From an uncultured Candidatus Saccharimonas sp. (GTDB lineage: Bacteria > Patescibacteriota > Saccharimonadia > Saccharimonadales > OMJO01): DNA of 64,000 nt. How positions within the stretch are numbered: position 1 is the stretch's first letter; each line of letters opens with the position of its first letter. The position numbers were made by a program, and so were the translations under genes. The DNA lies in contig CALRAM010000001.1 in assembly GCA_943353165.1 (NCBI GenBank), positions 173,803 to 237,802 of the forward strand. The letters run 5' to 3'. The notes below the pieces were generated by a model. The model was not told where the DNA came from, did not search any database, and worked only from the letters and a program-made list of their open reading frames with translations. This document shows positions 1 through 64,000 of this stretch, one piece after another.

Positions 1-507
1 GCATATCCGTATTTATTATTTGGGCTTGTTTCGGCCGTGTACCGTCTGACTGGCAATACATTTTATGCCTCCGCCACAAACATCGCCTTCAAAAAAGAGC
101 ACTGGAAAGGCTACAATACTATCCTGACCCAAGGTGGCGATGAGCTAGAATTATTACACGATCTACGCAAAGAAGGCCGTGTCGTATTCAACAACGGCAA
201 CGCAACATACACTTCCGCCCGCAGGACTGCCAGGGGGTTTATATATAACTTTTTTGTAACTTTTCTGCTGTACTACATCATAGAGTACTACCTGAACAAA
301 ATATTCAAACGACGAATATTGGGATCGGCTCCAAAATTTCGTAACGATTATAGCCCAAAGGCATTGTCTCTGCTGAACCTAGCTATCATAGGCGTATTGG
401 TCTTTGTCATAATAACCCAGAGGAACGCCAGAGATTTAGTAATAACTGCACCCCAAAAAATCATAAAAGAAACTAACCAAATAATAGATAGAGATTCTAG
501 CCAGTGA
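1..507 (+). CDS. Glycosyltransferase-like protein, C-terminal fragment (5' end outside window)
   Basis: Frame 1 is open from base 1; the track ORF 37..507 is only its Met-delimited part. A soluble segment is followed by two hydrophobic helices (FFVTFLLYYIIEYYL, LLNLAIIGVLVFVIIT). It overlaps the downstream deacetylase by 4 nt. The family-2 GT assignment is by resemblance only. Confidence 0.4.
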   Translation, partial: AYPYLLFGLVSAVYRLTGNTFYASATNIAFKKEHWKGYNTILTQGGDELELLHDLRKEGRVVFNNGNATYTSARRTARGFIYNFFVTFLLYYIIEYYLNKIFKRRILGSAPKFRNDYSPKALSLLNLAIIGVLVFVIITQRNARDLVITAPQKIIKETNQIIDRDSSQ

Positions 508-1247
508 TGCCCGAAATGATTGTGACTGTGTTCTTCGTAGGAATTGTTGTTTTTCTAGCAGCAACATATTGGACGCACGCTTCGCCGTATTCACAGTTTT
601 TTGGCAAATTTATATATAGGGCAAAAACTGATCAAAAGATTGTAGCTCTAACTTTTGACGATGGACCGAATCAACCCTTTACGACAGAGTTACTAGATTT
701 TTTAAAGTCGCAACATATAAAAGCAACTTTTTTTGTAGTTGGAAAATGCGTAGAAAAGTACCCCGAAGTTTTAAAGAAAATTTATGCAGACGGCCACACA
801 ATAGGCAACCATTCCTATTCGCACCAGTTCAGCCAATATTTTAAGCAACCTACTTTCAGAAACGAAATAAACAAAACCCAGTCAATCATAAAAAAAACCA
901 TCGGAGTTTCGCCAGCACTATTTCGACCACCATGGCTGTACCGACAACCAGCACTGTTTTCTACTCTAAAAAAATTGGCGATGAAACCGATATCTGGCAC
1001 ATTTTGTCATCCATTTGAGGTCGCCAATATATCTGCCGAAAAAATAGCCAGATACACCATAAAAAATACCAAACCTGGAGCTATAATAATTTTTCATGAT
1101 GGTCATGATAGTCACGGCGGAAACCGCCGTCAAACTGTTGACTCGATTAAAATAGTCGTAAAGGAGCTCCGCGTTCAAGGTTATGAGTTTGTTGCAGTCG
1201 ATAAACTACTTGATATACCAGCCTACAAATTAAAACGCCGGCTGTAA
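504..1247 (+). CDS. Polysaccharide deacetylase (NodB-homology / CE4 family), membrane anchored
   Basis: N-terminal TM helix. CE4 motifs appear in order: TFDDGP, HSYSH, RPPW. The start overlaps the upstream stop (ATGA-type coupling). Confidence 0.85.
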   Translation: MMPEMIVTVFFVGIVVFLAATYWTHASPYSQFFGKFIYRAKTDQKIVALTFDDGPNQPFTTELLDFLKSQHIKATFFVVGKCVEKYPEVLKKIYADGHTIGNHSYSHQFSQYFKQPTFRNEINKTQSIIKKTIGVSPALFRPPWLYRQPALFSTLKKLAMKPISGTFCHPFEVANISAEKIARYTIKNTKPGAIIIFHDGHDSHGGNRRQTVDSIKIVVKELRVQGYEFVAVDKLLDIPAYKLKRRL

Positions 1248-1305
1248 TCATTTACAATAACGCTTTTTAGATTTATACTAAATATGAATTAATGAAGGAG
1301 GGGTT

Positions 1306-1488
1306 ATGACAGGAAAGTTCGAAACATTTGTAGTAATACTACTAATAGTACTGGTACTATTTGGCGGAAAAAAGATACCAGAACTAGCTAAAAGCATTGG
1401 TCAGTCCGCAAAAGAATTGCGCAAAGGTTTCAGTGGCGACGACGAAGAGTCAAAAGACGAAGCCCAGAAAAAAGTAGCTAAAAAATAG
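1306..1488 (+). CDS. tatA: Twin-arginine translocase subunit TatA/E
   Basis: 60 aa. One TM helix is followed by the hinge/amphipathic helix FGGKKIPELAKSIGQSAKELRKGF and an acidic tail. A GAAGGAGG Shine-Dalgarno lies just upstream. Confidence 0.85.
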   Translation: MTGKFETFVVILLIVLVLFGGKKIPELAKSIGQSAKELRKGFSGDDEESKDEAQKKVAKK

Positions 1489-1507
1489 TCAAAAAAGGAG
1501 CGGGATA

Positions 1508-2515
1508 GTGGCACCGTCACTAACATTTCATGACCATATCGTAGAACTTCGGCGCAGGCTATTGTGGGTAGGCTTATCCTTGGCTGCAACTGCTGGATTG
1601 GGTTACGCACTACGAGTGCGTCTGATAAACATACTCCAGCAACCACTTGGTTCGCCGTTATTTTACAGCTCACCTGCAGGAAGTTTCAATTTTGTGATGA
1701 AACTTTCTATGGGAATCGGCATATTCGTGGCTTTGCCTGTTATCATATACCAAATTTTGCGTTACGTTGAGCCGGCTCTACCGCACCGAATCCAAAAAAG
1801 AACTATGCTAAAAATCATTGGGTCTTCATGCTTGCTAGCATTAGCTGGCATCAGCTTTGCTTATTTCCAGATGATTCCTTTGTCATTGAAGTTCTTTGCA
1901 GGATATTCTACGGCCGCCATCAAACCATTGATTTCTGCCGATCAATATTTGTCGTATATCATGGGCAACCTGGTTACTTTTGCTCTGATGTTCCAAATAC
2001 CACTAGTGATCCTATTTATTAACTGGGTAAAACCCACAAATCCTCGTCAACTACTAAAATACCAGAGGCATGTCATAGTCGGTGCGTTTGGCCTATCCAT
2101 CATATTGCCATTTACCTATGACCCTATATCTCAGTTTGTGGTAGCCATACCTATAGTTTTTCTATTTTATCTGTCGACCATAATGTTATGGGTAGTAAAC
2201 AAAAGACGAAAGCCCAGCAAAGTAGGTGTCTTTGAATTTGTAAATATTGCCCCTAAGGTTGTTCAGACTGTAGCTCAAGCTGCTCCAGCTGTGGTTATCG
2301 AAAAACCAAAAATTGTAAATCCTAAACAGGGCCGATCTATCGACGGCTTTGTTATGAAACCATCCACTAATAGACAACAGCCATACTTGGCTGGAGCTTC
2401 TGCTTTTTCAAAAGTAACTGTTGCGCTATCGCCAATCGTTCCGCAAAAGAGCTCCACTCCTAGGATACTATCTATGGACGGCATGGTAGGGCAGTACAAA
2501 CTGGTTGCCGCATAA
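1508..2515 (+). CDS. tatC: Twin-arginine translocase subunit TatC with ~95-aa C-terminal tail
   Basis: GTG start. The N-terminal HIVELRRRLLW motif and a multi-TM body are typical of TatC. An extra non-membrane tail contains RSIDGFV and LSMDGMV motifs. Confidence 0.85.
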   Translation: MAPSLTFHDHIVELRRRLLWVGLSLAATAGLGYALRVRLINILQQPLGSPLFYSSPAGSFNFVMKLSMGIGIFVALPVIIYQILRYVEPALPHRIQKRTMLKIIGSSCLLALAGISFAYFQMIPLSLKFFAGYSTAAIKPLISADQYLSYIMGNLVTFALMFQIPLVILFINWVKPTNPRQLLKYQRHVIVGAFGLSIILPFTYDPISQFVVAIPIVFLFYLSTIMLWVVNKRRKPSKVGVFEFVNIAPKVVQTVAQAAPAVVIEKPKIVNPKQGRSIDGFVMKPSTNRQQPYLAGASAFSKVTVALSPIVPQKSSTPRILSMDGMVGQYKLVAA

Positions 2516-2567
2516 AAACCGCAAAATATTATTATATAAGCAGACAAAATAATAAACACCAGCGCTA

Positions 2568-2596
2568 TTGATGTACAATTCCGTTTAAGCTATACT
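2568..2596 (+). promoter_or_regulatory. Sigma-70-like promoter for the small ORF at 2629
   Basis: TTGATG (2568-2573), 17-nt spacer, TATACT (2591-2596). Confidence 0.35.
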
Positions 2597-2628
2597 GAAA
2601 AAAGATTAGACAAGCGAGTAACGGGTAA

Positions 2629-2823
2629 ATGGCCAAAATTAACTACCAGGATTTGTTAAAACAACCTATGACGCGTAAGCAATTTTTGCGCAATGTAGGC
2701 CTGCTATTTATTGGCATAATTGGCATCAACAACGCCCTGAAAATATTGTCAGCAGACCATTCCAGAAAAGTATCGGACGGTAGCTCGCCGCATGGTTTTG
2801 GTGGCGGCAAATACGGCGCATAA
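2629..2823 (+). CDS. 64-aa protein with Tat-type (RK variant) signal peptide and Gly-rich C-terminus
   Basis: TRKQFLRNVG followed by hydrophobic LLFIGIIGINNALKIL resembles the S/T-R-R-x-F-L-K Tat motif. The predicted mature part is only about 25 aa (..SSPHGFGGGKYGA). It sits directly downstream of tatAC. Confidence 0.45.
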   Translation: MAKINYQDLLKQPMTRKQFLRNVGLLFIGIIGINNALKILSADHSRKVSDGSSPHGFGGGKYGA

Positions 2824-2991
2824 GCATTTTGTATAAAAATATACATAAAATGTCTATACTACGACTGCATAAGCAGTTATAATACAATCAGCTAAAGAGG
2901 GACTGGTATAAGAGTAATGTTGTCAAAAAGCTCATATTTTCGGCTATCCGTGCTGGACACGTCTATTCAAAATGCAAAGGTTACAGACTAA

Positions 2992-3705
2992 ATGCCGTAC
3001 CCTCAACGCCTACCCATAATAAACTCTGATGACGGGCAATGGGGCGATATCCTAAATCAGTACCTCAAAAAAGAACATTTTGACGATGGTACCAACAACC
3101 CCGTAAATGGAGGACATCAAACCATCACCATAGTGGCAGGTACGGCTGGTGCTGGTACTGCACCTATAAAATTCGCATCAGGCACGCTGATGACAACTGC
3201 CGAGGCCGGTGCCATGGAGTTCCTGTCTGATAAACTGTACTTTACTATTACAACTGGTACGGTTCGTCGGACCGTAGCTATCTACGATGACAGTAGTGGT
3301 GCTACAGGCGACATCTATTACAGGACAGCTGGCGGTTCTTTTAGCAGGCTAGGGGTAGGTGCTTCGGGAGAAGTCTTGAAGGTTAGCGGAGGGTTGCCTT
3401 CCTGGGGAGTGGTAACCAGCAGCACTTTTTCTACTAGCACGAAAACCGCAGACTATACGATAGCCACGCCAGATACGGTGGTGCTAGTTGACGCTACCGC
3501 TGGAGTCATAGTCATCACTCTGCCCGTAGCCAGCACAGCTAGTGGTTACAGGTTTTTTGTCAAAAAGATAGATTCATCTGCAAACACAGTTACAATAACT
3601 AGATCTGGGGCCGACAACATAGATGGTGGGACCACGGCAGTCATTTCCGTACAGTACACCAGCATAACCATAGTAAGTAACGGAACAAATTGGTTTATAA
3701 TATAA
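2992..3705 (+). CDS. Hypothetical protein, phage tail-fibre-like, no signal peptide
   Basis: 237 aa, Gly/Thr/Ala-rich. The segment AGTAPIKFASGTLMTTAEAGAMEFLSDKLYFT resembles N-terminal regions of phage fibre proteins as I recall them. No signal peptide or TM helix. Confidence 0.4.
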   Translation: MPYPQRLPIINSDDGQWGDILNQYLKKEHFDDGTNNPVNGGHQTITIVAGTAGAGTAPIKFASGTLMTTAEAGAMEFLSDKLYFTITTGTVRRTVAIYDDSSGATGDIYYRTAGGSFSRLGVGASGEVLKVSGGLPSWGVVTSSTFSTSTKTADYTIATPDTVVLVDATAGVIVITLPVASTASGYRFFVKKIDSSANTVTITRSGADNIDGGTTAVISVQYTSITIVSNGTNWFII

Positions 3706-3726
3706 CGAAAGCTAAGAGGTAAAGAC

Positions 3727-4407
3727 ATGTCCTACAATCCAAACAATCCAAATGGTCAAAACACAATGGCAAACTCTGCGCCTGTGACTATAGCCAGCGA
3801 CCAAACAGCCGTGCCTGTCAGTGCCACAACTTTGCCGTTGCCAACTGGTGCAGCTACCGAAACAACGCTGGCTTCTATAAAAGATACAGCAGGTATCAAA
3901 AAGATAACAGATGCATTACCAGCAGGTACAAACCTATTAGGCAAAGTTGGTATAGATCAAACAACACCCGGCACAACAAACCTAGTAGCAGCAAACATTA
4001 CTCAACTAGCGGGGACTGCCACAGCCGTTGGTGTCGGTGCTTCAAGTGCGGGTACAGCACGTGTAGTACAGGCTAATGACGCTGGCAAGACAATTCAATC
4101 TAAAGCTGGAACAGTTGCTATAAGTGGTGATAATACCATTATAAATGCTGGTACTAACAAGCTAAAAATTAAAGCGTTTTCACTAACGACTACATCTACC
4201 GCTGCTGTTACCTGTATATTCAAATCTGGTGCGACCGTACTTTGGCAAGTAGTATTACAAGCACCGACTGGTGTCAGCGTTGGTGCTAACCTGGTAGTAC
4301 CTGCTCCAGATTACATATTTTCAACAGCTAGTGCTACACTATTAAACTTAAACCTAAGCTCGGGACAGACAATACATTATTCAGTATCTTATTACGACGA
4401 GGCATAA
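3727..4407 (+). CDS. Hypothetical protein, phage structural-like, no signal peptide
   Basis: 226 aa with an AAGAGG SD. The Ala/Thr-rich N-terminal half (LPLPTGAATETTLASIKD) is followed by a beta-rich C-terminal domain. It lies 21 nt after the upstream gene and 3 nt before the next. Confidence 0.4.
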   Translation: MSYNPNNPNGQNTMANSAPVTIASDQTAVPVSATTLPLPTGAATETTLASIKDTAGIKKITDALPAGTNLLGKVGIDQTTPGTTNLVAANITQLAGTATAVGVGASSAGTARVVQANDAGKTIQSKAGTVAISGDNTIINAGTNKLKIKAFSLTTTSTAAVTCIFKSGATVLWQVVLQAPTGVSVGANLVVPAPDYIFSTASATLLNLNLSSGQTIHYSVSYYDEA

Positions 4408-4410
4408 CAT

Positions 4411-7400
4411 ATGCAGCAAGACGGAACTATTTATACGGCTAAACCCGCAGATTATACAGAAATTGTTGTCGGTGATGAAAAGCAACCAGAGTTTTATCCC
4501 CGCGTCAAAATTAAGAAATGGGATAATGAAGTCAATCTATCCGTTGGATTAACTAACCCGATTGCTGGATCTAATGTAGTACAAGAGGGCGAACAAATCA
4601 CTTGGTCTAACTCTGATACTGAAGCCCGTTTTTATCCGATTAATGCTTCTGTAATGCCAGCAGCAACAGGTATACGTAGGATAATGAAGAATAAGTTTAT
4701 TCAGCCCTATGAGGCTAGTGCCGAGTACGAGTTTATGCGCCATAGGGCAAATCGACTATTAACAATCATTGACATTGCTACGTACATTACTCCACCGATG
4801 CTTATGCATTTTGATGCCATGCCTACTGGTCGATATACCGAAGTAGAAGATGATGGTTATGCTATAGATTATGATTATGCTGATAAATCGGCATATCATC
4901 CCGATGATATGCTAATGCCAAAAGTGGGAAGGATACCGGCTAACAGGATATATTCTCCTTACACCGCTTCTGCTAACCCTTATTTTGCGGACGAGGGTCT
5001 AGTCAATGTTGATATCCAGTATGGTTTTACTGATGTACCTGGTATTGAAAATGTTTGGTGTGATTCCATTGTTGAAGTTCTAGCAAATCACGGTGTTGAA
5101 GTTATTCGCCCGACCAAGAGAACCAAGTTGTATTTCAAGCACAAAGGGCGGCTAGTCAAGTTTCATAGCGCAGAAAATGCTCGTGGTGTAGTTGCTTGTT
5201 ATATCAATTTGAATTGTATGTACAACAAGGCTTATGATTACTATAAGCCTGGTGTAGAGCACGACGTGCGCGATGAGTATGCTTATGGCTTACAAGTTGC
5301 TTATCCAGAAATAACTATTGATATTGTTAATGAAGTCGTGGGTTTGTTTGCTGAGAAACTATCTCTTCCTATAGACGACACGGAGTATAGTGACGCTGAA
5401 TGGGAATCTATAAGGGCTATAATTCCCAAGCATAAGGATGTTGCTTGGATACGGGAGGCCAAACGACAAGACGCTAACTGGTTTTATACTGTTCCTAGAG
5501 ATGGTTTTGAGTTTGAGTTTGATGTATATGAGAAGCCAGACACAAACATATTTGATCTTTCGATCACTACTAAGGGTTTGGATTTTTATAGACAAGAAGC
5601 CTTAACTCCTGAAGAGATAGAGGAAGGTTTCTCGCGCGACCCTGATGTGGTTGGCAGTTATGCTGTCTATCATTCTGAGATTAAATATAACAACGAGTAT
5701 CAGACTGGTAAAGCTTTTCATATTTATCGCCCAATAGCCAGAGACGCTAACGGAATAGCTTATTTTTGCGATATGGATATTGATATAGAAAATAGCATTA
5801 TGCGAATTACAGTGCCACAAATATTTTTAGACGAAGCCACTTATCCCGTTATCATTGATCCTACCTTTGGTTATGGAAGTGTGGGAGCGAGTGCGACTGG
5901 TTTTGGTAATCAGATTATGGGGACAGTTCAGACTATGCCTGAAGCTGGTTATGTGACCTCTATGACGGCTTATATTTCAACATCCAATAGTTCTGTCGAC
6001 ACATATAATTTTGAGTTTGGACTTTATGATACTTCTGGCAATTACTTGGCTCAGAGCGGCAACACATCAACTACGGCTAATTTGAACTCATGGTCTACTC
6101 TTAATTTAAATTCTGCTTATAATCTACCTTCGGCTTCTTATGTGCTGTCTACGTGGGGTAATATTGTTTCAGGCACTTATTCGTCTCCTTCTACGGGTAT
6201 CATGACTATTGCTTATGATTCTACAGTTGGTAAAACTTCTAAATATGCTTCTGCTGCGTACAGCGCTGATAATTGGCCTTCTACTGTTTCTTTTACAAAT
6301 TGGTCTGATATACAACTTTCTATTTATGCTACGTATACAGTACCAATTGGTTACAAGTGGCCTGTAATGATGGGTAACTCTGCTGCTTTGGCGTCTAGTA
6401 GTGGTGCTAGGTATGCGCCGATGTACGGTGGATCGGCAACGGCCTGGGCAACAAATGCTTCCGCTACGTCTGTCGTTTCAACATCTGATGCATGGTATTC
6501 TGACTTTAGGTTTGATTTAACTACTGCACCTGGTGGTGTTACTGCCAGAACAATGTCTGTTTCTGAAAATATACCAGCAACAATAACTGGTGCAGCAGTA
6601 ACAGCTACTAATTCGACAGATGTAGTATACTTAAATGCTGGAACTAGCCTGTATATTGGAAATGCACCGACTGGTACACCAGCCAGCTCAACTGGTAACA
6701 AATGGCGACTAAATGTAAGCAGTACATATCAGGCTTGGTATTCAACTTCAATCTCAGCCCTGAGTACCACAGCTAATAGGTTTATGGGAGTACAAGATGG
6801 AAAAGGACTTAGTACAACGGCGGCATCTGCTACTTCTACAATGCCTAACGAACCTGGCACAATTAGAAACGCTCGCTGTAAGATCGTAGGTGGCACGCTG
6901 GGTTCAGGCTCTTATACTATCACTTTGGTTAAAGGTGGTATTGATACATCTATTATAATGACGCTAAACAGCGCTACTTCTTTCGCCACCGATACTGATA
7001 CTGTAGCTGTAACTAATAGCAATACACTTTATTGGAAAATTGTACCATCAACCCCAGATGCTGGCGTATGGGTAGCTATATCTTGTGAGTACGAGTCAAC
7101 AACACCAGGGCGTGGAATAATCTTTGGTGGCGTTAGTACCGCTGTGTCTGGTACTACATATTCATCGTCTTTTGATGCCTGGAACGCCACCGAAACGCTT
7201 ATATCCGCTAGGGCAGTTACGCACACAATTATCGCGTTGCGAGCCGATTTATCTGTTGCACCAGGCTCTACCAACACTCGAACGCTAACATTTAGAAAGA
7301 ACGCTGCCAACCAGACACCAGCAATTACAATAACCAGTACAGCAGTAACAGGAAGCTGGTCTGGTAGTCTGGCTGTTGCCACCGATGATTTAATAGATGT

Positions 7401-7524
7401 CCAGCACAGCTCTACTGGTGCTCCAGCTAACTCTAACCTTTTCTGGTCTTATGTATTCACCGCACCAGCAGTTGCAGTTACAGCAACTTACGCCCCTCAA
7501 ATGCTGTTAATGGGTGTTGGGTAG
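4411..7524 (+). CDS. Large (1037 aa) hypothetical protein, phage fibre/receptor-binding-like, with triplicated C-terminal module
   Basis: No signal peptide. The globular N-terminal half includes GKAFHIYRPIARDANG..ATYPVIIDPTFGY. The Ser/Thr/Ala-rich C-terminal half has three ~120-aa modules starting near nt 6502, 6862 and 7234 (DLTTAPGGVTARTMSV vs DLSVAPGSTNTRTLTF). Confidence 0.45.
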   Translation: MQQDGTIYTAKPADYTEIVVGDEKQPEFYPRVKIKKWDNEVNLSVGLTNPIAGSNVVQEGEQITWSNSDTEARFYPINASVMPAATGIRRIMKNKFIQPYEASAEYEFMRHRANRLLTIIDIATYITPPMLMHFDAMPTGRYTEVEDDGYAIDYDYADKSAYHPDDMLMPKVGRIPANRIYSPYTASANPYFADEGLVNVDIQYGFTDVPGIENVWCDSIVEVLANHGVEVIRPTKRTKLYFKHKGRLVKFHSAENARGVVACYINLNCMYNKAYDYYKPGVEHDVRDEYAYGLQVAYPEITIDIVNEVVGLFAEKLSLPIDDTEYSDAEWESIRAIIPKHKDVAWIREAKRQDANWFYTVPRDGFEFEFDVYEKPDTNIFDLSITTKGLDFYRQEALTPEEIEEGFSRDPDVVGSYAVYHSEIKYNNEYQTGKAFHIYRPIARDANGIAYFCDMDIDIENSIMRITVPQIFLDEATYPVIIDPTFGYGSVGASATGFGNQIMGTVQTMPEAGYVTSMTAYISTSNSSVDTYNFEFGLYDTSGNYLAQSGNTSTTANLNSWSTLNLNSAYNLPSASYVLSTWGNIVSGTYSSPSTGIMTIAYDSTVGKTSKYASAAYSADNWPSTVSFTNWSDIQLSIYATYTVPIGYKWPVMMGNSAALASSSGARYAPMYGGSATAWATNASATSVVSTSDAWYSDFRFDLTTAPGGVTARTMSVSENIPATITGAAVTATNSTDVVYLNAGTSLYIGNAPTGTPASSTGNKWRLNVSSTYQAWYSTSISALSTTANRFMGVQDGKGLSTTAASATSTMPNEPGTIRNARCKIVGGTLGSGSYTITLVKGGIDTSIIMTLNSATSFATDTDTVAVTNSNTLYWKIVPSTPDAGVWVAISCEYESTTPGRGIIFGGVSTAVSGTTYSSSFDAWNATETLISARAVTHTIIALRADLSVAPGSTNTRTLTFRKNAANQTPAITITSTAVTGSWSGSLAVATDDLIDVQHSSTGAPANSNLFWSYVFTAPAVAVTATYAPQMLLMGVG

Positions 7525-7562
7525 TTATTGACCAATAGGTCAAGAAGATAAACCATAACTTT

Positions 7563-8471
7563 ATGCAATGCACCATGGAAAATACGTCAACTAAAATCTT
7601 CAGAACAAAATATTTGGCATTGATGGCGCTGGTTTTAGTCAGCCTAATTATTACCTTATCGGTCAAACCAGTATCTGCAGGGAGCCTTTCAATACAGCCA
7701 CTAAGGCAAGAGCTAGAATTAAAACCAGGACAAGCCAATAGCTCCAATATATTAGTGCGCAACACTGGACGGGAACCAGCAACGATAAATATTAGCGCCG
7801 AAACATTTAATGTCATAAACGAGGATTACGACTACTCTTTTGCTCAATCCCAAGATCTGGCCAAATGGGTTCGTTTTGACGAACAAAAAACCACAATATT
7901 ACCAAACCAGAGTTTTAAGTTTAATTTTACTATTAGCGTGCCCATTTCTGCCGAACCGGGAGGCAAATACATCGCCATCTTTAGCACACTCTCCAGTCAA
8001 TCGCTATCCAACATTAATTCTATAGAGAGGGTAGGGCAACTAATCTATCTATCCGTTTCTGGAGCAAGTTCACGCACCGGTTCTGTAATAGGACTGTCTG
8101 TGCCAAAAATCAGTTTCGATTCCAAGTTGGACTGGAGTTTGCGAGTTCACAATACTGGTTCAGCTCATTTCAAAAGCACCATAACCACAAAAACTAGTTA
8201 CTGGCCATTTGGGTCTGTACAAACCGAGAACACAGAACATTTGATATTGCCAAACACCATCCGCCTAATAAAAAATAAAACACAACTGGGCAAGCCGATT
8301 GGACTATACAAAAACCAGATTTCCGCCGGCAAGGGCGACAAACCGCCAGAAGTTCAAACGCACTGGGTTCTGTATCTGCCGCCATTTCAGTTTGTGCTAT
8401 TTGTTTTAGCAATTATTTCTGGCTGGATAACTATTTTAAAAATACGTTCTAAAAAATCTAATAAAACGTAA
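7563..8471 (+). CDS. DUF916/DUF3324-like cell-surface protein (signal peptide, C-terminal TM anchor)
   Basis: Signal peptide (..VKPVSAGS). N-domain SIQPLRQELELKPGQANSSNILVRNTG, then ISVPISAEPGGKYIAIF. C-terminal TM helix plus a Lys-rich tail (ILKIRSKKSNKT). The architecture matches CscA-type WxL-interacting proteins. Confidence 0.55.
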   Translation: MQCTMENTSTKIFRTKYLALMALVLVSLIITLSVKPVSAGSLSIQPLRQELELKPGQANSSNILVRNTGREPATINISAETFNVINEDYDYSFAQSQDLAKWVRFDEQKTTILPNQSFKFNFTISVPISAEPGGKYIAIFSTLSSQSLSNINSIERVGQLIYLSVSGASSRTGSVIGLSVPKISFDSKLDWSLRVHNTGSAHFKSTITTKTSYWPFGSVQTENTEHLILPNTIRLIKNKTQLGKPIGLYKNQISAGKGDKPPEVQTHWVLYLPPFQFVLFVLAIISGWITILKIRSKKSNKT

Positions 8472-8473
8472 AT

Positions 8474-9040
8474 CTACTGAGTTTGAGGTACCGCAGTATA
8501 GACTATAGTGGTTTGGTAGTCGCCAGAAGCCTTGGCGTTGTCTATCTTTATTCCGTATCTGACGGTTGTCTGGTCGCCAGAAGTGTATGGGCCCGTAGCA
8601 GTCCTTATCAGGACATCAGACAGCGTAATACCTGCAAAATTGGTACTGGCGTCTGTGTTGTAGCCCCAAGTGTTAACTGCTAATGGTGCTACCAAGACAT
8701 TGGCGCTAGCAGCCACCGTGCTGGCACCATTTACTAGATTAGTATTTGTAAGAGCCCTGACATACAGTTTGAAACCCACTACATCCGCGCTGGTTACAGT
8801 CACAACGCTGTCGCCTGTGGCCAGAGTGCCAGAATCGCTGGGGGTCACAGAGATAGAAACATTGCCATTCGTAGATATAGTTAGGCTGGTGGGGCCGCCG
8901 TATGGAACATTTGCCCCATAATTACCAGCTCCAAAAGGACTAGCAAAAGCAACTGTGCTCGAACCAACAAAAACAAAAATACTTATAGGCATAATTATGC
9001 TAATTACACTATGTCTCAAAGTATTGTAACGCCTAAACAT
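8474..9040 (-). CDS. Small secreted beta-rich protein, WxL-like C-terminus
   Basis: The track ORF runs 8474..9082. I prefer the internal Met at 9040, which gives the signal peptide MFRRYNTLRHSVISIIMPISIFVFVGSSTVAFA. The C-terminus ..ASGDYQTTIVYTAVPQTQ resembles the terminal WxL motif with Tyr in place of Trp. The start is uncertain. Confidence 0.45.
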   Translation of the reverse strand: MFRRYNTLRHSVISIIMPISIFVFVGSSTVAFASPFGAGNYGANVPYGGPTSLTISTNGNVSISVTPSDSGTLATGDSVVTVTSADVVGFKLYVRALTNTNLVNGASTVAASANVLVAPLAVNTWGYNTDASTNFAGITLSDVLIRTATGPYTSGDQTTVRYGIKIDNAKASGDYQTTIVYTAVPQTQ

Positions 9041-9070
9041 ATGCTTTATTATAGTATTATCTTGAATAGT

Positions 9071-10099
9071 ATGAAAGAGCATAAAAGCCTGTCTCCGAGC
9101 AGGTCGATACGCCTAGCAGTTGCGTTAGGCCTAGTTTCGTTGCTGATTTTACAAATATTGATGGCAAAGGTCCAAGCCGCCGTCATAACAGGCCGAACGC
9201 TTACTATAGGCAGTTCTGTGGCTTCGGCATCTACCAGCTACACGTTTACCTTTACAGTTCCTTCTGCAACCGTACTGGCTTCCTTTGAGGCAGCCGCCTG
9301 TACAACCGCCAGCGGGGCCTGCACGACACCGGCTGGTTTTACCAGCGCAACATCTACTCTATCCGCACAACCCACAAACCTAGGAGACGCAACTGGCTGG
9401 ACCGTAAATACAGGCACAGCAGGAAGTCTTCGTATCAAAAAAACAGGCAACGTTGCTGCTCCAGCTGGCAGCCAAACTGTTGCATTTTCTGGCGTAACCA
9501 ACCCAAGCGCCACAAACTCTACATTTTTTATGAGGCTAACTACATACTCTGACGATGCATGGACAACTGCCGTAGATACTGGGAATGTTGCGTCGTCTAC
9601 TGCCGGACAAATAACTGTAACAGCTAGTGTAGGCGAAACGCTGACCTTTACGCTTGCTTCTGCAACAGTAGCCCTGGGAACTTTGACCACAGCCACTACA
9701 GGCTCTGGCACTTCAACTATGACGGCTGCCACAAACTCTGCCAGCGGTTACGTAGTTACTATAAATGGATCCACCCTGACTAGCGGTGTTGACACCATTA
9801 CTGCATTGGCTGCTCAGACTGCTAGTACGGTAGGCAATAGTCAGTTTGGTATCAACCTAAAAGCCAACACGACTCCGTCGGTCGGTTCAAATGTTTCTGG
9901 GACTGGCTCTGGAACAGCCACTGCCAACTATGGTACTGCCGACCAATTCCGTTTCGTTACAGGCGATAGCGTGGCATCGGCATCTGGACCAACAAATTCA
10001 AACACATATACTGTCAGCTACATTGGAAACATTGCTGGCATAACACTTTCCGGAAGTTACTCAACAGTATTGACCTATATAGCTACCGCAACATTTTAA
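9071..10099 (+). CDS. Secreted Thr/Ser/Ala-rich surface protein, WxL-like, paralog 1
   Basis: The track ORF starts at 9011. The Met at 9071 gives the signal peptide MKEHKSLSPSRSIRLAVALGLVSLLILQILMAKVQA. Contains GDATGWTVNT and ends ..GSYSTVLTYIATATF. Paralogous to 10102..11208. Confidence 0.5.
   Translation: MKEHKSLSPSRSIRLAVALGLVSLLILQILMAKVQAAVITGRTLTIGSSVASASTSYTFTFTVPSATVLASFEAAACTTASGACTTPAGFTSATSTLSAQPTNLGDATGWTVNTGTAGSLRIKKTGNVAAPAGSQTVAFSGVTNPSATNSTFFMRLTTYSDDAWTTAVDTGNVASSTAGQITVTASVGETLTFTLASATVALGTLTTATTGSGTSTMTAATNSASGYVVTINGSTLTSGVDTITALAAQTASTVGNSQFGINLKANTTPSVGSNVSGTGSGTATANYGTADQFRFVTGDSVASASGPTNSNTYTVSYIGNIAGITLSGSYSTVLTYIATATF
9755..9983 (+). repeat. 229-bp near-identical segment, copy A, shared by the tandem paralogs
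   Basis: 226/229 identical to 10864..11092 at a constant offset of 1109. The mismatches are at 9833, 9841 and 9976. The flanking parts of the two genes are far more diverged. Confidence 0.95.
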
Positions 10100-10101
10100 T
10101 A

Positions 10102-11208
10102 ATGTTAGGCCTCAAAAAGCTGCAGCAAAACTATGCGACAAGACAAGCTAATATAATTCGATCAAAACTATGTATAAAAATTTTTTATATTTTGGTTCTA
10201 GTTTTTGCCCCATTATTTGGTATGCCCATTGACTCTAGCGCTGCAACCATAACTAGCCGTTCTATTACCTTATCTACGTCTGTTGCAAGTGCTGTAGGAG
10301 TAAACTACACCCTCACTAGCGCAGCACTCCCCACTGTTGCCAGTATAGTAAAATCTGTTAATGTCGAGTTTTGCACCTCTCCGAATGGCGTATGCGTTGC
10401 CCCCGCTGGTTTTAGTTCTGCAATCTCTACACTTGCGTCTCAACCTAGCGGTTTAGGCGATGCAACTGGCTGGACCGTAAATACTGCATCTGCAAACCAA
10501 CTACGAGTAACAAACTCCACCAACACAACTACGCCAGCAGGAGCAGTCAGCATCGCATGGGCGGGTGTACAAAACCCTAGCACCACAAACACAACTTTTT
10601 ATGGCATCATTACTACCTATTCAGATGCCTCATGGACTACAGTTTTGGACAGCGGTACAGTTGCGCTTAGCACATCAACAGCAATACAGGTTTCTTTGAC
10701 AGTAGCAGAGATATTGACCTTTTGTACTGGCACCAGTATAACCGGCACAAACTGTGCGACTATAGCAGGCAATACAGTGTCGCTGGGCAACGGTTCTCCG
10801 ACAACAACATCCAGCGGGACGTCTGTCATGGCGATATCTACTAATGCCCCTACAGGGTACAGCGTTACTATAAATGGATCCACCCTGACTAGCGGTGTTG
10901 ACACCATTACTGCATTGGCTGCTCAGACTGCCAGTACGGCAGGCAATAGTCAGTTTGGTATCAACCTAAAAGCCAACACGACTCCGTCGGTCGGTTCAAA
11001 TGTTTCTGGGACTGGCTCTGGAACAGCCACTGCCAACTATGGTACTGCCGACCAATTCCGTTTCGTTACAGGCGATAGCGTGGCTTCGGCATTGATTCCT
11101 ACGAATTCCAATACTTTTACTGTCAGTTACATTGGAAACATTGCTGGTATAACAGCACCAGGAATATACGCCACAAGCCTAACATTCGTTGCGACTGCAA
11201 ATTTCTAA
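10102..11208 (+). CDS. Secreted Thr/Ser/Ala-rich surface protein, WxL-like, paralog 2
   Basis: Signal peptide (..LFGMPIDSSAA). Carries the same GDATGWTVNT motif and ends ..GIYATSLTFVATANF. Starts 2 nt after the stop of paralog 1. Confidence 0.5.
   Translation: MLGLKKLQQNYATRQANIIRSKLCIKIFYILVLVFAPLFGMPIDSSAATITSRSITLSTSVASAVGVNYTLTSAALPTVASIVKSVNVEFCTSPNGVCVAPAGFSSAISTLASQPSGLGDATGWTVNTASANQLRVTNSTNTTTPAGAVSIAWAGVQNPSTTNTTFYGIITTYSDASWTTVLDSGTVALSTSTAIQVSLTVAEILTFCTGTSITGTNCATIAGNTVSLGNGSPTTTSSGTSVMAISTNAPTGYSVTINGSTLTSGVDTITALAAQTASTAGNSQFGINLKANTTPSVGSNVSGTGSGTATANYGTADQFRFVTGDSVASALIPTNSNTFTVSYIGNIAGITAPGIYATSLTFVATANF
10864..11092 (+). repeat. 229-bp near-identical segment, copy B
   Basis: See copy A. 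The segment encodes VTINGSTLTSGVDTITALAAQTAST(V/A)GNSQFGINLKANTTPSVGSNVSGTGSGTATANYGTADQFRFVTGDSVAS. Confidence 0.95.
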
Positions 11209-11227
11209 TATGATACTATTGACTCAT

Positions 11228-12205
11228 ATGAAGAGGGTTAGCGCTAAAACTTTGTTGGCTTTGATAGTTATAATTTCTATCACTATTAATCACGCTTATT
11301 CTGCAAAAGCTGCCACTGACAATGCGCAAGGCCTTCAGATATCTCCAGTTCTAGTAGATATATTAGCTGACCCCGGCAAAACATACTCTTTTAAAATATC
11401 AATCCTAAATGTAACTACCGGAGATTTGCTGTTCAAACCAATTATCAATGATTTTCAGTCCAAAAATGATAGCGGAGAACCAGACATAATCCTAGACGGG
11501 ACAGTACCCAGTACAACCTTGAAAGGGTGGATAAGCCCCATACCCGACATAACCGTAAAAGCCAAAAAATCAGTAGAAGTAAATGTCAGTATCACAGTGC
11601 CTCTAAATGCTGAACCAGGAGGACATTATGGTGTCGTACGGTTTAGTGGAATAGCCCCAGCTCTGGATAAAAGCGGTGTTTCTCTGGCTGCCAGCGCCGG
11701 GCCTCTAGTGCTAGTTAGAGTCAGTGGAGCTGTAAAAGAAAGTTTAGTTGTCAAAGATTTTTACACTGTTCGTGGTAAAAACCGAAGTGTATGGTTCGAG
11801 TCTAGTCCCGTGACTTTCGTAGAAAAGATTACTAATACTGGAAATACGCACTTAAAACCAGTTGGCAACCTGGTGATAACCAATATGTTCGGGGACACCA
11901 CTGCATCGTTAAAAATTAATGATGAAAAAGGCAATGTTTTGCCATCTGGTACTAGAAATTTCGAACAAATACTTCAATCAAAAAGAATGTTTGGTAGATA
12001 CACAGCCAAGTTGGCGTTGGCTTATGGTAGCACTGGGCAAGCATTAACCGGAACTATTACTTTTTGGGTTATTCCGTATAAAATTATAATATTATCATTG
12101 GCTACATTGATAATATTGTTTATGGCCATAAAAAATCTAATAAGAATGTATAACCGCGCGGTTATAAAAAAGGCTCTTGGTGAAACGAAAAAAAAGACAA
12201 AATAA
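11228..12205 (+). CDS. DUF916/DUF3324-like cell-surface protein, second copy
   Basis: The track ORF starts at 11189. The Met at 11228 gives the signal peptide MKRVSAKTLLALIVIISITINHAYSA. Contains GLQISPVLVDILADPGKTYSFKISILN and ITVPLNAEPGGHYGVVRF. C-terminal TM helix plus a basic tail. Confidence 0.55.
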   Translation: MKRVSAKTLLALIVIISITINHAYSAKAATDNAQGLQISPVLVDILADPGKTYSFKISILNVTTGDLLFKPIINDFQSKNDSGEPDIILDGTVPSTTLKGWISPIPDITVKAKKSVEVNVSITVPLNAEPGGHYGVVRFSGIAPALDKSGVSLAASAGPLVLVRVSGAVKESLVVKDFYTVRGKNRSVWFESSPVTFVEKITNTGNTHLKPVGNLVITNMFGDTTASLKINDEKGNVLPSGTRNFEQILQSKRMFGRYTAKLALAYGSTGQALTGTITFWVIPYKIIILSLATLIILFMAIKNLIRMYNRAVIKKALGETKKKTK

Positions 12206-13229
12206 ATTAAGGTTTTTTTCTTTGAAAAATCTAGGCAAATTACTAGGTATTGCAGACAAAAGGCACACAGGAAAAATCATAAAAAACAAGCACAGCTCTT
12301 TTGGAGTTTTGTTTTTATTGATGCTAACTCTATTGCCCGTAATGAATTTCAGCAACCTGGTACTAAGCACGCAAACCAATAGCGGAAATGTTTCTGTAAC
12401 CTTATTAGTGCCTGGACCTTCGCCTACTACGCCAGCAACTATCCTGTCCCCGACAAATGGAAATACAAATACGGCAAATATTAGCGTTTCTGGTACCTGC
12501 GGACCAAATTTGTTAGTAAAAATATTCAATAACTCATCATTTGTTGGTTCTGTTTTTTGTCAACTCAATGGTACTTTTAGTATAAACATTACGCTGATCG
12601 CAGGCGTCAATAATATTACCGCTTTAAACTATGACAACCTGAACCAACCCGGACCAGCGTCTCCGAATGTATCTGTAAACCTGATCAGTGGGGCAGGGCA
12701 ACAATTAAATCCAAAAATGATTATTTTGGCCGACTCTGACTACCGTCAAATCAACCCAAACACACTGACAAATTGGAATTTTTCATTAAAAAACGGACAG
12801 TCACCATACAATGCTTTCATTGACTGGGGTGACGGCAAGAACCAGAAAATGGTATTGAACAAGGCAGGGGATTTTGACTTTAGCCATAGCTACTCAGAAC
12901 CTGGAAAATACAACATCAGTTTGACTATTACCGATTATCTGGGCAACCAAGCGCGTATCCAACTAAATGTTACAGTAAACGGCATACCCGTAGCTCCAAT
13001 TGGCCCGACCGAGCAGCCAAAACAAGCATGCGATAACACAAATAATCAACTTAGTAGTTTTGGGCTTTTTAGATGCAAAATACAGTCCTCTTTGGGTCAA
13101 TATTGGATAGTTTTGTATTGGTTGATGATGCTGGTGTTGGGTATATTCTGGCTAGCCGCCATAAAAAGGCGCAAAAGGGAAGACGAAAAGTCATCAAAGC
13201 GTCGCCCAATCCATACGGCAAGAGCCTGA
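12177..13229 (+). CDS. PKD/Ig-like domain surface protein with C-terminal TM anchor
   Basis: TTG/GTG start. Basic N-region plus a hydrophobic helix, then an Ig-like segment. PKD signature FIDWGDGKNQ...HSYSEPGKYNISLTITDYLGN. C-terminal TM helix followed by KRRKREDEK. Confidence 0.6.
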   Translation: MVKRKKRQNKLRFFSLKNLGKLLGIADKRHTGKIIKNKHSSFGVLFLLMLTLLPVMNFSNLVLSTQTNSGNVSVTLLVPGPSPTTPATILSPTNGNTNTANISVSGTCGPNLLVKIFNNSSFVGSVFCQLNGTFSINITLIAGVNNITALNYDNLNQPGPASPNVSVNLISGAGQQLNPKMIILADSDYRQINPNTLTNWNFSLKNGQSPYNAFIDWGDGKNQKMVLNKAGDFDFSHSYSEPGKYNISLTITDYLGNQARIQLNVTVNGIPVAPIGPTEQPKQACDNTNNQLSSFGLFRCKIQSSLGQYWIVLYWLMMLVLGIFWLAAIKRRKREDEKSSKRRPIHTARA

Positions 13230-13232
13230 AAA

Positions 13233-14462
13233 TTACTCGTATCGAAGAGCGTCTATGGGGTCTTTTGATGCTGCCTTCAAGGCGGGTGTTATGCCAAAAA
13301 ATACCCCTACTGCTAATGCCAATACCAAGGCAATGCCCATAATAGGAAAAGTTATTGCTGGCACTATATCGGTAAACAAGGCGATGGCATAATCTACGAC
13401 CAAAGATACGATTATTCCCAAAAATCCACCCGCAAGGCTTAGTATGGCTGCCTCCGTCAAAAATTGATTCAATATCTGTCTATTAGTAGCGCCCACTGCT
13501 TTACGAACCCCGATTTCGCGAGTTCGTTCGGTCACAGACAACAACATAATATTCATAATCCCTATACCGCCGACTATCAGTGATATTCCGGCCAAACCAG
13601 CTATTAAGCTAGTCAAAAGTTTAAGTATACCGTTGGTTACGGCCAGTGTGTCTTCTTTTTTTAGCACGGTAAAATCTTCTTGGTTGCCGTGAGCTTTTTG
13701 CAGATTAATTGTTATATTTTTAGCAACTTCATCTGTTAATCCTATAGCTTCGGGAACTACCAACACTTGGTATATCTGCGTTTGCCCGCCAGAAATCTTT
13801 TTGCCAGTTTCGTAAGGGATAAATATTGTACGGTTATAGTCAGTACTTGGAGACAGAGGATTATTGGCGTAATTATCCATTATGCCGCCTACGATGAATT
13901 GTTCTTCGCGTATTTGCAAACTTTTACCAATTGGTACGTTCTCGTTAAATAGTTCCTGGGCGACTTTTTTGCCCAAAATGGCTATATTTTTATTTGGGTT
14001 TTTATCGTCAAAAAATTCACCGTATAGAACTTTTTGTTTTAATACTTTGGGCAGTTCGCTAGTAGTGGCTACTACATTACCGTCCAAAAATTCCCGTTCG
14101 TCTGTCTTTGCTACGGCTGAAATTTTGCTAAATGGAACTGATACTAAAACATTTTTAGACTTGCTGATGACTTCGTAATCATTATTGCTAAACGAACCAT
14201 TGCTTTGGCTAGCCAACAAGTTTACATCTATAATTTTGCCTTCTGAATTGCGCGTAACTGATTTGCCGGGACGAACGGTTATGGTATCGCTGCCCAGTAT
14301 GTTAATCTGGCCTTCAACTTGTTTGCGCACCCCCTCGCCAATACTGACAATTGTTACAACGCTAGCTACACCTATAATTATCCCTAAAACAGTCAGCATG
14401 CTACGCCAACGAGATGTTTTTAGGCTAAACAGCGCCTCCTTCATATTGTTTCCAAATGTCAT
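13233..14462 (-). CDS. ABC transporter permease, MacB/FtsX family
   Basis: N-terminal TM helix, a ~240-aa extracytoplasmic domain, and a C-terminal three-TM FtsX-type domain. Overlaps the ATPase gene by 4 nt. Confidence 0.8.
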   Translation of the reverse strand: MTFGNNMKEALFSLKTSRWRSMLTVLGIIIGVASVVTIVSIGEGVRKQVEGQINILGSDTITVRPGKSVTRNSEGKIIDVNLLASQSNGSFSNNDYEVISKSKNVLVSVPFSKISAVAKTDEREFLDGNVVATTSELPKVLKQKVLYGEFFDDKNPNKNIAILGKKVAQELFNENVPIGKSLQIREEQFIVGGIMDNYANNPLSPSTDYNRTIFIPYETGKKISGGQTQIYQVLVVPEAIGLTDEVAKNITINLQKAHGNQEDFTVLKKEDTLAVTNGILKLLTSLIAGLAGISLIVGGIGIMNIMLLSVTERTREIGVRKAVGATNRQILNQFLTEAAILSLAGGFLGIIVSLVVDYAIALFTDIVPAITFPIMGIALVLALAVGVFFGITPALKAASKDPIDALRYE

Positions 14463-15325
14463 TTTTTTGCCGTCCTTTTTTTGGTAGCGCGTTTTTTTGG
14501 TTGAATTTTTTTGCGTGCCTTTTGTTTTTCGATCTTGTCTGGAAAAGTTTTCATCAGGACCGAAACACCTGCCAGATCATCTTCTAAACTAAACCGTGAC
14601 AGAGAATACATAGTCTTTTTCAATAGTTTTGGCACCTGACCCAATGCTGATTGTTCGTCGCCGATTATGTCGCCGTCGTGCATAAATACAACTCGAGTCG
14701 CGTACCGAGTCAGCTCTGGATTGTGAGTCACCATCAAAATAGTTCCACCTGATTTGTGGATATCTGCTAGTAGCTCCATAACCAGCCTACTAGATTGACT
14801 ATCCAAATTTCCCGTTGGTTCGTCGGCTATGATAATATGCGGATTATTGACCAGCGCCCTTGCTATGGCTACGCGTTGGGCCTGACCGCCACTCAATTGT
14901 TTAGGATAAAACTGCTCTCTGTCCGACAGGCCGACTCTTTCCAGCATTGCTCCTGCTTGTTTTAGTCTACGAGTTTGCGTTATGCCCTTGTAAACCAGGG
15001 GTAGAGCTACATTTTCCAGTACAGTCAATTTTGGTAACAAATTAAATGACTGAAACACAAAACCAATAGTGTCTCTACGCACCTTTGCTCGCTGATTTGT
15101 TCGCAGGCGTTCTACGGATCTGTCGTTTAGACTAAAACTGCCGTGAGTGGGGCGGTCCAATAGCCCAATCAGATTCATCAAAGTAGATTTACCTGAACCG
15201 CTAGGGCCCATAACTGCAACAAATTCGCCCTTGGAAACAGAAATATTTATTTCGTCCAAAGCCACCACAGTAGCGTCGCCAAAGCCGTATAGTTTACTGA
15301 CTTCTTTTAGTTCTATTAGAGACAT
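14459..15325 (-). CDS. ABC transporter ATP-binding protein (MacB/LolD-type) with Lys-rich C-terminal extension
   Basis: Walker A GPSGSGKST, signature LSGGQAQR, Walker B IIIADEPT, H-loop VTHN. Confidence 0.9.
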   Translation of the reverse strand: MSLIELKEVSKLYGFGDATVVALDEINISVSKGEFVAVMGPSGSGKSTLMNLIGLLDRPTHGSFSLNDRSVERLRTNQRAKVRRDTIGFVFQSFNLLPKLTVLENVALPLVYKGITQTRRLKQAGAMLERVGLSDREQFYPKQLSGGQAQRVAIARALVNNPHIIIADEPTGNLDSQSSRLVMELLADIHKSGGTILMVTHNPELTRYATRVVFMHDGDIIGDEQSALGQVPKLLKKTMYSLSRFSLEDDLAGVSVLMKTFPDKIEKQKARKKIQPKKRATKKRTAKK

Positions 15326-15514
15326 ATGGTCATAGTGTACTTCGTTTATGCAAGATATTTCAAGGTGTTAATTTATAATATCTATCTGGGCATATAAAAT
15401 GGGCGGAATTGTGGCGAATATTAGCAGTAGCCAGCTCAAAGGTGGCACGATGATAACTTGACCACCGTGACAGGCGAAAAAGGGTTATAATTATATTTGA
15501 TCCCGTTTAGTAAT

Positions 15515-15605
<91 letters not shown>

Positions 15606-15701
15606 ATAAAAATCCGCCCCAAAAGGGCTTTGCTAATATTGCTTGCGTCGATGTGTTAAAATATATATGCATTAGTATTATAAAAAATAATTATATTTAT
15701 A

Positions 15702-17651
15702 ATGAAAAAAATTAATAAAATACACTTTAATAGATTGACAGCTAGCCTGGTCTCTATAATAGTGTCTGTATCCACCTTATTAGCCGGTATTTTGACGCCT
15801 ACTCCTGCGGATGCTATTGTGCCAACAACCGTATTGAATGTCGGAGACCTAGGCAGTGGCTTTAGCAGAGGTAACGCCATAAATGACCAAGGCCAAGTAG
15901 CCGGCTACTCATTTACTTCCCTCGAGACGGGCTATCACCAGAATGCATTTCTCTGGAGCCCGTCCACGGGGACCGAAAATTTGGGATCTCTCAATACCAA
16001 TTCGGGCCCATCTTATGTTCAGGACCTAAATTCTTCAATGGCGCGTGGCTTAAATAATAACGGGCAGGTAGTTGGTAGTTCCACCTCTAGTGTGCTGACA
16101 GAAGTAAGCAATGGGGATTGGCGTTACACAAACCATGCCTTTGTATGGACGCAATCAACCGGAATGGTGGATCTAGGTGTCCCAAATAATTCTTATAGCT
16201 CTGAAGCAGTAGGCATCAACGACAACGGTCAGATAATTGGCACATCCCAAAATAATTCTGGCCCAGCATCTGGTTGGCTTTGGGAAAATGGTACATTTAC
16301 TACGATACCCTGCATCCCAGACGATATAAATGATTCAGGTATAGTGGCAGGAGCATATTTTTTAAACGCGCGATGGACTGCCTGTACCTGGGATAGCATT
16401 AATGGACTTCGGGATTTAGGCATTATAGGCGGACCAAATAGCTGGGCAACAGGCATAAACGCGGCCGGACAAGTAGTTGGTCGTGTAGAACCTATTGATG
16501 AAAATACACCAGAATCCCAAGTATTTATTTGGGACCCCTTTACTGGACAGAGAGATATGTCTGAATTTGATATTGCACTGGGCGGAAAGCCAGCCTTTAT
16601 TACTGAAGTTAATGACATAAACGACAGCATGCAGGTAACCGGATCGTTCCTCAGTTCAGATATCTGCGCCCAGCGACATGTCTTTGCCTGGGATCCAATA
16701 AATGGAGTAACAGATATCGGGGCCGATGGATATATCACAGTAGGAGATTCCATAAATAACTCTGGCCAGGTCGCAGGCTATAGCCAAATCGGAGTTGACG
16801 CATATACCAACGATCCATGCATCTCGTCGCCGACTACCAGCTCTCCTAGCATCCTAATGAGTAGTGCAACACTGGCTTCTACAACAACTACTACTACAAA
16901 TGACAAAGCAACGATATGGAGTGGCAACAAACCGACCGTTAGAAAGATTTCTGTAGGAGGCGGATCAATAGTACGTGGAGATTCAGGTATTGCCCGAACA
17001 ATTCAGTTCCCAGTTACATTGTCGGTACCTTCACGGACAAATGTAACAGTAAGCTACGCAATTGCTAGTGACGGCACAGGAACAGCATTGCCTGTAACTG
17101 ACTTTGTAGCAAAAACCGGCAAGGTAACCTTTAGGGTTGGTCCCAAGGGCTACACGCCCACAACGCTTTGGGTTAACACATTAGTAAAACCCAGCACAAC
17201 TGGTGGCACAAAAACTTTCAAGGTCACGATCGGAAACCCAATCGGCGGATACACCTTGAATGCAGACGGGACAAATGCAGTGGGCACCATCCTACAACGC
17301 AGTGGGTCAACGATTAGGGCCAGTGTCGGGGACACTAGTATTTGGGAAGGCGACCATGGCAATAACGCTGTTAAAGTATGGGTAAACCTATCCGCTCCAG
17401 CCACCAGCACTATTAAATTGAATCTCAGTTTGGTAAATGGCAGTGCCCAAGCTGGTTCTGGTTACAAAACTTTTTCCACAAAAACCGTCAAGTTTCTGGC
17501 AGGGCAACGACAGAAAAGCTTTACTATCTACACGCGATCAAACCTAACTACAGAAACAAACAAAAACTTTTCAGTCGTATTGTCAAACCCGTCTATGGGG
17601 CTAACTATTGACCGTGGTACAGCGACAATAAACATACTGAACGACGACTAA
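15702..17651 (+). CDS. Secreted HAF-family extracellular-repeat protein with two C-terminal Calx-beta-like domains
   Basis: Signal peptide. Repeats of the type (N/H)AF(L/V)W..xxG..DLG.. occur about six times. The C-terminus carries Calx-beta-like segments (VTLSVPSRTNVTVSYAIASDGTGTA..DF; VNLSAPATSTIKLNLSLVNGSAQAGSGY). Confidence 0.65.
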   Translation: MKKINKIHFNRLTASLVSIIVSVSTLLAGILTPTPADAIVPTTVLNVGDLGSGFSRGNAINDQGQVAGYSFTSLETGYHQNAFLWSPSTGTENLGSLNTNSGPSYVQDLNSSMARGLNNNGQVVGSSTSSVLTEVSNGDWRYTNHAFVWTQSTGMVDLGVPNNSYSSEAVGINDNGQIIGTSQNNSGPASGWLWENGTFTTIPCIPDDINDSGIVAGAYFLNARWTACTWDSINGLRDLGIIGGPNSWATGINAAGQVVGRVEPIDENTPESQVFIWDPFTGQRDMSEFDIALGGKPAFITEVNDINDSMQVTGSFLSSDICAQRHVFAWDPINGVTDIGADGYITVGDSINNSGQVAGYSQIGVDAYTNDPCISSPTTSSPSILMSSATLASTTTTTTNDKATIWSGNKPTVRKISVGGGSIVRGDSGIARTIQFPVTLSVPSRTNVTVSYAIASDGTGTALPVTDFVAKTGKVTFRVGPKGYTPTTLWVNTLVKPSTTGGTKTFKVTIGNPIGGYTLNADGTNAVGTILQRSGSTIRASVGDTSIWEGDHGNNAVKVWVNLSAPATSTIKLNLSLVNGSAQAGSGYKTFSTKTVKFLAGQRQKSFTIYTRSNLTTETNKNFSVVLSNPSMGLTIDRGTATINILNDD

Positions 17652-17654
17652 CAA

Positions 17655-18362
17655 TCAACTGATTTTGGTGCCAATGTTTTTGCCCTGAACAAGGTTTAGT
17701 ATATTGCCGGCTTGCATAGCGTTAAAAACTATTATGGGCATCTGTTGCTCCATAGCTAATCCCAAGGCGGCTTTGTCCATAACGCCTATTTCTTTGCCAC
17801 CAATCGCATTTTTGTACGATATATTTTTCAGTTTTTTGGCGTCTTTGAACTGGACAGGGTCTTTGTCATAAACACCATCTACTTTGGTAGCCTTTAAAAC
17901 AACCTGGCAATCAAGCTCCAATGCCAATATCAAGGCGGCTGTGTCTGTAGTAACATAGGGCCTGCCGCTACCACCAGCTACCACAACAACTCTGCCTTTT
18001 TCTAGATGCTTTCCGGCCAGCCTATGCACGAACGGCTCGGCAACTTGTTCTGCAAAAATATTTGACAGGCACCTAGTCGGAACACCGTGCGCCTCGAAGA
18101 TATCTGTCAGAGCCAGAGCGTTAATCATAGTCCCTAGCATACCCATATGGTCCCCTGTAACTCGTTTTATGCCGTGACCTGCTATCTGAGCACCCCGAAC
18201 AAAGTTACCCCCGCCTATCATGATGACAACTTGGCAGCCGGCATTGGATACTTTTTTAACTTCATCGGCTAGCCAGCTGACTAGCTTTGGGTCAATGCCA
18301 GCTTCATAATCTCCGGCCAGCTGCTCGCCGGACAATTTTAGTAATATTCTGTTGTAACGCAT
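17655..18362 (-). CDS. pyrH: UMP kinase
   Basis: ILLKLSGE..., IMIGGGNFVRG and GTMINALAL motifs of the amino-acid-kinase-fold UMP kinases. Confidence 0.9.
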   Translation of the reverse strand: MRYNRILLKLSGEQLAGDYEAGIDPKLVSWLADEVKKVSNAGCQVVIMIGGGNFVRGAQIAGHGIKRVTGDHMGMLGTMINALALTDIFEAHGVPTRCLSNIFAEQVAEPFVHRLAGKHLEKGRVVVVAGGSGRPYVTTDTAALILALELDCQVVLKATKVDGVYDKDPVQFKDAKKLKNISYKNAIGGKEIGVMDKAALGLAMEQQMPIIVFNAMQAGNILNLVQGKNIGTKIS

Positions 18363-18412
18363 TACAGGCTAGTCTAGCAGATTGCGCGTCGTTTAGGCTA
18401 TAATTAGTGCAT

Positions 18413-19207
18413 ATGAAAGTGTACTCATGGAATGTGAATGGAGTCAGAGCCGTATTGAACAAAGGTACGTTTTTGGAGTTTGTAAAAGAGCACCAACCAG
18501 ATGTTCTGTGCCTACAAGAAACAAAGGCAAACAGAGATCAAGTCGAAATTGATCTACCTAAGTACCATGAATACTGGAACTCCGCCCAGAAAAAAGGCTA
18601 CAGCGGAACAGCTATATTTACCAAAATAAAACCAATAAAGGTTACAAATGATTTCCCGCCAGCTATAACTCAAAAATATCTGAAGCCAGATAGCTACGGA
18701 AACATCGCAGAAGAAGGCAGGGTAATGACTGCCGAATTCGAAAAATACTTTATCGTCACCGTCTACACTCCAAACAGCAAGGGAGATTTATCCCGCCTAG
18801 AGCTACGCCAAAAACACTGGGACCCAGCTTTTTTAAAGTATTGCGAATTCCTACAATCCCAAAAACCAGTAATATTTTGTGGCGACCTAAATGTAGCGCA
18901 CACAGAAGACGACCTAGCAAACCCCAAGCCAAACATCGGAAAACACGGATTTACTAATGAGGAACGAAAAGGTTTTGATAATTTTTTAGGGGCAGGCTTT
19001 GTGGATACTTTTCGGATATTTACTAAAGGCAACGGAAACTACAGCTGGTGGACGCATTGGGCAAACGCTAGGGCCAGAAATGTAGGCTGGAGGATTGATT
19101 ACTTGCTAGTGTCTGCAAGTATATCTAGCAAGGTAAAATCCGCAACCATACACCCTGACATATTAGGTTCAGATCATTGCCCAGTAAGCATAGAGATTGA
19201 CCTGTGA
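18413..19207 (+). CDS. xth: Exodeoxyribonuclease III
   Basis: KVYSWNVNGVRA, LCLQETK, GDLNVAH and SDHCPV motifs of the EEP/ExoIII family. ATG at 18413; an in-frame GTG at 18407 is also possible. Confidence 0.9.
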   Translation: MKVYSWNVNGVRAVLNKGTFLEFVKEHQPDVLCLQETKANRDQVEIDLPKYHEYWNSAQKKGYSGTAIFTKIKPIKVTNDFPPAITQKYLKPDSYGNIAEEGRVMTAEFEKYFIVTVYTPNSKGDLSRLELRQKHWDPAFLKYCEFLQSQKPVIFCGDLNVAHTEDDLANPKPNIGKHGFTNEERKGFDNFLGAGFVDTFRIFTKGNGNYSWWTHWANARARNVGWRIDYLLVSASISSKVKSATIHPDILGSDHCPVSIEIDL

Positions 19208-19929
19208 AAAAAAAGTTTGCTGTCTTTGACATAGACGGCACACTAATACGCTGGCAGTTATACCATGCTGCTGTGGACGCATTGGCAAGCAAGGGTCATC
19301 TGGGCTTAGACGCCAGCGAACAAATACATGCAGAAAGAATGACCTGGAAAAAACGGGCTCACTCAGAGGCATTCTCCGATTACGAAAAGTTTATGATTGG
19401 CCTCTACGAAAAAGCCCTGATAAACCTTCAGCCTAAAATTTTTGACCAAATAGTAAATGAAGTTGCAGAAAAGTATAAAGATCAAGTGTACACATATACG
19501 CGAGATTTGATATTGCAGCTAAAAAAGGATGGTTACTTTTTATTGGCTATTTCTGGGTCGCATAATGAGCTTGTAGAAATTGTAGCAAAACAACACGGCT
19601 TTGATGATTGGATAGGTAGTACATACAACCGTAATGGAGATAAATTTACTGGGGAAATCAAAGTTGTAAGCCAAAACAAAAAAACAGAGCTAGAAAAACT
19701 AATAACTCGCCACGATTTAACTACAAAGGGAAGTTACGCTATAGGCGATAGCCACAGCGATGCTGTTATGATGGATATGGTCAGCAACCCCATAGCCTTT
19801 AACCCAGACCGGCGATTGTTTGATTATTCACGCGCAAAAGGCTGGCGAATAGTTGTAGAGCGAAAAAATATGATATATGAACTGGAGGAGCATAATGGCA
19901 AATACCTATTGGCAAAAACAAACATCTGA
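19204..19929 (+). CDS. HAD-superfamily hydrolase, subfamily IB (SerB-like)
   Basis: Motif I FDIDGTL, motif II ISGS, motif IV GDSHSD. The GTG start overlaps the xth stop. Confidence 0.7.
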   Translation: MKKKFAVFDIDGTLIRWQLYHAAVDALASKGHLGLDASEQIHAERMTWKKRAHSEAFSDYEKFMIGLYEKALINLQPKIFDQIVNEVAEKYKDQVYTYTRDLILQLKKDGYFLLAISGSHNELVEIVAKQHGFDDWIGSTYNRNGDKFTGEIKVVSQNKKTELEKLITRHDLTTKGSYAIGDSHSDAVMMDMVSNPIAFNPDRRLFDYSRAKGWRIVVERKNMIYELEEHNGKYLLAKTNI

Positions 19930-20695
19930 AATAGCACTTTTTCCAGAGCTATTATGGAGCAAACCCGAAAATAAGAACCAGGCAGGAAAGTTACTAATAA
20001 TTGGCGGAAATATTCACGGTTTTTCAGCTCCCGCGAATGCCTATAATTTTGCTACAAAATCAGGCATTGGTACTGCCAGAATATTACTACCGGACAAACT
20101 AAAACGGACTATTGGCAGGGTTCTAGAAATGGGAGAGTATGCCCCCAGCACCCCTAGTGGCAGCTTTAGCCAAAAGGCATTGGACGAGGTTCTATCCCAA
20201 GCCAGTTGGGCAGACGGCGTTTTATTGGCAGGAGACTTTGGCAAAAATAGCGAGACAGCCATACTGCTAGAAAAGTTTTTAGATAAATACGGCGGTCCCG
20301 TAGCACTGACCAACGATGCCATAGATTTTGTAATCGAAAATCCTGATTCCATAAAAAACCGCCCGAACACTACTGTAGTTTTGTCTATTTATCATTTACA
20401 AAAACTTGTTACGAAGCTTGGTTATCCCCAGCCAATAAGCTTGGAAATGCCCCTAAACAGACTAGTCGAAGTTTTAAATGATTTTAGTCAAACCTACTCA
20501 TTCGCAGTTGTAGTCAAACAGTACGATGCCATTTTTGTGGCGACCGCAGGAAAAGTTAGCAGTACGGCTGTCCAGCCAAACAACACGAACTGGCAAACGG
20601 AAGTTGCCGCTAGAGCAATAGTTTGGTGTATTCAAAACACAGAAAAACCATTTGAATCCTTGACTACAGCAGTTTTTGAAACTGGTAACAAGTAG
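19895..20695 (+). CDS. YjeF C-terminal-like carbohydrate-kinase-fold protein (divergent NAD(P)HX dehydratase family)
   Basis: GKLLIIGGNIHGFSAPANAYNFATKSGIG matches the N-terminal motif of the family, but the later Gly-rich ATP motif is degenerate. The track ORF starts at 19877; I prefer the Met at 19895. Confidence 0.45.
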   Translation: MANTYWQKQTSEIALFPELLWSKPENKNQAGKLLIIGGNIHGFSAPANAYNFATKSGIGTARILLPDKLKRTIGRVLEMGEYAPSTPSGSFSQKALDEVLSQASWADGVLLAGDFGKNSETAILLEKFLDKYGGPVALTNDAIDFVIENPDSIKNRPNTTVVLSIYHLQKLVTKLGYPQPISLEMPLNRLVEVLNDFSQTYSFAVVVKQYDAIFVATAGKVSSTAVQPNNTNWQTEVAARAIVWCIQNTEKPFESLTTAVFETGNK

Positions 20696-20736
20696 GCTTG
20701 TTGCATTTATGGCTACGATGTTGTAATGTATTGTAA

Positions 20737-21678
20737 ATGAATAATTCTAACAACCACAGACCCCCTTCCATGTATGGGACAGAAAGAGTGTCTAGAGATA
20801 TAGAACGCTTTTCTTCCAACAACTACGTAGATGAACAGCTAGAAATTGCCAAAGATCTAAGTACTCTGGGGTCTGCAGAAGGATACACGCTGTCTGGCGC
20901 AATGTACCAGGAATTGTCGTGCAAAAAAGAACTAGACCTAATGCAAAAAATAGAGTGCTTGTCGGAAGCCAAGAAAAGCTGGGAAAATAGCCTGGCCATC
21001 AAAAGCATATGTAACGCCCCTATGAATCGTTACACTCAACAGGCACATGTTGGTTTGGCTTGCTTGCCATTGTGGGCCTCACTGGCAGTAGACGGAAAAA
21101 ACTCTTCTTTAGAAACAACTAAAAATTCATATAACAAACTCATAGACATAGGGCTAAAAAGTATAGTAGCAGTCGAAAATATAGACCTAGAAAGTGAAGA
21201 CCTAGTACTGCAAACAAATAATGATTTACGTGGGGGCATATCGGAAATAAACGCACTAATACTCCTGCAAAGATTTATAGTTCAAACTCTAAAAGATGAC
21301 AGCTTTACGGCAGTACCATCTCTGCTTAGCCAAGATTATGCTAAACGCAAAGGTTCTGGCGGATTAAACAATGGTTGGGATACTTCTGTTTTCACCAAAA
21401 CTTCTCCCGAGCAGCAAAACGTCGATTTAACTTATAAACTTCAAATAAAAACCCACCACCTAAAAAAGGAAAAAATTTATAGCCCTGACATAATAGTTAT
21501 AGCTATGGGATCTGATTTGGTAGATTACAATCAACCAATAGGCCTAAGCTTTGACTCTATAATCAATAATGCCGAAAAAGAGAGACAACAAACCAGCCAC
21601 GAAAACTTGGGAAATCAGATAGAAAGCTCCTTGTTTCTAGACAACAAAACGGAGATTCTACTAAACCTAATGGGCTAA
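20737..21678 (+). CDS. Hypothetical protein (helical N-domain; possible PD-(D/E)xK-like C-domain)
   Basis: 313 aa with no TM helix or signal peptide. The spacing E(ISEINAL)...D(GWDTSVF)...QxK(LQIKT) is reminiscent of a restriction-endonuclease-like fold. This is weak. Confidence 0.25.
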   Translation: MNNSNNHRPPSMYGTERVSRDIERFSSNNYVDEQLEIAKDLSTLGSAEGYTLSGAMYQELSCKKELDLMQKIECLSEAKKSWENSLAIKSICNAPMNRYTQQAHVGLACLPLWASLAVDGKNSSLETTKNSYNKLIDIGLKSIVAVENIDLESEDLVLQTNNDLRGGISEINALILLQRFIVQTLKDDSFTAVPSLLSQDYAKRKGSGGLNNGWDTSVFTKTSPEQQNVDLTYKLQIKTHHLKKEKIYSPDIIVIAMGSDLVDYNQPIGLSFDSIINNAEKERQQTSHENLGNQIESSLFLDNKTEILLNLMG

Positions 21679-21709
21679 ATAAAAAGACCCCGTAAAGGGG
21701 CCTTTATTC

Positions 21710-21796
21710 TGGTGCCGAGGGAGGGACTTGAACCCTCATGATATTGCTACCACTGGATTTTGAGTCCAGCGCGTCTACCAATTCCGCCACCTCGGC
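21710..21796 (-). tRNA. tRNA-Leu (anticodon CAA), CCA encoded
   Basis: The reverse complement reads GCCGAGG TG GCGGAATTGGTAGACGCG CTGGA-CTCAAAA-TCCAG, then a long variable arm, then GAGGG-TTCAAGT-CCCTC CCTCGGC A CCA. Confidence 0.93.
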
Positions 21797-21863
21797 TCAT
21801 TTTGATGTGTGGAAACCAACCATATTGTACTATAATCATATCTGTTAATACAGCACAAGCATA

Positions 21864-23024
21864 ATGACAGAAAAAGAAGAGCCCAACAAACTACACCCCA
21901 ACGACCCGGCTATCAGTATGATTCGCCACAAAATAGCTATGTTACATTCCAAAGAACCGAACGCTTCGGACGAAATGGATGTAGCAAAAGATCATGCCAC
22001 AAGATCTAATCACCAGCAATTCATGTACGACCTCAGCACTTCTGGGAAATCTCTGGCAGAAATTCAAACCGCCTGGCATAACTACTACATTGGACTGCCC
22101 GATGACCAAAAGCACAAAGTATGGCAAGAGTTCTATGAAGCCAACGATCATAACAAAAACAAACACGCTAGCCCCAAAGTTCATATCTCAAAAGATCATG
22201 CGGTTGTTTTAGACACAGATAACCATCCTATTTCATCTAATCCAAAAACCATTACCCAGCTAAAACAAGACACCCTAAAACTTGTGTCAAAAAAAAGGCG
22301 TCCTACCGCCAAACAACATTTTAAGTCCTTGCTGTTTGGGCTGAGCGCTGGAATGATTACGGTATTCATACTATTATTTGGTTTTTTTAACGATAGGTTT
22401 ATCGCTCCTTTCATATCACCCAGCCGAAATGTCAGTTCTACTCCTATACTAATTGACGCCAACAGCACTCTAGCTGTTGGGCCAGAACCAAAATTAATTA
22501 TTCCAAAAATAAACATCGAACTGCCCGTAAATTTTAAAGAAACCTCAACAAATGAAAAAGCAGTACAAGCTGCTCTAAAAACAGGGGTCGTACACTACCC
22601 AACCACATCGTACCCAGGACAAATAGGCAATGGTGCTATTTTTGGGCATTCCAGCGGTAACATCCTAAACAGCGGTCAATTCAAGTTTGCGTTTTCGCTA
22701 CTCAGAAAATTAGAAATAGGCGATACTTTTATGATCCAAAAAGACAGCAAACCGTATTTTTACAAGATCTACAAAAAGTATGTTGTTCCTCCTACCGATG
22801 TATCTGTTCTAAATACCCAAGACAAACCGGCTACTTTTACACTTATAACATGCGACCCACCAGGCCTCAGCACTAGTAGATTGATAATTGTAGGTGAGCA
22901 GGTATCGCCAAACCCTATAAAAAACACAGAGAGTACCGCTGCGAAATCCACCCTGAAACCAGATATACTGCCTAGCAATTCAGAAAGCCTGTGGCAGAGA
23001 CTCTGGTCCTGGATATCTGGCTAA
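21864..23024 (+). CDS. Sortase-family transpeptidase with ~150-aa cytoplasmic N-terminal extension
   Basis: TM helix (LLFGLSAGMITVFILLFGFF). Catalytic-type motifs IFGHSSG (His) and TLITCDPPG (TLxTC Cys). Confidence 0.75.
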   Translation: MTEKEEPNKLHPNDPAISMIRHKIAMLHSKEPNASDEMDVAKDHATRSNHQQFMYDLSTSGKSLAEIQTAWHNYYIGLPDDQKHKVWQEFYEANDHNKNKHASPKVHISKDHAVVLDTDNHPISSNPKTITQLKQDTLKLVSKKRRPTAKQHFKSLLFGLSAGMITVFILLFGFFNDRFIAPFISPSRNVSSTPILIDANSTLAVGPEPKLIIPKINIELPVNFKETSTNEKAVQAALKTGVVHYPTTSYPGQIGNGAIFGHSSGNILNSGQFKFAFSLLRKLEIGDTFMIQKDSKPYFYKIYKKYVVPPTDVSVLNTQDKPATFTLITCDPPGLSTSRLIIVGEQVSPNPIKNTESTAAKSTLKPDILPSNSESLWQRLWSWISG

Positions 23025-23037
23025 ATAATTTAAACCC

Positions 23038-24534
23038 TTAGTTTGCTAGTTTGCTGGACTGTTCGGCTGTAAGTCGAAGTTCGGTTCTCTGCAAAGCTAT
23101 CTGAGTGGACTTTGACAATGACGGACCAATCGTAAACAAGGCTTTATAGTCACGATCAAAAAACGGGGTAGTGTCTGAATTGGTACTATTTAGTGTCTGA
23201 ACATTTGTGCCATCAAAGTCAAAAACCTTTATTTTTGACGCATCAACAACTGTTAGTCGGTGACCATCCATCCAGTTAGCTTTTGAGGCGACAGGCAAAG
23301 GTATTTTGGTATCGTAGCGTAACTGCTTTTTGTTTTCTATATCATAGACAGAGAACAAACCTCCAGTTTGAACGCTAATAAACCTAGTGTTAGTAGAAAA
23401 AGACACGAATCTAGGGTCGTCTTGCTTTAGTAGGGCAACGGCTTCTGGAAGTTTTCCGGGGTTAGACTTTATAAGTTCTAGTGGGTTTTTGTAAACATAT
23501 ACTTTTCCGCCAGCATTACTACCGACAACAGCGTAGAAAGCGTTATCAAAACTCGCCATATCCAACAAGTAAATATCGCTTTTAGTCACCTCCCGAACCT
23601 TGTAATCTTCGGAGCCTATGCGTAGACGAACTGTAGAGTTGCCGACAGTTGCCCCTGAGTCCGTAACGTACAAAATTTGGTCAGCACCATATGGCTTGAA
23701 CGACAAAAGTCCACTAATCAGTGGTTTGATAGTTTTGGATTTTATATCTGCAGTAGACAGAGTTAAAGCTACTTTGTCCTGCAAATAATACTGATCAAAT
23801 TTTTTATCGCGAAAACTAAATAAAGCATTGGGGGTAGAAAAATAAGTGGAAAGATTTTGGCTTGTCGCCGGGTTGTCACGGCTTATCAAAATATACTCAA
23901 CTCCACCAGTGTAATTGTGTTGAACAATAAAATGCTTATTGTCGGCAGACCATTCTACTGTGGACAATCTGTGTTCGCCGGCGGCCGAATTAAATAATCC
24001 TGCGGCCAAATTAAAGACTGTTCGGTCGTTGTTATTGGCGTTCATGTCAAACTGGTCATATGCAGTCAAACTGCCGGGCTGTTGAATTATAATCCATCGC
24101 TTGTCTGGACTCTGAGTAGACATAGTGTAACCTGGTAAATATACCTGTAAATCTTTGGTCACCAGTTCCGTTGGAAACATAAAAGGGTAATCGTACCGAA
24201 GTATTTTTGAACCTTCTAGCACAAACTGGTTTTGCCAGGTTCTGTAGCCATTTCGCTTCAACTCCAAGTTGTATTTACCTTCAGGTATCACCATTCTATC
24301 GGCAGTTTGACCTTTTTTCTTGCCATTTAAATATATGTCCGAGCTATCCAAGTGGGAATCAACAAAAACTAGACCATTTTGAATAACTTTTCCAGTTTTT
24401 CGGTTTAAATCAAAGCCCATCACTGTCAAAGCCAATATGCCGGTGCCAATTGAAAGACATATGGCAACTAGTGCGTAACCTACGAATAGGCGAATAGTGT
24501 GTGATCGTCGCTTGTGTGGGTCTAGAAAATCCAT
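23038..24534 (-). CDS. Membrane-anchored PEGA-domain protein with beta-propeller-like C-terminal region
   Basis: N-terminal TM helix. PEGA signature SDIYLNGKKKGQTADRMVIPEGKYNLELKRNGYRTW. The long beta-rich remainder is unclassified. Confidence 0.6.
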   Translation of the reverse strand: MDFLDPHKRRSHTIRLFVGYALVAICLSIGTGILALTVMGFDLNRKTGKVIQNGLVFVDSHLDSSDIYLNGKKKGQTADRMVIPEGKYNLELKRNGYRTWQNQFVLEGSKILRYDYPFMFPTELVTKDLQVYLPGYTMSTQSPDKRWIIIQQPGSLTAYDQFDMNANNNDRTVFNLAAGLFNSAAGEHRLSTVEWSADNKHFIVQHNYTGGVEYILISRDNPATSQNLSTYFSTPNALFSFRDKKFDQYYLQDKVALTLSTADIKSKTIKPLISGLLSFKPYGADQILYVTDSGATVGNSTVRLRIGSEDYKVREVTKSDIYLLDMASFDNAFYAVVGSNAGGKVYVYKNPLELIKSNPGKLPEAVALLKQDDPRFVSFSTNTRFISVQTGGLFSVYDIENKKQLRYDTKIPLPVASKANWMDGHRLTVVDASKIKVFDFDGTNVQTLNSTNSDTTPFFDRDYKALFTIGPSLSKSTQIALQRTELRLTAEQSSKLAN

Positions 24535-24673
24535 TTTTGTGTTTATTTAACGCTGTGTTTTATTATAACTCTCTTTGGCAACAAATAACAACACTATTGC
24601 TAGGCGACCAAAACAGATATAATATGTAGACACACGATATGAAAGAAAACATAGACGAGGATAATTAAAACAA

Positions 24674-25708
24674 GTGGGCATTCACAAAAATACAATTGAG
24701 CTAAATGGCAACCTATACGATGCCAAATCGGGTAGAATGCTTGGGGTACCGTCTCTGGCGCCAACAGTTACCGCCAAAACAATTGGTATGTCTATAGACG
24801 GTTTTACTTCCAGAAGACAACAACGCCCAATTCATACAAAAAAGAAAGCGGCCGAAAATATACATTCTAAAACTTTGCGTTCCAAAACCCTGATGCGTCG
24901 TGGTGTCAGCAAACCATATGTTGCTCCAGCCAAAAATATCCCAAACGCCGTTCCCAGCGAAACAGCAGGCCGCAAAGAACACGAAGGTTTACGACTAAAA
25001 AGGGCCCAAAAAATTACAACCAGTCGATATATTTCCAAGTTTGGCGCCAGAGGACTCTTAGACATTTATATGACACCTGTTCCAGCAGATATTTCTGTTC
25101 GTCCAGAACCTACTACCCAAAATTCAACAATATACACTGCCCCAGAAAATACTAAAAATTCCTCTTTGTCGGCGCTAGACATACACCTTCAGAATTCCCT
25201 GAAACATGCCAGCGCCCACAAAAACAAACCACTAAAAAAACAAAAGAGAACGAACAAAACGAGCAAAAGAATGAACATAGCCCTTATGTCCTTGGCAATA
25301 ATTCTGATTGGCGGCTTCATAGCGTACCAAAACTCTGAAATATTGGCAGTTCGCATAGCAGCACAACGTGCAGGCATATCTATGACGGTTCCTGGCTATA
25401 CTCCAGCGGGCTTTAGACTAAACAACCACAGTAGCAAGGCAGGCGAGATAACTATGGGCTACAAATCTAATACAGACGGCCGGTCGTACAATCTGACGCA
25501 GTCCGTCTCGTCTTGGGATAGTGGCGCACTGGTAGCTCACTTTTTGGACACAAAAACATACCAAGTTACCCAAACCAACAAAGGGCTGCAAGTTTACACC
25601 TACGACGGGTCAAATGCTACCTGGCTAGACCATGGCGTATGGTTCAATTTATATGGCGACGCCCAACTGAGTAGCAATCAATTATCTGAACTGATAAATA
25701 GTATCTAA
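24674..25708 (+). CDS. Hypothetical single-pass membrane protein (DUF4367-like extracytoplasmic domain)
   Basis: GTG start. Basic disordered N-terminus containing MSIDGFTSRR. TM helix (IALMSLAIILIGGFIAY). The C-domain PGYTPAGFRL...W...G.W resembles DUF4367, recalled from memory only. Confidence 0.35.
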   Translation: MGIHKNTIELNGNLYDAKSGRMLGVPSLAPTVTAKTIGMSIDGFTSRRQQRPIHTKKKAAENIHSKTLRSKTLMRRGVSKPYVAPAKNIPNAVPSETAGRKEHEGLRLKRAQKITTSRYISKFGARGLLDIYMTPVPADISVRPEPTTQNSTIYTAPENTKNSSLSALDIHLQNSLKHASAHKNKPLKKQKRTNKTSKRMNIALMSLAIILIGGFIAYQNSEILAVRIAAQRAGISMTVPGYTPAGFRLNNHSSKAGEITMGYKSNTDGRSYNLTQSVSSWDSGALVAHFLDTKTYQVTQTNKGLQVYTYDGSNATWLDHGVWFNLYGDAQLSSNQLSELINSI

Positions 25709-25767
25709 AAACGCCCTACGGCCGAGTTGTTTCAAATTAGCATCCAGCACTCTGTTACAATAGTCAC

Positions 25768-27192
25768 ATGACAGTTAGAACACGGTTTGCTCCATCTCCT
25801 ACGGGACTGCTACACGTTGGGGGTATTCGCACAGCATTATTTGCTTGGCTGGTTGCTCGCCAAGGAAATGGGCAATTCATACTACGCCTAGAAGATACCG
25901 ACCAGAAAAGAGAAGTCAAAGGAACAGACCAGCACATTATGGACTGCTTGATGGCTTTGGGACTAGAATACGACGAAGGACCCGACAAAAAAGGGCCTCA
26001 TGGGCCATATCGCCAAAGCCAGAGGCTCGACATATACAAAAAATGGGCGGACAAGTTAGTAGCTTCTGGACGGGCTTATGCAGACCCTTATACAGCCGAA
26101 GAAGTCCAAGCCTTCAGAGAACTAGCCCAAAAGTCCAAGAAGCCTTTTCTATACCGTAACCACCGCCCAGAAAATCCAGCCAAATGGGACGGCAGCACTC
26201 CATTGCGCCTAAAATCCGAACCAAAGGCTTACAAATGGCACGACGAAGTCATGGGCGACATATCCACAGGTCCAGCAGTAATTGACGATATAATTTTAAT
26301 GAAAAGCGATGGCTTTCCAACCTATAACTTTGCCCACATAGTTGATGATGCCGAAATGCAAATTAGCCACATCATACGCGGTCAGGAATTTTTGGCCAGC
26401 GTGCCAAACTACCTAAATATATACGAAGCCCTAGATATAAATCCTCCCATAATGGCAACCATGCCCCACATATTGAATGAACACGGAAACAAAAAGCTAT
26501 CTAAACGCGACGGAGCCAAAGACTTGATGGACTACATCAAAGAGGGTTACTTGCCAGAAGCTCTGGTTAGCTTTATAGCTACATTGGGCTGGAACGATGG
26601 CACTACGCAGGAAGTATTTAGTACTAAAGAGTTACTGCAAAAATTTAGCCTAGCCAAAGTCCAGCGCAGCGGAGCTCGCTTTGACGAACGACGATTGCTC
26701 TGGGTAAATGGAAACTTCATACGGTCGATGTCTTTGGACCAACTGTATGAAAAAGTGGAAAGTTTCTGGCCGGAACCAGCCAAAAACGCCACTACAATAT
26801 ACAAAAAACAAGTTTTGGCCACCGTACAGGAAAGACTAAAATACTATGCGGAACTGCCCGAACTAACGCAATTTTTCTTTTTAGATTTACCGCTAGACCC
26901 ACAATTAATTAAACAAAACAAACAACTTGGCAAATTATCAAATGAAGAATTAAAAAAACTGCTAACTGTGTCAAAAACAGAGCTGGAACAGAGCGATTTC
27001 AGCACGAAAGATTTGACAGACAGGCTAAATAGCCTGCTAAATCAGACAAACCAAAAACCAGCCGTACTTTTCAGTTTGCTACGAATATCAATTACCCAAA
27101 CCCCTTCATCTCCGGGCCTGAGCGACACACTATCTGTATTAGGAAAAGTCAAATCATTGGAACGCATAGAGTCACAGATAAACGCGTTGTAG
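25768..27192 (+). CDS. gltX: Glutamate--tRNA ligase
   Basis: The class I HIGH region is present as RFAPSPTGLLHVGGIRTALF, and the KMSKS-type motif as KLSKR. Confidence 0.92.
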   Translation: MTVRTRFAPSPTGLLHVGGIRTALFAWLVARQGNGQFILRLEDTDQKREVKGTDQHIMDCLMALGLEYDEGPDKKGPHGPYRQSQRLDIYKKWADKLVASGRAYADPYTAEEVQAFRELAQKSKKPFLYRNHRPENPAKWDGSTPLRLKSEPKAYKWHDEVMGDISTGPAVIDDIILMKSDGFPTYNFAHIVDDAEMQISHIIRGQEFLASVPNYLNIYEALDINPPIMATMPHILNEHGNKKLSKRDGAKDLMDYIKEGYLPEALVSFIATLGWNDGTTQEVFSTKELLQKFSLAKVQRSGARFDERRLLWVNGNFIRSMSLDQLYEKVESFWPEPAKNATTIYKKQVLATVQERLKYYAELPELTQFFFLDLPLDPQLIKQNKQLGKLSNEELKKLLTVSKTELEQSDFSTKDLTDRLNSLLNQTNQKPAVLFSLLRISITQTPSSPGLSDTLSVLGKVKSLERIESQINAL

Positions 27193-27195
27193 CTT

Positions 27196-27648
27196 TTATA
27201 GATAATCAAAAAATTTGGTCTGTTGTTTGTCTAGGTTGTTGTAGTTTTCGTGGCACAAAAACTCTGGCAGAACATTATGTGCGCTTGGGTCTATAAACGC
27301 ATACTCCGCTATTTCTTTTTCGCCGTGCGTGGTTTTTGACAAATCAAGCCTTAGATAATCCTTGGCATTATTTATCAAAAAGAAAAACTCGATGTGATCC
27401 TCGTCCTTGCCGGCATATTTACCCTTGAACTGTTGAACATAGAGCAATGTGCCTATGTCTGGTTTTATACCCGTTTCTTCTACCAGCTCGCGCTCTAGGG
27501 CAGACAATAATGGTTCGCATTCTTCCACGCCACCACCAAAAGTACACCAAAAATCTTTTGGACCATCGCTGTTATAGTCGCGGTGTCTGATGCTCAACAT
27601 TTTGCCGTCCACGACTATTATGCCCCTGACTGCTATGCGTCTATTCAT
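27196..27648 (-). CDS. NUDIX hydrolase
   Basis: Nudix box GGGVEECEPLLSALERELVEETG. Confidence 0.85.
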   Translation of the reverse strand: MNRRIAVRGIIVVDGKMLSIRHRDYNSDGPKDFWCTFGGGVEECEPLLSALERELVEETGIKPDIGTLLYVQQFKGKYAGKDEDHIEFFFLINNAKDYLRLDLSKTTHGEKEIAEYAFIDPSAHNVLPEFLCHENYNNLDKQQTKFFDYL

Positions 27649-27706
27649 GCAGTAATATTAGCATACCTTTCCAAAGCAGCGGACCGCAGTTACAATTACT
27701 AGATAC

Positions 27707-29242
27707 ATGGAACAAGATGAAGCAATTGCACTCTTAGAATCTGGCCAATCAGTGCTACTGACAGGTGCTGCTGGAACCGGCAAAACTTTTGTACTGCGCA
27801 AATTTATACGCCGAGCCCGCAACGACGGCAAAATTGTATCTGTAACTGCTACCACTGGCTTGGCCGCAACTCATTTAAACGGAGCAACTATACACTCCTG
27901 GGCGGGTATCGGGATCCATGACGAGCTACCACCAAAACATCTGCAAAAAATTAGCAAACAACGACGAGACATAATTTCCAAAACCGACATACTAGTTATA
28001 GACGAGATTAGTATGCTACACGATTTTAGACTAGACATCATAGACACGGTCCTGCGTCATGTTCGAGACAAAGACATGCCTTTTGGCGGGATTCAAATAG
28101 TCCTCTGCGGAGACTTTTTTCAGCTACCGCCAGTCAATCGGAGGGACGCAATGCAGGGTGGTTTTATCACTAACTCAAAAGTTTGGAAAACTGGCTTTAT
28201 GACTGTTTGCTACCTAGAAAAACAATACCGCCAAGCAGGAGACAGCCAGTACGCGGACATCCTAAACGGTATACGCGGCGGAGTACTACGAAGGAGCCAG
28301 CTAGAATCCCTGAAAGCTAGAGCCAATGCCGTCGTAGATCCGTTTATTACCAGCACCAAGCTTCTGACAACAAATGCCGATGTCGATGTAATAAACCTAC
28401 AACACCTAGACAAGTTAAAGTCAAAAGTGCACAGCTATGAAATGCAGACTACTGGTAGCAAAAAATATATTGACCAGCTAAAAAAATCCTGTCTAGCTCC
28501 AGAAACATTGCTTCTCAAAAAAGGTGCCAGCGTAATGTGTATCAAAAATAGCCCTGACAGAAAATATGTTAATGGTTCGCTGGGTATTGTTACAGATTTT
28601 GAAAAATCTACTGATAACCCAATTATTCAGTTAAACACTGGGAAAACAATTACCGTTCGGCCAGATACATGGGAGCTAATAGATGGCGACAAAAAACGGG
28701 CCAGCCTGTCTCAGTTTCCGCTACGTCTAGCCTGGGCAATAACTGTACACAAAAGTCAGGGGATGACACTGGACGATGCCCAAATAGACCTCAGCCGAGC
28801 ATTTGTGGAAGGCATGGGTTACGTTGCCTTGTCTAGAATTAGGGGTCTGAAACACCTAGTGCTGGACGGGTTAAACAACATGGCCCTAAGAGTCAGCCCC
28901 AGCGCAAAACAAATAGATACAGATCTAAGAGAGAGAAGCAAAAAAGCAAAAACATTGCACTCGGAGGTAATAGCTAATTGGAATAAGTCAGAAAAAACCC
29001 GTGTCTCTAAACCAGATAAACCAACAAGCACAGCTGGACCGTGGGCTACAAAACTAGAACAAATGCGACGCAAATACCCAAATGCCTACAGGCCATGGAA
29101 GCCGACAGACGATGTTGAACTAAAAAGATTATTTGATATGAATACCCCCTTGTCGGACTTGACCAAAACTTTCGGCAGACATCCTGGAAGTATCCAAAAA
29201 CGCATAGAAAAACATTACGGAGAGGGCATCGCAATAGTCTGA
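27707..29242 (+). CDS. Pif1/RecD-family (SF1B) DNA helicase
   Basis: Walker A GAAGTGKTF, Walker B VIDEISML, FFQLPPV, and AITVHKSQGMTL near the C-terminus, followed by a basic helical tail. Confidence 0.8.
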   Translation: MEQDEAIALLESGQSVLLTGAAGTGKTFVLRKFIRRARNDGKIVSVTATTGLAATHLNGATIHSWAGIGIHDELPPKHLQKISKQRRDIISKTDILVIDEISMLHDFRLDIIDTVLRHVRDKDMPFGGIQIVLCGDFFQLPPVNRRDAMQGGFITNSKVWKTGFMTVCYLEKQYRQAGDSQYADILNGIRGGVLRRSQLESLKARANAVVDPFITSTKLLTTNADVDVINLQHLDKLKSKVHSYEMQTTGSKKYIDQLKKSCLAPETLLLKKGASVMCIKNSPDRKYVNGSLGIVTDFEKSTDNPIIQLNTGKTITVRPDTWELIDGDKKRASLSQFPLRLAWAITVHKSQGMTLDDAQIDLSRAFVEGMGYVALSRIRGLKHLVLDGLNNMALRVSPSAKQIDTDLRERSKKAKTLHSEVIANWNKSEKTRVSKPDKPTSTAGPWATKLEQMRRKYPNAYRPWKPTDDVELKRLFDMNTPLSDLTKTFGRHPGSIQKRIEKHYGEGIAIV

Positions 29243-29300
29243 TTAGTAAAACTATATTTAAAATGTGCTAAAATAGGATTGTTAACAATTTAATATCAAG

Positions 29301-29502
29301 AGTGCAGTTAGAGTCCTAGCTCCGTAACCTGCCAGCAACCTGCCGTATTGGAATATGAAAGGTGGAATATAGAAATTGGTTTTATAACCCAAATTCAAAC
29401 TTCCATCTACTAACTTCTAAGCCGTAAGGTGCTAAGCCTAGCCCGCAAGGGAAGGATACGAAGATGATTTTTTATCCTTTCTACGCCAGAAAGGATATTT
29501 TT
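29301..29502 (+). promoter_or_regulatory. Riboswitch-like 5' leader with alternative antiterminator / terminator-RBS-sequestering hairpins
   Basis: Terminator: ATCCTTTC (29474-81) pairs with GAAAGGAT (29489-96), followed by ATTTTT and then ATG 29503. The 3' arm contains the only SD-like AAAGGA. The upstream GAAGGATA (29451-58) can pair instead with TATCCTT (29472-78). The upstream ~150 nt folds into nested helices: 29307-11/29410-14, 29361-67/29401-07, and a CCC-GCAA-GGG hairpin. Confidence 0.55.
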
Positions 29503-29763
29503 ATGTCAGAGAAAATAATACCAACTAATAATTACAGCCCAGAATTGGAACCTAAAGTAGAGATCCAAACAGGTTTTGTTCCGACAGATCAATCACAGAA
29601 TGAATTTTTAGGCCGGTATGTCGATTGTACGTTCGAAGAACTATTAGAAGCAAACCGACGAGTCCGAACTGGACCAGGCTGGGTCTCGGCTCGGGGTCGC
29701 TGTGCTAGCGCCATTGCCAGCGAATTTTACGCCAGAGGAATAGAACATCTTTTAGAAGAATAG
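29503..29763 (+). CDS. Hypothetical 86-aa protein
   Basis: In-frame Met 14 of track ORF 29464..29763. The upstream 39 nt form the leader terminator, so ATG 29503 is the plausible start. No recognisable motif. Confidence 0.45.
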   Translation: MSEKIIPTNNYSPELEPKVEIQTGFVPTDQSQNEFLGRYVDCTFEELLEANRRVRTGPGWVSARGRCASAIASEFYARGIEHLLEE

Positions 29764-29767
29764 CACC

Positions 29768-29983
29768 CTAAAATAGCTGACCTTGGCCAGGAAGTATGAA
29801 AGTTTCTGTATCGTACATATCTGCAAATTCTTTCAGGTTTCTGTCTGTGTTTTCTGTATCGGGCCCTATTTCCGTGTCAATGTTTTTCGGCATTATAACG
29901 TTTGCTTCGGCTTCTGACAAAACGTACTTTTCTGGAAAAACTGCTTCCAATATTTCATAATTAGACATTAGTCTTTTCCCCAT
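29768..29983 (-). CDS. Hypothetical acidic 71-aa protein
   Basis: ORF only. Co-oriented with, and 42 nt downstream of, the WhiB-like gene. Confidence 0.35.
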   Translation of the reverse strand: MGKRLMSNYEILEAVFPEKYVLSEAEANVIMPKNIDTEIGPDTENTDRNLKEFADMYDTETFILPGQGQLF

Positions 29984-30025
29984 AAATTATATTGTACACG
30001 AATAATCAGACAACTTTTTCTTTTT

Positions 30026-30760
30026 TTAGTAAGGCAATTGGGTGTTTGAAGTAGTATTTGAAGTTATGTTTTTTGTTTTTCGCTTGCGCCGCCTATCTGC
30101 CTCGTTTGTTCCGCCCCATATTCCTTGTATATTGTCGTTATTTAATGCAAACTCTTCGCATTGAACTCTAACTTCACAGTTACTGCATATCACTGCTACG
30201 GCATTAGATATCCATCTAGATGGGGGGAAGAAAAGATTTACATCCATACCTTTACACGCAGCTTTGCCGACAAACTCAGAAATCTGCGGGCCTTTCATCT
30301 GATAATCTCGTTTGTTAGAGCTATTAGGACCAAAATTAATTTCATTTAAGTGATTCTCTGTTCTGTATCGCTTGTCTTCACGACTAATAGCAATGTTGCA
30401 AAAATTTAGCAAATCTTTTTGGGGCAATAACAAATTATAGGAGCCTGCATCTGTCTGTTGTTGCACTATACGCATTAACAAGTTAATGTCTTTTACGTCA
30501 TTTATGGTATTCAATTTTAGCCATTTTCCGTCTAGAGAATCTAGAGATTTTAGCTTTTCTAATAGATTTTCTATTCCCTCAAAATCTATGCGGTTTTCTT
30601 CGGAATGATTTATTTCAAGCGGTTCTAGTAGATCATCCGACACGATAACCAGCTCCATGCCTTCATCCAATTCATCGGTCAAACCAAAATGAACTGGAGC
30701 ATCTTCTAGGTTTTCGATAATATCCAAATGGTACGAATTAATTGTATTTTCTGATGACAT
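30026..30760 (-). CDS. WhiB-like (Wbl) Fe-S transcription factor domain fused to a ~170-aa acidic N-terminal extension
   Basis: The C-terminal ~70 aa carry four Cys (C..x23..CSNCEVRVQC), then the GIWGG turn motif and a basic tail RRRKRKTK. That is the Wbl signature order. Confidence 0.7.
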   Translation of the reverse strand: MSSENTINSYHLDIIENLEDAPVHFGLTDELDEGMELVIVSDDLLEPLEINHSEENRIDFEGIENLLEKLKSLDSLDGKWLKLNTINDVKDINLLMRIVQQQTDAGSYNLLLPQKDLLNFCNIAISREDKRYRTENHLNEINFGPNSSNKRDYQMKGPQISEFVGKAACKGMDVNLFFPPSRWISNAVAVICSNCEVRVQCEEFALNNDNIQGIWGGTNEADRRRKRKTKNITSNTTSNTQLPY

Positions 30761-30845
30761 ATCATTATTATGACATAAATATTTGTGTCATACAATGTTA
30801 AAAGCAGTGGACGGAAGCACTACCTTTTTGGTAAGATATAGCATT

Positions 30846-32048
30846 ATGCTAGATGAATACAAGAAGCCCGCCCAAACTCCAAAAAAAGCGCCCGAAGGGG
30901 TGACTGAAGAACACAAATTAGTACATAGGGACAAGGAAATTATAAAACCGAAAATACATTCATTTCAGCCTCCCCAAAAAGAAGCCAAAAACAGACTCAG
31001 GCGTTGGTTCGCTAAATTATCTAAAAAACAATGGCTAGTATTTATTTTTGCTGGAGCTTTTTTAGTTGTAGCCATAGGTGTAGGCGCCTACACCTTGTAC
31101 CCCAAAAAGAAGCCAATTGCAAAACCAATCGCAAATAAACAGACTATTCCCATAGTTACGACAGAGCCAGCCACTCTGACTGGTCTGACCGTGCCGATGG
31201 CTACAAACAAATTACCCGTAACGGGCGTTATGATAGAGAATAGCCCTGATGCGCGCCCGCAGTCCGGGTTGAACGATGCTGGAGTTGTTTTCGAAGCGGT
31301 GGCTGAAGGTGGAATAACTAGATTTTTAACTCTGTTTCAAAGCAACAACCTACCGACATATCTGGGGCCAGTACGATCAGTACGACCATATTATTTGGAT
31401 TATTTACAGGGGTTTGATGCCGCAGTAGCTCATGTTGGTGGCAGCCCAGAAGCTATGGCTCAGATAAGAAACGAAGGCATCAAAGATCTAGACCAGTTTG
31501 CCAATGGCGGGTCGTACGACAGAGTAAACAGTCGATATGCTCCGCACAATGTATACACCAGTATGGCAAGGTTACTCGCTTTGCAAAACAGCAAAGGATT
31601 TACTAGTTCCTATACCGGCTTTATCAGAAAAGCCGAACAGGCCAACCCAACCCCAACGGCCAAGACGATCGATTTTGTTATTTCCAGTTATTTATATGAT
31701 GTCCACTACGACTATGCACCAGCAACAAACAGCTATCTGCGCAGCGAAGGTGGCAAACCCCACATCGACGAAAGGAGCAAATCCCAGCTAAATCCAAAGG
31801 TTGTTATAGCCATAGTCGTCCCAAAGAGTATAGCCAGCGACGGGGTGCACAGCGCCTACCAAGACATAGGGACGGGCAAGGCATTTATTTTCCAGGACGG
31901 AACAATGACCGAATGCATTTGGACAAAACCAGATAAAAAAACCCAAATAAAGTTTACTGACCCTACGGGTGCTCCCCAAAAGCTTAACCCTGGACAAACC
32001 TGGATTTCTTTGGTGGGATTAGCTAGTGATGTGACTGCAAAACCATAA
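30846..32048 (+). CDS. DUF3048 (YerB-like) domain protein, membrane anchored
   Basis: TM helix (WLVFIFAGAFLVVAIGVGAY). VMIENSPDARPQSGLNDAGVVFEAVAEGGITRFLTLF matches the DUF3048 core as I recall it. The track ORF starts at 30783; I prefer the Met at 30846. Confidence 0.6.
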   Translation: MLDEYKKPAQTPKKAPEGVTEEHKLVHRDKEIIKPKIHSFQPPQKEAKNRLRRWFAKLSKKQWLVFIFAGAFLVVAIGVGAYTLYPKKKPIAKPIANKQTIPIVTTEPATLTGLTVPMATNKLPVTGVMIENSPDARPQSGLNDAGVVFEAVAEGGITRFLTLFQSNNLPTYLGPVRSVRPYYLDYLQGFDAAVAHVGGSPEAMAQIRNEGIKDLDQFANGGSYDRVNSRYAPHNVYTSMARLLALQNSKGFTSSYTGFIRKAEQANPTPTAKTIDFVISSYLYDVHYDYAPATNSYLRSEGGKPHIDERSKSQLNPKVVIAIVVPKSIASDGVHSAYQDIGTGKAFIFQDGTMTECIWTKPDKKTQIKFTDPTGAPQKLNPGQTWISLVGLASDVTAKP

Positions 32049-32058
32049 TTCAAGCGAG

Positions 32059-33597
32059 GTGGTCATGGACCAAATCCAAAAATTAACCAAACAATTTAGC
32101 CGATTCTTGACTGTGCTTTTTGTATTTATTTCGCTCGTATCTATATTGTTGAGTTCTCTAATACATTATTTTACGGGCATAGACACGGTATTGTCTGCTG
32201 TGATAGTTCTATGTTTTAGCCTAGCACTGAGTGTAGCTCTGGCGCCTATGGCGGCTAGCTACATTACCAAACCAATGTCAGTTCTGGCTCAGGCCATACT
32301 ACACATAACTCCAGAAGAAACTTCCGCTCCCGCACCAGACATAACAACATTGGGTATCGGCAGAAAACTAGTAACACAACTAGTCACACAGGTTTACAAT
32401 TTCGCCACTCAGCAAGACGGCTCAGCACTAGAAAATCATCGTAATTCAATAATCCAGTCGTCTGCCATTGTTACTCATTTGCCTCTACCTTTATTTGTTT
32501 TCAACAAACAGCAGATAGTTGTTAATGCCTCTGCCGCGGGCCTAGCGTATTGCAATATCAAAAGTTCGCAATTATTCGGAAAACCATTGAACGAGAATAT
32601 AAATCTAGAATTTTCAAACGAGAACACTCTGGAGAAATGGATACAAGATTGTCAAAAAGATAAAGCCACCGACGAAGCATATTGGGATCGCGTTCGTGTC
32701 AGTCAGCCAGACACAGAACTACGTCAATGCGATATTTACGCCTACTACAACCGTGACAACCCCAGTGGTACGGAATTTATAATAACCATGTTCGACCGTA
32801 CGAAACAGTACACCCAAGATGATGACAACATTAGCTTTATATCGTTGGCAGTACACGAATTACGCACACCATTGACTATGCTACGAGGTTACATAGAAGT
32901 CTTCCATGACGAGTTAGAGGGGAAACTAGATACCGAGCTGACTGACTTTATGCAAAAAATGATTGTATCGGCTCAACAGTTGGGAGCGTTTTTCAATAAC
33001 ATACTAAATGTTGCTCGCGTAGAACAAAACCAATTAGTACTGTCTATGTCAGAAAACAATTGGAGCGAAGTCCTGACAGATGCGTGTGCTGATCTAGCCA
33101 TGAAGGCCAAAGTCCACGGAAAATCATTAAATCTAAATATATCTGCAGACCTACCGCTTGTAGCTATAGACCATGTCAGCATAGTAGAAGTCATAAACAA
33201 TCTGGTGGACAACGCCCTAAAATACAGCCAAAAAGGCGAAGCTATAGCCATAGACGCACATTTGCGAAAAGACGGCTTCATAGAAACCACCATACAGGAC
33301 CACGGAGAAGGCGTCCCTAGCGGGATGGTACCTCATTTGTTTGATAAATTTTATAGGAACCACAGGACTTCTGGCAGCGTTGGCGGAACTGGTTTGGGTC
33401 TCTATATCAGCAAAGCAATTGTTACGGCACATGGTGGCGAGATATGGGTCCAGTCAAAAGAAGGCGAGGGGGCAACATTTGGTTTTACTTTGTTGCCGGC
33501 TAGCAAACTTGCCGAAGAGTTAAAATCAAGCGATAATGGTACTATAGTCCGTAACGCCCACGGCTGGATAAAAAACCACAGCCTGTACCGACGATAA
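32059..33597 (+). CDS. Sensor histidine kinase
   Basis: Two N-terminal TM helices. H-box AVHELRTPLTML. N-box NLVDNALKYS, G1 DHGEGV, G2 GGTGLGLYISK. Confidence 0.88.
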   Translation: MVMDQIQKLTKQFSRFLTVLFVFISLVSILLSSLIHYFTGIDTVLSAVIVLCFSLALSVALAPMAASYITKPMSVLAQAILHITPEETSAPAPDITTLGIGRKLVTQLVTQVYNFATQQDGSALENHRNSIIQSSAIVTHLPLPLFVFNKQQIVVNASAAGLAYCNIKSSQLFGKPLNENINLEFSNENTLEKWIQDCQKDKATDEAYWDRVRVSQPDTELRQCDIYAYYNRDNPSGTEFIITMFDRTKQYTQDDDNISFISLAVHELRTPLTMLRGYIEVFHDELEGKLDTELTDFMQKMIVSAQQLGAFFNNILNVARVEQNQLVLSMSENNWSEVLTDACADLAMKAKVHGKSLNLNISADLPLVAIDHVSIVEVINNLVDNALKYSQKGEAIAIDAHLRKDGFIETTIQDHGEGVPSGMVPHLFDKFYRNHRTSGSVGGTGLGLYISKAIVTAHGGEIWVQSKEGEGATFGFTLLPASKLAEELKSSDNGTIVRNAHGWIKNHSLYRR

Positions 33598-33607
33598 AGG
33601 AGCCAAA

Positions 33608-34027
33608 ATGTCCCAAACTATTTCAGATGTCCAACCAAATCCACTATCTGCTAGAGCCAAGCGGATTCTATTAATAGAAGATGAACACTTTATATCCGAA
33701 TTGTACAACCGAGCACTGACAAGAGCTGGCTATGAAGTCACAACTATTATAGATGGTATAGATGGCCTCAAAGAAGCTCAGACCAATAAGTACGACATAA
33801 TAATGCTAGACATAATGATACCAAACCTCATGGGAACAGATATCCTGAAACGGCTACGCGACCCCAGACAAATCCCCCCAATACGCAGCAAAATTATAAT
33901 GTCCACCAATCTAGATCAAGGCGAAGAGGGCAGGGCCGAAACTGAAAAGCTAGCAGATGGTTACATCATCAAAGCCGATGTAACCCCAAAAGAGCTGGTC
34001 GCCTACCTGGCAAAAATTAAACTATAA
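33608..34027 (+). CDS. Single-domain response regulator (receiver only)
   Basis: LLIEDEH, phospho-acceptor context DIIMLDIMIP, IMSTN, YIIKAD. No output domain. Confidence 0.85.
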   Translation: MSQTISDVQPNPLSARAKRILLIEDEHFISELYNRALTRAGYEVTTIIDGIDGLKEAQTNKYDIIMLDIMIPNLMGTDILKRLRDPRQIPPIRSKIIMSTNLDQGEEGRAETEKLADGYIIKADVTPKELVAYLAKIKL

Positions 34028-34082
34028 AATCCATAAATTTCCAGACTTGTAACGATGCCTCAAAAGCCCCAGAATATAGGTT

Positions 34083-34289
34083 AGTCATGTGAGTATGACC
34101 CACTCTCTGGTGGGCATCTACTCTCAGACTTTATTCAAACTCTAGGAGAGCATACTTCGGTCCCTGCAAACCTCAATTACAAATTCAACTGATTGCCAAT
34201 GAAGTCGCCGCTAGAACGGTTGCGTGCTCTTCGGTAACAGTCATACTATTCAAACCCGTTCACTGGTAAAAACATTCACCAGTTTTTTT
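34083..34289 (+). ncRNA. Candidate ~205-nt sRNA or 5' leader preceding the mini-ORF/dinB operon
   Basis: Possible promoter TTGTAA-17-CAGAAT at about 34048-34076. Several hairpins are present (34099-34114 CCCAC/GTGGG, 34121-34150). Long-range pairing AGTATGAC (34092-99) with GTCATACT (34240-47). Ends in the terminator at 34262-34289. Confidence 0.35.
34262..34289 (+). terminator. Intrinsic terminator-like hairpin + T7
   Basis: ACTGGT (34262-67) pairs with ACCAGT (34278-83) across a 10-nt loop. The T-run runs 34283-34289. It lies 16 nt upstream of the AAGGAG SD of the next gene. Confidence 0.5.
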
Positions 34290-34317
34290 GTAATTTTCTT
34301 AAACAAGGAGTTTGGAC

Positions 34318-34563
34318 ATGATTAACCAAGAAATCGAGATCAACGCTTATCAATTCATCAACCGCCGTGGCGTAAGTGGTGTGCCCCGCATCATAACAGT
34401 AGAGAACCAGCGCTATTCGTTTGTTGACTCTGGGCTGCAATACTTGATCCAAAAAGGACAACACCTAATTCGTCTGTTTGACATGACAGATGGTCAGCAA
34501 ACCTACCGTCTGCGTCTAGAAGACGAATGCTGGACTTTGGTGGGAATAAAACCAACCGTCTAA
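34318..34563 (+). CDS. Small hypothetical protein, paralog A of a tandem pair upstream of dinB
   Basis: AAGGAG SD 7 nt upstream of ATG 34318; the track lists TTG 34312. Shares VP.I...N..Y......G....I..GQ.L...F...D.....RL.L.....WTL..I with the next ORF. Confidence 0.55.
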   Translation: MINQEIEINAYQFINRRGVSGVPRIITVENQRYSFVDSGLQYLIQKGQHLIRLFDMTDGQQTYRLRLEDECWTLVGIKPTV

Positions 34564-34572
34564 GGCAACCCA

Positions 34573-34839
34573 ATGCGCGAAAAAATAAACGAAGAAATCA
34601 GCGTGGTTATGTATTACAGTGCTCGAAAGAGGCTGGCCGTGCCATACCTAATAAATTGGCAGAACAGGGAATACATGGTGGGCAAAATAGGCTACCGCCA
34701 CGCTATACGGGACGGCCAAACTTTACACCATATTTTTGAACTGGTGGACAAAGAAAATACGCTGTGGTTTAGGCTAAACCTGGATACCAGCAATCTACAT
34801 TGGACGCTGGAGGCGATCAGCGATGGACACGCCAATTAA
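34573..34839 (+). CDS. Small hypothetical protein, paralog B; overlaps dinB start
   Basis: 88 aa, clearly paralogous to 34318..34563. Its 3' end overlaps the dinB start by 17 nt. Confidence 0.55.
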   Translation: MREKINEEISVVMYYSARKRLAVPYLINWQNREYMVGKIGYRHAIRDGQTLHHIFELVDKENTLWFRLNLDTSNLHWTLEAISDGHAN

Positions 34840-36061
34840 TTACAACAATCCACTCATTATGCACATAGACCTAAACAGTTGTTTTGCCATCATAGAGCAG
34901 CAAGCCAATCCCCTAATCCGCAACAAACCAGTAGCCATAGCCGCCTACAACACCCCCAGGGGCGCTATCATAGCTTCTTCTTATGAAGCCAAGGCATTGG
35001 GCATAAAACTCGGTACAAACGTTCGTGATGCCCGTATGCTGTGCAGGGAAGTCATAGTTCTGACGCCCGACCCGGAAAAGTATTTCGACGCCCACCGCCG
35101 CTTCAAAAAAATATTGCAAAACTACACCGATGAGGTAACGCCAAAATCTGTGGATGAGTTTGTTGTCGATTTTAGCGGATCCAGGGCAGTCCAGTTGGGC
35201 AAAAGTATCGACCAAGTAGGCTACGAGATAAAAAAAGACATACGTGATTCCTTGGGCGAATATGTAACGGTAAATGTGGGTATCGGACCAAATAGATTTC
35301 TGGCCAAATTGGCGGCAGGCCTCAACAAACCCGACGGTATGGACACCATAAACGGCGAAAACCTGCGGGATGTCTATTCAAAACTTCAATTGATTGACCT
35401 GCCCGGCATCAATACACGCTATCGGGCCCGCCTGAACATGGCGGGTATTTACACGCCCCTGCAATTTCTGGATGCACCGGCTAGTTTGTTGAAAAAGCAA
35501 GTTTTTAAGAGCATTGTTGGTTACTACTGGTATCTGCGACTAAGAGGACAAGAGATAGACAATATTGGATTTAGACGAAAAAGTTTTGGCCAACAATACG
35601 CCCTGGGCCAAAAGACAGCCGACATTCAAGAATTATCACGATTGCTGATGAAGCTCTCAGAGAAATGTGGTCGCCGACTGCGAAAGGCGGGCTACGCAGC
35701 AGGTGGAATTCATTTATGGCTGGGCTTTGAAAACCGTACAAATTGGGCGCAAAGCAAAAAACAAAAAAGCGATGTCTATTCTACCCAAGACATATTTTTA
35801 GCAGCCCAACGGTTGCTAAACAGTTTGACCTTGCCATGCAGAGTGTCAAACATTGGCATAACTGTTTTTAATCTACACCCCGTCAACCCCGAACAATTGG
35901 GGCTTTTTGACGATAGCAGGCTAGACACCAAAGGTCTGACTAAAGCGTCCGACCTGGTAAACGATAGATACGGAGAGTTTACAATGGTGCCAGCTATTAT
36001 GGCAAATATGGGGGACACTATTCTGAAAAGAGTAGCCTTTGGCAGCATCAATGATATGTAA
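34823..36061 (+). CDS. dinB: DNA polymerase IV (Y-family)
   Basis: IMHIDLNSCFAIIEQ (catalytic Asp motif), SVDEFVVDF, little-finger region, and LPGINTRYRARL. Confidence 0.9.
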   Translation: MDTPINYNNPLIMHIDLNSCFAIIEQQANPLIRNKPVAIAAYNTPRGAIIASSYEAKALGIKLGTNVRDARMLCREVIVLTPDPEKYFDAHRRFKKILQNYTDEVTPKSVDEFVVDFSGSRAVQLGKSIDQVGYEIKKDIRDSLGEYVTVNVGIGPNRFLAKLAAGLNKPDGMDTINGENLRDVYSKLQLIDLPGINTRYRARLNMAGIYTPLQFLDAPASLLKKQVFKSIVGYYWYLRLRGQEIDNIGFRRKSFGQQYALGQKTADIQELSRLLMKLSEKCGRRLRKAGYAAGGIHLWLGFENRTNWAQSKKQKSDVYSTQDIFLAAQRLLNSLTLPCRVSNIGITVFNLHPVNPEQLGLFDDSRLDTKGLTKASDLVNDRYGEFTMVPAIMANMGDTILKRVAFGSINDM

Positions 36062-36081
36062 AATAAAAATCTAAGAAACTG

Positions 36082-36156
36082 TGGTGATCCCGAGGAGAAT
36101 CGAACTCCTATTGCCAGGATGAGAACCTGGTGTCCTAACCGTTAGACGACGGGACC
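36082..36156 (-). tRNA. tRNA-Glu (anticodon CUC), CCA encoded
   Basis: The reverse complement reads GGTCCCG TC GTCT-AACGGTTA-GGAC A CCAGG-TTCTCAT-CCTGG CAAT AGGAG-TTCGATT-CTCCT CGGGATC A CCA. Confidence 0.93.
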
Positions 36157-36232
36157 ATACAATATAACAGTTGTATACTAGCACAACAGGGGTGAAAAGT
36201 CTACGACTAGCAGTTGTAAAACCAAGAAGAAA

Positions 36233-36271
36233 CAGCCATAATAAAGCACAAGCCTTTTATTGGCTGTTTTT
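36233..36271 (+). terminator. Strong intrinsic terminator (bidirectional-looking)
   Basis: CAGCCA(T)AATAAAG...CTTTTATTGGCTG gives a ~13-bp stem with one bulge, followed by TTTTT (36267-71). It ends 4 nt before ATG 36275. Confidence 0.7.
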
Positions 36272-36274
36272 ACT

Positions 36275-37615
36275 ATGGCTACGCAAATTACCAGCCCTAT
36301 AATTATCGGAATTGCCGTACAATCGGGCAGCCTGTTAATCGGTGCAGTATTAATGTTTTTGGTAATTGCTCCAGTTGCTGTGTTTTTTGTCTTAAAATCT
36401 CGCAAAAATACAAATAAAAGCGTTCAGGGCAGTAAACACGATGCCCAAACAGAAAAAGTAAAATCCGACATCGTGCTGGCGGCCATTGACGATGGAGTAA
36501 TAGTCATAAACAGCGACCAGACTATTTCGGTATTTAACAAAGGAGCGTCACAAATAACTGGCTGGTCTGCCGAAGAAGCCGAAAAGTTAGTATACAAATC
36601 CGTCATAAAACTATTGGACGATAAGGGTGTTGTCTATACCGAAGAAGCCGACCCATTCCAAAAAGTTTTTCAATCCAAACTACCATTTCGCGACAACACT
36701 GCAGTTCTGGCTACAAAGGCTGGCAAACAGGTTCCAATTCACTTGTCTGTTTCTCCATTGATCGACACAAATAGTAGCGTATCTTCAGTAGTTGGTGTTT
36801 TTCGGGATGTAACGCAGGAGCGTGCCAGAGAAATACAAAGAGACGAATTTATCAGCACAGCCAGCCACGAGATGCGCACACCAGTAGCTGCCATAGAAGG
36901 CTACCTAGCGCTAGCCCTAAACGACCATGTTTCGACCATAGACCAAAAAGCTAGGCAATATCTAGAAAAAGCCCACACTAGCACTCAACATCTGGGCAAG
37001 CTTTTTCAGGACCTGCTAACCAGCTCAAAAGCCGAAGACGGCAGACTCGCCCAACACGTACAAGTAGTAGAGCTGGGAAGTTTCTTGTCCAAAATGTCTG
37101 ACAGCCTAAAGCTTGCAGCCGAAAAAAAGAGCTTGATAACGGAATATATTGTGGGTTCAAACAAATCACACGAAACAGACGGCGCTGGCAAAGTTATTTC
37201 GCCACTGTACTATGTCATGATTGACCCGGACAGGCTCCAAGAAGTCGTAACAAACCTGTTCGACAATGCTGTAAAATACACAGTAACAGGCAAGGTAACC
37301 ATCGGTCTAACTGGCGATGATAATGTTGTTCAGTTTTATATAAAAGACACTGGAGCTGGCATTGCAACAGAAGACGCCCAGCACTTGTTCCAGAAATTTT
37401 ATAGACTGGACAATTCTGCCACTCGAAGTATTGGTGGCACTGGGTTGGGACTATTTATTTCTCGTAAAATTATAGAATTAAACAAAGGCCGTATTTGGGT
37501 AGAAAGCGAACTCGACAAGGGCAGCACATTCTACGTAAACTTGCCCAGAATTGATTCAAAAAAAGCTATACAGCTACAGGAGAAAAACAATGCGTCACAG
37601 CCAATCAATATATGA
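36275..37615 (+). CDS. PAS-domain sensor histidine kinase
   Basis: The track start TTG 36260 lies inside the terminator stem, so I prefer ATG 36275. One or two TM helices and a PAS-like segment. H-box ASHEMRTPVAAI. NLFDNAVKYT, DTGAGI, GGTGLGLFISR. Confidence 0.88.
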   Translation: MATQITSPIIIGIAVQSGSLLIGAVLMFLVIAPVAVFFVLKSRKNTNKSVQGSKHDAQTEKVKSDIVLAAIDDGVIVINSDQTISVFNKGASQITGWSAEEAEKLVYKSVIKLLDDKGVVYTEEADPFQKVFQSKLPFRDNTAVLATKAGKQVPIHLSVSPLIDTNSSVSSVVGVFRDVTQERAREIQRDEFISTASHEMRTPVAAIEGYLALALNDHVSTIDQKARQYLEKAHTSTQHLGKLFQDLLTSSKAEDGRLAQHVQVVELGSFLSKMSDSLKLAAEKKSLITEYIVGSNKSHETDGAGKVISPLYYVMIDPDRLQEVVTNLFDNAVKYTVTGKVTIGLTGDDNVVQFYIKDTGAGIATEDAQHLFQKFYRLDNSATRSIGGTGLGLFISRKIIELNKGRIWVESELDKGSTFYVNLPRIDSKKAIQLQEKNNASQPINI

Positions 37616-37659
37616 TACAATATGCTTAAATAACATAAGCACTAAAAGGTAACACACCA

Positions 37660-38577
37660 ATGTCAAAAATAATGTTAGTAGAAGACGATGATAACCTCCG
37701 CGAAATATACGAGGCAAGGTTGCTGGCAGAAGGCTATGAAATTGTCAGTGCCAGAGACGGAGAGGAAGCCTTGGCCATAGCCGTAAGGGAAAAACCTGAC
37801 CTCATAATTGCAGACGTAATGATGCCCAAAATTAGTGGCTTTGATATGCTAGATATACTGCGCAGCACACCAACTACAAAGGACGTAAAAGTCATAATGA
37901 TGACAGCTCTTTCGCAGGCCGAAGACAAAGACCGGGCTGAAAAACTTGGCGCCGATCGATATCTTGTAAAATCTCAGGTAACCCTGGAAGACGTAGCCAG
38001 AGTAACCGGAGAAGTTCTCCAGGGGAATGCACCGGCAGCCACACCGGCAGAACCAAACACAATGGCGGTAGCGGATACATCGGTAGCAATGGCTCCAATC
38101 ACTCAATCTATGCCAGTAGCCACTGAACCCACTCCAGTTATTATAAATACACAGCCGGCCCCGGCTAGCTCAGAAACCACTATTGAACAACCCGCAGTAG
38201 CACCTCCAGAACCAGAACACGCACCTGTAAACGAACCTATAAAAATAAATGTTTCGTCAGATACAACGGCGGCCGAACCAACGACTATAGCACCCACACA
38301 GCAACCCCCAGCCCAAGACACAGCCGGCTACGCACCTACAGTTGGTGGTCCAGACCATTTAAAAAGTCTGGGAGACGATTCGCCAGTGTCTAACAAAAAA
38401 ATCATTCAACCCATACACGACCTTAGCCAAAAACCAGATATTCACAGATTGTTGGACATGGAGGGGCCTGGAAACATTTCCGTGCCTAGCGCACCCACAG
38501 ATACCATCATTTCCCCAACAGGCGAGATTTCCGCGTCCCCTGATTCTGCAGTAGACCCCAACTCTGTGGCACTTTGA
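37660..38577 (+). CDS. Response regulator receiver domain + ~180-aa Pro/Ala/Thr/Gln-rich tail (no recognisable output domain)
   Basis: MLVEDDDNL, DLIIADVMMP, MMTAL, YLVKS. Residues from about 125 to 305 are low complexity (PAATPAEPNT...PTPVIINTQPAPASS...). Confidence 0.8.
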   Translation: MSKIMLVEDDDNLREIYEARLLAEGYEIVSARDGEEALAIAVREKPDLIIADVMMPKISGFDMLDILRSTPTTKDVKVIMMTALSQAEDKDRAEKLGADRYLVKSQVTLEDVARVTGEVLQGNAPAATPAEPNTMAVADTSVAMAPITQSMPVATEPTPVIINTQPAPASSETTIEQPAVAPPEPEHAPVNEPIKINVSSDTTAAEPTTIAPTQQPPAQDTAGYAPTVGGPDHLKSLGDDSPVSNKKIIQPIHDLSQKPDIHRLLDMEGPGNISVPSAPTDTIISPTGEISASPDSAVDPNSVAL

Positions 38578-38642
38578 CAAAGCTTTATCTCGTAGCGTAA
38601 CAATTTCTATAAATACAAAGCTAATACCCTATAATTAATATT

Positions 38643-39299
38643 ATGAGAATAAATAAGTACATTGCACTGGCGACTGGGATGAGCCGACGGGCAGCCGACA
38701 GCATTCTTGGTCACGGGCGTGTGCGCGTCAACGGACAAACACCTTTGCCTGGATATGATGTTCAAGGAGAAGAAAAAGTTACCCTAGACGGCAAAACCAT
38801 AACTATAGATGTTCAGCTAACCACAATCATGCTAAACAAACGCATAGGTTTTGTGTCTAGCCGTGATGGGCAAGGAGACAAAACCATCTACAATCTAATA
38901 CCAGAAAATTTGCATCACCTAAAACCAGTTGGACGATTGGACAAATATTCATCTGGACTTTTGCTAATGACAAACGATGGCAAGATGGCCCATGAGCTGA
39001 CGCACCCTTCATTTCAAAAACAAAAAGTCTACGAAGTAGAACTGAGTAAAGAACTAATGCCAGAACACAGGCAAATCATACAAAACAAGGGCGTTTTACT
39101 AGATGATGGACCCAGCCATTTTACTATTCAGCCAGCAAAAGACGGCAAAACCTGGAAAATAAGTCTAAAAGAAGGCAGAAATCGTCAAATTCGCAGAACC
39201 TTTGAAGCACTTGGCTACGGAGTTACGCGTCTGCACCGCGTACAATTTGGACCTTATCAGCTCGGAAGTCTAGCGCCTGGCGAATACAAAAACATTTAA
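38643..39299 (+). CDS. Pseudouridine synthase, RsuA/RluB family
   Basis: N-terminal S4-like segment (RINKYIALATGMSRRAADSIL). Catalytic motif GRLDKYSSGLLLMTNDG. Also GRNRQIRR. Confidence 0.85.
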   Translation: MRINKYIALATGMSRRAADSILGHGRVRVNGQTPLPGYDVQGEEKVTLDGKTITIDVQLTTIMLNKRIGFVSSRDGQGDKTIYNLIPENLHHLKPVGRLDKYSSGLLLMTNDGKMAHELTHPSFQKQKVYEVELSKELMPEHRQIIQNKGVLLDDGPSHFTIQPAKDGKTWKISLKEGRNRQIRRTFEALGYGVTRLHRVQFGPYQLGSLAPGEYKNI

Positions 39300-39408
39300 A
39301 AAACAAAAAACAACGGTCATATGCTGTGTTAGAAAACAAAATGTGATATAATGCAATATCTAATGCGCCCACTAAATAACACCAACCCAGAAAGTTAACA
39401 ATAAACCC

Positions 39409-40764
39409 ATGGCCAACAAGAAATTACCCATAATAGCTATCGTAGGCAGAGCCAATGTAGGCAAATCTAGTCTATTCAATGCCATTTTGGAACGCAGAGA
39501 AGCAATAGTGGCCCGCGAAGCAGGCACCACCAGAGACAGTATCAGCGCAAAAGCTAGTTACGAAGGCCAAGATTTTTGGATTGTAGACACAGCTGGTATC
39601 AAAACTGCCGAAGATGACTTTGAATTTACAATTCAGGAACAGATAATACAAGCAGCCGACAGTGCTGATGTAATATGGGTAGTCATAGAAGCCGATATCC
39701 CAATAGGAGACGAAGACCGACGAGTAGCCAAACTGGCTCTCAAAACAGGCAAACCTGTTTATTTAGTAGTAAACAAGCACGACAAAACACCAAAAGCTAT
39801 TCCTGAGGAATATCAACGCTTGGGTATAAAACCCATAATGATGACTAGTACGACCCAAAATCGCGGAATAGACGAACTCTTGAATATTTTAGTAAAGAAC
39901 ATTCCCAAAGCGACACTAACCGAAGACGACGACCGCATAAGAGTCGCACTACTTGGACGACCAAATGTTGGCAAATCATATTTATTCAACACCCTTAGCA
40001 AGAAGCAGCAAGCCATAGTAGCCGACAGGGCAGGAACAACCAGAGACATAAACCGCAGCGTAGTAAAATTCCAGGGCAGAGAAATAGAATTGATGGACAC
40101 AGCAGGAATTAGACGAAACGGCAAAATAGAAAAAGGCATAGAAAAGTTTAGTGTTTTGCGAAGCCTATACGCCATAGAACAAGCCGATGTCTGTCTGATG
40201 GTAATGGACGTAAACGAGCTAAATGTAGCCCTGGACCAAAAAATAGCGGGCATGGTCAAAGAGGCTGGCAAAGGCCTAATCTTGGTTGTTAGCAAGTGGG
40301 ATTCTGTAGATGAAAAAACTGCATTTACTAGAGATGAATTGGTGCCAAAAATAAAATATAACTTTTTGTTTGCACCTTGGGCTTCATTGGTTTTTACTAG
40401 CTCTGTAACCGGCCAAAATGTTACAAAGATTTTTGATCTTGTTCTGGACATCATGAACGAAAGAAGCAAAATTATAAAAACTACTGAGCTAAACCAATGG
40501 CTCCGAAACACAGTAGACAAACACCCGCCGGCCGGTCTAAAAAATCGTAACCCCAAACTAAACTACATTGTCCAAGAAAATGACAACCCTATCCCTAGCT
40601 TTAAAGTCTTTGGAGCACACACAAAGTTTCTACACTGGAGCTACAAAAGATTCATGGAGAGGGAACTACGAGAAAAATTTAGTTATGCGGGCAGCCCCAT
40701 AAAGTTCTGGTTTATAGAAAAACATGTTACCCACAAACATGGCACAAAACCCGCTACTGATTAA
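39409..40764 (+). CDS. der: Ribosome-associated GTPase Der/EngA
   Basis: Two tandem G domains (GRANVGKSS...DTAG; GRPNVGKSY...DTAG...SKWD) plus a KH-like C-terminus. Confidence 0.92.
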   Translation: MANKKLPIIAIVGRANVGKSSLFNAILERREAIVAREAGTTRDSISAKASYEGQDFWIVDTAGIKTAEDDFEFTIQEQIIQAADSADVIWVVIEADIPIGDEDRRVAKLALKTGKPVYLVVNKHDKTPKAIPEEYQRLGIKPIMMTSTTQNRGIDELLNILVKNIPKATLTEDDDRIRVALLGRPNVGKSYLFNTLSKKQQAIVADRAGTTRDINRSVVKFQGREIELMDTAGIRRNGKIEKGIEKFSVLRSLYAIEQADVCLMVMDVNELNVALDQKIAGMVKEAGKGLILVVSKWDSVDEKTAFTRDELVPKIKYNFLFAPWASLVFTSSVTGQNVTKIFDLVLDIMNERSKIIKTTELNQWLRNTVDKHPPAGLKNRNPKLNYIVQENDNPIPSFKVFGAHTKFLHWSYKRFMERELREKFSYAGSPIKFWFIEKHVTHKHGTKPATD

Positions 40765-40819
40765 ACCTCAGCCAAGCCTAACTTTATACTTTACAGTTTC
40801 TAGATTATACTAAAACCCA

Positions 40820-41455
40820 ATGGGTCTATTTCAAAAAAAGCCACAAGTCAGCAATAGCGCGCCTTTATATACTCTGGGTCTCCAAAAAACCTTTCTGGTT
40901 GTCGGTTTGGGGAATATTGGCAAACGCTACGATAATACTAGGCACAATATCGGATTTGCAGCTGTAGACTATTTCATAACACAACAATCTATGAGCAATT
41001 GGATAGAAAAAAAAGACCTAAAATGCCACCTAACCGCTGGAACAATAGGTAGCACTCGTGTCATAGTCATAAAGCCGACTACTTTCATGAACCTCAGTGG
41101 AGAAGCTGTGCAGGCAACAGCACATTTCTACAAAATAAAACCAGAACAAATCATAGTAGTTCACGACGAACTAGACCTAGATTTTGGGCAAATTAGGGTG
41201 CGCGTAGGCGGTAGCAGTGCCGGACACAACGGCGTTCAGTCGATTATAAACATTGTGGGCGATAATTTTGGAAGACTACGGATTGGCGTTAATAACATCA
41301 ATTCTAACGAATATGATGGAAAAGATTTTGTACTATCAAAATTTAACGATGTCGAGAAGCCGAACATAAAAACCCTGCTCAAAGAAGTAAATTCGATAAT
41401 AATAGAATGTATAGCAGGGGACAATCTGTCCCACGAAACCCGCAGTTTTTTATAG
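40820..41455 (+). CDS. pth: Peptidyl-tRNA hydrolase
   Basis: GLGNIGKRYDNTRHNIGF, MNLSGEAV and GGSSAGHNG motifs. Confidence 0.9.
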   Translation: MGLFQKKPQVSNSAPLYTLGLQKTFLVVGLGNIGKRYDNTRHNIGFAAVDYFITQQSMSNWIEKKDLKCHLTAGTIGSTRVIVIKPTTFMNLSGEAVQATAHFYKIKPEQIIVVHDELDLDFGQIRVRVGGSSAGHNGVQSIINIVGDNFGRLRIGVNNINSNEYDGKDFVLSKFNDVEKPNIKTLLKEVNSIIIECIAGDNLSHETRSFL

Positions 41456-41621
41456 GTTTCAAAAACGCTATTATTTGGATATTTTTGGCATTAAATAAAA
41501 AAAACCTCCAGAGGGTGAGACCCGCCTGTGGCGGGTTGCAAGGCCGGAGCCACGACGGTGGTGAGGTGTGGCTAGCCAAATTCTCAGCAGAAAATTATGG
41601 GTAGCTGGGCACATGTCTATA

Positions 41622-42026
41622 CCAAACAAAAAGAGTCACAAGAGGGGGTGGGCACCGCTTGTGACTCTTTTTGCCCACGAACTAGTCACGGGCTAAAAAC
41701 ACCCTTCAAGCCCACCCAGCGAAGCATCAATCACCTGAAAAATACAGTGTTGTGCCTCCGTCTTGCGACGGTAATCTTTTGGACTCGCTCTATTTAGGCA
41801 CTCACAAAAGTGAGTAGCCACCACTAGTTCCGAAGAACTAATGGGGTGTCTTAAAGGGGTTAGTTTGTCTTAGAACGCCGCCCTGTCAAGCAGGGTAGCT
41901 AGCAAAGTGGAGGGTAACAACTCAGTAGCACGCTCTAAAACAATCTAACAATAATGTTCTCTGTTTAGAGAGAACTGCTAGAATGGGGGTATAAGGTACA
42001 ATAAATTCCATATAGGAACTTACGGA
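41622..42026 (-). ncRNA. Candidate ~400-nt structured RNA of unrecognised class
   Basis: Near-consensus promoter upstream. On the minus strand there is a 10-bp stem with a C(UUCG)G tetraloop (41821-44), a GCAA GNRA hairpin (41758-71), further hairpins at 41797-819, 41881-95 and 41956-75, and a 3' terminator at 41632-68. Several pairs are G-U only on the minus strand (for example 41824/41841 and the 41673-93 stem). No ORF is present. Confidence 0.55.
41632..41672. terminator. Bidirectional intrinsic terminator (11-bp stem)
   Basis: AGAGTCACAAG (41632-42) pairs with CTTGTGACTCT (41658-68). It is flanked by an A-run on the left and a T-run on the right, so it has a U-tract on either strand. Confidence 0.75.
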
Positions 42027-42031
42027 TTGCT

Positions 42032-42060
42032 ATAATAGCAAATATATTACATTATGTCAA
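42032..42060 (-). promoter_or_regulatory. Sigma-70-like promoter driving the minus-strand RNA
   Basis: On the minus strand: TTGACA (42060-42055), 17-nt spacer, TATTAT (42037-42032). Confidence 0.55.
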
Positions 42061-42079
42061 TACCAAACAAGGATTATCA

Positions 42080-42937
42080 ATGAAAGTCAACATGCTAAAG
42101 CTTTCGGACAGTTTGCTGCCAAAAGATTTTAGGCACATAGCTCAGCCACCAAGCCAGTTATTTTACAGAGGCAGTTTGGACGGTTTTGCTAATCGTCCAA
42201 GGTTGGCGGTAGTAGGTAGTCGCCGAGCATCCCCTTATGGTATGGCAGTAACCACCAAGCTAGTTAGCGAATTAGCTAGACAAGGCGTCGTTATAGTCAG
42301 TGGCCTGGCTCTGGGCATTGACAGTATCGCTCACAAGGCAGCACTAGATAGCGGAGGAACTACCGTGGCAGTATTGGCGTGCGGAGTAGACCGTATCTAT
42401 CCTGCCAGCCATACAGCACTGGGCAATCAAATATTATCCAACGGAGGGGCCCTGATTAGCGAGTATCCAGAAGGCACAGAGCCTCTACCGTTTCAGTTTA
42501 TTGCTCGTAATCGCATCATATCGGGTCTCAGCGACGCAGTATTGGTCACAGAAGCCGCCGAAAAGAGCGGTAGCCTACATACGGCCAATTTTGCCCTAGA
42601 TCAAGGCAGAACGGTTCTGGCGGTGCCTGGAAACATAAATAGTCCCTACAGTGTAGGCACAAACAACCTGATAAAGTCAGGCGCCTTAACAGTAACCAAC
42701 TCCAAAGATATTTTGTTGGCTCTGGGACTTGATCCAGAAGAACCGTTGCCAGTAGCTGTTGCAGCCAATAACGAGGAAGCGCTGATACTAAACTTGCTCC
42801 AAAAAGGAATAACTGATTCTGCGCAACTGATGGCCAACAGCAAACTAGATGCCGTAACTTTTAACCAAACCCTGACAATGTTGGAAATTACTGGCAAAAT
42901 ACGTCCATTAGGAGCAGGACACTGGACAAACAAATAG
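42080..42937 (+). CDS. dprA: DNA processing protein DprA
   Basis: Rossmann-like DprA core: VVGSRRASPYG, SGLALGIDSIAHKAAL, GVDRIYP, NRIISGLS. Confidence 0.88.
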   Translation: MKVNMLKLSDSLLPKDFRHIAQPPSQLFYRGSLDGFANRPRLAVVGSRRASPYGMAVTTKLVSELARQGVVIVSGLALGIDSIAHKAALDSGGTTVAVLACGVDRIYPASHTALGNQILSNGGALISEYPEGTEPLPFQFIARNRIISGLSDAVLVTEAAEKSGSLHTANFALDQGRTVLAVPGNINSPYSVGTNNLIKSGALTVTNSKDILLALGLDPEEPLPVAVAANNEEALILNLLQKGITDSAQLMANSKLDAVTFNQTLTMLEITGKIRPLGAGHWTNK

Positions 42938-43061
42938 CCACCGAAACTCCTGCAAAAAAGCTCGTCAAAAGATATATAACTTGCAGCAAATCCACTTTTA
43001 GCGTAGGCTAGACTTTTGTCACCAATAATTAACAAGCATAAGTAAGGTATACTGGTCTGTA

Positions 43062-45371
43062 ATGAGCAAAAATCTGGTCATAGTTGAATCCCCAGCAAAA
43101 GCCAAAACAATAGAAAAGTATCTAGGCACAGACTTTAAAGTACTTTCTAGCATTGGCCATATCCGTTCGATTGCAAAGAAAAACAAAGATGGCAGCGACC
43201 CGATAGATATATCGGCTGGCTTCAAAACAACCTATGAAATAGATCCAGAAAAGAAAAAAACTATTACAGAGCTCAAAAAAGCTTCAGCAGGCAAAGAAGT
43301 GTGGTTGGCAACTGATGAAGACCGCGAAGGGGAAGGTATTGCCTGGCATTTATGCGAAGTTCTAAAATTAGACCCCACAAAAACAAAACGAATAGTTTTC
43401 CATGAAATCACCAAAGACGCCATTGAAGCCGCGGTAAAGAACCCTCGCACACTAGACATGGATCTAGTCAGAGCTCAGCAGGCCAGGCAAATACTCGACA
43501 GAATAGTCGGCTTTGAGCTATCGCCCGTTGTATGGCAAAAAGTACCAGGTGGAAAATCTGCTGGACGAGTGCAATCGCCGGCCGTTAGATTGCTGGTGGA
43601 GAAGGAAAGAGAAATAGAATCCTTTGAAGGTGCTACATCGTTCAAAGTAACAGCCGAATTCCTCTGTGATGGCCTAGCCATAAAATCAGAGTTACCGACC
43701 AAATTTGACACCGAAGCAAAAGCAAAAGCATTTTTAGAGAGCCTAATTGGATCCACTTTTACTATTTCTAGTGTTGCAACTAGTCCCAGTATTCGCAACC
43801 CTGGTCCGCCATTTACAACTAGTACCCTGCAACAAGAAGCAAACAGCCGTTTGGGGTTTAGCGCAAAAGCCACTATGTCGTCAGCCCAAAAGCTATACCA
43901 GGAGGGCAAGATCACCTATATGAGAACTGATTCCGTAAACCTCAGCACTCAAGCCCTAGGTCAAATGACAAACTACATTAAAAGCCAATATGGCGACAAA
44001 TACCATCAGCTGAGAACATTCAAAACAAAATCTGGAAACGCTCAGGAAGCCCACGAAGCCATCAGACCGACAGATGTAGCAACAGAATTTGCCAGTAGTG
44101 ACAGCTATAACCAAAAATTATACGAACTAATCCGAAGTCGAACACTAGCCAGCCAAATGTCTCCGGCTAAACTAGAAAAAACGCTTATTACCATAAACAT
44201 TTCTGGCAATAAAGAAGTTTTGCAGGCCAAAGGCGAAATAATACTATTTGATGGCTTTTTGAAAGTTTATGGTGGCAACAAAAAAGATGACGACATACTA
44301 CCGCCTGTCAAAGCCAACGACATACTTAAACTGAGCGTAGCAAGTGCCCGTCAAATTTTTACTCGTCCACCTGCTAGGTACACAGAAGGAAGCTTAGTAA
44401 AAAAACTGGAAGACCTAGGAATTGGCAGGCCGTCAACTTACGCCACTATCATAAATACAGTTCAAGTCAGGGGTTACGCCCTAAAAGGCGAAAACGAAGG
44501 AACTCCCAGAGATATAATCGTAATAAGCCTAGTAAATGAAAAGCTAAGCAGGGAAGTGGTCCAGGAAAAAACAGGGTCAGACAGGGGCAAGCTAATACCA
44601 ACGCCCAGCGGACAGGTACTCAGCGACTTTCTGACAGATTATTTCGGCAAGGTAGTTGACTATGGATTTACAGCAAAAGTAGAAGAAGAATTTGACCAAG
44701 TTGCAGATGGAAAACTAGAACGAAACACTATGCTAAAAAACTTTTATACTCCTTTTCACGAACTCATAGAAAAATCAGTAGATATAAAACGAAGCGATGT
44801 AGCCCAGTCCAGAGAAATCGGAATTGACCCAAAATCTAAAAAGCCAATCCTAGCCCGGTTCGGCAGATACGGTCCAATGCTACAACTAGGACTAACAGAA
44901 GATGAAACCGACAAGCCAAAATTTGCAACAATGCCAAAAGGAGCAAAAATAGAAACAGTAACATTAGACCAAGCCCTAGAAATGTTCAAATTACCCAGAA
45001 TAGTAGGCCAAACAAATGACGGCAAAAATATAATGGCAAATGTTGGACGCTTCGGACCATATATACAAGTAGAAAAACTGTTCGTATCCATAAAGCCACA
45101 TGATCCACAATCCATTACAATCAAAGAAGCTTTGGATTTTTATGAAGCCAAACTAAAACAAGAATCAGAAAAGAATATAGCAGATTTTGGAGACGGATTA
45201 AAAGTTTTAAACGGCAGATACGGACCATACATTACGGATGGCAAAAAAAATGCCAAAATACCAAAAGGCACAAAACCGGAAAGCATAACCGCCGAAGAAG
45301 CCAAAAAATTACTAGCTGCCGCTCCAATCAAAGGCAAAAGATCATTTACCAAAAGAACTAAAAAAAAGTAG
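43062..45371 (+). CDS. topA: DNA topoisomerase I
   Basis: Toprim LVIVESPAKAKTIEKYLG and ATDEDREGE. Active-site region YMRTDS. The Lys-rich C-terminal domain has no obvious Cys4 zinc fingers. Confidence 0.93.
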   Translation: MSKNLVIVESPAKAKTIEKYLGTDFKVLSSIGHIRSIAKKNKDGSDPIDISAGFKTTYEIDPEKKKTITELKKASAGKEVWLATDEDREGEGIAWHLCEVLKLDPTKTKRIVFHEITKDAIEAAVKNPRTLDMDLVRAQQARQILDRIVGFELSPVVWQKVPGGKSAGRVQSPAVRLLVEKEREIESFEGATSFKVTAEFLCDGLAIKSELPTKFDTEAKAKAFLESLIGSTFTISSVATSPSIRNPGPPFTTSTLQQEANSRLGFSAKATMSSAQKLYQEGKITYMRTDSVNLSTQALGQMTNYIKSQYGDKYHQLRTFKTKSGNAQEAHEAIRPTDVATEFASSDSYNQKLYELIRSRTLASQMSPAKLEKTLITINISGNKEVLQAKGEIILFDGFLKVYGGNKKDDDILPPVKANDILKLSVASARQIFTRPPARYTEGSLVKKLEDLGIGRPSTYATIINTVQVRGYALKGENEGTPRDIIVISLVNEKLSREVVQEKTGSDRGKLIPTPSGQVLSDFLTDYFGKVVDYGFTAKVEEEFDQVADGKLERNTMLKNFYTPFHELIEKSVDIKRSDVAQSREIGIDPKSKKPILARFGRYGPMLQLGLTEDETDKPKFATMPKGAKIETVTLDQALEMFKLPRIVGQTNDGKNIMANVGRFGPYIQVEKLFVSIKPHDPQSITIKEALDFYEAKLKQESEKNIADFGDGLKVLNGRYGPYITDGKKNAKIPKGTKPESITAEEAKKLLAAAPIKGKRSFTKRTKKK

Positions 45372-45555
45372 CACTTATCCCCATTTTGCTATCCTGTCAC
45401 GTCAGTAGTGTAGTAATATTGTCATTCAATATTTGCGCATAAGACGCAATATCGTGCTACAATAAGTCACAGGGCAACATATATTGACTATTAATGATAT
45501 ATGTTATACAATAAGCAATAACAACTGCTACGGCAAATAAGGAAACTATAACGAC

Positions 45556-46593
45556 ATGGACGAAACTCCTAAAAATACAATCAATATCGAACAGGTGGTT
45601 ACTGAAGTACTGAATTCTATAGAACGTGAAAGAGAAAGAGAGATTATCTCTCGCCGTTTTGGATTATTTGATCGCAAAGAAACTTTGGAACAGATAGGTG
45701 AATTGCTAGGTATAACTAGGGAACGAGTCCGACAGCTAGAAAAAGCAGTAGTAAATAAATTACGAATAACTGCTACGGAAAACAAGCTGGCAAATATAGA
45801 GAACGCCCAAAAAGCATTCAAAGAAGAGCTAGTAAAGGTTGGTGGAGTAGCCAGAATCCAGAGTCTGTCCACAAAAATTGGCAGAGAAGCAAACCGCATT
45901 GACCAGTCACGCATAGCCTTTATAGCAGAACTAAGCCCAAAGCTAGTTGTACTTGGTGACAGTGATGACTTTTATCACGTCATAGGAATCAAAAGCGTAC
46001 ATGATATCAAAAAAATTAAATCCATGGTTTCTGAAATCATAGAAACAATTAAAAAAATTGAAGAGCCAGAAACCATTGATAAAATTGCGATTTCAATGAA
46101 CAGCAATGATCCTATGCAACTTGCCGCTCTAGCTAGTACTAGCAAGCAACTAGCGACTCTAAATGGACGCTGGGGCCTGATAATTTGGCCAATGGTTAAC
46201 CCTAAAAACATTCGCGATAAGATATATGTAATCCTAAAAGAAAACGGCAAGCACATGCACTTTAACGAAATAGCAGAATCAATAAAGAGTAGCTCTTTCA
46301 AACGCAAGGACGTAACTACCCAAGCAATTCATAACGAACTAATAAAAGACAAGCGCTTTGTACTAATAGGTCGCGGCATCTACGCTCTAAAAGAATGGGG
46401 CTACGAAAAAGGAACTGTAGCCGACATAATCACAGATGTACTTAAAAAATCAAAAGAACCACTTCATAGAGATGAAATCGTAAAGCGCGTTCTAAAAAGC
46501 CGCTATGTAAAAGAAACCACTATACTGCTAAACCTACAAGGCAAACCGCAGTTTAAGAGAGTAGCAAAAGCAACCTACGCGTTAGCAAAATAA
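45556..46593 (+). CDS. Sigma-70 region-4-like HTH + HARE-HTH domain protein
   Basis: The N-terminal RRFGLFDRKETLEQIGELLGITRERVRQLEKAVVNKLR matches sigma region 4. The C-terminal ..FVLIGRGIYALKEWGY.. is typical of HARE-HTH (RpoE-delta-like) domains. Confidence 0.6.
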   Translation: MDETPKNTINIEQVVTEVLNSIEREREREIISRRFGLFDRKETLEQIGELLGITRERVRQLEKAVVNKLRITATENKLANIENAQKAFKEELVKVGGVARIQSLSTKIGREANRIDQSRIAFIAELSPKLVVLGDSDDFYHVIGIKSVHDIKKIKSMVSEIIETIKKIEEPETIDKIAISMNSNDPMQLAALASTSKQLATLNGRWGLIIWPMVNPKNIRDKIYVILKENGKHMHFNEIAESIKSSSFKRKDVTTQAIHNELIKDKRFVLIGRGIYALKEWGYEKGTVADIITDVLKKSKEPLHRDEIVKRVLKSRYVKETTILLNLQGKPQFKRVAKATYALAK

Positions 46594-46992
46594 ACCCAAA
46601 AAAGTACTATTATCAATAGCGAACAAAATACGAACACTTTAGTGCAGGTAAAGTAGCATAGTAGGCAGTTTAATATAGCGTAATTAAACCAAAGAACGTG
46701 GCCGGAAAGAGAAGACAAAAAAATAAAATAAAAATAAATAGCAACTAGGTTAGAAGAATATAAAAATCACAATAGAACACAACACCGACATATACATACT
46801 ACGTCGTACAATGCATATTTTACGACACGCATATAAAGCATAACCTTGATTACCTATAACCCTATCACTAGGGGACAACGTCGTCTAAATGCAATAAGTT
46901 TGGACTGTACGAATAACACTAACTACACTGCGCCTGACTTGTATAGATATAGTGAAATCCCACGTATGGTTGGAAATGGTTTCTCCCGCACA

Positions 46993-47015
46993 TTATCCCC
47001 ACATAGTTATCCACA
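46993..47015 (+). promoter_or_regulatory. Tandem DnaA-box-like 9-mers
   Basis: TTATCCCCA (46993-47001) and TTATCCACA (47007-47015). The latter is identical to the classical TTATCCACA consensus. Both have the same orientation, with starts 14 nt apart. Confidence 0.45.
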
Positions 47016-47352
47016 GCTAGCGTGAAAACTTTTGCTTTTTCACAAATACATACTGTTGTAAGTTTTTAGTCCCTACTACCCTCTTTTAAGGGTATTTGAC
47101 AATTCCCTACTATGCAGTCATACTATGTTTTTTTCTTGGCTAAAGAGCTGTATGTGTTTATGAACATTTTACGAACATGCAAGGGGAGAGTGGGGTGCTT
47201 AATACTTTTTGTCAGCAAAGCATCTAGCACTATCTTTCATTAAGAAGTTAACAGATTTTTTAATTTCACAGAACCGTTCATTATAAACATAAAGCATATA
47301 ATATATCCCCTAGCCTAATGAGGGAAGCTATCAGACTCTTTACTTCCCTACT

Positions 47353-48267
47353 CTACTTGTAATATGAGCGTTCTGGAACCCTAACATCAATATACTCACT
47401 TGGATTAGTGTTTTGTGTCGTAAAACGTTCTCTTATAGCCAAGAAAGTGCCTGTCTGCAATCTTGCATCGCCGTTCATATCAAACTTTATATAGTAGTCC
47501 TTTTCTGTAGTTACAACCCTGAGTTCATTTATTAAGTTTGGTAATTGTAGTGCTTTTATTGAAACATTTTTAGCTTTTAGCTGTAACATGACTGTTGTTA
47601 TAAAGTCTACATAATCTTTTGGTAGCGCCACTTCGCCTTTCTTAATTTCTATCTTGCTATCGTCGACGACAGTCAATAGATACGTAGATAAGCTGGCATT
47701 TGTGTCCCAATAGGATACCAATGCCCTGCCGTCACTGCCTATGATATAACGAGATGTACCACTAGCTAGTATAAATGCCGGTATAGCAGGCTCTAGGCCA
47801 ATAACTGCCTCCCTGCCAACTATTGGTAGTCTGACTGTAGAGTGCTGGATTTCGGGAAACTCTTTTTCTATTTGCTTGGACACACTTTCGGTATTTATTG
47901 TTAACTTTGTTCTATTAAAAATAGAGCTTTCCAAAATCTGTCGGATACGCTGTTCGTAAACTTTTTTGTCTCTAAGCAAATTAGAGCCTGAATTAGATTT
48001 GCCTAGTATTATCCGAGGTCTTATTGTCAAAGTTAATGTGTACAAAACTGAGCCGACAATAACTATTACAATTAAATAACTTGGTATATGTTTTAGATGA
48101 TACTTTAGGTCTACTCTCTTCGAACTTTTTTTGATAGCCTTTGGGTCAGTATTGTTTGCTTGACGGTTAGGTCTATTATTGTAATATGAAAAACCAGGGT
48201 TACTGTTCAGGCGTTGTGAAGAAGATCTATTATTAGAACTAACCTGTTTTTTTTTAAATAGCATCAT
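47353..48267 (-). CDS. ftsQ: Cell division protein FtsQ/DivIB-like (POTRA domain)
   Basis: Disordered basic N-terminus and a single TM helix (YLIVIVIVGSVLYTLTL). The POTRA-like region and its position after murG in the dcw cluster support the call. Confidence 0.65.
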   Translation of the reverse strand: MMLFKKKQVSSNNRSSSQRLNSNPGFSYYNNRPNRQANNTDPKAIKKSSKRVDLKYHLKHIPSYLIVIVIVGSVLYTLTLTIRPRIILGKSNSGSNLLRDKKVYEQRIRQILESSIFNRTKLTINTESVSKQIEKEFPEIQHSTVRLPIVGREAVIGLEPAIPAFILASGTSRYIIGSDGRALVSYWDTNASLSTYLLTVVDDSKIEIKKGEVALPKDYVDFITTVMLQLKAKNVSIKALQLPNLINELRVVTTEKDYYIKFDMNGDARLQTGTFLAIRERFTTQNTNPSEYIDVRVPERSYYK

Positions 48268-49414
48268 TATCCTTGGCTGTATTTATTATAATCTTTGCTA
48301 GCTCCTGTGCAGCCTTTTTCTTTGTTAATGACCTTAGTTCCTTGCCCAAAACTTCCCGAATATTATCATAATCTAGTAGTTGCCTGACAGTCGTGTCCAG
48401 ACCTTTTGTAGGATGTTCAAACTCACTTTCTTGGACAACCTTTACAGAGTGATTTTGCAATAAATAATCCGCATTAACCAGCTGGTGGCCACCGGTTAGA
48501 TCCGGGTTTGGAACTACTACACAAGCTTTTGATTGGATCCCCAGCTCTGCCAAAGTATTTGCGCCAGCCCTTGTTATAACCACATCTGCAGAACCAGTGT
48601 ATTGGTACATGGAGCTCATAAATTCTATCGGCATTACCCTATTGTTTTTCTCTATGTTTCTGTATATTTTTAGGTTTCCCTTTCCAACTTGATGGATTAT
48701 ATAAAGATTTGGGTAATCTAAAAGTAATCTAGGTATTATCTTCATCATTTCCGAGTTAATCCTTTGCGCTCCAATACTACCGCCTGTTACGAGCAAAACT
48801 AACGATTTAACTGGAATTTTTAGTTCCTGACGATAACTATCTTTTAGCTCTTTGGTTACCAATCTATAGTCATCTCCCACTAAAACTCCTATGTATCTAG
48901 TGCTTTCTCTAGGATAGCTATAATACTCTGCAGGCATTGCCGTAGCGTGTACAGACGCCCATCTACTAACCATTCTATTTGCTAAACCTGGTATGGCATC
49001 AGAATCATGGGTAACAAAAGGAACCTTGCACAAAGCCGAAGCCAATCCAACAGGAACTCCAACAAAACCACCTTTTAGGAATACTACATTAGGCTGTAAT
49101 TCCCTGACTATTTTTATAGCCTGACAAATACCTATCAACATAAAAAACATATCACGTATATTTAAGGCTATTGTTCTAAAATCTATTATTCGGTTAAACC
49201 AATTTTCTTTATGATAGCGACGAAATTTTCCGGCATATATAGTCCGAATCTCATCAATTGTTTTGCTGCCCTCCACCATATCCAGAAATTTACCCTTTTT
49301 TTCTCCAACATAAATAATACGGCAATTAGGGTCTAGCTTTTTTAATTTACTTGCGACGGCTAAGATAGGCGTGATGTGTCCGCCCGTTCCCCCGCCGCTG
49401 ACTATAATTGTCAT
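48254..49414 (-). CDS. murG: UDP-GlcNAc:undecaprenyl-PP-MurNAc-pentapeptide GlcNAc transferase
   Basis: SGGGTGGHITP sits at the N-terminus when started at ATG 49414, which has an AAAGGGGA SD; the track ORF extends to 49498. The C-terminal GGS..A..E motif region is present. Confidence 0.88.
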   Translation of the reverse strand: MTIIVSGGGTGGHITPILAVASKLKKLDPNCRIIYVGEKKGKFLDMVEGSKTIDEIRTIYAGKFRRYHKENWFNRIIDFRTIALNIRDMFFMLIGICQAIKIVRELQPNVVFLKGGFVGVPVGLASALCKVPFVTHDSDAIPGLANRMVSRWASVHATAMPAEYYSYPRESTRYIGVLVGDDYRLVTKELKDSYRQELKIPVKSLVLLVTGGSIGAQRINSEMMKIIPRLLLDYPNLYIIHQVGKGNLKIYRNIEKNNRVMPIEFMSSMYQYTGSADVVITRAGANTLAELGIQSKACVVVPNPDLTGGHQLVNADYLLQNHSVKVVQESEFEHPTKGLDTTVRQLLDYDNIREVLGKELRSLTKKKAAQELAKIIINTAKDNDAI

Positions 49415-50591
49415 GACTTCCCCTTTCTGTTGCACTACCATTGTCATATAAAGTATACCGAGATATATTAAAAACCAAACCAACTGCAGCAGTAACAAAT
49501 ACGACGCTTGTACCTCCGTAGCTGAGGAAAGGCAGTGTAATACCTTTTATAGGTAATAGCCCGATCATTGCCCCGATATTTATCATGGTCTGGGCACTTA
49601 GCCAGCCCAAAACTCCTGCAACTAGCAAACGAGTAAAAACGTCAGGTGCCCTAAGCATAATATTTTTTAGTCTGGAAAAAAACAGAATAAAAACAGATAG
49701 AACTGCAATTAATCCTAAAAAACCAAACTTTTCGCCCATTATGGCAAATATTGAATCGTTGGCCGCCTCTGGCAAATATCCATATGCCTGTACATCGTGT
49801 GCAAACCCCTTTCCAAACAACCCGCCAGAACCAACTGCTATTAATGCTTGACATGCTTGATATCCTTCATTTAAACAATCTTTTTGAGGATTAAAAAATG
49901 TTGCAAATCTCTGCCGGCGATACGGCGTACTGGATACCAACAAAAGTACGCCTATGGCACCGATAGCACTAATCATGCCGATTTTTTTAAGCGGTACACC
50001 TGACACAAAACTCATAGATATAGTTATTGCAGCCAGTACGACCGTAGAGCCTAAGTCACTCTGCAGAAATGCAACGGTAAAACCTATAATAACCAATACG
50101 ACCAATATGGGCTGAAGAGTTTTTTTAGAATCTCCCAGCTCCTTATATAAAACACGCCGGTACAGAAATGTAGCCAACCATATTATTAGAGCAAATTTCA
50201 AAAACTCTACAGCCTGAAATGAAAATCCTCCTACTTGTATCCATCGATATGCACCATTTGTCTTTTCTCCTAACAACCTAACTGCAACAACCGATATTCC
50301 TGCTAATACTATTAACTGATTTTGGATATTTTGCCAGAACTTTAATGAAACGTTTGCTGTAAACAAAAAAGAAAATACTCCCAGTAATATAGCTATAAAC
50401 TGTTTGCTGACAAAATAGTTTGCGCTAACATTTTTCTGTACCGCCAAGCCTGGGCTAATTGAATATATCACTACTAGTCCAACGACCAAGAGCGATAAAC
50501 TTAACATCAAAAGAGCATAGTCTGGTTTATGTCTTCTCTGGTTTGACTCTAGTTGTCTTGGCTGTCGCCTATCCACCCTGTCAGAGTTCAT
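49347..50591 (-). CDS. ftsW: SEDS-family peptidoglycan polymerase FtsW
   Basis: Ten-TM SEDS pattern with EFLKFALIIWLA, PEAANDSIFA and LPFLSYGGTS motifs. The 3' end overlaps the murG start by 68 nt. Confidence 0.88.
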   Translation of the reverse strand: MNSDRVDRRQPRQLESNQRRHKPDYALLMLSLSLLVVGLVVIYSISPGLAVQKNVSANYFVSKQFIAILLGVFSFLFTANVSLKFWQNIQNQLIVLAGISVVAVRLLGEKTNGAYRWIQVGGFSFQAVEFLKFALIIWLATFLYRRVLYKELGDSKKTLQPILVVLVIIGFTVAFLQSDLGSTVVLAAITISMSFVSGVPLKKIGMISAIGAIGVLLLVSSTPYRRQRFATFFNPQKDCLNEGYQACQALIAVGSGGLFGKGFAHDVQAYGYLPEAANDSIFAIMGEKFGFLGLIAVLSVFILFFSRLKNIMLRAPDVFTRLLVAGVLGWLSAQTMINIGAMIGLLPIKGITLPFLSYGGTSVVFVTAAVGLVFNISRYTLYDNGSATERGSHDNYSQRRGNGRTHHAYLSRRK

Positions 50592-50592
50592 A

Positions 50593-51639
50593 TTATCTGT
50601 TGCCTGTTCCTAGTAAAAACAGCAGCAGCCCTATTACACTAGCAACTTGACCCAGTATCCAAAAACGCATAGTTACCTTTGCTTCTGGCCAACCTATAGC
50701 TTCAAAATGATGATGTATTGGCGCGATCTTAAAAATCTTTTTTCCACCACGTAACTTTTTGGATGTTATTTGTAAAACACTAGAGCCAGCTTCTAAAACA
50801 AAAATAATACCTATAACTGGCAACAAAACTACAGTGTCGGTAATCATAGCCACAACGCCCAGCGCTGTCCCCAGACCAAAAGACCCTATATCCCCCATAA
50901 AAAACCTAGCTGGAAATATATTGAACCAAGTATAACTGAGCAATCCCCCCACAATAGTCATGCAAAAAGCAGACACACCGTAGCGTTGTTGAATGAAAGC
51001 TATCAAAGCATATACAGCGAAGGCACTGACGCACAGACCCCCCGCCAAACCGTCCAAACCATCAGTTATATTTACGGCATTAGCAGTAGAGACTACAACT
51101 AGAACAAACAATGGAATAATCAACCAGCCTATGTGTACATTTCCCATAAATGGTATAGACAAGCTCTGGACATCTAGCTTTGCATAGAAAAACCAGCCTC
51201 CTACGAGCGCCACTGATGAAATTAGGGACATCTTAAGTTTTCCAGACAATCCAGCTACTCCTAGCCCGCTACCTCTAATATTTATGATATCGTCGATGCC
51301 GCCTACACAAGCTGCGCCTATTAGTGCTGCTAGCGGCAACCAGGTTTCGGTTCGTTCTAAATTAAATAGCATAGTAACTACCAAAGTTGATAATACAAAT
51401 ATCAAACCAGCCATAGTAGGGATATTACGGGCATGCTTTTCGGCGTGCAAAGCAGAAAAAACAGTCGCCTTTTCGCCTGTGGTTGCATTTTGACGTGGCT
51501 TTTTCCACCATTTTCCTCTGTAGGCCATACCACTGTAAATTGGCGTAATCGCCATGCTAAGAGCAAAACCCAAAAACCCGAGTGACAATATACGAACAAC
51601 TGTGCTAGTTTCTACTGTTATATTTATTAGATTATCCAT
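50593..51639 (-). CDS. mraY: Phospho-N-acetylmuramoyl-pentapeptide transferase
   Basis: NAVNITDGLDGLA, MGDIGSFGLG and APIHHHFE motifs. Confidence 0.92.
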   Translation of the reverse strand: MDNLINITVETSTVVRILSLGFLGFALSMAITPIYSGMAYRGKWWKKPRQNATTGEKATVFSALHAEKHARNIPTMAGLIFVLSTLVVTMLFNLERTETWLPLAALIGAACVGGIDDIINIRGSGLGVAGLSGKLKMSLISSVALVGGWFFYAKLDVQSLSIPFMGNVHIGWLIIPLFVLVVVSTANAVNITDGLDGLAGGLCVSAFAVYALIAFIQQRYGVSAFCMTIVGGLLSYTWFNIFPARFFMGDIGSFGLGTALGVVAMITDTVVLLPVIGIIFVLEAGSSVLQITSKKLRGGKKIFKIAPIHHHFEAIGWPEAKVTMRFWILGQVASVIGLLLFLLGTGNR

Positions 51640-51660
51640 AAAGCTCCTCCTATTATACTA

Positions 51661-53433
51661 CTAATGCATCTTTGGGGTAACACCATAACTATCTATCAGC
51701 ATATTTGTAAGCTTCAAAAAAATAGGTGCAGCCGCTTTTGCTCCTGCATATCCAGGAATTTTTGGATCATTTACTCTGATAGATATAACATACTGCGGTC
51801 TATCGCCACCTACAAAACCTACATATGTTCCGTTAAATATATTAGTATAGTATCCTCCGTCAGGATTAGCCTCCTGTGCGGTTCCTGTTTTGCCTCCAAT
51901 ATTAAATTCGGGCCTTGGCACATTTGAACTCTGAGAATTATAAGCCCGAAAATTCTTTGTATATGTTTCTATCATATACTCTCTAATTGTGTCGCTAACT
52001 TCCTTCTTTACCACGTTATTACGCACAACTACAGGTTTTGTATCTTTATTTAATCCATTTGGTTCAGTATATTTTTCTATTAAATAAGGTCGATAATAAA
52101 CGCCCCCATTTATAACACTTGAAATTGCTAACCCCAATTGTAGCGGTGTGGCTGTTATTCCTTGTCCAAAACCAGTGTTTGCATACTTGATATTTAATCC
52201 GTATCCATCAGTAGGGCTAGGGACACTACCGGCTGCCTCGTAACCTTGCTCAATTCCTGTTTCTTTTCCATACTGGTAATGATCTACCAAGTAATTATGC
52301 CATGCTATCCTAGCTTTTTCATTAATTTCTCCACCACCCATTTGCATTACCAACCAAGTTGCGCCAGTATTTAGCGAAAGTTGCAATATGTCCTTCATGC
52401 TTCTGGTTGCGGCTCCACCATCTTCTTCTACGTTTACGACTTTAGAGTCCCCTATCACCCAAACACTGGGATCAAAATAGGTCGTGTCTTTGTTTACGAC
52501 CCCTTGATCTAGGGCGGCAGCCAAAGTTAATGGCTTCATGGTCGATCCTATTTCCATAGGAGAGCTAACTATGGCATTGGAGAACACACTTAAGTCCGTA
52601 ACTTTAGAAAAATCACTAGGATTATATGTAGGGTAATTAGCCATAGCTTTGATTGCGCCACTATATGGATCAATTATCACAGCTCCACCAGATTTAGAGC
52701 TTGCTGCTTCTAGTCCCTGTTTTAATATATCCTCCAGTTGTTGTTGCATGCCCAAATCAATTGTCAAAGCTAATTGGCTCCCATTTTTTGGAGATACTAG
52801 TATATTGTCCTGATTACTAGCTAACGGGACTCCTTGTGCGTCTGTTATAGCCTTCAATTTGCCAGGTTTCCCTGTCAATGTTTCATTCAAAGCTTGCTCT
52901 ATACCATACTTCCCTATCCCTTCATCATTCACAAAACCTAACAACTGTGAAGCTAGCTGACCTTGTGGGTATGTTCTCTGTACGGTTTCACGGAAACCGA
53001 TACCTTTAAGCTTTAAACCTTCTAATTTTTGTTTTTGTTCTTTGCTGACTTTTTTGGCCAAAATAGAATACCGAGTATCCTTCTCCATCAACTTTCTTAG
53101 ATCTTCAGGTTTTCCACCTAAAATATCTGAAACTTTAGTAGAAGTTTGTGCTACATCGACTATAAATTTGGGGTCAGCGTAAACTGTAAAAAGCGACTCA
53201 TTTAATACTAACGGCACCAAAACACCACTACTATGTGCGACGATAGTACCCCTCTCTGCTGGAAGTTCGTATTGTTTTAACTGGTCACTCAGCGCTGCTT
53301 TTTGATAATAATCATGCTTGATAATTTGAACATAAAAAAGCCTTACTACAAAAATAGACATTATAAATACTAAAAAAGCGAACCAAGTTTGGATACGCAA
53401 CTTTGGGTTTATTTCTTTTTCTGATGGATTCAT
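51661..53433 (-). CDS. ftsI: Penicillin-binding protein (class B transpeptidase, FtsI-type)
   Basis: N-terminal TM anchor and dimerisation domain. Active-site STMK and KTGTA motifs. Confidence 0.88.
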   Translation of the reverse strand: MNPSEKEINPKLRIQTWFAFLVFIMSIFVVRLFYVQIIKHDYYQKAALSDQLKQYELPAERGTIVAHSSGVLVPLVLNESLFTVYADPKFIVDVAQTSTKVSDILGGKPEDLRKLMEKDTRYSILAKKVSKEQKQKLEGLKLKGIGFRETVQRTYPQGQLASQLLGFVNDEGIGKYGIEQALNETLTGKPGKLKAITDAQGVPLASNQDNILVSPKNGSQLALTIDLGMQQQLEDILKQGLEAASSKSGGAVIIDPYSGAIKAMANYPTYNPSDFSKVTDLSVFSNAIVSSPMEIGSTMKPLTLAAALDQGVVNKDTTYFDPSVWVIGDSKVVNVEEDGGAATRSMKDILQLSLNTGATWLVMQMGGGEINEKARIAWHNYLVDHYQYGKETGIEQGYEAAGSVPSPTDGYGLNIKYANTGFGQGITATPLQLGLAISSVINGGVYYRPYLIEKYTEPNGLNKDTKPVVVRNNVVKKEVSDTIREYMIETYTKNFRAYNSQSSNVPRPEFNIGGKTGTAQEANPDGGYYTNIFNGTYVGFVGGDRPQYVISIRVNDPKIPGYAGAKAAAPIFLKLTNMLIDSYGVTPKMH

Positions 53434-53461
53434 CTAAATAGTATAACCTTTCGTAGGCATA

Positions 53462-53809
53462 CTAATTCTGAATCGTACTTACTGGAGCGACAGAAACTAA
53501 GTTTTTGGCAACTTCGCTATTTTTTACACGATCCAATGATTGCAACCGTGCCGAAGCCACTTCCAAATCAGAATTTTGGCTTTTAAGTTCTGTTTGTTGT
53601 TTTTGAAGTGTATTAATTTTGTAACTAAAGGCATTTGTTTTCGTTACTTGGGTCAGATACAAAAGGCCCAACAAACATGCTAGAATTATTAGAGATATAG
53701 TGTTACTGACTGGTCCTAAAACATTACTAGTAGAGCTAAAATTTGTTGTGTTCTGATTTCGTCTGGCAAATCTCTTGCGATTCATAGATACAGTACTGGA
53801 ATATGTCAT
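53462..53809 (-). CDS. ftsL: FtsL-like division protein
   Basis: 115 aa. A single TM helix is followed by a coiled-coil-like QKQQTELKSQNSDLEVASARLQS. It sits between rsmH and ftsI. Confidence 0.55.
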   Translation of the reverse strand: MTYSSTVSMNRKRFARRNQNTTNFSSTSNVLGPVSNTISLIILACLLGLLYLTQVTKTNAFSYKINTLQKQQTELKSQNSDLEVASARLQSLDRVKNSEVAKNLVSVAPVSTIQN

Positions 53810-53937
53810 TTTTGTCCTTTTTTATTTTCCGTATCTGGCCGGTAAAGACCAGATACGGTCTGGTGCTTACTAGTCTTAGCCTATTCTGACTTTGACCTTG
53901 TATGCACGGGAAAGATTTTTTACCTGTATAGGCATTT

Positions 53938-54945
53938 TTATTCCCCTTTCTTTTTTATTTTAACTGCGGCTCGAAGTTTTGCGCTTCTTGCTCGCGGATT
54001 GAAAACTAATTCAGCGTCACTGGCAGTCACAGGCTGTTTGGTCAATAGTTTGATTGTTGAGTCGTAGCGGTCTCCTGCTTCGTCTGCAAACGCCCTCTTG
54101 ATCATACGATCTTCTAGGCTATGAAAACTAATGACTGCTATTCGCCCGTTTGGTTTTAGCATCTTTATCAGGGTAGGCATAGATATTTCTATCTGTGCTA
54201 GTTCGTCATTTACGACAATTCTAAGCGCTTGAAACGTTCGAATTGCTGGATGATGTTTGCTACCACTTCTCCATCCTGCTGAAGATGCGACGATTTTTGC
54301 GAGTTGTTGGGTGGTTGTGATTGGCCGATGAGCCACTATCTCTCGAGCTATACGATTGGCCCGCGGTTCTTCACCGTAACGTCGGATTATTTCCGCCAGC
54401 TTTGCTTCGTCATAATTATTTACTATGTCCGATGCAGTGATGCCTTTGGATTGATCCATACGCATGTCTAGTGGCCCATCTAGCCTTACACTAAAACCAC
54501 GACTCGCAGAGTCAAGGTGCGGTGACGACACTCCCAAATCAGCCAAAATAATATCAAATTGTCTACCCTTTGAAGACAGTTCTTGGACTACCGATGCAAA
54601 ATCCTGATGGATTATCTCGGGTTTTTTGCCTGCAAACTGCTGCTCTAGGTAGTCAATTGCTTTTTGATCGCGATCGACGAGAACAGCCTGTTTCGGCTGA
54701 AAGGTGCGTTCCATTATTTCCTTTGCGTGTCCGCCATAACCTGCCGTTAAGTCAAGGTAGAATTCTCCTTTTCTAGGTTCCAGGAAATGCAAAACTTCGC
54801 TCAGTAATACAGGAATATGTTGCCCAGCGGTAAGCCTTTGCTCAGATTGGCTTTTGCTAATCAAAACGCCGTCATTGCGACGGTCTAGCGAGAGTTTATT
54901 GCTGGGTTCATTTGTATTTTGGTTTTTTTGGTACATGTTTTTCAT
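53938..54945 (-). CDS. rsmH: 16S rRNA (cytosine1402-N4)-methyltransferase
   Basis: HIPVLLSEV, DLTAGYGGHA, DLGVSSPHLD and SFHSLEDR motifs. There is a ~40-aa N-terminal extension. Confidence 0.92.
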   Translation of the reverse strand: MKNMYQKNQNTNEPSNKLSLDRRNDGVLISKSQSEQRLTAGQHIPVLLSEVLHFLEPRKGEFYLDLTAGYGGHAKEIMERTFQPKQAVLVDRDQKAIDYLEQQFAGKKPEIIHQDFASVVQELSSKGRQFDIILADLGVSSPHLDSASRGFSVRLDGPLDMRMDQSKGITASDIVNNYDEAKLAEIIRRYGEEPRANRIAREIVAHRPITTTQQLAKIVASSAGWRSGSKHHPAIRTFQALRIVVNDELAQIEISMPTLIKMLKPNGRIAVISFHSLEDRMIKRAFADEAGDRYDSTIKLLTKQPVTASDAELVFNPRARSAKLRAAVKIKKKGE

Positions 54946-55305
54946 GCCTTTTTTTGGTGTTCCATAAATGGTAATTTATGGAGTTCCTTTTTTGTTTTTG
55001 CAAGGTCACCTATTCAGCAGCCAACTTTTTTGTTTTTTTGTTGTTTTTGTTTTTTTTGGTTTTATCCGTATGCAAGAGAGATTCTATTTTTGAACCTCTT
55101 TTGCTGGCTAGAACCGAAGTTTGAGAGACTTATGTGAGGTGGAGTTTTGGGAGGTGTTTTTTTAAGTAAGGTGCGAGGGTTTTTATGGTGGTTACCCTAA
55201 TACCACCTGTTGACTGCCGAATAGCTAACCTCGAGTCTAGTTATAGTGATGCTAGCTTTTCTTTGTGTGCTGAATAAGTTGTTAATGAGCAGTGTCCCAG
55301 CTTTT

Positions 55306-55665
55306 TTAGCTAGACATCAAACGCCAGTATCTACCGGCTCGCACAGCAACGATGCTACGGTCGATTCCGGCAAAATCCAGCAGGTGCTGTTCTATAGAAA
55401 AGCGTCCTTGCTTTTCGTCCAGCATACCTTCGGTTTTACCAGATCTGAATTGTACGTTCAGGTCGGCCGTTTCTTCATCTAGGATATTTCCCTGAAGACT
55501 CGGTTCTACCTGTTCGTCCCAAACAGATTGCGGGTACAGATGTAGGTACTTCTGAAACCCTTTCGTTACCACTACCCCGGTGCTAAATTCGGCTCGAAGC
55601 TCGGCAGGTATAGTCAACCGCCGCTTATCATCAAGCTTTCGTTCGAAGTAGTCTACCGTGGACAT
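55306..55665 (-). CDS. mraZ: Transcriptional regulator MraZ (short, 119 aa)
   Basis: KLDDKRRLTIPAELR is the first SpoVT/AbrB-type repeat. A second DEKQGRFSIEQHL repeat follows. It is the first gene of the dcw cluster. Confidence 0.8.
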   Translation of the reverse strand: MSTVDYFERKLDDKRRLTIPAELRAEFSTGVVVTKGFQKYLHLYPQSVWDEQVEPSLQGNILDEETADLNVQFRSGKTEGMLDEKQGRFSIEQHLLDFAGIDRSIVAVRAGRYWRLMSS

Positions 55666-55726
55666 TGGTACCTCTTTAAAGTTGCCAGTGGTTTTTGTTT
55701 TATTGTTGGTAGTCAGTTTTTTGGAC

Positions 55727-55780
55727 TACCCACGATTACCCACTGAATTGACTATACTACCCACACCTACCCACTTGCAA
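55727..55780 (-). promoter_or_regulatory. mraZ promoter overlapped by four GTGGGTA direct repeats (putative MraZ operator)
   Basis: The plus strand carries TACCCAC at 55727-33, 55737-43, 55758-64 and 55768-74, giving 10-nt spacing within each pair. The minus strand reads TTGCAA (55780-75), 18 nt, TATAGT (55756-51). Two repeats lie in the spacer and two just downstream of the -10. Confidence 0.6.
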
Positions 55781-55817
55781 GTACTTTATTGCCATAAAAC
55801 CACATTATTGCCCATAG

Positions 55818-55826
55818 TTATCCACA
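55818..55826 (+). promoter_or_regulatory. DnaA-box-like 9-mer TTATCCACA upstream of the mraZ promoter
   Basis: A perfect consensus 9-mer embedded in a 27-nt motif that is also present at 46989-47016. Confidence 0.4.
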
Positions 55827-55841
55827 GTTTGTAGTAATATT

Positions 55842-55865
55842 AAAAACCACCACTAGATGTGGTGG
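55842..55865 (-). terminator. Intrinsic terminator after the 55893..56363 gene
   Basis: On the minus strand: CCACCAC-ATCTA-GTGGTGG followed by TTTTTAAT. Confidence 0.65.
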
Positions 55866-55892
55866 TTTGCTTCTAGCCCAAAACACTAGAGC

Positions 55893-56363
55893 TTATTTTT
55901 CTGTTGGAGCTTTGTGAACTATAAGTGGGTCTCCTGCATCAAAGCCAGGGTGTCCTATTCCGTCGGCATCATTAGCCTTATCTTCGGCAATTAACAAATC
56001 ACTAACTTTTCTATTGTCAGAATCTGGCTGAGTTTCTTCTGCAATACCAAATGCCGTATCTCCTGGTTGTATAATTGTCTCTTCAAAATCTGGAAAAGCC
56101 TTTGGGTTGTCTTCATATTCTTTAACCGTGGGATATGAAGGAACGGATTCCTGCAATGATTTAGCAGCTACCAAGGATCCTACCGCAGTTAAAGCTATAA
56201 CAGCAACTGTACCAGCTTTCTTAGCAATCCTCCCAAATCCTGCCCTACGAACTTCTGTGTCTGTTGCCCCTCGCGCTTCTCTAATTCCAATAGACTTTTT
56301 GCCAGAGTTGTATAGAATTTTTTGTGGTATGTTTATATTTTGTGGTGTTTTTGTCATGAACAT
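55893..56363 (-). CDS. Hypothetical membrane-anchored protein (weak LysM-like C-terminus)
   Basis: The track ORF runs to 56537 and would overlap the GH1 gene by 124 nt. The Met at 56363 (MFMTKTPQ..) avoids this. TM helix TVAVIALTAVGSLVAA. IIQPGDTAFGIAEE is LysM-like. Confidence 0.4.
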   Translation of the reverse strand: MFMTKTPQNINIPQKILYNSGKKSIGIREARGATDTEVRRAGFGRIAKKAGTVAVIALTAVGSLVAAKSLQESVPSYPTVKEYEDNPKAFPDFEETIIQPGDTAFGIAEETQPDSDNRKVSDLLIAEDKANDADGIGHPGFDAGDPLIVHKAPTEK

Positions 56364-56413
56364 ATAATAGCAAACATCTTGCCTTTTGTCAACCTCTAGC
56401 ATTATGCTGCTTG

Positions 56414-57676
56414 CTACTTCATCAATTCTTTGATGTGGGCGGCCAACCACAAGGCACTGGGTCGGATAGTTCGTTTCATATCGTTTTCTCTGTCTATTTC
56501 TACGAGTCCAAATTTTGGCCACCAACCGTGCTTCCATTCAAAATTATCCAACAAACTCCAATGAAAATAGCCTCTCAGATCTACACCCTCGCTGATTGCT
56601 CGCTCCATAGCGATAATAGTTTCTTCTAGCCACCAGCGCCTGTATTTGTCTTCGCTGTCAGCCAAACCGTTTTCTGTTATAAATATTGGCTTTTTATAAT
56701 GAGCCCAAACCCTGAGTAACAAAGGATATAGCCCCTCTGGCTCCATATACCATCCCAAATCACTGACCGGAATTTTGGGATTTTCTCTTTTGAAAACGTT
56801 TGTATAATAGTCAGAAAAATAGTAATTACACCCTATAAAATCGGAACTATGTTTTATACGATTCAAAAACCACCAGTTCCAGACATATCGCATAGCTTCG
56901 ACCGAAATTTCGTCAAAAACATTTCTGGGCCTTTTGGCCTGAATATTTGCCAACTGTGAGGCTATGCCTATTTGTAGCTTTGGGTTGCTTGTTTTTAGAA
57001 TTTTGTAGGCTCTCCTGTGGGCGATAACCAGATTCCATATTACCCTACTAGAACTTAATACGCTTTTTTCCTGCGGTGGCCATCTGCCAGTCAAATAACC
57101 AAAGGATGCGAAAACATTTGGCTCGTTTATGGTTATAACGTAGGTAATGTCTTGAGCAAACTCTTTAGCGATTTTTTCAACGAATCTTTGAAAATATTTG
57201 ACGTTTGTACGCTTTTTGAAACCACCAATTTCTTCGAACCATGTAGGTGATGTCCAATGCCAAATATTCAGTATAGGTTCTAAGTTGCGTTTTTGTAGTT
57301 CTGCTATGTATTGTCTGTAATGCGTCACAGCCTCCTCGTCCCACTCGCCCTTTGTTGGCTCTATACGAGACCATTCTATGCTAAAGCGTAGGCTGTCTAG
57401 ATTAAGTTTTTTGGCTATATCAAAATCTTCTTTGTACCGGCTAAAATGCTCTACGCCTTTTCCAGAAATATAGTTCTCTGGGTCGGTAGCTTGGTTTTTT
57501 ATTTTGTTCCAGCGCGGCAGCCAACCTAGACGATCTTCTGCGGTTTTGGCTAATTGTTTAGCATGCGCCAACTCCCATACTGTCCACTGATTTACTGTTC
57601 CCCCTTCTACCTGATGAGAAGCTGTGCTGGCGCCCCACATAAAGTCTCTGGGAAATACTCTTTTATCCATAAACAC
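56414..57676 (-). CDS. Glycoside hydrolase family 1 (beta-glucosidase-like)
   Basis: Acid/base motif TINEPNV and nucleophile motif ITENG(LAD). N-terminal FMWGASTASHQVEG. Confidence 0.88.
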   Translation of the reverse strand: MFMDKRVFPRDFMWGASTASHQVEGGTVNQWTVWELAHAKQLAKTAEDRLGWLPRWNKIKNQATDPENYISGKGVEHFSRYKEDFDIAKKLNLDSLRFSIEWSRIEPTKGEWDEEAVTHYRQYIAELQKRNLEPILNIWHWTSPTWFEEIGGFKKRTNVKYFQRFVEKIAKEFAQDITYVITINEPNVFASFGYLTGRWPPQEKSVLSSSRVIWNLVIAHRRAYKILKTSNPKLQIGIASQLANIQAKRPRNVFDEISVEAMRYVWNWWFLNRIKHSSDFIGCNYYFSDYYTNVFKRENPKIPVSDLGWYMEPEGLYPLLLRVWAHYKKPIFITENGLADSEDKYRRWWLEETIIAMERAISEGVDLRGYFHWSLLDNFEWKHGWWPKFGLVEIDRENDMKRTIRPSALWLAAHIKELMK

Positions 57677-57684
57677 ATTATAGC

Positions 57685-58191
57685 CTAAATCTTGCGACTA
57701 TCGTAGGACCAATGCATCACGGCCTGGCGTTGCCGTCTGCGACAAGTCATATCTCCGGGCATGCAAGCTTTTTTTAGCTGCGTAGTATGCCTTGTCATAG
57801 CAACCCATCGTTTTATCTGACGTTGGTCTTCTGTTGGAATTCGTCTACCTACAAAATATCTACAGTACCACTGGAACCAACCCCGTGGATCATCAGGGTA
57901 AATCCAGCCCTTTTCTTGCCAAACTTTTAGCGGCTGGCTTGCCATTACTTCAAAATAGTTATATTTGGCATCTGGGCCATGGTCGCTTAGTCTAGCATTT
58001 TCAAACCAATCTTTTGGGTACTCGCTAACGCAGTCGTTTAAATAATGGCCGCCAAAAACACCAAGTTCTAGCATTTGCTTTGGCGTTAGCTGTGGCTCAA
58101 AATCTTTCTGAAAATCTGCGCCATAACGGGCCACTATTTCGTAGTTATAGTTCTTTTGTATGTCATCGTTTACTGTTATTTTTTTAGGCAT
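57685..58191 (-). CDS. Conserved hypothetical protein (DPRGWFQWYCRY..GRR motif family)
   Basis: 168 aa, soluble. I recognise the motif but cannot name its family. It overlaps the NYN gene by 8 nt, suggesting translational coupling. Confidence 0.45.
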   Translation of the reverse strand: MPKKITVNDDIQKNYNYEIVARYGADFQKDFEPQLTPKQMLELGVFGGHYLNDCVSEYPKDWFENARLSDHGPDAKYNYFEVMASQPLKVWQEKGWIYPDDPRGWFQWYCRYFVGRRIPTEDQRQIKRWVAMTRHTTQLKKACMPGDMTCRRRQRQAVMHWSYDSRKI

Positions 58192-58756
58192 TTTTTTTAA
58201 ATGGTCGCCGGATACTTCTGTAGGAAAGTTGGCGCTTTAGTTGATCTATACGTATGATGCTATCTTCAAATCTTTTTAACAATCCTGAATATTGCCAGTT
58301 AGGAGCCATGATATAGCCCAATTTTCCTATTTCCTGCAAGTACTCTGCCAAGCAAAGGAAGTCTCCATCGCCTGAAACTATGATAGCTTTGTCATAATCT
58401 TTTAGCTCTTTCATAGCCCATAGCACCAGTTCGGCATCAATGTTGCCCTTTATTGGCTTTTTTTCTTCAGTTTTGATGGAGTCTGCTGTTGTTTCTGTAT
58501 TTTTTTGGGGTTCTGCCTGCACTCTGGTCATATCTGAAGTTGGCTTTAGTACTACCAGATAACCCAGCTCGTGCATATGAACGTACATATCCTCGAATTC
58601 TGGCACGTGACCGATGAACATATACGCCTTTGTCACTCCGTATTGTTTTTCCAGATATTGCCTAAATTTACGCCAGTCTAGCTTCCACCCCATTTTTTGG
58701 ACCCCCAGATTCAAATTCTGGCTATCTATAAATGCATAGGTATTTGGTTTCTTCAT
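58184..58756 (-). CDS. NYN-domain (LabA/DUF88-like) predicted ribonuclease
   Basis: AFIDSQNL (first acidic motif), GNIDAELV and IIVSGDGDF, all characteristic of NYN/PIN-like nucleases. Confidence 0.7.
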   Translation of the reverse strand: MKKPNTYAFIDSQNLNLGVQKMGWKLDWRKFRQYLEKQYGVTKAYMFIGHVPEFEDMYVHMHELGYLVVLKPTSDMTRVQAEPQKNTETTADSIKTEEKKPIKGNIDAELVLWAMKELKDYDKAIIVSGDGDFLCLAEYLQEIGKLGYIMAPNWQYSGLLKRFEDSIIRIDQLKRQLSYRSIRRPFKKNA

Positions 58757-58843
58757 TTCATCTTTTATTATCGCACAAAAGCAGGTATTTTGGTTTTTTT
58801 GTCTAACATAAGCATCGAAATTGCAGGGGTAGTATTTTTTCGG

Positions 58844-59254
58844 TTATACCGATACCCCTATTTTTTGATTGGCGTCCAATAGTTTTATGTACTGCTCTTC
58901 AACATAATCTTTGAAATAAGCTTCTTCAATACAAAAAGTAGGCCCTTCGTCTGAGTCCCAAAACTCTGTTTCCTCGAAACCATTAATTAGCCCATTATGA
59001 ATTGTTTCGATGGCCGACCAATCGCTGGTCAGGTCCTCCTTCAAAAAAGCAAATTTGACAGCCACCAACCCCGTGTTTCTAGAAACTTCTTCTACCCTAA
59101 CTGTTTGTTTTGCAGCTTTGCGTTCATCGTCGCCTAAACGCATCATCATAGTATATAGTCCGTCAGATTCAAGTTCACCCTCTAGGGCGCGCAAAGATAT
59201 ACTATTTTTATATTCGCCAATACTGCAATAATTACCTATTTCAAAAAAACTCAT
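58844..59254 (-). CDS. Hypothetical acidic protein
   Basis: 136-aa ORF with no TM helix or signal peptide and no recognisable motif. Confidence 0.35.
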   Translation of the reverse strand: MSFFEIGNYCSIGEYKNSISLRALEGELESDGLYTMMMRLGDDERKAAKQTVRVEEVSRNTGLVAVKFAFLKEDLTSDWSAIETIHNGLINGFEETEFWDSDEGPTFCIEEAYFKDYVEEQYIKLLDANQKIGVSV

Positions 59255-59307
59255 AAACTATACGATAGTACAATTTTAGGCTAGATACAAGTTTTTATTT
59301 ATACCGC

Positions 59308-60648
59308 TCACAGATTTACTATGTCAACACGTTTCTGCTTGGTCGTATCTCTGTCCCTGACGGTTACGGTATTGTCGTCCATAGTTTGGAAATCTATAGT
59401 TACACATTTAGGAGTTCCTATTTCGTCTTGGCGTCTATATCTTTTGCCAATATTTCCATTATCGTCCCACATTACCCCGTTACTGTACGATGGATTATCT
59501 TTTAGCAATTCATATACTTCGCGAGCTTTGGCTACCAATTCTGGCTTGTTTTTTAGTAGTGGAGAAACTGCTATTTTGTATGGAGCCAGTTTAGGGTCAA
59601 GCTTTAGAACAACTCTTTTTTCACCATTTATTTCCTCTACATGGTAGGCGGCGGTTAAGACAGCCATCAGTATTCGTCCGACTCCAACTGATGATTCTAT
59701 AACAAAAGGCGTAAATCTTTCCTTTGTTTCATCGTCGTAATAGCTGAGATCTTTGCCGCTGGCTTTTGAGTGGTTGCTTAGGTCAAAATCTGTACGGTCA
59801 TGTGTTCCCCACAGCTCCTTGAAGCCTTGAGGAAACCTGAAGTATATATCGTGAGCAGCCGCAGCATAATGCGCCCGTTCATCTTTGTCGTGCTCGTGCC
59901 ACTGCAAATCGGATTCATCTATACCTAGCCTATTTGTCAGAAATTCCCAGGCAAACTTGCGCCATTGCTCGTATGATTTCTTTTGAGCTTGCGGTTTTAT
60001 AAAATATTGCATTTCCATTTGTTCTAATTCTCGTACACGAAAAATAAAATCACGGGGACTAATCTCGTTTCTAAAAGTTTTTCCTATCTGAGCAATCCCA
60101 AACGGTAATTTAGCTCGCATAGTTTCTCTTACATTTTCGTAATTAGTAAACATAGGGCCGGCAGTTTCGGGACGCAAATAAGCCACAGATGAAGAATCCT
60201 CTACAGGACCTACCCAGGTTTTCATCATCATATTATAAAATCGTGGTGGTGTCAGGGTTTTTTTGCCACAAGCAGGACATACTTTGTCCTTTAATAATTT
60301 TGTCAATTCTTTGATATCGTTGGTATCTTTTCCAGCCAAATGGTCTGCTCTGTGTCTAGCTCCGCAATTTTTGCAATCAACCAATGGATCGGTAAATCCA
60401 GCAACATGCCCGCTGGCTTCCCATAGCTTTGGGTTTTGAATTATGGCGCTATCTAGGCCGAATATATTATCATTTTCTCTGACCATGGCATTCCACCATT
60501 CAGCCTTGATGTTATTTACCAGTTCTACGCCCAATGGGCCGTAGTCATAGAAGCCCGCCAATCCTCCATAAATTTCGCTAGACTGAAACACGAATCCCCT
60601 ACGCTTGCAAAGAGATACTATGCCTTCTAGTGTTACGTTTTTAGTCAT
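59308..60648 (-). CDS. glyQS: Glycine--tRNA ligase (alpha2-type)
   Basis: Class II motifs: YLRPETAGPMF and FRNEISPRDFIFRVREL. A C-terminal anticodon-binding domain is present. Confidence 0.92.
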   Translation of the reverse strand: MTKNVTLEGIVSLCKRRGFVFQSSEIYGGLAGFYDYGPLGVELVNNIKAEWWNAMVRENDNIFGLDSAIIQNPKLWEASGHVAGFTDPLVDCKNCGARHRADHLAGKDTNDIKELTKLLKDKVCPACGKKTLTPPRFYNMMMKTWVGPVEDSSSVAYLRPETAGPMFTNYENVRETMRAKLPFGIAQIGKTFRNEISPRDFIFRVRELEQMEMQYFIKPQAQKKSYEQWRKFAWEFLTNRLGIDESDLQWHEHDKDERAHYAAAAHDIYFRFPQGFKELWGTHDRTDFDLSNHSKASGKDLSYYDDETKERFTPFVIESSVGVGRILMAVLTAAYHVEEINGEKRVVLKLDPKLAPYKIAVSPLLKNKPELVAKAREVYELLKDNPSYSNGVMWDDNGNIGKRYRRQDEIGTPKCVTIDFQTMDDNTVTVRDRDTTKQKRVDIVNL

Positions 60649-60749
60649 AATGTTACAAATTATAACGGATTTATCGACATTGTTCTAACTCTAGTGCTTT
60701 ATGGTACGGCTATAATTTCTGGCAGGTTTTGCAAAAACTTTTGTTTCTA

Positions 60750-62180
60750 CTATTCTAGTTCTTCTATGTGCCTGTATAATCTAGCGATTTCGTCTGGGTT
60801 TTCTCCATAGGAATCATTTAGGTAGACTTCCCTGTCACCACCTTCAAAATTATATTTCACCTCATTCCAGTTTACGGAGCGAACTCTAATAGATCTTTTT
60901 GGAACTACATTTCGCAAGCATCTGATAATTTCGCCGCGTAGTTCGGCACGGCCTTTTGGCGGATTTTTTACTAAATGAGGGGCTAGGCTAATGGCGTCTA
61001 GTGGATCATCGAAATGCCCCAATTTTCGTAGTTTTATGGCTATACCGTTATAGTTTAGGTCTCCCCACATTCTGTCGATTGCGCGGGCATGGACATAATC
61101 AGTCGTTGAACCCGTTCGGGATTTTGCTGATTTTATGATGTGATCCTTGGCTATCCAATCAACCTTGTTTTTCAAAAATTCCTTATCCTTGGGGCTGTCA
61201 ACTAAATGTTCGGCTGCAGCGTACCATTCGTTAGCCATTATTTTCTCGTCTTCAGGGACGGATACCGTTTCTATGAACTCCAGTGCCAGCTCGGCTAATG
61301 CTAGCTGCACCTCGGCCGAGCGAATCTTTACCCCACTATCTAGCTCGACCAGCTTGGACAGTTTATTGTCTTTTGCCACACTCACTGTTACATTTGCAGG
61401 CCTGTATAGTTTTAAGTCATTCATGTTTACACCATGTTCCATCATTCGCAGAACCAACGAAGTCGACGCAATCTTGTAGGCGGATGACCATGGAATCATA
61501 TTTGGATCTCCAGAAACTATATGTAGTCTTCGAAAATTGTTATTACTAGAAAAACTTTCGTCACGTGTATTGATATGCGGCTTGCTGATACTGCTTGTAG
61601 TCGTAGAACTGATGGGTGTTTTTACGTGTTGAGCTTTTTGAGCTACAAAATATTTACCGGTTCTGCACTCCACATGTCCAGCTCCTGATAAAATCATTCT
61701 AGTGGATAGGTGCGTAATCAACCCGTTCCAATGATCAGAATAACCATCCCAACTTTCTGATTTTTCTGGATTTATGCGTTCTAATGTTTGATAATTCTCG
61801 TGGACACCCCAGCTGATTTTTGGATCATCTCCAATAACTCTGTTGTTGAGCCTAAAATGTTGTTGTTCCAATTTACCGCCATGCAAATCTACGATTTCGG
61901 ACATTATGATTTCCCCAGCGATAACAGCCGCAACTGTCTCTCTAATGGTCTGACACTCTGGTGTCGCATACTCTGGATGATTGCCAGAATCTACATATAT
62001 CCTTGACCCATTCTGGGAAAACTGTTGAATAGTGCCCAGTTTTTTAGTCATTCTGCGACCCTCAAACAATTCGTAGATTGGTTGCTCGTACGGATTAATC
62101 TCTAGCTCTGATTCAATGCCGTAAATTCTACGTACAGGTTCAATCTCTGGACAATCAGAATAAAAATTCAACGAGGACAT
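60750..62180 (-). CDS. Pup-ligase/deamidase-family protein (PafA/Dop homolog)
   Basis: RRIYGIESELE and NGSRIYVDSGNHPEYATPEC(Q) match the N-terminal carboxylate-amine-ligase core of PafA/Dop. The 476-aa length is typical of the family. Confidence 0.7.
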   Translation of the reverse strand: MSSLNFYSDCPEIEPVRRIYGIESELEINPYEQPIYELFEGRRMTKKLGTIQQFSQNGSRIYVDSGNHPEYATPECQTIRETVAAVIAGEIIMSEIVDLHGGKLEQQHFRLNNRVIGDDPKISWGVHENYQTLERINPEKSESWDGYSDHWNGLITHLSTRMILSGAGHVECRTGKYFVAQKAQHVKTPISSTTTSSISKPHINTRDESFSSNNNFRRLHIVSGDPNMIPWSSAYKIASTSLVLRMMEHGVNMNDLKLYRPANVTVSVAKDNKLSKLVELDSGVKIRSAEVQLALAELALEFIETVSVPEDEKIMANEWYAAAEHLVDSPKDKEFLKNKVDWIAKDHIIKSAKSRTGSTTDYVHARAIDRMWGDLNYNGIAIKLRKLGHFDDPLDAISLAPHLVKNPPKGRAELRGEIIRCLRNVVPKRSIRVRSVNWNEVKYNFEGGDREVYLNDSYGENPDEIARLYRHIEELE

Positions 62181-62248
62181 AAAACAATCCTTTTTCTTAG
62201 ATATTGCAAAATTATAGCAACATAACCCAGAAAATGTTACTGCTAATG

Positions 62249-62938
62249 CTAGCCGTATGACAAATTAATGCTGTTTTTGGCCAGTACCGCTACTGGTAAT
62301 ACTAACTTTTTTATTCCTGAAATTTTTGCTAAAATGGCTGGGTTTTTAGTCCTAAATGCAAGTCTCATGAGTTTTATATGACTTACGTTAAACTGACCCT
62401 CTGTATTGGGAACGAACAACATATTATCATAATCAAAACTATACTTTTGGTCTGCTTTCAGCTGGTTTCCGCCTAGATCTACAGACAAGTTCGGGCTGTG
62501 CCCTCCTAGCCTCAACAGTTGGAAATCAAACCAAAACTCTAGTACATCACTATTAATATTTAGATTATCTAGCCCCCCGAAAGCACCTTCAAGCAAATCA
62601 AAATAATCGTCCTCTACTGCATCTTCTGTAATTTTATTTATTCTTTTTATAAAATCATAGCCCAGCATTGTGCGCTGGATATCTTTTACTATGTTTCCAT
62701 AATGTTTTTGGAGCCTGGAAGATATTAGGGTTTTGATTTCTCCCCTACCCGGCAAAAAAGTTATCTGGCAGATACTAAAAAGCTCAATACCACCGGCAAG
62801 TTTTGACAGTGGTCTGCGTACACCCTTTGCAATTACCCTAATTTTTCCTTGACCACGAGTTAACATTGTCACAATTCTATCTGCTTCTTTGAAGTCTGTT
62901 CTGTAAAGGACTATAGCTGTCGTGACTATAGCTCTCAT
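62249..62938 (-). CDS. recO: DNA repair protein RecO
   Basis: OB-fold N-terminus (AIVLYRTDFKEADRIVTMLTRGQGKIRVIAKGVRR) and a helical C-domain. Confidence 0.8.
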   Translation of the reverse strand: MRAIVTTAIVLYRTDFKEADRIVTMLTRGQGKIRVIAKGVRRPLSKLAGGIELFSICQITFLPGRGEIKTLISSRLQKHYGNIVKDIQRTMLGYDFIKRINKITEDAVEDDYFDLLEGAFGGLDNLNINSDVLEFWFDFQLLRLGGHSPNLSVDLGGNQLKADQKYSFDYDNMLFVPNTEGQFNVSHIKLMRLAFRTKNPAILAKISGIKKLVLPVAVLAKNSINLSYG

Positions 62939-63315
62939 TTTATAGCCAATTTTGGCATAGTCTGAACTAAGGTAATCAACTGTTGCAGAGAAGTTTGTGG
63001 TTTATAAAGATAGCCCACTACATTAAGCGTTCGTAGAACTTCTCTGGACTGATTAAAAGCTTCTAGTTGCACAAATGAATGGATCAAAACAGGAATATTC
63101 TGCAAATCCGCATACGACCTTAGCTCGTACAAAAACTCTATGCCACTATGTCCAACCAGTTGAGGCTCCAAGATTATTAAATCAGGCAGCTGAGCATCTA
63201 ACGCCAATATAGCCGACTGAGCTTGTCCCATGACAGTTATCTCGTAGCCAACAGCATTTAAAGCGTTGCTATAAATTTTTGCTAACACCAAATCTGGCTC
63301 TATAAGAAGAATCAT
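62935..63315 (-). CDS. Atypical receiver-domain protein (phospho-acceptor Asp replaced by Glu)
   Basis: The receiver fold is conserved (YLYKP Lys, IHS Ser). The acceptor context is DLIILEPQL instead of ..D.., and the N-terminal acidic pair reads EPD. It overlaps recO and the upstream gene by 4 nt each. Confidence 0.65.
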   Translation of the reverse strand: MILLIEPDLVLAKIYSNALNAVGYEITVMGQAQSAILALDAQLPDLIILEPQLVGHSGIEFLYELRSYADLQNIPVLIHSFVQLEAFNQSREVLRTLNVVGYLYKPQTSLQQLITLVQTMPKLAIK

Positions 63316-64000
63316 AATTTTGTAAATTGTAGCTGGTAGCTAGGTAGCAGCGTAGCGGCCAACCCGTTTAGTTTTTGATGTTTTGCAATGTGCAAAGGTG
63401 CGTTCATGGCCTGCAGTAAATTGTCCGCAATAAAAACACCTGCACCTCCAGAAGAAGACATAAAAGGTAGCGGTTGTCGGGCACTCCCGCATAGTGCCCT
63501 AGCTCGGCGTAGCATCTCGTTATTAATACCTTTTTGATCTCCAAAAATACCAGCCTCTAAACCGTTGGACGTCTTATGGGTAGCCAGCAAAACTCTCTGG
63601 ATAGTTACCGGATTTTCCTGTGCCTGAATAAAGGCGTAAAGCAGCAATGTGTAGGCGATTTCTATATTTTTGCGATTGGCCATCACAGGAGCCTGCCTCC
63701 CACTAATGCTAACCTCTATCTGACAGTTGTAATCAGAAGCAACTTTTGACAAACGATGAGCCGTGTCTTGCAGAACAGCCGAAACCAAAATAGGTTCTAA
63801 TGGCAGTTGATCTTGAACAGGCAGAATACTCAGCAAATAACCATCTATCATCCTCAGCGCTATATCGGCCGTGCTAGAAATAGTGTTGCTCTGCTGAAAA
63901 GAAGGGCTAGTTCCAGCCTGCTCTGCTGTTCTAGCGATCTGTAGTAAAGGCAGCTTCAATTGCTCTGCCATAGCAATCAGCAAACGCTGTCTGGAGTCAA
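63312..64000 (-). CDS. Histidine-kinase-like protein lacking the H-box histidine (5' end outside window)
   Basis: The reading frame stays open to base 64000. An HATPase-like C-terminus is present (GDQKGI; GGAGVFIADNLL). The H-box position reads IAMAEQLKLPLLQI, with no His. Confidence 0.5.
   Translation of the reverse strand, partial: DSRQRLLIAMAEQLKLPLLQIARTAEQAGTSPSFQQSNTISSTADIALRMIDGYLLSILPVQDQLPLEPILVSAVLQDTAHRLSKVASDYNCQIEVSISGRQAPVMANRKNIEIAYTLLLYAFIQAQENPVTIQRVLLATHKTSNGLEAGIFGDQKGINNEMLRRARALCGSARQPLPFMSSSGGAGVFIADNLLQAMNAPLHIAKHQKLNGLAATLLPSYQLQFTKL

Follow-up and report, generated by a model that had tools for sequence, protein, structure and literature searches.

Three genes of the 64-kb stretch of Saccharibacteria DNA analysed here (the window), designated g1, g2 and g3, are the variable distal part of a gene cluster that is conserved across the Saccharibacteria. 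We propose, with a probability of roughly one half, that the product of this cluster is a cell-surface appendage resembling a phage fibre, having a cellular base, a tip borrowed from phages and an export route that piggy-backs on twin-arginine translocation (Tat). The cluster starts with tatA (1306..1488, 60 aa; TatA_B_E by Pfam for the identical gene of L008) and tatC (1508..2515, 335 aa with a C-terminal extension; Pfam TatC). These are followed by s64 (2629..2823, 64 aa), which encodes a small membrane protein, the conserved fibre anchor g1 (2992..3705, 237 aa), the fibre/adaptor protein g2 (3727..4407, 226 aa) and g3 (4411..7524, 1037 aa), a large distal protein of a phage family, all on the plus strand. 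Linked to the trio is a locus of six genes for secreted or wall proteins on mixed strands (7563..13229).

An initial annotation had described the trio as tightly packed genes for proteins of 237, 226 and 1037 aa. We found these ORFs with the peptide strings quoted from them; the intergenic gaps are 21 nt (g1/g2) and 3 nt (g2/g3). Since many homologues share their start residues, g1, g2 and g3 are real genes, and their ORFs are intact, with identical copies on 20 contigs. The claim that the trio has no export signals, unlike the neighbouring surface genes, was borne out: g1, g2 and g3 have no segment, be it N-terminal or internal, that is hydrophobic enough for a signal or TM helix, whereas N-terminal hydrophobic segments occur in all six downstream surface genes (0/3 versus 6/6). 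Likewise, no other phage genes were found in the 64-kb window, be it capsid, portal, terminase, integrase or lysis genes (holin, lysin), nor any phage Pfam family; its remaining genes are housekeeping genes. Flanking or att-like repeats were not found around the locus. As to signs of a diversity-generating retroelement, g1-g3 take part in no template/variable repeat pair save one 40-nt match of 65%, and a reverse transcriptase is absent among the window genes. Sheath, tube and baseplate genes of a tailocin or contractile injection system are missing from the window and from related loci. In the literature we found no description of this locus.

The base of the proposed fibre would be g1, which is composed of a Saccharibacteria-specific N-terminal domain (aa 1-138) and a docking domain of the gp9/gp10 type (aa ~147-237). 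With a mean column identity of 79%, g1 is the most highly conserved protein of the locus. Its 538 homologues are of equal length and 60-76% identical, and relatives occur in at least 232 GTDB species genomes, nearly all of them labelled Saccharibacteria; among the 2.9 million viral contigs of IMG/VR there was none. All 80 fetched g1 loci represent chromosomal Saccharibacteria contexts that include no phage or prophage structural module. Hence g1 is a strongly conserved cellular protein found in cells only, and the operon is not the "orphan" it was first taken for, as g1 is part of a gene cluster that those 232 species genomes, at the least, have in common.

The phage-fibre character of the trio, originally noticed as a style of sequence, is nonetheless real. 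Foldseek searches of the PDB with the g1 model (pLDDT 70-85 in the C-terminal domain) returned Solidus gp83 (2.5e-6) and residues 1-335 of CBA120 TSP4 (5e-5), along with tailspike adaptor regions, the KP1 baseplate and T4 gp9/gp10. The C-terminal domain also matches the PHROG families phrog_37034 (8.6e-8) and phrog_20556, a "baseplate protein" (2.5e-4), and 33 phage records of tail-fibre, tailspike and minor-tail genes match aa 153-237 with up to 50% identity. Proteins fused to the g1 N-terminal domain carry Phage_tail_C, YadA_head or Gly_rich_2. Domains of the T4 gp9/gp10 or tailspike-adaptor type are used by phages for docking other fibres. Among the closest known counterparts are the adaptors of branched phage tailspikes and tail fibres (N-terminal XD domains of CBA120 TSP4/TSP2, T4 gp9/gp10), with which the g1 C-terminal domain shares fold and sequence. 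Common to both are a conserved anchor, exchangeable distal binders with short conserved N-terminal peptides, and a mosaic exchange of alleles. Unlike the phage adaptors, however, the g1 anchor is chromosomal, present order-wide, equipped with a lineage-specific N-terminal domain, not part of a virion and never encountered in viral contigs; moreover, it adjoins Tat genes and secreted wall proteins.

Across the 80 loci the gene order follows a common pattern, in which optional tatA and tatC genes are followed by s64, g1, a variable stretch of 3-8 kb and then fn3-like, m202-like, p362/p368-like, p338-like and p350-like genes in permuted order. Among those of the 80 species loci that have flanking sequence, most show homologues of the surface genes on the flanks of g1. 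The position of the trio between tatAC and the surface locus, remarked upon in the initial annotation, is functionally meaningful. The cassette 3' of g1 differs between lineages and is represented here by g2 and g3; 188 of 195 cassette ORFs have no hydrophobic segment at all. In most lineages we found another, non-phage-like cassette consisting of a repeat protein, a 241-aa GT-like protein and a methyltransferase-like protein of ~200 aa.

These observations bear on the earlier suggestion that the trio might mark the edge of a highly degraded prophage. A functionless prophage remnant would explain why g2 and g3 have mainly phage genes as relatives, but it is most improbable: the locus comes without integrase, att-like repeat or any other phage gene, and the three ORFs show neither disruption nor any difference between 20 contigs. 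We reject this explanation because g1 is cell-only, absent from viral contigs and best conserved (60-76% identity across 232 species), and because the synteny is chromosomal and order-wide.

The g2 protein, second of the trio, starts with the peptide MSYNPNNPNGQ.., contains repeats of a ~45-aa unit and ends in a knob (aa 88-226). Its family comprises 2408 cluster representatives with repeat units occurring up to 18 times, and the g2-type knob forms the terminus of proteins 200-1300 aa in length. Relatives of g2 are mostly located in phage genomes; for example, on the phage-like contig L006 a 384-aa protein, whose C-terminal half is 64% identical to g2, is encoded directly 5' of a g3 homologue. 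According to our proposal, g2 would dock onto g1 via its conserved N-terminal peptide and g3 would be the distal binding subunit, an order g1-g2-g3 suggested by the conserved termini and the gene order.

The g3 protein has a conserved core (aa 1-645) and a variable beta-sandwich tail (aa ~690-1020), and its AF2 model reached a pLDDT of 82. Within the core, aa ~100-350 (4708..5460, plus strand) adopt the fold of lipoate-protein ligases (BPL/LplA/LipB): the top 34 Foldseek matches in the PDB were all LplA or LipB (E 5e-9, target TM up to 0.70). By hhalign, g3 residues 177-337 align with residues 65-232 of E. coli LplA (E 0.003, with an approximate LplA sequence). In this approximate alignment, LplA K133 lies opposite L248 of g3, two residues from the near-invariant K250, and by secondary structure the strand with K250 corresponds to the LplA strand bearing K133. 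Conserved polar residues of the domain are R179, D194, K239, K250 and S253. Towards the C-terminus (6478..7470, plus strand), beta-sandwich and C1q-like jelly-roll domains were recognised by Foldseek against BFVD; these resemble the head regions of viral proteins that have collagen repeats and C1q domains (about 125 aa with an rmsd of 2.1 and an identity of up to 33%), but also the Mtd N-terminal domain, minor tail and tail fibre proteins. As distal subunit, g3 may thus combine a ligand pocket of LplA fold with C1q-like heads.

The LplA fold and the conserved polar residues hint at an enzyme instead of a pure fibre. This raises the question if g3 is mainly a ligase or transferase of the LplA/BPL type with fibre proteins, wall proteins or a surface polymer as substrates, the trio then being a modification module and not a fibre. 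One g3 homologue indeed carries the JGI name "lipoate-protein ligase A", near-invariant polar residues including K250 cluster in the LplA-fold domain, and cassettes of other lineages encode GT-like and methyltransferase-like proteins. We nevertheless regard a predominantly enzymatic g3 as quite unlikely. In contrast to members of the LplA, LipB and BirA family, g3 lacks sequence-family membership: neither g3 nor 42 homologues matched any Pfam family, including BPL_LplA_LipB, and a PDB sequence search with the g3 family profile gave no match. The glycine-rich (GGG) adenylate-binding loop of LplA is not conserved, and the LplA lysine is displaced by two residues from K250. Furthermore, the domain is embedded in a beta-rich protein of ~1000 aa, two thirds of which are beta-sandwich or jelly-roll as in tail and fibre proteins, and the family resides in phage structural modules. 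The initial annotation had named homology to non-phage enzymes as an argument against a fibre. Such homology formally exists in the LplA fold, but it does not overturn the fibre reading because the domain belongs to the phage-borne family itself.

Besides 216 homologues of g3, we identified 215 relatives in IMG/VR viral contigs, and the family is found inside the structural module of a podophage that also encodes an SU10-type portal, capsid and adaptor. The phage contigs have a Saccharibacteria-like GC content. For some of them, the sample accession numbers are close to those of host samples. Between the window and strain L004 the flanks are 95-100% identical, whereas g3 shows just 42% identity. 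The L004 allele is 84-98% identical to a protein of phage P0002 at aa 1-150 and in windows 301-350 and 401-450, but 64-76% in between; the g3 of the window in turn matches the same phage protein with 74-88% identity at aa 700-800 and 900-1000. The mosaicism is seen in the DNA as well (84% and 77%). Among near-identical strains, g3 alleles are thus replaced by others, and they have a mosaic make-up of podophage alleles. The suggestion that the trio is a domesticated fibre module can be upheld for g2 and g3, their relatives being mostly in phage genomes.

Such allele turnover could also mean that the locus acts against phages. Receptor-binding proteins on display might mask the cell's own receptor, or cytoplasmic ones might poison or mis-target assembling virions, so that frequent capture of current phage alleles would be the very purpose of the system. 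The interleaving of g3 alleles with phage alleles, as well as the GC content and sample accessions of the phage contigs, would be in line with this. We consider it unlikely, however, as g1 and s64 are conserved order-wide like core genes, and PADLOC defence models gave no match for s64, g1-g3 and five of the six surface-locus proteins (all but p368). Also, most lineages have different, non-phage-like cassettes (repeat protein, GT-like, methyltransferase-like), for which a housekeeping appendage is a better fit than an arms-race module.

For the signal-less trio, the initial annotation had considered an unknown export route. A concrete candidate now is Tat export via s64. The s64 ORF, overlooked in the initial annotation, is the single Tat-like ORF of the window and is located between tatC and g1. 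It carries the Tat-type motif TRKQFL and about 20 hydrophobic residues in a row, and its C-terminal GFGGGKYG is conserved. Its family comprises 418 proteins of ~64-70 aa, none with a name other than "hypothetical"; an organism is given for few of them and is then nearly always one of the Saccharibacteria. The family motif is [TSD]-R-[RK]-x-F-L, in addition to a hydrophobic stretch, and a C-terminal G-F-G..[FY]-G is invariant; among 52 sequences, RK was found in 35 and RR in 13. Where the surface genes are present, such a protein of 60-70 aa usually precedes g1; in at least 52 of 77 loci a gene of this family lies directly 5' of g1, often abutting its start. In 26 of the 80 Saccharibacteria loci, tatA/tatC lie no more than 10 kb from g1, in three different arrangements, and in L024 a g2-like gene, which begins with the g2 N-terminal peptide, and then a 914-aa fibre gene come after tatC on its strand.

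We envisage that the fibre would fold in the cytoplasm, like phage fibres, and cross the membrane via TatAC as a passenger of s64, which would keep its signal-anchor uncleaved and thereby tether the fibre amid the wall proteins. The fibre may serve as an exchangeable adhesin, e.g. for a partner or host bacterium; alternatively, it might bind the very ligand that the phages use. A precedent is Tat "hitchhiker" export, as known for E. coli PaoABC, FAD-glucose dehydrogenase with its small signal-bearing subunit and the small and large subunits of NiFe hydrogenase. Shared with it (PMC4273604, PMC6719666) are a small protein with a motif of twin-arginine type, its gene directly preceding those of signal-less partners and here adjoining tatAC, and a cargo that should fold or oligomerise before leaving the cytoplasm. 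What differs is that RK prevails over RR in the motif and that the "mature" part of s64 has just ~25 residues; also, the cargo here would be a fibre rather than a cofactor enzyme.

Several points count against Tat export. The dominance of RK in the motif is one, together with the marginal score of s64 against the Tat-signal model TIGR01409 (13-17 bits, cutoff 16.7). About two thirds of the 80 loci have no tatC inside 10 kb of g1, and a complete g1-g2-g3 complex would far exceed known Tat cargo in size. In addition, s64 matches NCBIfam NF038009, "twin-arginine translocation system-associated protein", over its full length (E 6e-10, far under the curated cutoff), and could therefore be a Tat accessory protein instead of a substrate. 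In another reading, the fibre would leak out, be set free when a subpopulation lyses or leave in vesicles, and rebind to the wall, and the tatAC neighbourhood would concern s64 alone. PblA and PblB of Streptococcus mitis/pneumoniae prophages, likewise signal-less phage tail-type proteins, mediate surface adhesion, PblB being a precedent for a phage protein as adhesin (PMC4508584, PMC5241397). They lie in complete prophages, however, whereas the locus here belongs to no prophage and has a conserved cellular anchor. PblA/B depend on phage lysis functions. Holin and lysin are absent from our locus and the whole window, and the tight coupling of s64 and g1 as well as the gene order in L024 would be left unexplained, so that display without Tat, despite signal-less g1-g3, an RK-dominated motif and a large cargo, appears improbable to us.

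More tentatively, environmental Saccharibacteria may possess a hitherto undescribed appendage, an adhesin akin to phage tail fibres with a conserved cellular anchor of s64 and g1. It would be assembled and perhaps modified inside the cell, pass through TatAC in folded form together with s64, and have a distal receptor-binding module that is time and again swapped with the receptor-binding proteins of phages from its environment. If so, cell and phage would draw on one common pool of host-range determinants.

The surface locus downstream of the trio comprises fn3_302 (7563-8471), m202 (8474-9082, minus strand), p362 (9011-10099), p368 (10102-11208), p338 (11189-12205) and p350 (12177-13229), all but m202 on the plus strand. 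Pfam gave no match for m202, p362, p368 and p338; weak PKD matches occur in the locus. For fn3_302, fn3_5 scored 29.8 bits, about at threshold (cutoff 27.6), and WxLIP_PGBD 17.9 bits (cutoff 27.3). We know of no WxL/Csc locus in Firmicutes with a fibre cassette, s64 or Tat linkage, and similarity to these loci is at or under the Pfam thresholds, with the WxL domain itself undetected here. Shared with them are several secreted beta-rich paralogues and the combination of a signal with fn3_5, a weak WxLIP_PGBD and a C-terminal TM segment.

The three adjacent genes studied here lie on the forward strand: g1 (2992-3705, 237 aa), g2 (3727-4407, 226 aa) and g3 (4411-7524, 1037 aa), separated by gaps of 21 and 3 nt. 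ORF calling reproduced exactly the positions of the initial annotation, and each gene has many homologues whose N-termini agree with the called starts. The earlier remark that the phage-fibre-like products lack a signal peptide or transmembrane helix also stood: no segment is hydrophobic enough, whereas six genes for secreted or wall proteins downstream (fn3_302, m202, p362, p368, p338 and p350) all have one. The window belongs to a Saccharibacteria chromosome, and g3 occurs identically on 20 contigs, GCA_964703795.1 included. As the remaining genes of the 64 kb are housekeeping genes (SmpB, TerC, GltX, sortase, WhiB, TopA, RecO, a MurG-FtsW-MraY-PBP cluster and others), the proposed absence of further phage genes was borne out across the window. 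The description of the trio as an orphan had to be given up, g1 being a conserved cellular gene with relatives in 232 GTDB species genomes. An origin of the trio from a dead prophage was rejected. Scans of g1-g3 against Pfam, NCBIfam and PADLOC returned nothing usable; Rfam and tRNA scans yielded three tRNAs only, each distant from the locus. A repeat search revealed neither template/variable pairs of a DGR nor att sites, and the promoter/terminator scan was not informative.

The 538 g1 homologues are of equal length, share 60-76% identity and reside on contigs that reach 1.18 Mb; aligning 27 of them gave a mean column identity of 79%. The 232 genomes, found by scanning a single genome for each GTDB species, are nearly all labelled Saccharibacteria or Saccharimonadales, and the same kind of scan of 2.9 million viral contigs in IMG/VR found no g1 relative. 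In the AF2 model of g1 the C-terminal domain alone is confident. Its structure matches the N-terminal adaptor region of the CBA120 tailspike TSP4 (residues 1-335), as well as a tailspike, a capsid spike, baseplate proteins and T4 gp9/gp10. At the sequence level, this domain (aa ~153-237) is matched by two PHROGs and, in 33 phage records, forms part of proteins of the tail fibre, tailspike, minor tail or baseplate wedge; a PDB sequence search with the g1 family profile gave chance-level matches only. The most conserved part of g1 is formed by the N-terminal 138 residues, for which we found no phage match. At ~25 loci this part occurs as a fusion with a different C-terminal part or with a protein of 400-2775 aa; these proteins carry Phage_tail_C, YadA_head or Gly_rich_2 domains. 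Because a conserved N-terminal domain without a phage match is here combined with a phage-type C-terminal domain, g1 looks like an anchor whose base-binding domain is lineage-specific and whose docking domain is of phage type. At two loci (L042, positions 12109 and 19100; L056, position 5609) other proteins of the same locus share the N-terminal ~34 residues of g1 (PQRLP..DDG.WG..) at their own start, which would fit several fibres with one common docking peptide.

Between tatC and g1 we identified an additional gene that the initial annotation had not included. This gene, s64 (2629-2823), encodes a 64-aa membrane protein with a TRKQFL motif followed by a hydrophobic stretch, and is the sole ORF of this type in the window. 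Its family comprises 418 members, all of ~64-70 aa and annotated as unnamed or hypothetical; only a few bear the name of an organism, in almost every case one of the Saccharibacteria. The family keeps the motif [TSD]-R-[RK]-x-F-L, the ~20-aa hydrophobic stretch and an invariant C-terminal G-F-G-x-x-[KR]-[FY]-G. The NCBIfam model NF038009 ("twin-arginine translocation system-associated protein") aligns with s64 over its full length at E 6e-10, well short of the curated cutoff, and the match to a generic Tat-signal model is marginal. Among 52 s64 sequences, RK outnumbers RR in the motif (35 vs 13).

Within 10 kb on each side of g1, one cluster order recurs among the 80 fetched g1 loci: optionally tatA and tatC, then s64, g1, a variable stretch of 3-8 kb and homologues of the surface genes fn3_302, m202, p362/p368, p338 and p350. 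A large clade has the permuted order p350, p338, s64, g1, variable stretch, fn3 and m202. An s64-like ORF directly precedes g1 in at least 52 of 77 loci and in many of them reaches as far as the g1 start codon. We also searched for s64-g1 fusion proteins as Rosetta-stone evidence and found none; the longer g1 homologues are explained by internal shaft insertions or mis-called starts. A tatC gene was present within 10 kb of g1 in 26 of the 80 loci, either upstream, in the same or in divergent orientation, or downstream. At locus L024, one strand carries tatC, a g2-like gene of 146 aa and a fibre gene of 914 aa, in this order; s64, g1 and an fn3-like gene are divergent from this run. The TatC of the window (1508-2515, 335 aa) has a C-terminal extension of ~85 aa past the usual length, and that of L024 (8507-9421, minus strand) is extended as well.

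The cassette behind g1 has three genes in most lineages, encoding a repeat protein, a 241-aa protein and a ~200-aa protein. In the commonest version of this cassette the repeat protein has 340-900 aa and the N-terminus M-[TA]-Y-[IL]-P-P-x-N-G-G-R, the 241-aa protein is near-invariant with a weak GT2 match and an EED motif, and the ~200-aa protein shows a weak match to Methyltransf_11. The latter two genes terminate the cassette at L013 (12892-14232), L014 (3471-4830) and ~35 other loci. These GT2-like and methyltransferase-like genes suggest that the fibre proteins are modified in the cytoplasm. Both are absent from the window, where g2 and g3 are found instead. A hydrophobic segment was seen in just 7 of 195 cassette ORFs. 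The g2 family is very large (2408 cluster representatives); the C-terminal knob of g2 (aa 88-226) terminates family proteins of 200-1300 aa, in which the ~45-aa units of g2 occur in up to 18 repeats. The N-terminal peptide of g2, MSYNPNNPNGQ, also begins cassette genes in other genomes. INPHARED phage records contained no match to g2, and PHROG scans with g2 and g3 relatives gave a single "virion structural protein" match.

For g3 we found 216 homologues. One of them, P0002, is 48% identical to g3 over its full length and lies on a 38.5-kb contig, between an SU10-type adaptor and a capsid gene accompanied by sugar-modification genes; the portal, located upstream, is likewise of the SU10 type, and an amidase is found downstream. 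Another, P0008 (41% identity), resides on a 45.7-kb contig with Mu F, SNF2 and endolysin-type genes, and the gene preceding it ends in a g2-like domain 64% identical to g2. IMG/VR holds 215 g3 relatives. In none of 80 fetched viral loci did we detect g1, s64, tat or the surface genes; several contain a podophage capsid or adaptor. In a complete podovirus genome, the g3-related gene is the last large gene of a block upstream of the lysis genes, most members of which are annotated merely as hypothetical. Since only one of the 80 g1 loci (L065) has a g3 relative, g3 is an occasional, phage-derived occupant of the cassette. In phage contig L001, a podophage with a g3 homologue, five sugar-modification genes (4361-8139; a GT2, an epimerase/dehydratase, a UDP-GlcNAc 2-epimerase type, an FdtA type and another GT) lie between the capsid and fibre genes, which hints at virion glycosylation.

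Evidence for exchange came from L004, a near-identical strain with 93-100% identical flanking proteins and 94.7% DNA identity from position 7058 on. Its g3 is only 42% identical to that of the window, while the end of g2 is 94% identical. This allele, P0009, is nearer to the phage alleles (65% to P0002, 63% to P0008) than to the window allele. Identity to P0002 is 84-98% over residues 1-150 and in the segments 301-350 and 401-450, and 64-76% in between; the window g3 reaches 74-88% to P0002 over residues 700-800 and 900-1000. The DNA agrees, with 84% identity between L004 and L001 over 1390 nt and 77% between the window and L001 over 1155 nt; in these parts the two bacterial alleles show no alignment to each other. 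The phage contigs have a GC content of 40-47%, alike the bacterium at 42%, and some of their samples have accession numbers near those of the bacterium's samples. The contigs of two relatives break within g2, consistent with strain heterogeneity at that spot. A Calx-beta/DUF3466 surface protein (15702-17651) is a second strain-hypervariable gene near the locus, being only 31% identical in L004, where its flanks are 95-100% identical.

The AF2 model of g3 is good (pLDDT 82, pTM 0.73). Its top 34 PDB matches are all lipoate-protein ligases or LipB (E down to 5e-9, target TM up to 0.70); a viral lipoate-protein ligase is matched as well, and one g3 homologue has already been named lipoate-protein ligase by JGI. 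This would allow for an enzymatic role of g3 as an alternative to a structural one. On the sequence level we found no family match to ligases, and a PDB search with the g3 family profile remained at chance level. A weak profile alignment (E 0.003) relates residues 177-337 to E. coli LplA; in it, LplA K133 falls two residues off the near-invariant g3 K250, and the glycine loop of LplA is not conserved in g3. The C-terminal half is modelled as a beta-sandwich/jelly-roll resembling heads of C1q and collagen-repeat viral proteins, the N-terminal domain of Mtd, and minor tail and tail fibre proteins. A lipoate-ligase fold is unexpected in a protein that belongs to structural modules of phages. Many g3-family proteins, phage and chromosomal, end in hydrophobic-x-G-[VIT]-G, for example ...MLLMGVG in the window (7504-7524) and ...LSLMGVGS in L024 (5050-7794, minus strand).

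Altogether, s64 and g1 constitute a conserved cellular anchor in a surface-protein and Tat neighbourhood; this anchor carries a lineage-variable cassette of signal-less fibre proteins, which in the window is a phage-derived g2/g3 module recombining with phage alleles. According to our proposal, g2 would dock onto g1 and g3 onto g2, and the fibre complex would be displayed on the cell surface as an adhesive appendage, possibly exported via Tat by piggy-backing on s64. For such transport there are precedents, in which a small subunit bearing the signal takes signal-less partners with it through Tat (PMC4273604, PMC6719666). Tat export is the weakest link of this model, because the motif is mostly RK, the cargo would be large and tatC is missing from the 10 kb on either side of g1 in two thirds of the loci. 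Alternatively, the fibre may be displayed without Tat, for which PblA/PblB provide a precedent (PMC4508584, PMC5241397). Another option would be that the locus acts against phages, by masking a receptor or by poisoning virion assembly; it is not supported by any PADLOC model.

Saccharibacteria live attached to other bacteria; to our knowledge, nothing beyond type IV pili and a few adhesins has so far been linked to how partners are chosen and held. We found no description of the locus in the literature on tail fibres, WxL proteins or twin-arginine export in Saccharibacteria, or on LplA together with tail fibres. If our proposal is correct, a conserved locus mounting exchangeable phage-type binders on a cellular base would be a candidate determinant of episymbiosis specificity, and the cell and its phages would clearly share one pool of receptor-binding modules. 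It would also explain the retention of the Tat system in a reduced genome, and the Tat route, if true, would extend hitchhiking from cofactor enzymes to fibrous surface structures.

Among the other genes of the window, p362 and p368 (9011-11208) are tandem paralogues with a repeat (9746-10045 / 10855-11154): their C-terminal 300 nt are 93% identical against a diverged remainder, a pattern suggestive of gene conversion or of constraint on a common domain. The called starts of m202 (8474-9082, minus strand) and p362 (9011-10099, plus strand) overlap by 72 nt on opposite strands, and m202 is called with 172 aa in relatives vs 202 aa in the window, so one start is probably mis-set. Finally, a homologue of the PafA-type Pup ligase is encoded at 60750-62180 (minus strand) in this Saccharibacteria genome.

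Follow-up and report, generated by a model that had tools for sequence, protein, structure and literature searches.

A WhiB-like domain fused to an acidic orphan extension on a Saccharibacteria chromosome

A gene located in a stretch of 64,000 nucleotides from the reduced genome of a small Saccharibacterium, a member of the candidate phyla radiation or CPR (the whole stretch is hereafter called the window) encodes a genuine WhiB-like (Wbl) protein, in which the Wbl domain is fused to an acidic orphan extension, a new architecture for Wbl proteins. The family has been described as restricted to Actinobacteria and the phages that infect them (PMC13013590, PMC10243135, PMC7363131), the first two of these papers bearing out the initial annotation, which had called Wbl proteins a signature of these groups. 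This taxonomic restriction does not hold here, the genome being that of a Saccharibacterium. We favour, with a probability of about 0.6, the reading that the protein is a cluster-holding regulator binding sigma region 4 in the symbiont, equipped with an acidic modulatory extension and acquired long ago.

The presence of a Wbl domain, first proposed from the sequence alone, was confirmed by a profile search, by PDB sequence matches and by Foldseek. The match to the Pfam family Whib, whose accession (PF02467) had been given correctly, is far above chance (residues 165-224; E 2.5e-16; 60.4 bits, the gathering cut-off being 23.6; positions 3-63 of the 65 of the profile covered), and nine PHROG families of WhiB type also match. 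The PDB sequence search retrieved only Wbl proteins (WhiB, WhiB1, WhiB4, WhiB3, WhiB7), the top match being Streptomyces venezuelae WhiB (E 2.7e-11, aligned without gaps). Neither NCBIfam nor PADLOC contains a match to the 244-aa protein or to either of the small genes downstream of it. AlphaFold models the Wbl module (residues 170-230) with pLDDT 77-89, and the best 15 Foldseek matches in the PDB are all Wbl chains (prob 0.57-1.00, the first eight at 1.00; TM 0.6-0.7, maximum 0.70, normalised to the target), namely Wbl structures in complex with sigma region 4 and no other fold; none reaches an E-value below 1e-3 because the query was the whole 244-aa model. The predicted fold is the Wbl fold, with four helices around a cluster pocket.

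All the hallmarks listed by the initial annotation (four cysteines, GIWGG turn and basic tail) were recovered (Table 1), except that the first spacing is x22 and not x23, giving C-x22-C-x2-C-x5-C. The four cysteines are conserved without exception in an alignment of 52 Wbl sequences, actinobacterial Wbl proteins included, as are G213, W215, G216 and G217 (52/52), and the complete GIWGG is invariant in the fused family. This turn is followed by DRRRKRKTK; the C-terminal tail bears a net charge of +4 to +6 in all members of the fused family, and its basic stretch has undergone zero non-synonymous changes among close orthologues. The Wbl-fused orthologues, of 240-244 aa, plus a distant one of 216 aa, all have the fused architecture in common.

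Table 1. Features of the Wbl gene and its surroundings (positions in the window)
Feature	Position	Strand	Details	Basis
Complete gene, 244-aa fused protein	30026..30760	(-)	stop codon 30026-30028	ORF list
Acidic N-terminal segment, predicted disordered, residues 1-66	30563..30760	(-)		charge, pLDDT
Orphan middle region, mostly helical in models, residues 67-154	30299..30562	(-)		models, alignment
Wbl domain, residues 165-224	30089..30268	(-)		Pfam PF02467, PHROG, PDB, pLDDT, Foldseek
Cluster-ligand cysteines C169, C192, C195, C201	30158..30256	(-)	codons 30254-30256, 30185-30187, 30176-30178, 30158-30160	position, alignment
Hypervariable Cys1-Cys2 loop, residues 179-191	30188..30226	(-)		pN/pS
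GIWGG beta-turn, residues 213-217	30110..30124	(-)		sequence, alignment
Basic C-terminal stretch RRRKRKTK, residues 223-230	30071..30094	(-)		sequence
Promoter-like site	30764..30795	(-)	-35 TTGTAT/ATGACA, extended -10 TGTCATAAT	consensus scan
71-aa acidic protein gene	29768..29983	(-)	42 nt downstream, same strand, own promoter-like site	
86-aa protein gene	29503..29763	(+)		ORF list

Binding of Wbl proteins to sigma-A region 4 needs an aromatic patch, AP1-4 (W3, F17, F18 and W60 in WhiB1; PMC13013590), which by alignment corresponds to F163, F177, F178 and W215 and is kept in 6/6 members of the fused family. The structure of Mycobacterium tuberculosis WhiB1 bound to sigma-A region 4 (PDB 6ONO/6ONU) is a fold match with a TM of ~0.62 at 33-37% identity, its C9/C37/C40/C46 pairing with C169/C192/C195/C201; the window protein departs from it by a Phe instead of a Trp at AP1, a shorter Cys1-Cys2 loop and the extra N-terminal extension. 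In Streptomyces WhiB, a loop (K37-K45) and R67, R77 and R80 make the DNA contacts (PMC10243135). The aligned Cys1-Cys2 loop reads SRWISNAVA, with one basic residue, against KGGSTREAK, and R67 and R77 are replaced by I211 and A221, only R80 being retained, as R224. The class of Streptomyces WhiB and Mycobacterium WhiB2 (PDB 8DY7, 8DY9) nevertheless gives the best sequence match (residues 166-228 against WhiB 22-84, without gaps), ranks 1-2 in Foldseek, has the four cysteines, GIWGG, the FF motif and the arginine-rich C-terminal helix in common with the window protein, and lies near it in the tree built without viral sequences. The features that define this developmental, WhiA-dependent subclass (basic loop K37-K45, R67/R77/R80) are not those of the window protein, its N-terminal extension is of 164 aa against ~20 aa, and the class comes from actinobacteria, which the window organism is not. 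Given these differences in loop, R67/R77, extension and organism, we consider the protein as a separate subfamily and not as a WhiB/WhiB2 orthologue. Neither whiA, nor Fe-S assembly genes, nor rpoD were found within the 64-kb window. The sole sigma-region-4-like domain in the window, in a protein encoded at 45556-46593, was rejected as a partner, KLRITAT replacing in it the His-Pro motif that Wbl proteins need.

The N-terminal region, which had been described as long and acidic, is strongly so over its first ~80 residues (net charge -16 over the first 60 aa and -18 over the first ~80), but residues 81-165 are about neutral (+1). An N-terminal acidity of -12 to -18 is found in all fused-family members although their sequences diverge. 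Both AlphaFold runs give pLDDT <50 to residues 1-66, a segment which is also present in a short variant of the protein (P0004). The middle region is modelled with helices at ~86-103 and ~114-142 in both runs, at low confidence (pLDDT 36-69), contains an invariant fifth cysteine (C121) and is 33% identical to that of the distant orthologue P0086; it is missing from P0004, Cys121 included, and yet the Wbl module of this variant is retained. Taken as a whole, the N-terminal region has a pLDDT of 30-69 inside the full-length model and a mean of 36 when modelled alone.

No match to this region was found in Pfam, PHROG, PADLOC or NCBIfam. An exhaustive comparison of the N-terminal 164 aa with 1.84e9 proteins yielded four matches, three of them real, every real one being a Wbl fusion; the region always stands ahead of the Wbl domain, in a family of ~7 sequences. 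The earlier view that it is unrelated to Wbl is thus upheld, no homologue existing outside this small fused family, and sequence comparison points to an orphan, lineage-specific region. A protein of 1298 aa (P0087) was discarded as an N-terminal homologue, being a spurious repeat-protein match. One LRR-like motif is visible at ~70-96. A PDB profile match to the LRR domain of Chlorobium Roco (CtRoco, E 4.8e-6) was rejected as the sum of weak matches, as it consists of ten weak pairings of one 22-residue motif with each repeat, with individual E >=8. Longer or multidomain Wbl proteins of actinobacteria and phages (P0155 of 399 aa, P0161 of 247 aa, P0090 with two Wbl domains, PHROG 8273) indicate that extensions and fusions are tolerated, but none of them has the N-terminal region of the window protein.

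The whole-gene dN/dS is 0.29-0.32, and the gene is therefore translated and selected. The pN/pS ratio is 0-0.10 for residues 165-178 and 192-244, 0.80-0.99 for the loop between them and ~0.48 for the N-terminus (residues 1-66: 0.48). The Fe-S and sigma-binding core is under strong purifying selection and the Cys1-Cys2 loop is almost neutral. The rate of evolution of the gene exceeds that of its neighbours by a factor of 3-10, with dS raised as well, which would be compatible with a role in conflict too.

The genome had been judged CPR-like, which agrees with the NCBI name 'Candidatus Saccharibacteria bacterium' borne by MAG-derived proteins that match eleven proteins of the window at 90% identity or more. 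The comparison of composition and codon usage that had been suggested was made, and the Wbl gene is native in both (GC 0.370 against 0.424 +/- 0.029 for the window; codon index 0.793 against 0.776 +/- 0.019). Upstream lie a divergently transcribed DUF3048 gene and then a histidine kinase, and the local neighbours are DUF3048, histidine kinases, response regulators, GluRS and sortase. No sign of a prophage or mobile element (integrase, phage structural or replication genes, compositional island) was detected around the gene, the GC being flat regionally. The extended -10 of the promoter-like site ends 3-6 nt ahead of the ATG, with no Shine-Dalgarno, and this geometry is retained at a distant orthologous locus (L006); judging from these motifs, the site may be a promoter of the leaderless type. 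The two small genes, previously thought to flank the Wbl gene, are both on its downstream side, one on each strand. The 71-aa protein, which has no family match in Pfam, NCBIfam, PHROG or PADLOC, is 97% identical in close relatives and absent at L006. With the 86-aa gene, a Pif1-type helicase and a NUDIX gene, its gene makes up a block of ~2.8 kb that close relatives have and L006 lacks. The Wbl gene exists both with and without the Pif1/NUDIX block (an indel relative to L006). A Pup-ligase-family gene also lies in the window; no small ORF ending in GGQ or GGE was found near it.

Outside the fused family, Wbl domains are at most ~52% identical to that of the window protein (best identities 43-52%). 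All the named relatives are Actinomycetota and 504/504 matching phage records are actinophages, which makes transfer into the symbiont lineage the parsimonious direction. The fused family itself amounts to four cluster representatives in 5.8e9 proteins and two loci in 241 million metagenome records; a scan of 185,579 GTDB species representatives with exact 8-residue peptides, by which only close relatives are detectable, found none of it and two actinobacterial Wbl genes. In the phylogeny that had been called for, the window protein comes closest to Wbl genes carried by phage-like and viral contigs. In this tree, which has ~67 columns and is biased in that its viral and cellular sequences were chosen for their similarity to the query, the sister of the core clade was P0086 and/or viral sequences in 268/300 NJ bootstraps, and included viral sequences in 29 more; the NJ point estimates group the six fused-family members into a single clade, with a bootstrap support of just 34-65%. 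Among freshwater actinoviral and actinophage Wbl genes (PHROG 472 etc.), whose identity to the window domain reaches 52%, P0192, from the phage-like contig L017, and the IMG/VR contigs L034/L035 have C[KR]GMDVNLFFP in common with the window protein, and a viral family of 84-aa Wbl proteins (contigs of GC 0.44-0.48) shares GIWGGTN with it. Phage Wbl proteins are of 78-130 aa, lack the N-terminal region and are encoded in early or recombination gene clusters, often as tandem pairs, whereas the window gene is chromosomal with no surrounding phage genes; beyond the Wbl domain, no gene is shared between the window and 80 viral Wbl contigs. A 43-nt nucleotide match to L059 (88%) does not point to recent exchange, as it is confined to the KAACKGMDVNLFF motif in a phage Wbl gene of high GC.

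The host-to-symbiont or phage-mediated transfer put forward by the initial annotation thus keeps its direction and its phage-like nearest relatives, but it was not recent, given the lack of any donor above ~52%, the native GC and codons, and the same site in a relative whose GluRS is 75% identical. This relative encodes P0086, whose gene adjoins the same GluRS-hyp-PEGA-sortase genes (sortase 70% identical); the shared chromosomal site implies vertical inheritance since acquisition, within a narrow lineage. The synteny across moderately divergent genomes, the single clade of the point estimates and the absence of a close donor would suit a Wbl gene ancestral to Saccharibacteria, or to an ancestor shared with Actinobacteria, and lost almost everywhere. 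We regard such an ancient vertical inheritance as highly improbable, as it needs massive parallel loss, and the fused family is extremely rare, with no Saccharibacteria-named Wbl among the best 120 domain matches. One might also suspect an assembly or binning error that placed a piece of actinobacterial or phage DNA in a Saccharibacteria contig, the more so as two Actinobacteria-associated genes, the Wbl and the Pup-ligase-family genes, lie in one window. This is already refuted, with practically nothing left in its favour, by the identical gene order around the Wbl gene in at least five independent assemblies (ENA, Logan and JGI), by the position of the gene within a 510,168-bp NCBI contig with core genes on its flanks, and by its GC of 0.37 and window-typical codons, against a GC of 0.59-0.71 for actinobacterial loci with related domains.

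Under the reading that we prefer, an old acquisition by the symbiont for its own regulation, the Wbl domain probably carries a [4Fe-4S] cluster, and by analogy with all characterised Wbl proteins the cluster pocket and the aromatic patch would dock on region 4 of the primary sigma factor in RNA polymerase. The partner would most probably be the Saccharibacterium's own sigma, and promoter output would thereby depend on the status of the cluster (O2, NO, redox). The N-terminal extension, modelled as an acidic disordered arm of ~65 aa followed by ~90 helical residues, may be a modulatory or auto-inhibitory module, whose polyanionic arm could rival DNA for the basic tail, compete for RNA polymerase surfaces or recruit a partner. 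A single ancient acquisition would have brought the domain, from an actinobacterial or actinophage donor, into the ancestor of a narrow lineage of Saccharibacteria, where it would have been fused to a new N-terminus and then passed on vertically.

What the domain does could be otherwise. It might have been repurposed as an Fe-S or thiol-redox module that no longer acts via sigma, for example a redox sensor or a protein-disulfide reductase, with its output through the N-terminal region and a partner. The loss of the WhiB-type DNA-binding loop, the selection on an N-terminal region unique to the fused family and the invariance of Cys121 go in this direction. We find it unlikely, since the aromatic patch and the basic tail, whose role is in contacting sigma and DNA and not in cluster ligation alone, are strictly conserved (pN ~0), and P0004 keeps its Wbl module without the middle region and Cys121. 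Alternatively, the protein could be a mimic or effector directed at the host, which would target the primary sigma region 4 of the host actinobacterium, as actinophage Wbl proteins do, or titrate a partner of host Wbl proteins, thus reprogramming host transcription in episymbiosis, with the acidic N-terminus serving delivery or interference. Cultivated Saccharibacteria live on Actinobacteria (PMC10633639), phage-type Wbl genes are the nearest relatives and the sigma-binding patch is intact; the fastest-evolving gene locally, with its near-neutral or diversifying loop, is what host-parasite conflict predicts, and loop and acidic arm would mirror an arms race with the host. However, the protein has no signal peptide, twin-arginine motif or hydrophobic segment, there are no adjoining secretion-system genes and no known route for an Fe-S protein into the host cell, and promoter and context resemble those of an ordinary cytoplasmic regulator beside two-component systems. 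Such a role appears to us quite doubtful. If it were true, this would be the first CPR episymbiont turning a captured host- or phage-type transcription factor against its host.

The papers found on WhiB in connection with Saccharibacteria, Patescibacteria, TM7 or epibionts deal with host WhiB genes only. With ~7 known sequences, all from uncultivated organisms, the family is very rare, which limits the practical impact of the finding. An intact, selected and chromosomally fixed Wbl gene in Saccharibacteria nevertheless breaks the taxonomic rule of the family, which is a descriptive and not a molecular criterion; freshwater viromics assigns hosts by whiB as an "actinoviral hallmark" (bioRxiv 10.1101/655167). 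The gene is a concrete trace of gene flow from the actinobacterial or actinophage world to an episymbiont lineage with cultivated relatives on Actinobacteria. It also offers a natural experiment on the ability of a Wbl protein to function with a sigma factor from outside the Actinobacteria, and its acidic orphan fusion could reveal how Wbl activity is gated.

By all the molecular criteria that could be tested, the protein encoded by the Wbl fusion gene, an orphan N-terminus followed by a WhiB-like (Wbl) domain, belongs to the Wbl family. The Pfam Whib profile (PF02467) matches residues 165-224 (E 2.5e-16; score 60.4 bits, gathering threshold 23.6), which bears out the identity proposed in the initial annotation. 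The four cysteines described there are present (C169, C192, C195 and C201), with the spacing C-x22-C-x2-C-x5-C instead of x23 for the first interval, and the protein has a fifth, Cys121. The GIWGG turn is found at residues 213-217 and is followed by the basic tail DRRRKRKTK, as had been described; no second Wbl-like motif occurs elsewhere within the window. A sequence search of the PDB returned exclusively Wbl proteins, with Streptomyces venezuelae WhiB first (E 2.7e-11, gapless across residues 166-228), then WhiB1, WhiB4, WhiB3 and WhiB7. In the AlphaFold2 model (52-sequence alignment), residues 170-230 have a pLDDT of 77-89, and the best 15 Foldseek matches in the PDB are all Wbl chains from sigma-A region 4 complexes (target-normalised TM 0.6-0.7), with E-values all at or above 1e-3 because the query was the entire 244-aa model.

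Features of the window discussed in the text
Feature	Position	Strand	Description
Wbl fusion gene	30026-30760	-	ORF, 244 aa
Promoter-like site of the Wbl gene	30764-30795	-	sigma-70-type, upstream of the ATG at 30760
Promoter-like -10 of the 71-aa gene	29986-30013	-	no Shine-Dalgarno sequence
Block between the GluRS and Wbl genes	27196-29983		about 2.8 kb; NUDIX, Pif1/Dda-like helicase, 86-aa and 71-aa genes
Two PAS/HisKA kinases and response regulators	32059-33597, 36260-37615, 37660-38577		clustered no more than 8 kb from the Wbl gene; one response regulator of 305 aa, its C-terminal half unassigned
Sigma-70 region 4/HARE-HTH protein	45556-46593	+	345 aa; stand-alone region 4 domain at aa 25-70
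Pup-ligase-family protein	60750-62180	-	476 aa; Pfam PF03136, E 5e-76

The N-terminus had been called acidic and unrelated to Wbl proteins. The first property holds for residues 1-80 (net charge -18), whereas residues 81-165 are about neutral; the second is upheld, as HMMER, run exhaustively with residues 1-164 on 1.84 billion representative proteins, found no counterpart outside the family. Of the four matches, P0002 is a close orthologue, P0004 a shorter protein of 162 aa, and P0086 a distant member (216 aa, 33% identity across residues 54-148) that also ends in a Wbl domain; the last, P0087, was rejected as a spurious match to a repeat protein. A degenerate-pattern scan for the N-terminus found two loci in 241 million JGI metagenome records and no match in IMG/VR, and no Pfam, PHROG, NCBIfam or PADLOC family matched the region. 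Residues 1-64 are disordered in each of the two structure predictions, which place low-confidence helices at about 63-71, 86-103 and 114-142. A leucine-rich repeat domain was also considered and rejected, the single LRR-like motif at about residues 70-96 being insufficient. Charge is the conserved property: in every family member the net charge is -12 to -18 over the first 60 residues and, opposite in sign, +4 to +6 in the tail. In P0004 (from a 924-bp ENA contig), which aligns with window residues 1-66 and 155-244, the helical middle is skipped and the acidic arm runs straight into the Wbl module, the join falling precisely at Met155 (MKGPQ...) and marking a module boundary. It is possible that a canonical Wbl protein of about 90 aa also arises from this internal start (window 30296-30298).

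The WhiB1 aromatic patch W3, F17, F18 and W60 mediates the contact with His516-Pro517 of sigma-A region 4 (PMC13013590, 2026), a mode of binding that held for every Mtb and phage Wbl protein tested in that study and for which there are also mutational data (PMC6954389). These residues align with F163, F177, F178 and W215 of the window protein, kept in all six family members. Neither the class-specific DNA-binding loop K37-K45 of Streptomyces WhiB (PMC10243135), replaced here by SRWISNAVA, nor its R67 and R77 contacts are kept, and the window protein is therefore a Wbl protein but not a WhiB/WhiB2 orthologue.

The CPR-like character noted initially was confirmed: of 18 window proteins submitted to an exact-sequence look-up, 15 were present in the collection, and 11 of these 15 fall into 90%-identity clusters with NCBI "MAG: ... 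[Candidatus Saccharibacteria bacterium]" entries. The proteins of the window itself are encoded on an NCBI contig of 510,168 bp. The window holds core genes (the dcw cluster with MraW, PBP2, MraY, FtsW and MurG; TopA, Der, Pth, DprA, RecO, GluRS, GlyRS and TatC) and typical Saccharibacteria surface genes (sortase, PEGA, Calx-beta, DUF3048) at a flat GC of about 0.42. The Wbl gene is fixed in this chromosome, with no integrase or phage genes adjoining it. The two small genes described as its flanks in fact both lie downstream; upstream are a divergent DUF3048 gene and then a PAS/HisKA kinase, in a region that is regulator-rich for so small a genome. The Pup-ligase-family protein is a second usually Actinobacteria-associated system in this window; its equivalog scores, 222 bits for PafA and 188 for Dop, fall far short of the respective cut-offs of 551 and 492, a relative at least 90% identical is named 'PafA2 family protein' by NCBI, and the window contains no small Pup-like ORF with a terminal GGQ or GGE.

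A word-index search of 5.8 billion proteins retrieved P0004 and three full-length relatives (78-85% identity). Among close relatives the Wbl protein is 79-85% identical, against 94-100% for the neighbouring proteins. Their loci come from independent ENA, Logan and JGI assemblies and share an identical gene order: response regulator, HisKA kinase, DUF3048, Wbl gene, 71 aa, 86 aa, Pif1 helicase, NUDIX, GluRS ... sortase. At the distant locus L006, P0086 directly adjoins the same GluRS-hyp-PEGA-sortase genes, with identities to the window of 75% (GluRS), 70% (sortase), 60% (PEGA) and 51% (hypothetical protein), but just 33% for the Wbl fusion. The block of about 2.8 kb, whose helicase matches candidate defence-system helicases, is absent there, and the Wbl gene converges directly with that for GluRS (L006 804-836); this difference is an indel.

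By Nei-Gojobori estimates, dN and dS are higher in the Wbl gene than in its neighbours (dN 0.083-0.124 versus 0.000-0.033; dS 0.26-0.43 versus 0.00-0.20), and dN/dS is 0.29-0.32 versus 0.04-0.39, mostly 0.04-0.17. By region, pN/pS is 0-0.05 for residues 165-178, 0.06-0.10 for 192-230, 0 for 231-244, about 0.48 for the N-terminus and 0.80-0.99 for the Cys1-Cys2 loop (179-191). On these values the gene is therefore functional; the predicted cluster- and sigma-binding core is under tight constraint, and the loop is near-free or diversifying. The gene's GC of 0.370, under the window mean of 0.424 +/- 0.029, fits its Asn/Asp/Glu/Ile-rich composition, and codon usage is ordinary (GC3 0.339 versus 0.389 +/- 0.046; codon index 0.793 versus 0.776 +/- 0.019).

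The promoter-like site of the Wbl gene combines a -35 element (TTGTAT/ATGACA) with an extended -10, TGTCATAAT, that ends 3-6 nt short of the ATG, and no Shine-Dalgarno sequence precedes this ATG. The same geometry is present at L006, and the arrangement suggests a leaderless Wbl mRNA. The promoter-like -10 elements of the Wbl and 71-aa genes end 2-6 nt short of their ATGs, which suggests leaderless transcripts in this genome.

By analogy with established Wbl proteins (PMC6954389, PMC13013590, PMC10243135), the domain would bind a [4Fe-4S] cluster and dock on region 4 of a primary sigma factor, its basic C-terminal helix would touch DNA upstream of the -35 element, and the regulatory output would be sensitive to redox state or NO. 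The weakest step concerns the acidic arm, whose conserved charge, again by analogy, might serve auto-inhibition or compete with DNA for the basic tail. As to the sigma partner, no rpoD lies within the window, and its sole sigma-region-4-like protein, the 345-aa region 4/HARE-HTH fusion, has KLRITAT in place of the His-Pro pair on which Wbl proteins rely. The region 4 domain of this protein is most like RpoD/SigB C-termini, its HARE-HTH resembles that of RNA polymerase delta (TIGR04567, scoring 41.7 bits where the cut-off is 42), and a relative is listed at NCBI as 'sigma factor-like helix-turn-helix DNA-binding protein'. One might speculate that the Wbl fusion acts instead on the primary sigma factor of an actinobacterial host, as phage Wbl proteins do; we consider this unlikely.

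A transfer from host to symbiont, or through phages, had been proposed for the origin of the domain. Among the best 120 profile matches all named relatives belong to Actinomycetota; the two GTDB matches are Actinomycetota MAGs (GC about 0.6), the phage records that match, 504 in all, come exclusively from actinophages (identity at most 46%), and BLASTP gives at best 43-52% identity to the domain. Phage-like contigs carry several of the closest proteins: P0116 beside integrase, YqaJ, RecT, RusA and DnaB genes (GC 0.70), P0192 beside YqaJ, RecT and tandem Whib genes (GC 0.57), and P0195 among small overlapping ORFs and tandem Whib genes (GC 0.48). Tandem Whib pairs with overlapping ends are seen on phage-like metagenomic contigs whose Wbl genes are the closest to the window domain (L013 1144-1745, L017 10001-10649). 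The IMG/VR search gave 80 viral loci that carry related Wbl genes, and in 32 of these the GC is below 0.45. A single JGI sample, 3300010885, yields both viral loci (L029, L046, L047) and a Saccharibacteria contig with a fused Wbl gene (L008), so that possible donors and recipient co-occur; the related-Wbl viral contigs of this sample are of low GC (0.44-0.48). In neighbour-joining trees (67-69 columns), the five close sequences form one clade in 100% of bootstraps, and the six-member clade appears in the point estimate with support of 65% when viral sequences are left out and 34% when they are included. Among 300 replicates, the core clade has P0086 and/or viral sequences as its sister in 268, a sister that takes in viral sequences in 29 further ones and a purely non-viral sister in 2. 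The phage route is thus favoured but short of proof, since the alignments are short and the comparison sets were gathered by similarity to the query.

Wbl proteins have been described as exclusive to Actinobacteria and actinophages (PMC13013590, PMC10243135), and our literature searches found no published link of WhiB to Saccharibacteria or Patescibacteria genomes. The family reported here is a new Wbl subfamily, its architecture is likewise new, and it occurs in a phylum from which Wbl proteins were supposedly absent. Hosts could in principle be mis-assigned where whiB serves as an actinophage hallmark.

Follow-up and report, generated by a model that had tools for sequence, protein, structure and literature searches.

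Two small paralogous genes and the Y-family DNA polymerase gene that follows them in the stretch of Saccharibacteria DNA analyzed here (64,000 nt, from here on the window) probably form a single transcription unit, comprising a promoter, a leader of ~235 nt, ORF1, ORF2 and the polymerase gene, in which the leader attenuates transcription and a signal gates the attenuation. Sequence comparisons indicate that the two small proteins are standalone ImuB-C proteins of the GSU0042-like type, a family that has already been described; the leader, which is conserved in Saccharibacteria, is the more novel part of the locus. As drivers of mutagenesis and adaptation, error-prone polymerases are normally kept in tight check by LexA/SOS; in this case an ImuB-C and PolY module is found in the ultra-small, host-dependent Saccharibacteria with no adjacent lexA gene, and it follows a conserved leader that has a pseudoknot and a terminator-like end. 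The coordinates of the features are collected in Table 1.

Table 1. Features of the leader and of the genes downstream of it, in window coordinates.
Feature	Positions	Strand	Basis or description
Putative promoter, TTGTAA (34048-53), 17-nt spacer, CAGAAT (34071-76)	34048..34076	+	read from the sequence; function putative
5' leader RNA of the operon, ~235 nt	34083..34317	+	nhmmer and alignment to relatives
P0 hairpin (GAGUAUGACCCAC / GUGGGCAUCUACUC)	34091..34123	+	centroid fold
P1 hairpin	34144..34173	+	AGG/CCU outer pairs, GCA/UGC, internal loop, AC/GU, UUCG tetraloop
P2L long hairpin, 34188-34211 paired with 34222-34241	34188..34241	+	MFE and centroid folds
Pseudoknot 3' strand CCGUUC, paired with loop GAACGG 34214-19	34256..34261	+	A-rich connector before it
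P3 terminator-like hairpin, ACUGGU 34262-67 / ACCAGU 34278-83, T-run 34283-34289	34262..34289	+	sequence
ORF1, 81 aa, divergent standalone ImuB-C paralog	34318..34563	+	family HMM
ORF2, 88 aa, conserved standalone ImuB-C domain protein	34573..34839	+	homology and synteny
Y-family DNA polymerase (DinB/PolY-like), 412 aa	34823..36061	+	Pfam IMS 2e-34, IMS_C 4e-16 (PF00817, PF11799)

The response-regulator ORF upstream of the leader ends at 34027, and ORF1 starts with the ATG at 34318, preceded by the Shine-Dalgarno (SD) sequence AAGGAG at 34305-10; this gives a gap of 290 nt, or of 284 nt if it is counted up to an in-frame TTG at 34312, and it is with the latter count that the 284-bp gap of the original prediction is recovered. 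The promoter that had been proposed at 34048-76 can also be recognized. Its score of 8/12 is under the threshold of the promoter scan; despite this, the position of its −10 box is shared with relatives, as CAGAAT occupies the place of TATAAT or TATACT in the leaders of group A (L019, L001, L027, L013, L039 and others), where these boxes are found 6-8 nt 5' of a conserved AGYCAUG. The 5' end of the leader was set from this conserved AGYCAUGUG, while its 3' end is the start of ORF1. A scan against RNA families, which had been suggested along with the original prediction, was carried out with Rfam 15 (4227 families): no family matches the leader, the window region giving only a chance match to flavivirus cHP (E = 1.8), and the leaders of 8 related loci returned nothing at E ≤ 0.1.

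The folding energy of the whole gap is unremarkable (z = −1.9 for the + strand and −2.8 for the − strand), and the case for structure in the leader lies in comparative evidence rather than in energy. We assigned the leader to the + strand because of its G-U pairs, UNCG loops and U-run, and on the same grounds we rejected a minus-strand RNA, even though the latter folds slightly better. Attenuation through a leader peptide was rejected as well: the sole short ORF in the window leader (start 34095, 16 aa) lacks an SD, and the corresponding ORFs of L038 and L007 are of other lengths and extend through P1.

The covariation of P1 was calculated with 24 sequences, in which 85.9% of the cells are paired, versus 20-30% when the helix is slid; double changes occur in 6 of the 8 pairs, and the observed score is reached in 0 of 500 shuffles. 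The internal loop of this hairpin (U versus CCC) is conserved, and its tetraloop is UACG, UUCG, CACG or UCCG among the relatives, some of which have longer hairpins instead. Model R1, built for P1, recognizes the window copy with 39.3 bits (E = 1.6e-8) as its single match in 64 kb, and produces 35 hits in 54 related loci, to which a pattern search adds 7 variants with apical insertions. All P1 matches in the loci are on the coding strand, 5' of the first ImuB-C gene, and the motif also precedes ORF1-like genes that are detached from dinB (L002, L003, L012). Given that P1 is an inverted repeat in the proximity of a −10-like box, and that in group B a TATAAT lies 8-10 nt upstream of it, one could think of an element that works at the DNA level, as an operator or as part of the promoter, and not as RNA structure. 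We consider this highly improbable, as compensatory changes, G-U pairs included, occur in the arms of P1 around a conserved loop, which is the opposite of what an operator would display; furthermore, the apex of P1 is without exception either a UNCG tetraloop or a hairpin that varies, and the Cheo-type LexA box is missing.

The long hairpin P2L carries in its apical loop the conserved GAACGG (34214-34219), and its arms are complementary in 28 homologous leaders, with a mean z of −2.7 versus shuffles; in 14 of these 28 leaders no more than 2 of 200 shuffles are as good. Its basal helices reach 66-75% pairing in an unfitted MAFFT alignment, and 8 of their 10 pairs show double changes. RNAalifold, applied to MAFFT alignments, detected P1 and the GAACGG/CCGUUC helix and nothing else, and P2L was found by duplex folding. 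In the counts for the structure as a whole, pairing amounts to 85.6%, 12 pairs have double changes, and none of 500 shuffles does as well. Altogether covariation supports the predicted P1, P2L and P3. Leaders of group B have a different layout: P1 comes right after the TATAAT box (8-10 nt) and is followed by GUGAUC...CUCAC, so that they share P1 with the other leaders and differ downstream.

Equivalents of P0 with a different sequence were recognized in L038, L007, L019 and L013, by inspection and without a formal count. This hairpin has a bearing on an 8-bp long-range helix that had been proposed between 34092-99 and 34240-47. The two segments are exact complements in the window, but the complementarity is absent from the closest relatives, L007 and L038; the 5' arm falls inside P0, which itself recurs in these same two leaders, and the 3' arm shares nucleotides with the end of P2L, which is supported by covariation. 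Lacking conservation in L007 and L038, the 8-bp helix was rejected as a functional element.

With anchors chosen by hand, GAACGG and CCGUUC were found in 27 of the 28 leaders at a distance of 36-62 nt, and 97.5-98.4% of the cells of the helix that they would form are paired. Compensatory changes are present in L129 (A-U), L137 (C-G) and L131 (G-C), with a wobble change to U-G in L067; support from covariation is modest, because most of the helix is invariant. Since a connector of 10 nt must bridge a stem of ~16 bp, P2L and the pseudoknot may exclude each other instead of coexisting. A hairpin begins 0-2 nt after CCGUUC in ~25 of the 28 leaders; the stem sequences are unrelated and the pairing is kept, and the next 10 nt hold on average 6 U, although the tail of several relatives is CUCUUU, with no clean U-run. 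The hairpin and T-run that had been described as a terminator at 34262-89 are present in the window, in an arrangement that recurs among its relatives. This P3 hairpin, whose T-run ends 15 nt 5' of the SD, has a weak stem in the window (6 bp, with a 10-nt loop, ~−5.5 kcal/mol), and its 10-nt loop alone caused it to be missed by the terminator scan. No conserved antiterminator pairing, mutually exclusive with the hairpin, was found by inspection of the leaders, and the switching step is for this reason hypothetical.

The distribution of the motif was also studied outside the related loci. A pattern scan of metagenomes gave mostly chance matches, in which GC-rich coding DNA happened to contain the 17-nt core, and a covariance model was used to separate these (≤27 bits, mostly core only) from real copies (≥29 bits and full length). 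Among the 21 full-length matches, 16 are upstream of ImuB-C or dinB, 4 are too short to tell, and 1 (L094) precedes an operon with a short ImuB-C, a umuD-like and a umuC-like gene: every full-length copy that could be evaluated precedes an ImuB-C or polymerase gene. This bears on the notion that the element is an independent, trans-acting sRNA of ~205 nt with its own terminator, the operon being served by incidental read-through or by another promoter. An sRNA would account for the promoter-like site and terminator-like 3' end that belong to the element itself, and for those relatives in which ~700 nt, with an antisense SRAP gene among them, separate P1 and the ImuB-C gene, but it would leave unexplained why an ImuB-C or Y-family polymerase gene invariably follows the motif on the same strand. 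Moreover, the distance from terminator to SD is only 15-40 nt, which leaves no space for a second promoter, and the 64-kb window contains a single copy. We regard an sRNA as quite unlikely, and less likely than a cis-acting leader.

No lexA gene was found in the window, nor up to 4 kb from the operon in the 54 loci, and there is no Cheo-type LexA box (CGAAC-N4-GTTCG) either near the promoter or in the leader; if one mismatch is allowed, the window contains 11 matches versus 19 expected, and the leader none. With neither a box of this type nor a lexA homolog in the window or in the loci, control of the operon by LexA was rejected.

An attenuating leader is the most likely reading of the locus, and the attenuator that had been envisaged in the original prediction gains support from a leader that is conserved, structured and operon-specific, and that ends in a hairpin and a U-rich tract. 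We infer the start of transcription, its termination at 34289 and the read-through along the following lines: by default, transcription would halt at 34289; a signal would then remodel the domain formed by P1, P2L and the pseudoknot, and RNA polymerase would read into the operon. Either a small molecule or a protein could provide the signal, and in the latter case an ImuB-C protein itself may do so; the outcome would be LexA-independent control of a mutagenic polymerase.

Pseudoknotted leaders with terminators are known from the fluoride, preQ1 and SAM-II riboswitches, and ribosomal-protein leaders act as protein-dependent attenuators. Like these terminator-based leaders, the one described here would have a structured pseudoknot domain followed by a terminator-like hairpin and then by the SD, with stems that covary and loops that are conserved; unlike them, it has no match in Rfam, no antiterminator was found, and its target is a translesion polymerase module. 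To our knowledge, no riboswitch is known to control a module of this kind. In one version of the attenuation model the leader would be a small-molecule riboswitch, with P1, P2L and the pseudoknot as the aptamer for a metabolite of DNA damage or of the nucleotide pool, which would gate P3. Such a sensor would fit with some 35 conserved nucleotides in loops and junctions between covarying stems, with a pseudoknotted fold right before the terminator, with the link of the element to a single gene class, and with the fact that neither a lexA gene nor a LexA box was found. Nonetheless, we consider it unlikely: the gene context suggests no candidate ligand, no alternative pairing was found and no known riboswitch class is matched, genes that are neither metabolic nor involved in transport would be unusual targets, and the leaders of group B keep P1 while differing downstream.

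Ribosomal-protein leaders exert feedback control through the binding of a protein, and the leader could similarly contain an autoregulatory site, in which ImuB-C, the polymerase complex or some other factor binds the internal loop of P1 or the pseudoknot and thereby sets the level of termination or translation. A small conserved hairpin with an asymmetric internal loop, such as P1, is typical of protein sites, and the motif accompanies ImuB-C genes also where these are detached from dinB (L002, L003, L012). A role in binding nucleic acids has been put forward for ImuB-C (PMC3765255); in newer modelling, however, the domain is assigned contacts with proteins, namely DnaE2 and ImuA (PMC12926913). 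Protein-mediated autoregulation is thus a possible mechanism, but in our judgment a doubtful one. It is likewise only tentatively that we would propose the leader as a sensor RNA of a new class, be it a riboswitch or an element that responds to damage, that would substitute for LexA and would be the first RNA switch for error-prone synthesis. If the leader were indeed a switch, it would define a new class of regulatory RNA and would open a direct way to study the decision of CPR bacteria to mutate, and its ligand or binding protein would reveal the signal that stands in for RecA/LexA. Operons of dinB or imuB-C controlled by LexA/SOS share the presumed aim of silencing a mutagenic polymerase for as long as it is not required; in contrast to these, control appears here to have moved to the RNA level.

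Turning to the proteins, ORF1 and ORF2 had been described as paralogs, and this is borne out: their identity is 33% in a MAFFT alignment, their Smith-Waterman score is 92, versus 23.9 ± 4.3 in 2000 shuffles (maximum 48), and ORF1 is recognized with E = 2.6e-16 by an HMM of the family from which the two window proteins had been left out. BLASTP gave no alignment between the two, a result that we treat as an artefact of the tool because it is contradicted by the MAFFT alignment, the shuffles and the HMM. ORF1, which is identical to NCBI/JGI protein P0005, has counterparts in ~12 of the 54 loci; with respect to its relatives, differences at third positions are found in 53-56 of its 81 codons and at second positions in 13-17, a bias that points to purifying selection on the small reading frames. 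The homologs of ORF2 amount to 467 cluster representatives (343 at 50% clustering), mostly of 88 aa, and the aligned members are 71-85% identical to it; the small-protein family as a whole is mostly made of stand-alone proteins of ~80-90 aa. Two long proteins that were returned as family members by the search of representatives (P0246, P0264) are unrelated and apparently repetitive, and were rejected.

For ORF2, AlphaFold2 predicts an all-beta structure with six strands (pLDDT 90.5), and W77 and W29 are nearly invariant in its family. A Foldseek search of the PDB gave no match to this fold: the best hit has E = 0.12 and a TM below 0.4, with only strands of serpins and lipocalins, at E > 0.1, being aligned. 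At the level of sequence there is no usable match for either ORF in Pfam, NCBIfam or PHROGs, and a sequence search of the PDB gave only noise. A tblastn search with the family consensus led instead to the plasmid pSD of Geobacter anodireducens, and specifically to an ORF between lexA and dinB; in hhalign the CPR family and the Geobacter lexA-imuB-C-polY family align over 81 columns with 98.6% probability and E = 5.7e-16. The alignment of the CPR family with the C-terminus of a single ImuB, that of S. meliloti pSymA, is colinear and weak (E = 0.023, 2% probability). PF20114 (DUF6504) is matched by 32 of 118 family members with a best E of 1.2e-5, although the scores shown for family members, 13-17 bits, are below the gathering threshold of 24.2 bits; the S. 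meliloti ImuB C-terminus also matches this model weakly, below the gathering score, and ORF1 and ORF2 do not match it at E ≤ 1. A literature search for DUF6504 / PF20114 found no papers.

Standalone ImuB-C proteins of the GSU0042-like type, the type to which the Geobacter gene belongs, have been described as partners of DinB-type polymerases (Aravind et al. 2013, PMC3765255; Timinskas & Venclovas 2019, PMC6511836; NAR 2026, PMC12926913), are known from lexA-imuB-C-polY operons of Geobacter and other bacteria, and are homologous to the C-terminus of ImuB (PMC3765255); the fold of ImuB-C has been reported as a "novel fold" (PMC12926913), with which the all-beta model of ORF2, devoid of neighbors in the PDB, agrees. 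The link of ORF1 and ORF2 to the C-terminus of ImuB rests on published searches (PMC3765255), as the match obtained here is weak. No Peptidase_S24 match was found in ORF1, ORF2 or the 118 family members, and YolD (PF08863) is not matched by the two ORFs at E ≤ 1 and is absent from the 25 most common families in those members. The proposal of a distinct accessory family for translesion synthesis is therefore correct inasmuch as these proteins are neither UmuD/LexA-like nor YolD-like and are tied to a Y-family polymerase; the family, however, was already known.

The polymerase itself has the catalytic D15 and D111-E112, and a C-terminal extension of ~50 aa with a clamp-binding-like QLGLF and a DxVNDRYG motif, all read from the translation. 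The best NCBIfam model for Pol IV gives 191.8 bits versus a cutoff of 381, and the protein belongs to a distinct PolY group, outside the NCBIfam Pol IV equivalogs. A C-terminal RecA-NT-like motif / DUF4113 would be expected in the PolY partners of ImuB-C (Timinskas & Venclovas); PF13438 does not match the polymerase even at E ≤ 10, although HHpred-level sensitivity is needed to detect the motif. The survey of dinB neighborhoods that had been recommended with the original prediction shows a Y-family polymerase gene directly 3' of the 88-aa gene in all 53 loci that have downstream DNA, one of them from a Woesebacteria MAG. The 17-nt overlap between ORF2 and dinB, noticed at the outset, is found unchanged in ~24 related loci; this conserved overlap, together with the 9-nt spacer between ORF1 and ORF2, suggests coupled translation and a fixed stoichiometry.

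These features can be compared with those of known systems. As in the Geobacter lexA-imuB-C-polY operon, an all-beta protein of ~85 aa is encoded 5' of, and overlapping with, the gene of an active Y-family polymerase, and the protein has, like the Geobacter ImuB-C, a conserved C-terminal Trp and no known fold; the window operon differs in that it has no lexA, contains two tandem paralogs and not one, and is preceded by a structured RNA leader. The host belongs here to the Saccharibacteria/CPR, which are unmentioned in PMC3765255, PMC6511836 and PMC12926913. With the C-terminus of ImuB in the ImuA-ImuB-DnaE2 mutasome the CPR family shares the weak, sub-threshold match to PF20114; unlike ImuB, the window polymerase keeps its catalytic residues, and unlike in the mutasome, no DnaE2 or ImuA gene was noticed near the operon in an unsystematic look. 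UmuD of Pol V and YolD/YqjX offer the parallel of a small protein, presumably a regulatory subunit, encoded just 5' of the polymerase; ORF1 and ORF2 are different in having no Peptidase_S24 or YolD match, no Ser-Lys dyad and another predicted fold. On the evidence of homology and synteny, the two proteins correspond to the non-catalytic beta-barrel module of which the C-terminal domain of ImuB consists, and which elsewhere has a gene of its own beside DinB-type polymerases. As the literature would suggest, they may be small subunits that regulate the polymerase or serve it as adaptors, perhaps in conjunction with RecA; the tandem paralogs may act as a heteromer. With its confidently predicted structure, the 88-aa protein and its paralog would represent a minimal system in which to learn the uncharacterized function of ImuB-C.

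A further element of the neighborhood is a SRAP gene, which adjoins the 88-aa gene in ~15 loci. In some relatives a SRAP gene on the opposite strand separates the leader motif from the ImuB-C gene, an arrangement that is a misfit for a simple leader.

In the window, a module of ImuB-C (the C-terminal domain of ImuB, here as standalone small proteins) and a Y-family polymerase (PolY) stands behind a structured RNA leader, which appears to take the place of LexA; the arrangement is a variation on a known system, and the leader RNA appears to be an undescribed motif. We consider the significance moderate; should the leader turn out to be a sensor, it would be high. The original prediction is mostly confirmed, with the exception of a long-range helix, and its interpretation of the proteins was right as to function, the family not being new. 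The host genome is Saccharibacteria-like, and the NCBI entries under 'Candidatus Saccharibacteria bacterium' include a protein with exactly the ORF1 sequence. A histidine kinase and a response regulator lie directly 5' of the leader; the neighbourhood on this side is partly conserved, since a response-regulator homolog occupies the equivalent position in ~14 of 54 related loci.

Features of the operon, its leader and its surroundings (window positions, except where a locus is named)
Feature	Position	Strand	Basis or remark
Histidine kinase, 512 aa	32059-33597	+	ORF list
Response regulator, 139 aa, with a receiver but no output domain	33608-34027	+	Pfam Response_reg
Gap, 290 nt	response-regulator end to ORF1 start	+	sequence
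Promoter-like site, TTGTAA, 17 nt, CAGAAT	CAGAAT 34071-76	+	aligned with relatives' box
P0 hairpin	34091-34123	+	recurs in relatives with different sequences
P1 hairpin	34144-34173	+	compensatory stem changes
P2L long hairpin	34188-34211 with 34222-34241	+	duplex folding; GAACGG (34214-19) lies within the apical loop
CCGUUC	34256-61	+	complementary to GAACGG; 3' of A-rich connector
P3 terminator-like hairpin, ACUGGU/ACCAGU	34262-83, U-run to 34289	+	directly 3' of CCGUUC
ORF1, 81 aa	ATG 34318 to 34563	+	SD AAGGAG at 34305-10
ORF1-ORF2 spacer, 9 nt	between 34563 and 34573	+	ORF list
ORF2, 88 aa	34573-34839	+	ORF list
Y-family polymerase (dinB), 412 aa	34823-36061	+	IMS + IMS_C (Pfam); 17-nt overlap with ORF2
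tRNA-Glu(CUC)	36082-36156	-	20 nt past dinB stop codon, convergent with operon
SRAP gene	L024:3253-3963	-	directly 5' of 88-aa imuB-C gene

That the two small proteins are paralogs, as had been proposed, is borne out by their 33% identity (MAFFT), by a Smith-Waterman score of 92 against 23.9 ± 4.3 for 2000 shuffles, and by the match of ORF1 (E 2.6e-16) to a family HMM from which both window proteins had been left out; BLASTP of ORF1 against ORF2 gave no alignment, which we regard as an artefact. Orthologs share 62-67% of residues with ORF1 and 75-77% with ORF2, and differ at 45-56 third codon positions versus 7-17 second positions; since the differences concentrate at third positions, both ORFs are judged to be real genes under purifying selection. 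A profile search yielded 467 cluster representatives, nearly all exactly 88 aa long (71-85% identity to ORF2 among the aligned members), and 343 relatives, almost every one a small standalone protein of ~80-90 aa, emerged from an exhaustive HMM search across 1.8 billion representatives. In 54 loci taken from species-representative genomes, a Y-family polymerase gene directly follows the 88-aa gene in all 53 with downstream DNA; with this and the codon-position counts, both ORFs withstand the objection foreseen at the outset, that they might lack conservation beside dinB and purifying selection. The 17-nt overlap first noticed in the window recurs identically in ~24 of these 53 loci. An ORF1-like paralog is present in only ~12 of the 54, usually immediately 5' of ORF2 and detached in three (L002, L003, L012). 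The set includes one Woesebacteria MAG and MAGs labelled Gammaproteobacteria; carriers with non-CPR labels (L050 and L051, uncultured Gammaproteobacteria; L005, Burkholderiaceae; L015, Sulfotelmatobacter) are probably mis-binned or mislabelled contigs, because their gene pair is 49-78% identical to that of the window.

ORF1 and ORF2 have no match in Pfam, NCBIfam or PHROGs. The original prediction saw in them a distinct accessory family for translesion synthesis, without similarity to UmuD/LexA proteases: the link to translesion synthesis stands, and no UmuD/LexA or YolD signal was found among 118 family members, while the family itself had already been described. DUF6504 is matched weakly and colinearly by 32 of the 118, and tblastn with the family consensus retrieved, from plasmid pSD of Geobacter anodireducens, an ORF of 84 aa that lies 4 nt past lexA and overlaps a dinB with a frameshift. 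The CPR profile (relatives of ORF1 and ORF2) matches that of the Geobacter family with 98.6% probability (E 5.7e-16). The Geobacter gene is of the GSU0042-like type, in which Aravind et al. 2013 (PMC3765255) recognised ImuB-C as a standalone domain that is 'most frequently combined with' DinB. ImuB-C is one of the putative PolY-binding regulatory subunits, a beta-barrel without structural relatives (2026 survey, PMC12926913). The AlphaFold model of ORF2 (pLDDT 90.5, six strands), for which Foldseek found no match in the PDB (E>0.1), agrees with this description. The bona fide ImuB C-terminus of S. meliloti pSymA also matches DUF6504 weakly, and when compared directly it scores poorly against the CPR profile (E 0.023). 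Overall these comparisons assign ORF1 and ORF2 to the already known family. The polymerase scores far under the NCBIfam Pol IV cut-offs and has no match to DUF4113; a RecA-NT motif is expected for ImuB-C partners. Published accounts of ImuB-C (PMC3765255, PMC6511836, PMC12926913) mention neither an occurrence in Saccharibacteria/CPR, nor tandem duplication, nor an operon without lexA. In the pSD operon lexA stands directly ahead of imuB-C, whereas the window operon has two tandem paralogs and no lexA. The plasmid-borne lexA / 84-aa imuB-C / dinB operon (L056, 4389-6480), where the PLSDB table annotates no gene, has a dinB frame in two pieces, 5252-6118 and 6094-6480, owing either to a frameshift or to a sequencing error.

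Rfam has no match in the window gap nor in eight related loci; nhmmer and BLASTN nevertheless detected conservation of stretches of the gap, on the + strand and 5' of the operon, in many loci. In relatives a TATAAT/TATACT box stands 6-8 nt 5' of a conserved AGYCAUGUG. Since CAGAAT, part of the promoter suspected from the window alone, occupies the position of this box, the 5' end of the leader is placed near 34083. Duplex folding of 28 homologous leaders of the window type indicates that the segments on either side of the invariant GAACGG are complementary over their whole length (mean z -2.7; at most 2 of 200 shuffles as good in 14 of 28), forming P2L. CCGUUC follows the A-rich connector in 27 of 28, with changes that keep the pairing to GAACGG (A-U in L129, C-G in L137, G-C in L131, a U-G wobble in L067) in a helix that is mostly invariant. 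Because one strand of this helix lies inside P2L and the other outside it, a pseudoknot is predicted, which geometry may force to alternate with P2L. In an unfitted MAFFT alignment of 21 leaders, P1, the P2L base and the pseudoknot together have 85.6% of cells paired versus 26-42% with slid partners, double changes in 12 pairs, and a covariation score matched by 0 of 500 shuffles. An 8-bp helix proposed earlier (34092-99 with 34240-47) is perfect in the window and has no counterpart in L007 or L038; with arms within or abutting P0 and P2L, it was rejected as a chance match. The predicted terminator shortly before the SD fared better: a hairpin starts 0-2 nt past CCGUUC in ~25 of 28 leaders, the next 10 nt averaging six U, with stems unrelated between leaders (e.g. 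CUGAC/GUCAG, GCCGA/UCGGC, AACUGA/UCAGUU). The P3 stem of the window is weak (-5.5 kcal/mol), and P3 with its U-run stands 15 nt ahead of the SD.

In P1 the stem varies with compensatory changes, whereas two features are constant: an internal loop that is asymmetric (U opposite C-C/A-C), and the AC/GU pairs closing a UNCG tetraloop. The tetraloop is UACG, UUCG, CACG or UCCG, or gives way to longer hairpins. In 24 sequences, 85.9% of cells are paired versus 20-30% with slid partners, 6 of 8 pairs have double changes, and no shuffle equals the observed covariation. The RNA is assigned to the + strand by its G-U pairs, its UNCG loops and its U-run, although by energy alone the minus strand folds slightly better. 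That P1 is instead a DNA operator is less likely. Its covariance model has exactly one match in the 64-kb window (34140-34181, 39 bits) and 35 in the 54 loci, all on the coding strand 5' of the first ImuB-C gene, detached ORF1-like genes included; a pattern search added seven variants with apical insertions. Metagenome contigs gave 120 matches to the 17-nt core, of which, among the first 100, 21 are full-length by the model (at least 29 bits), the rest having little beyond the core and lying inside unrelated GC-rich coding DNA. ImuB-C or dinB comes next in 16 of the 21, the contig ends too early in four, and in the last, L094, the genes that follow are a short ImuB-C ORF, one resembling Peptidase_S24 and one resembling umuC. 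Since every full-length match with enough sequence behind it adjoins ImuB-C/Y-family polymerase genes, P1 is specific to these operons. In L094 (53-1022) the same leader (P1, GAACGG/CCGUU, hairpin) precedes the three genes; the ImuB-C-like ORF is truncated (45 aa), and the UmuD-like protein has GHHQ in place of the usual GDSM serine motif. Many loci without ORF1 have leaders of another type, with P1 directly 3' of a TATAAT box and another domain (GUGAUC...CUCAC) downstream of it. The distance from a good TATAAT/TATACT box to P1 in loci lacking ORF1 is 8-10 nt; the window has TTTATT (34130-34135) at the corresponding place, and a second, internal promoter there is conceivable.

Conservation of P1, P2L, the pseudoknot and P3 supports the attenuator-type leader of the original prediction; an independent sRNA, its other suggestion, is less likely. 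In such a leader transcription would end at 34289 by default, and a signal acting on the P1/P2L/pseudoknot domain would permit read-through; no conserved antiterminator was found in the leaders. The three proteins, whose genes are tightly packed (9-nt spacer, 17-nt overlap), would then be co-produced at a constant ratio, and by analogy with published models the two of ImuB-C type would act as small polymerase subunits. The signal could about equally well be a protein factor, possibly ImuB-C itself, or a small-molecule ligand. Since the window has no lexA, none of the 54 loci has one at 4 kb or less from the operon, and the leader contains no CGAAC-N4-GTTCG-type box, it is plausible that the leader substitutes for LexA in controlling the operon. 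Between the dinB stop and tRNA-Glu(CUC) a terminator scan gave no terminator-like site.

In ~15 loci (L024 and, among others, L006, L007, L010, L011, L012, L016, L025, L029, L030, L032, L047, L002, L003) the 88-aa gene has directly 5' of it, in opposite orientation, a gene for SRAP (SOS response-associated peptidase, PF02586, E 7e-74); there is none in the window, and the association with ImuB-C/DinB is already published (PMC3765255). Since several of these loci have P1 on the far side of the SRAP stop codon, either a ~700-nt antisense 5' UTR through SRAP or an independent role of P1 is implied. Finally, L039 (3460-3949) has, between leader and 88-aa gene, 83 aa from the N-terminus of a Y-family polymerase (IMS, E 2e-6) and, 3' of this fragment, a highly divergent ImuB-C-like ORF of 85 aa, an arrangement that suggests gene decay or duplication inside the island.
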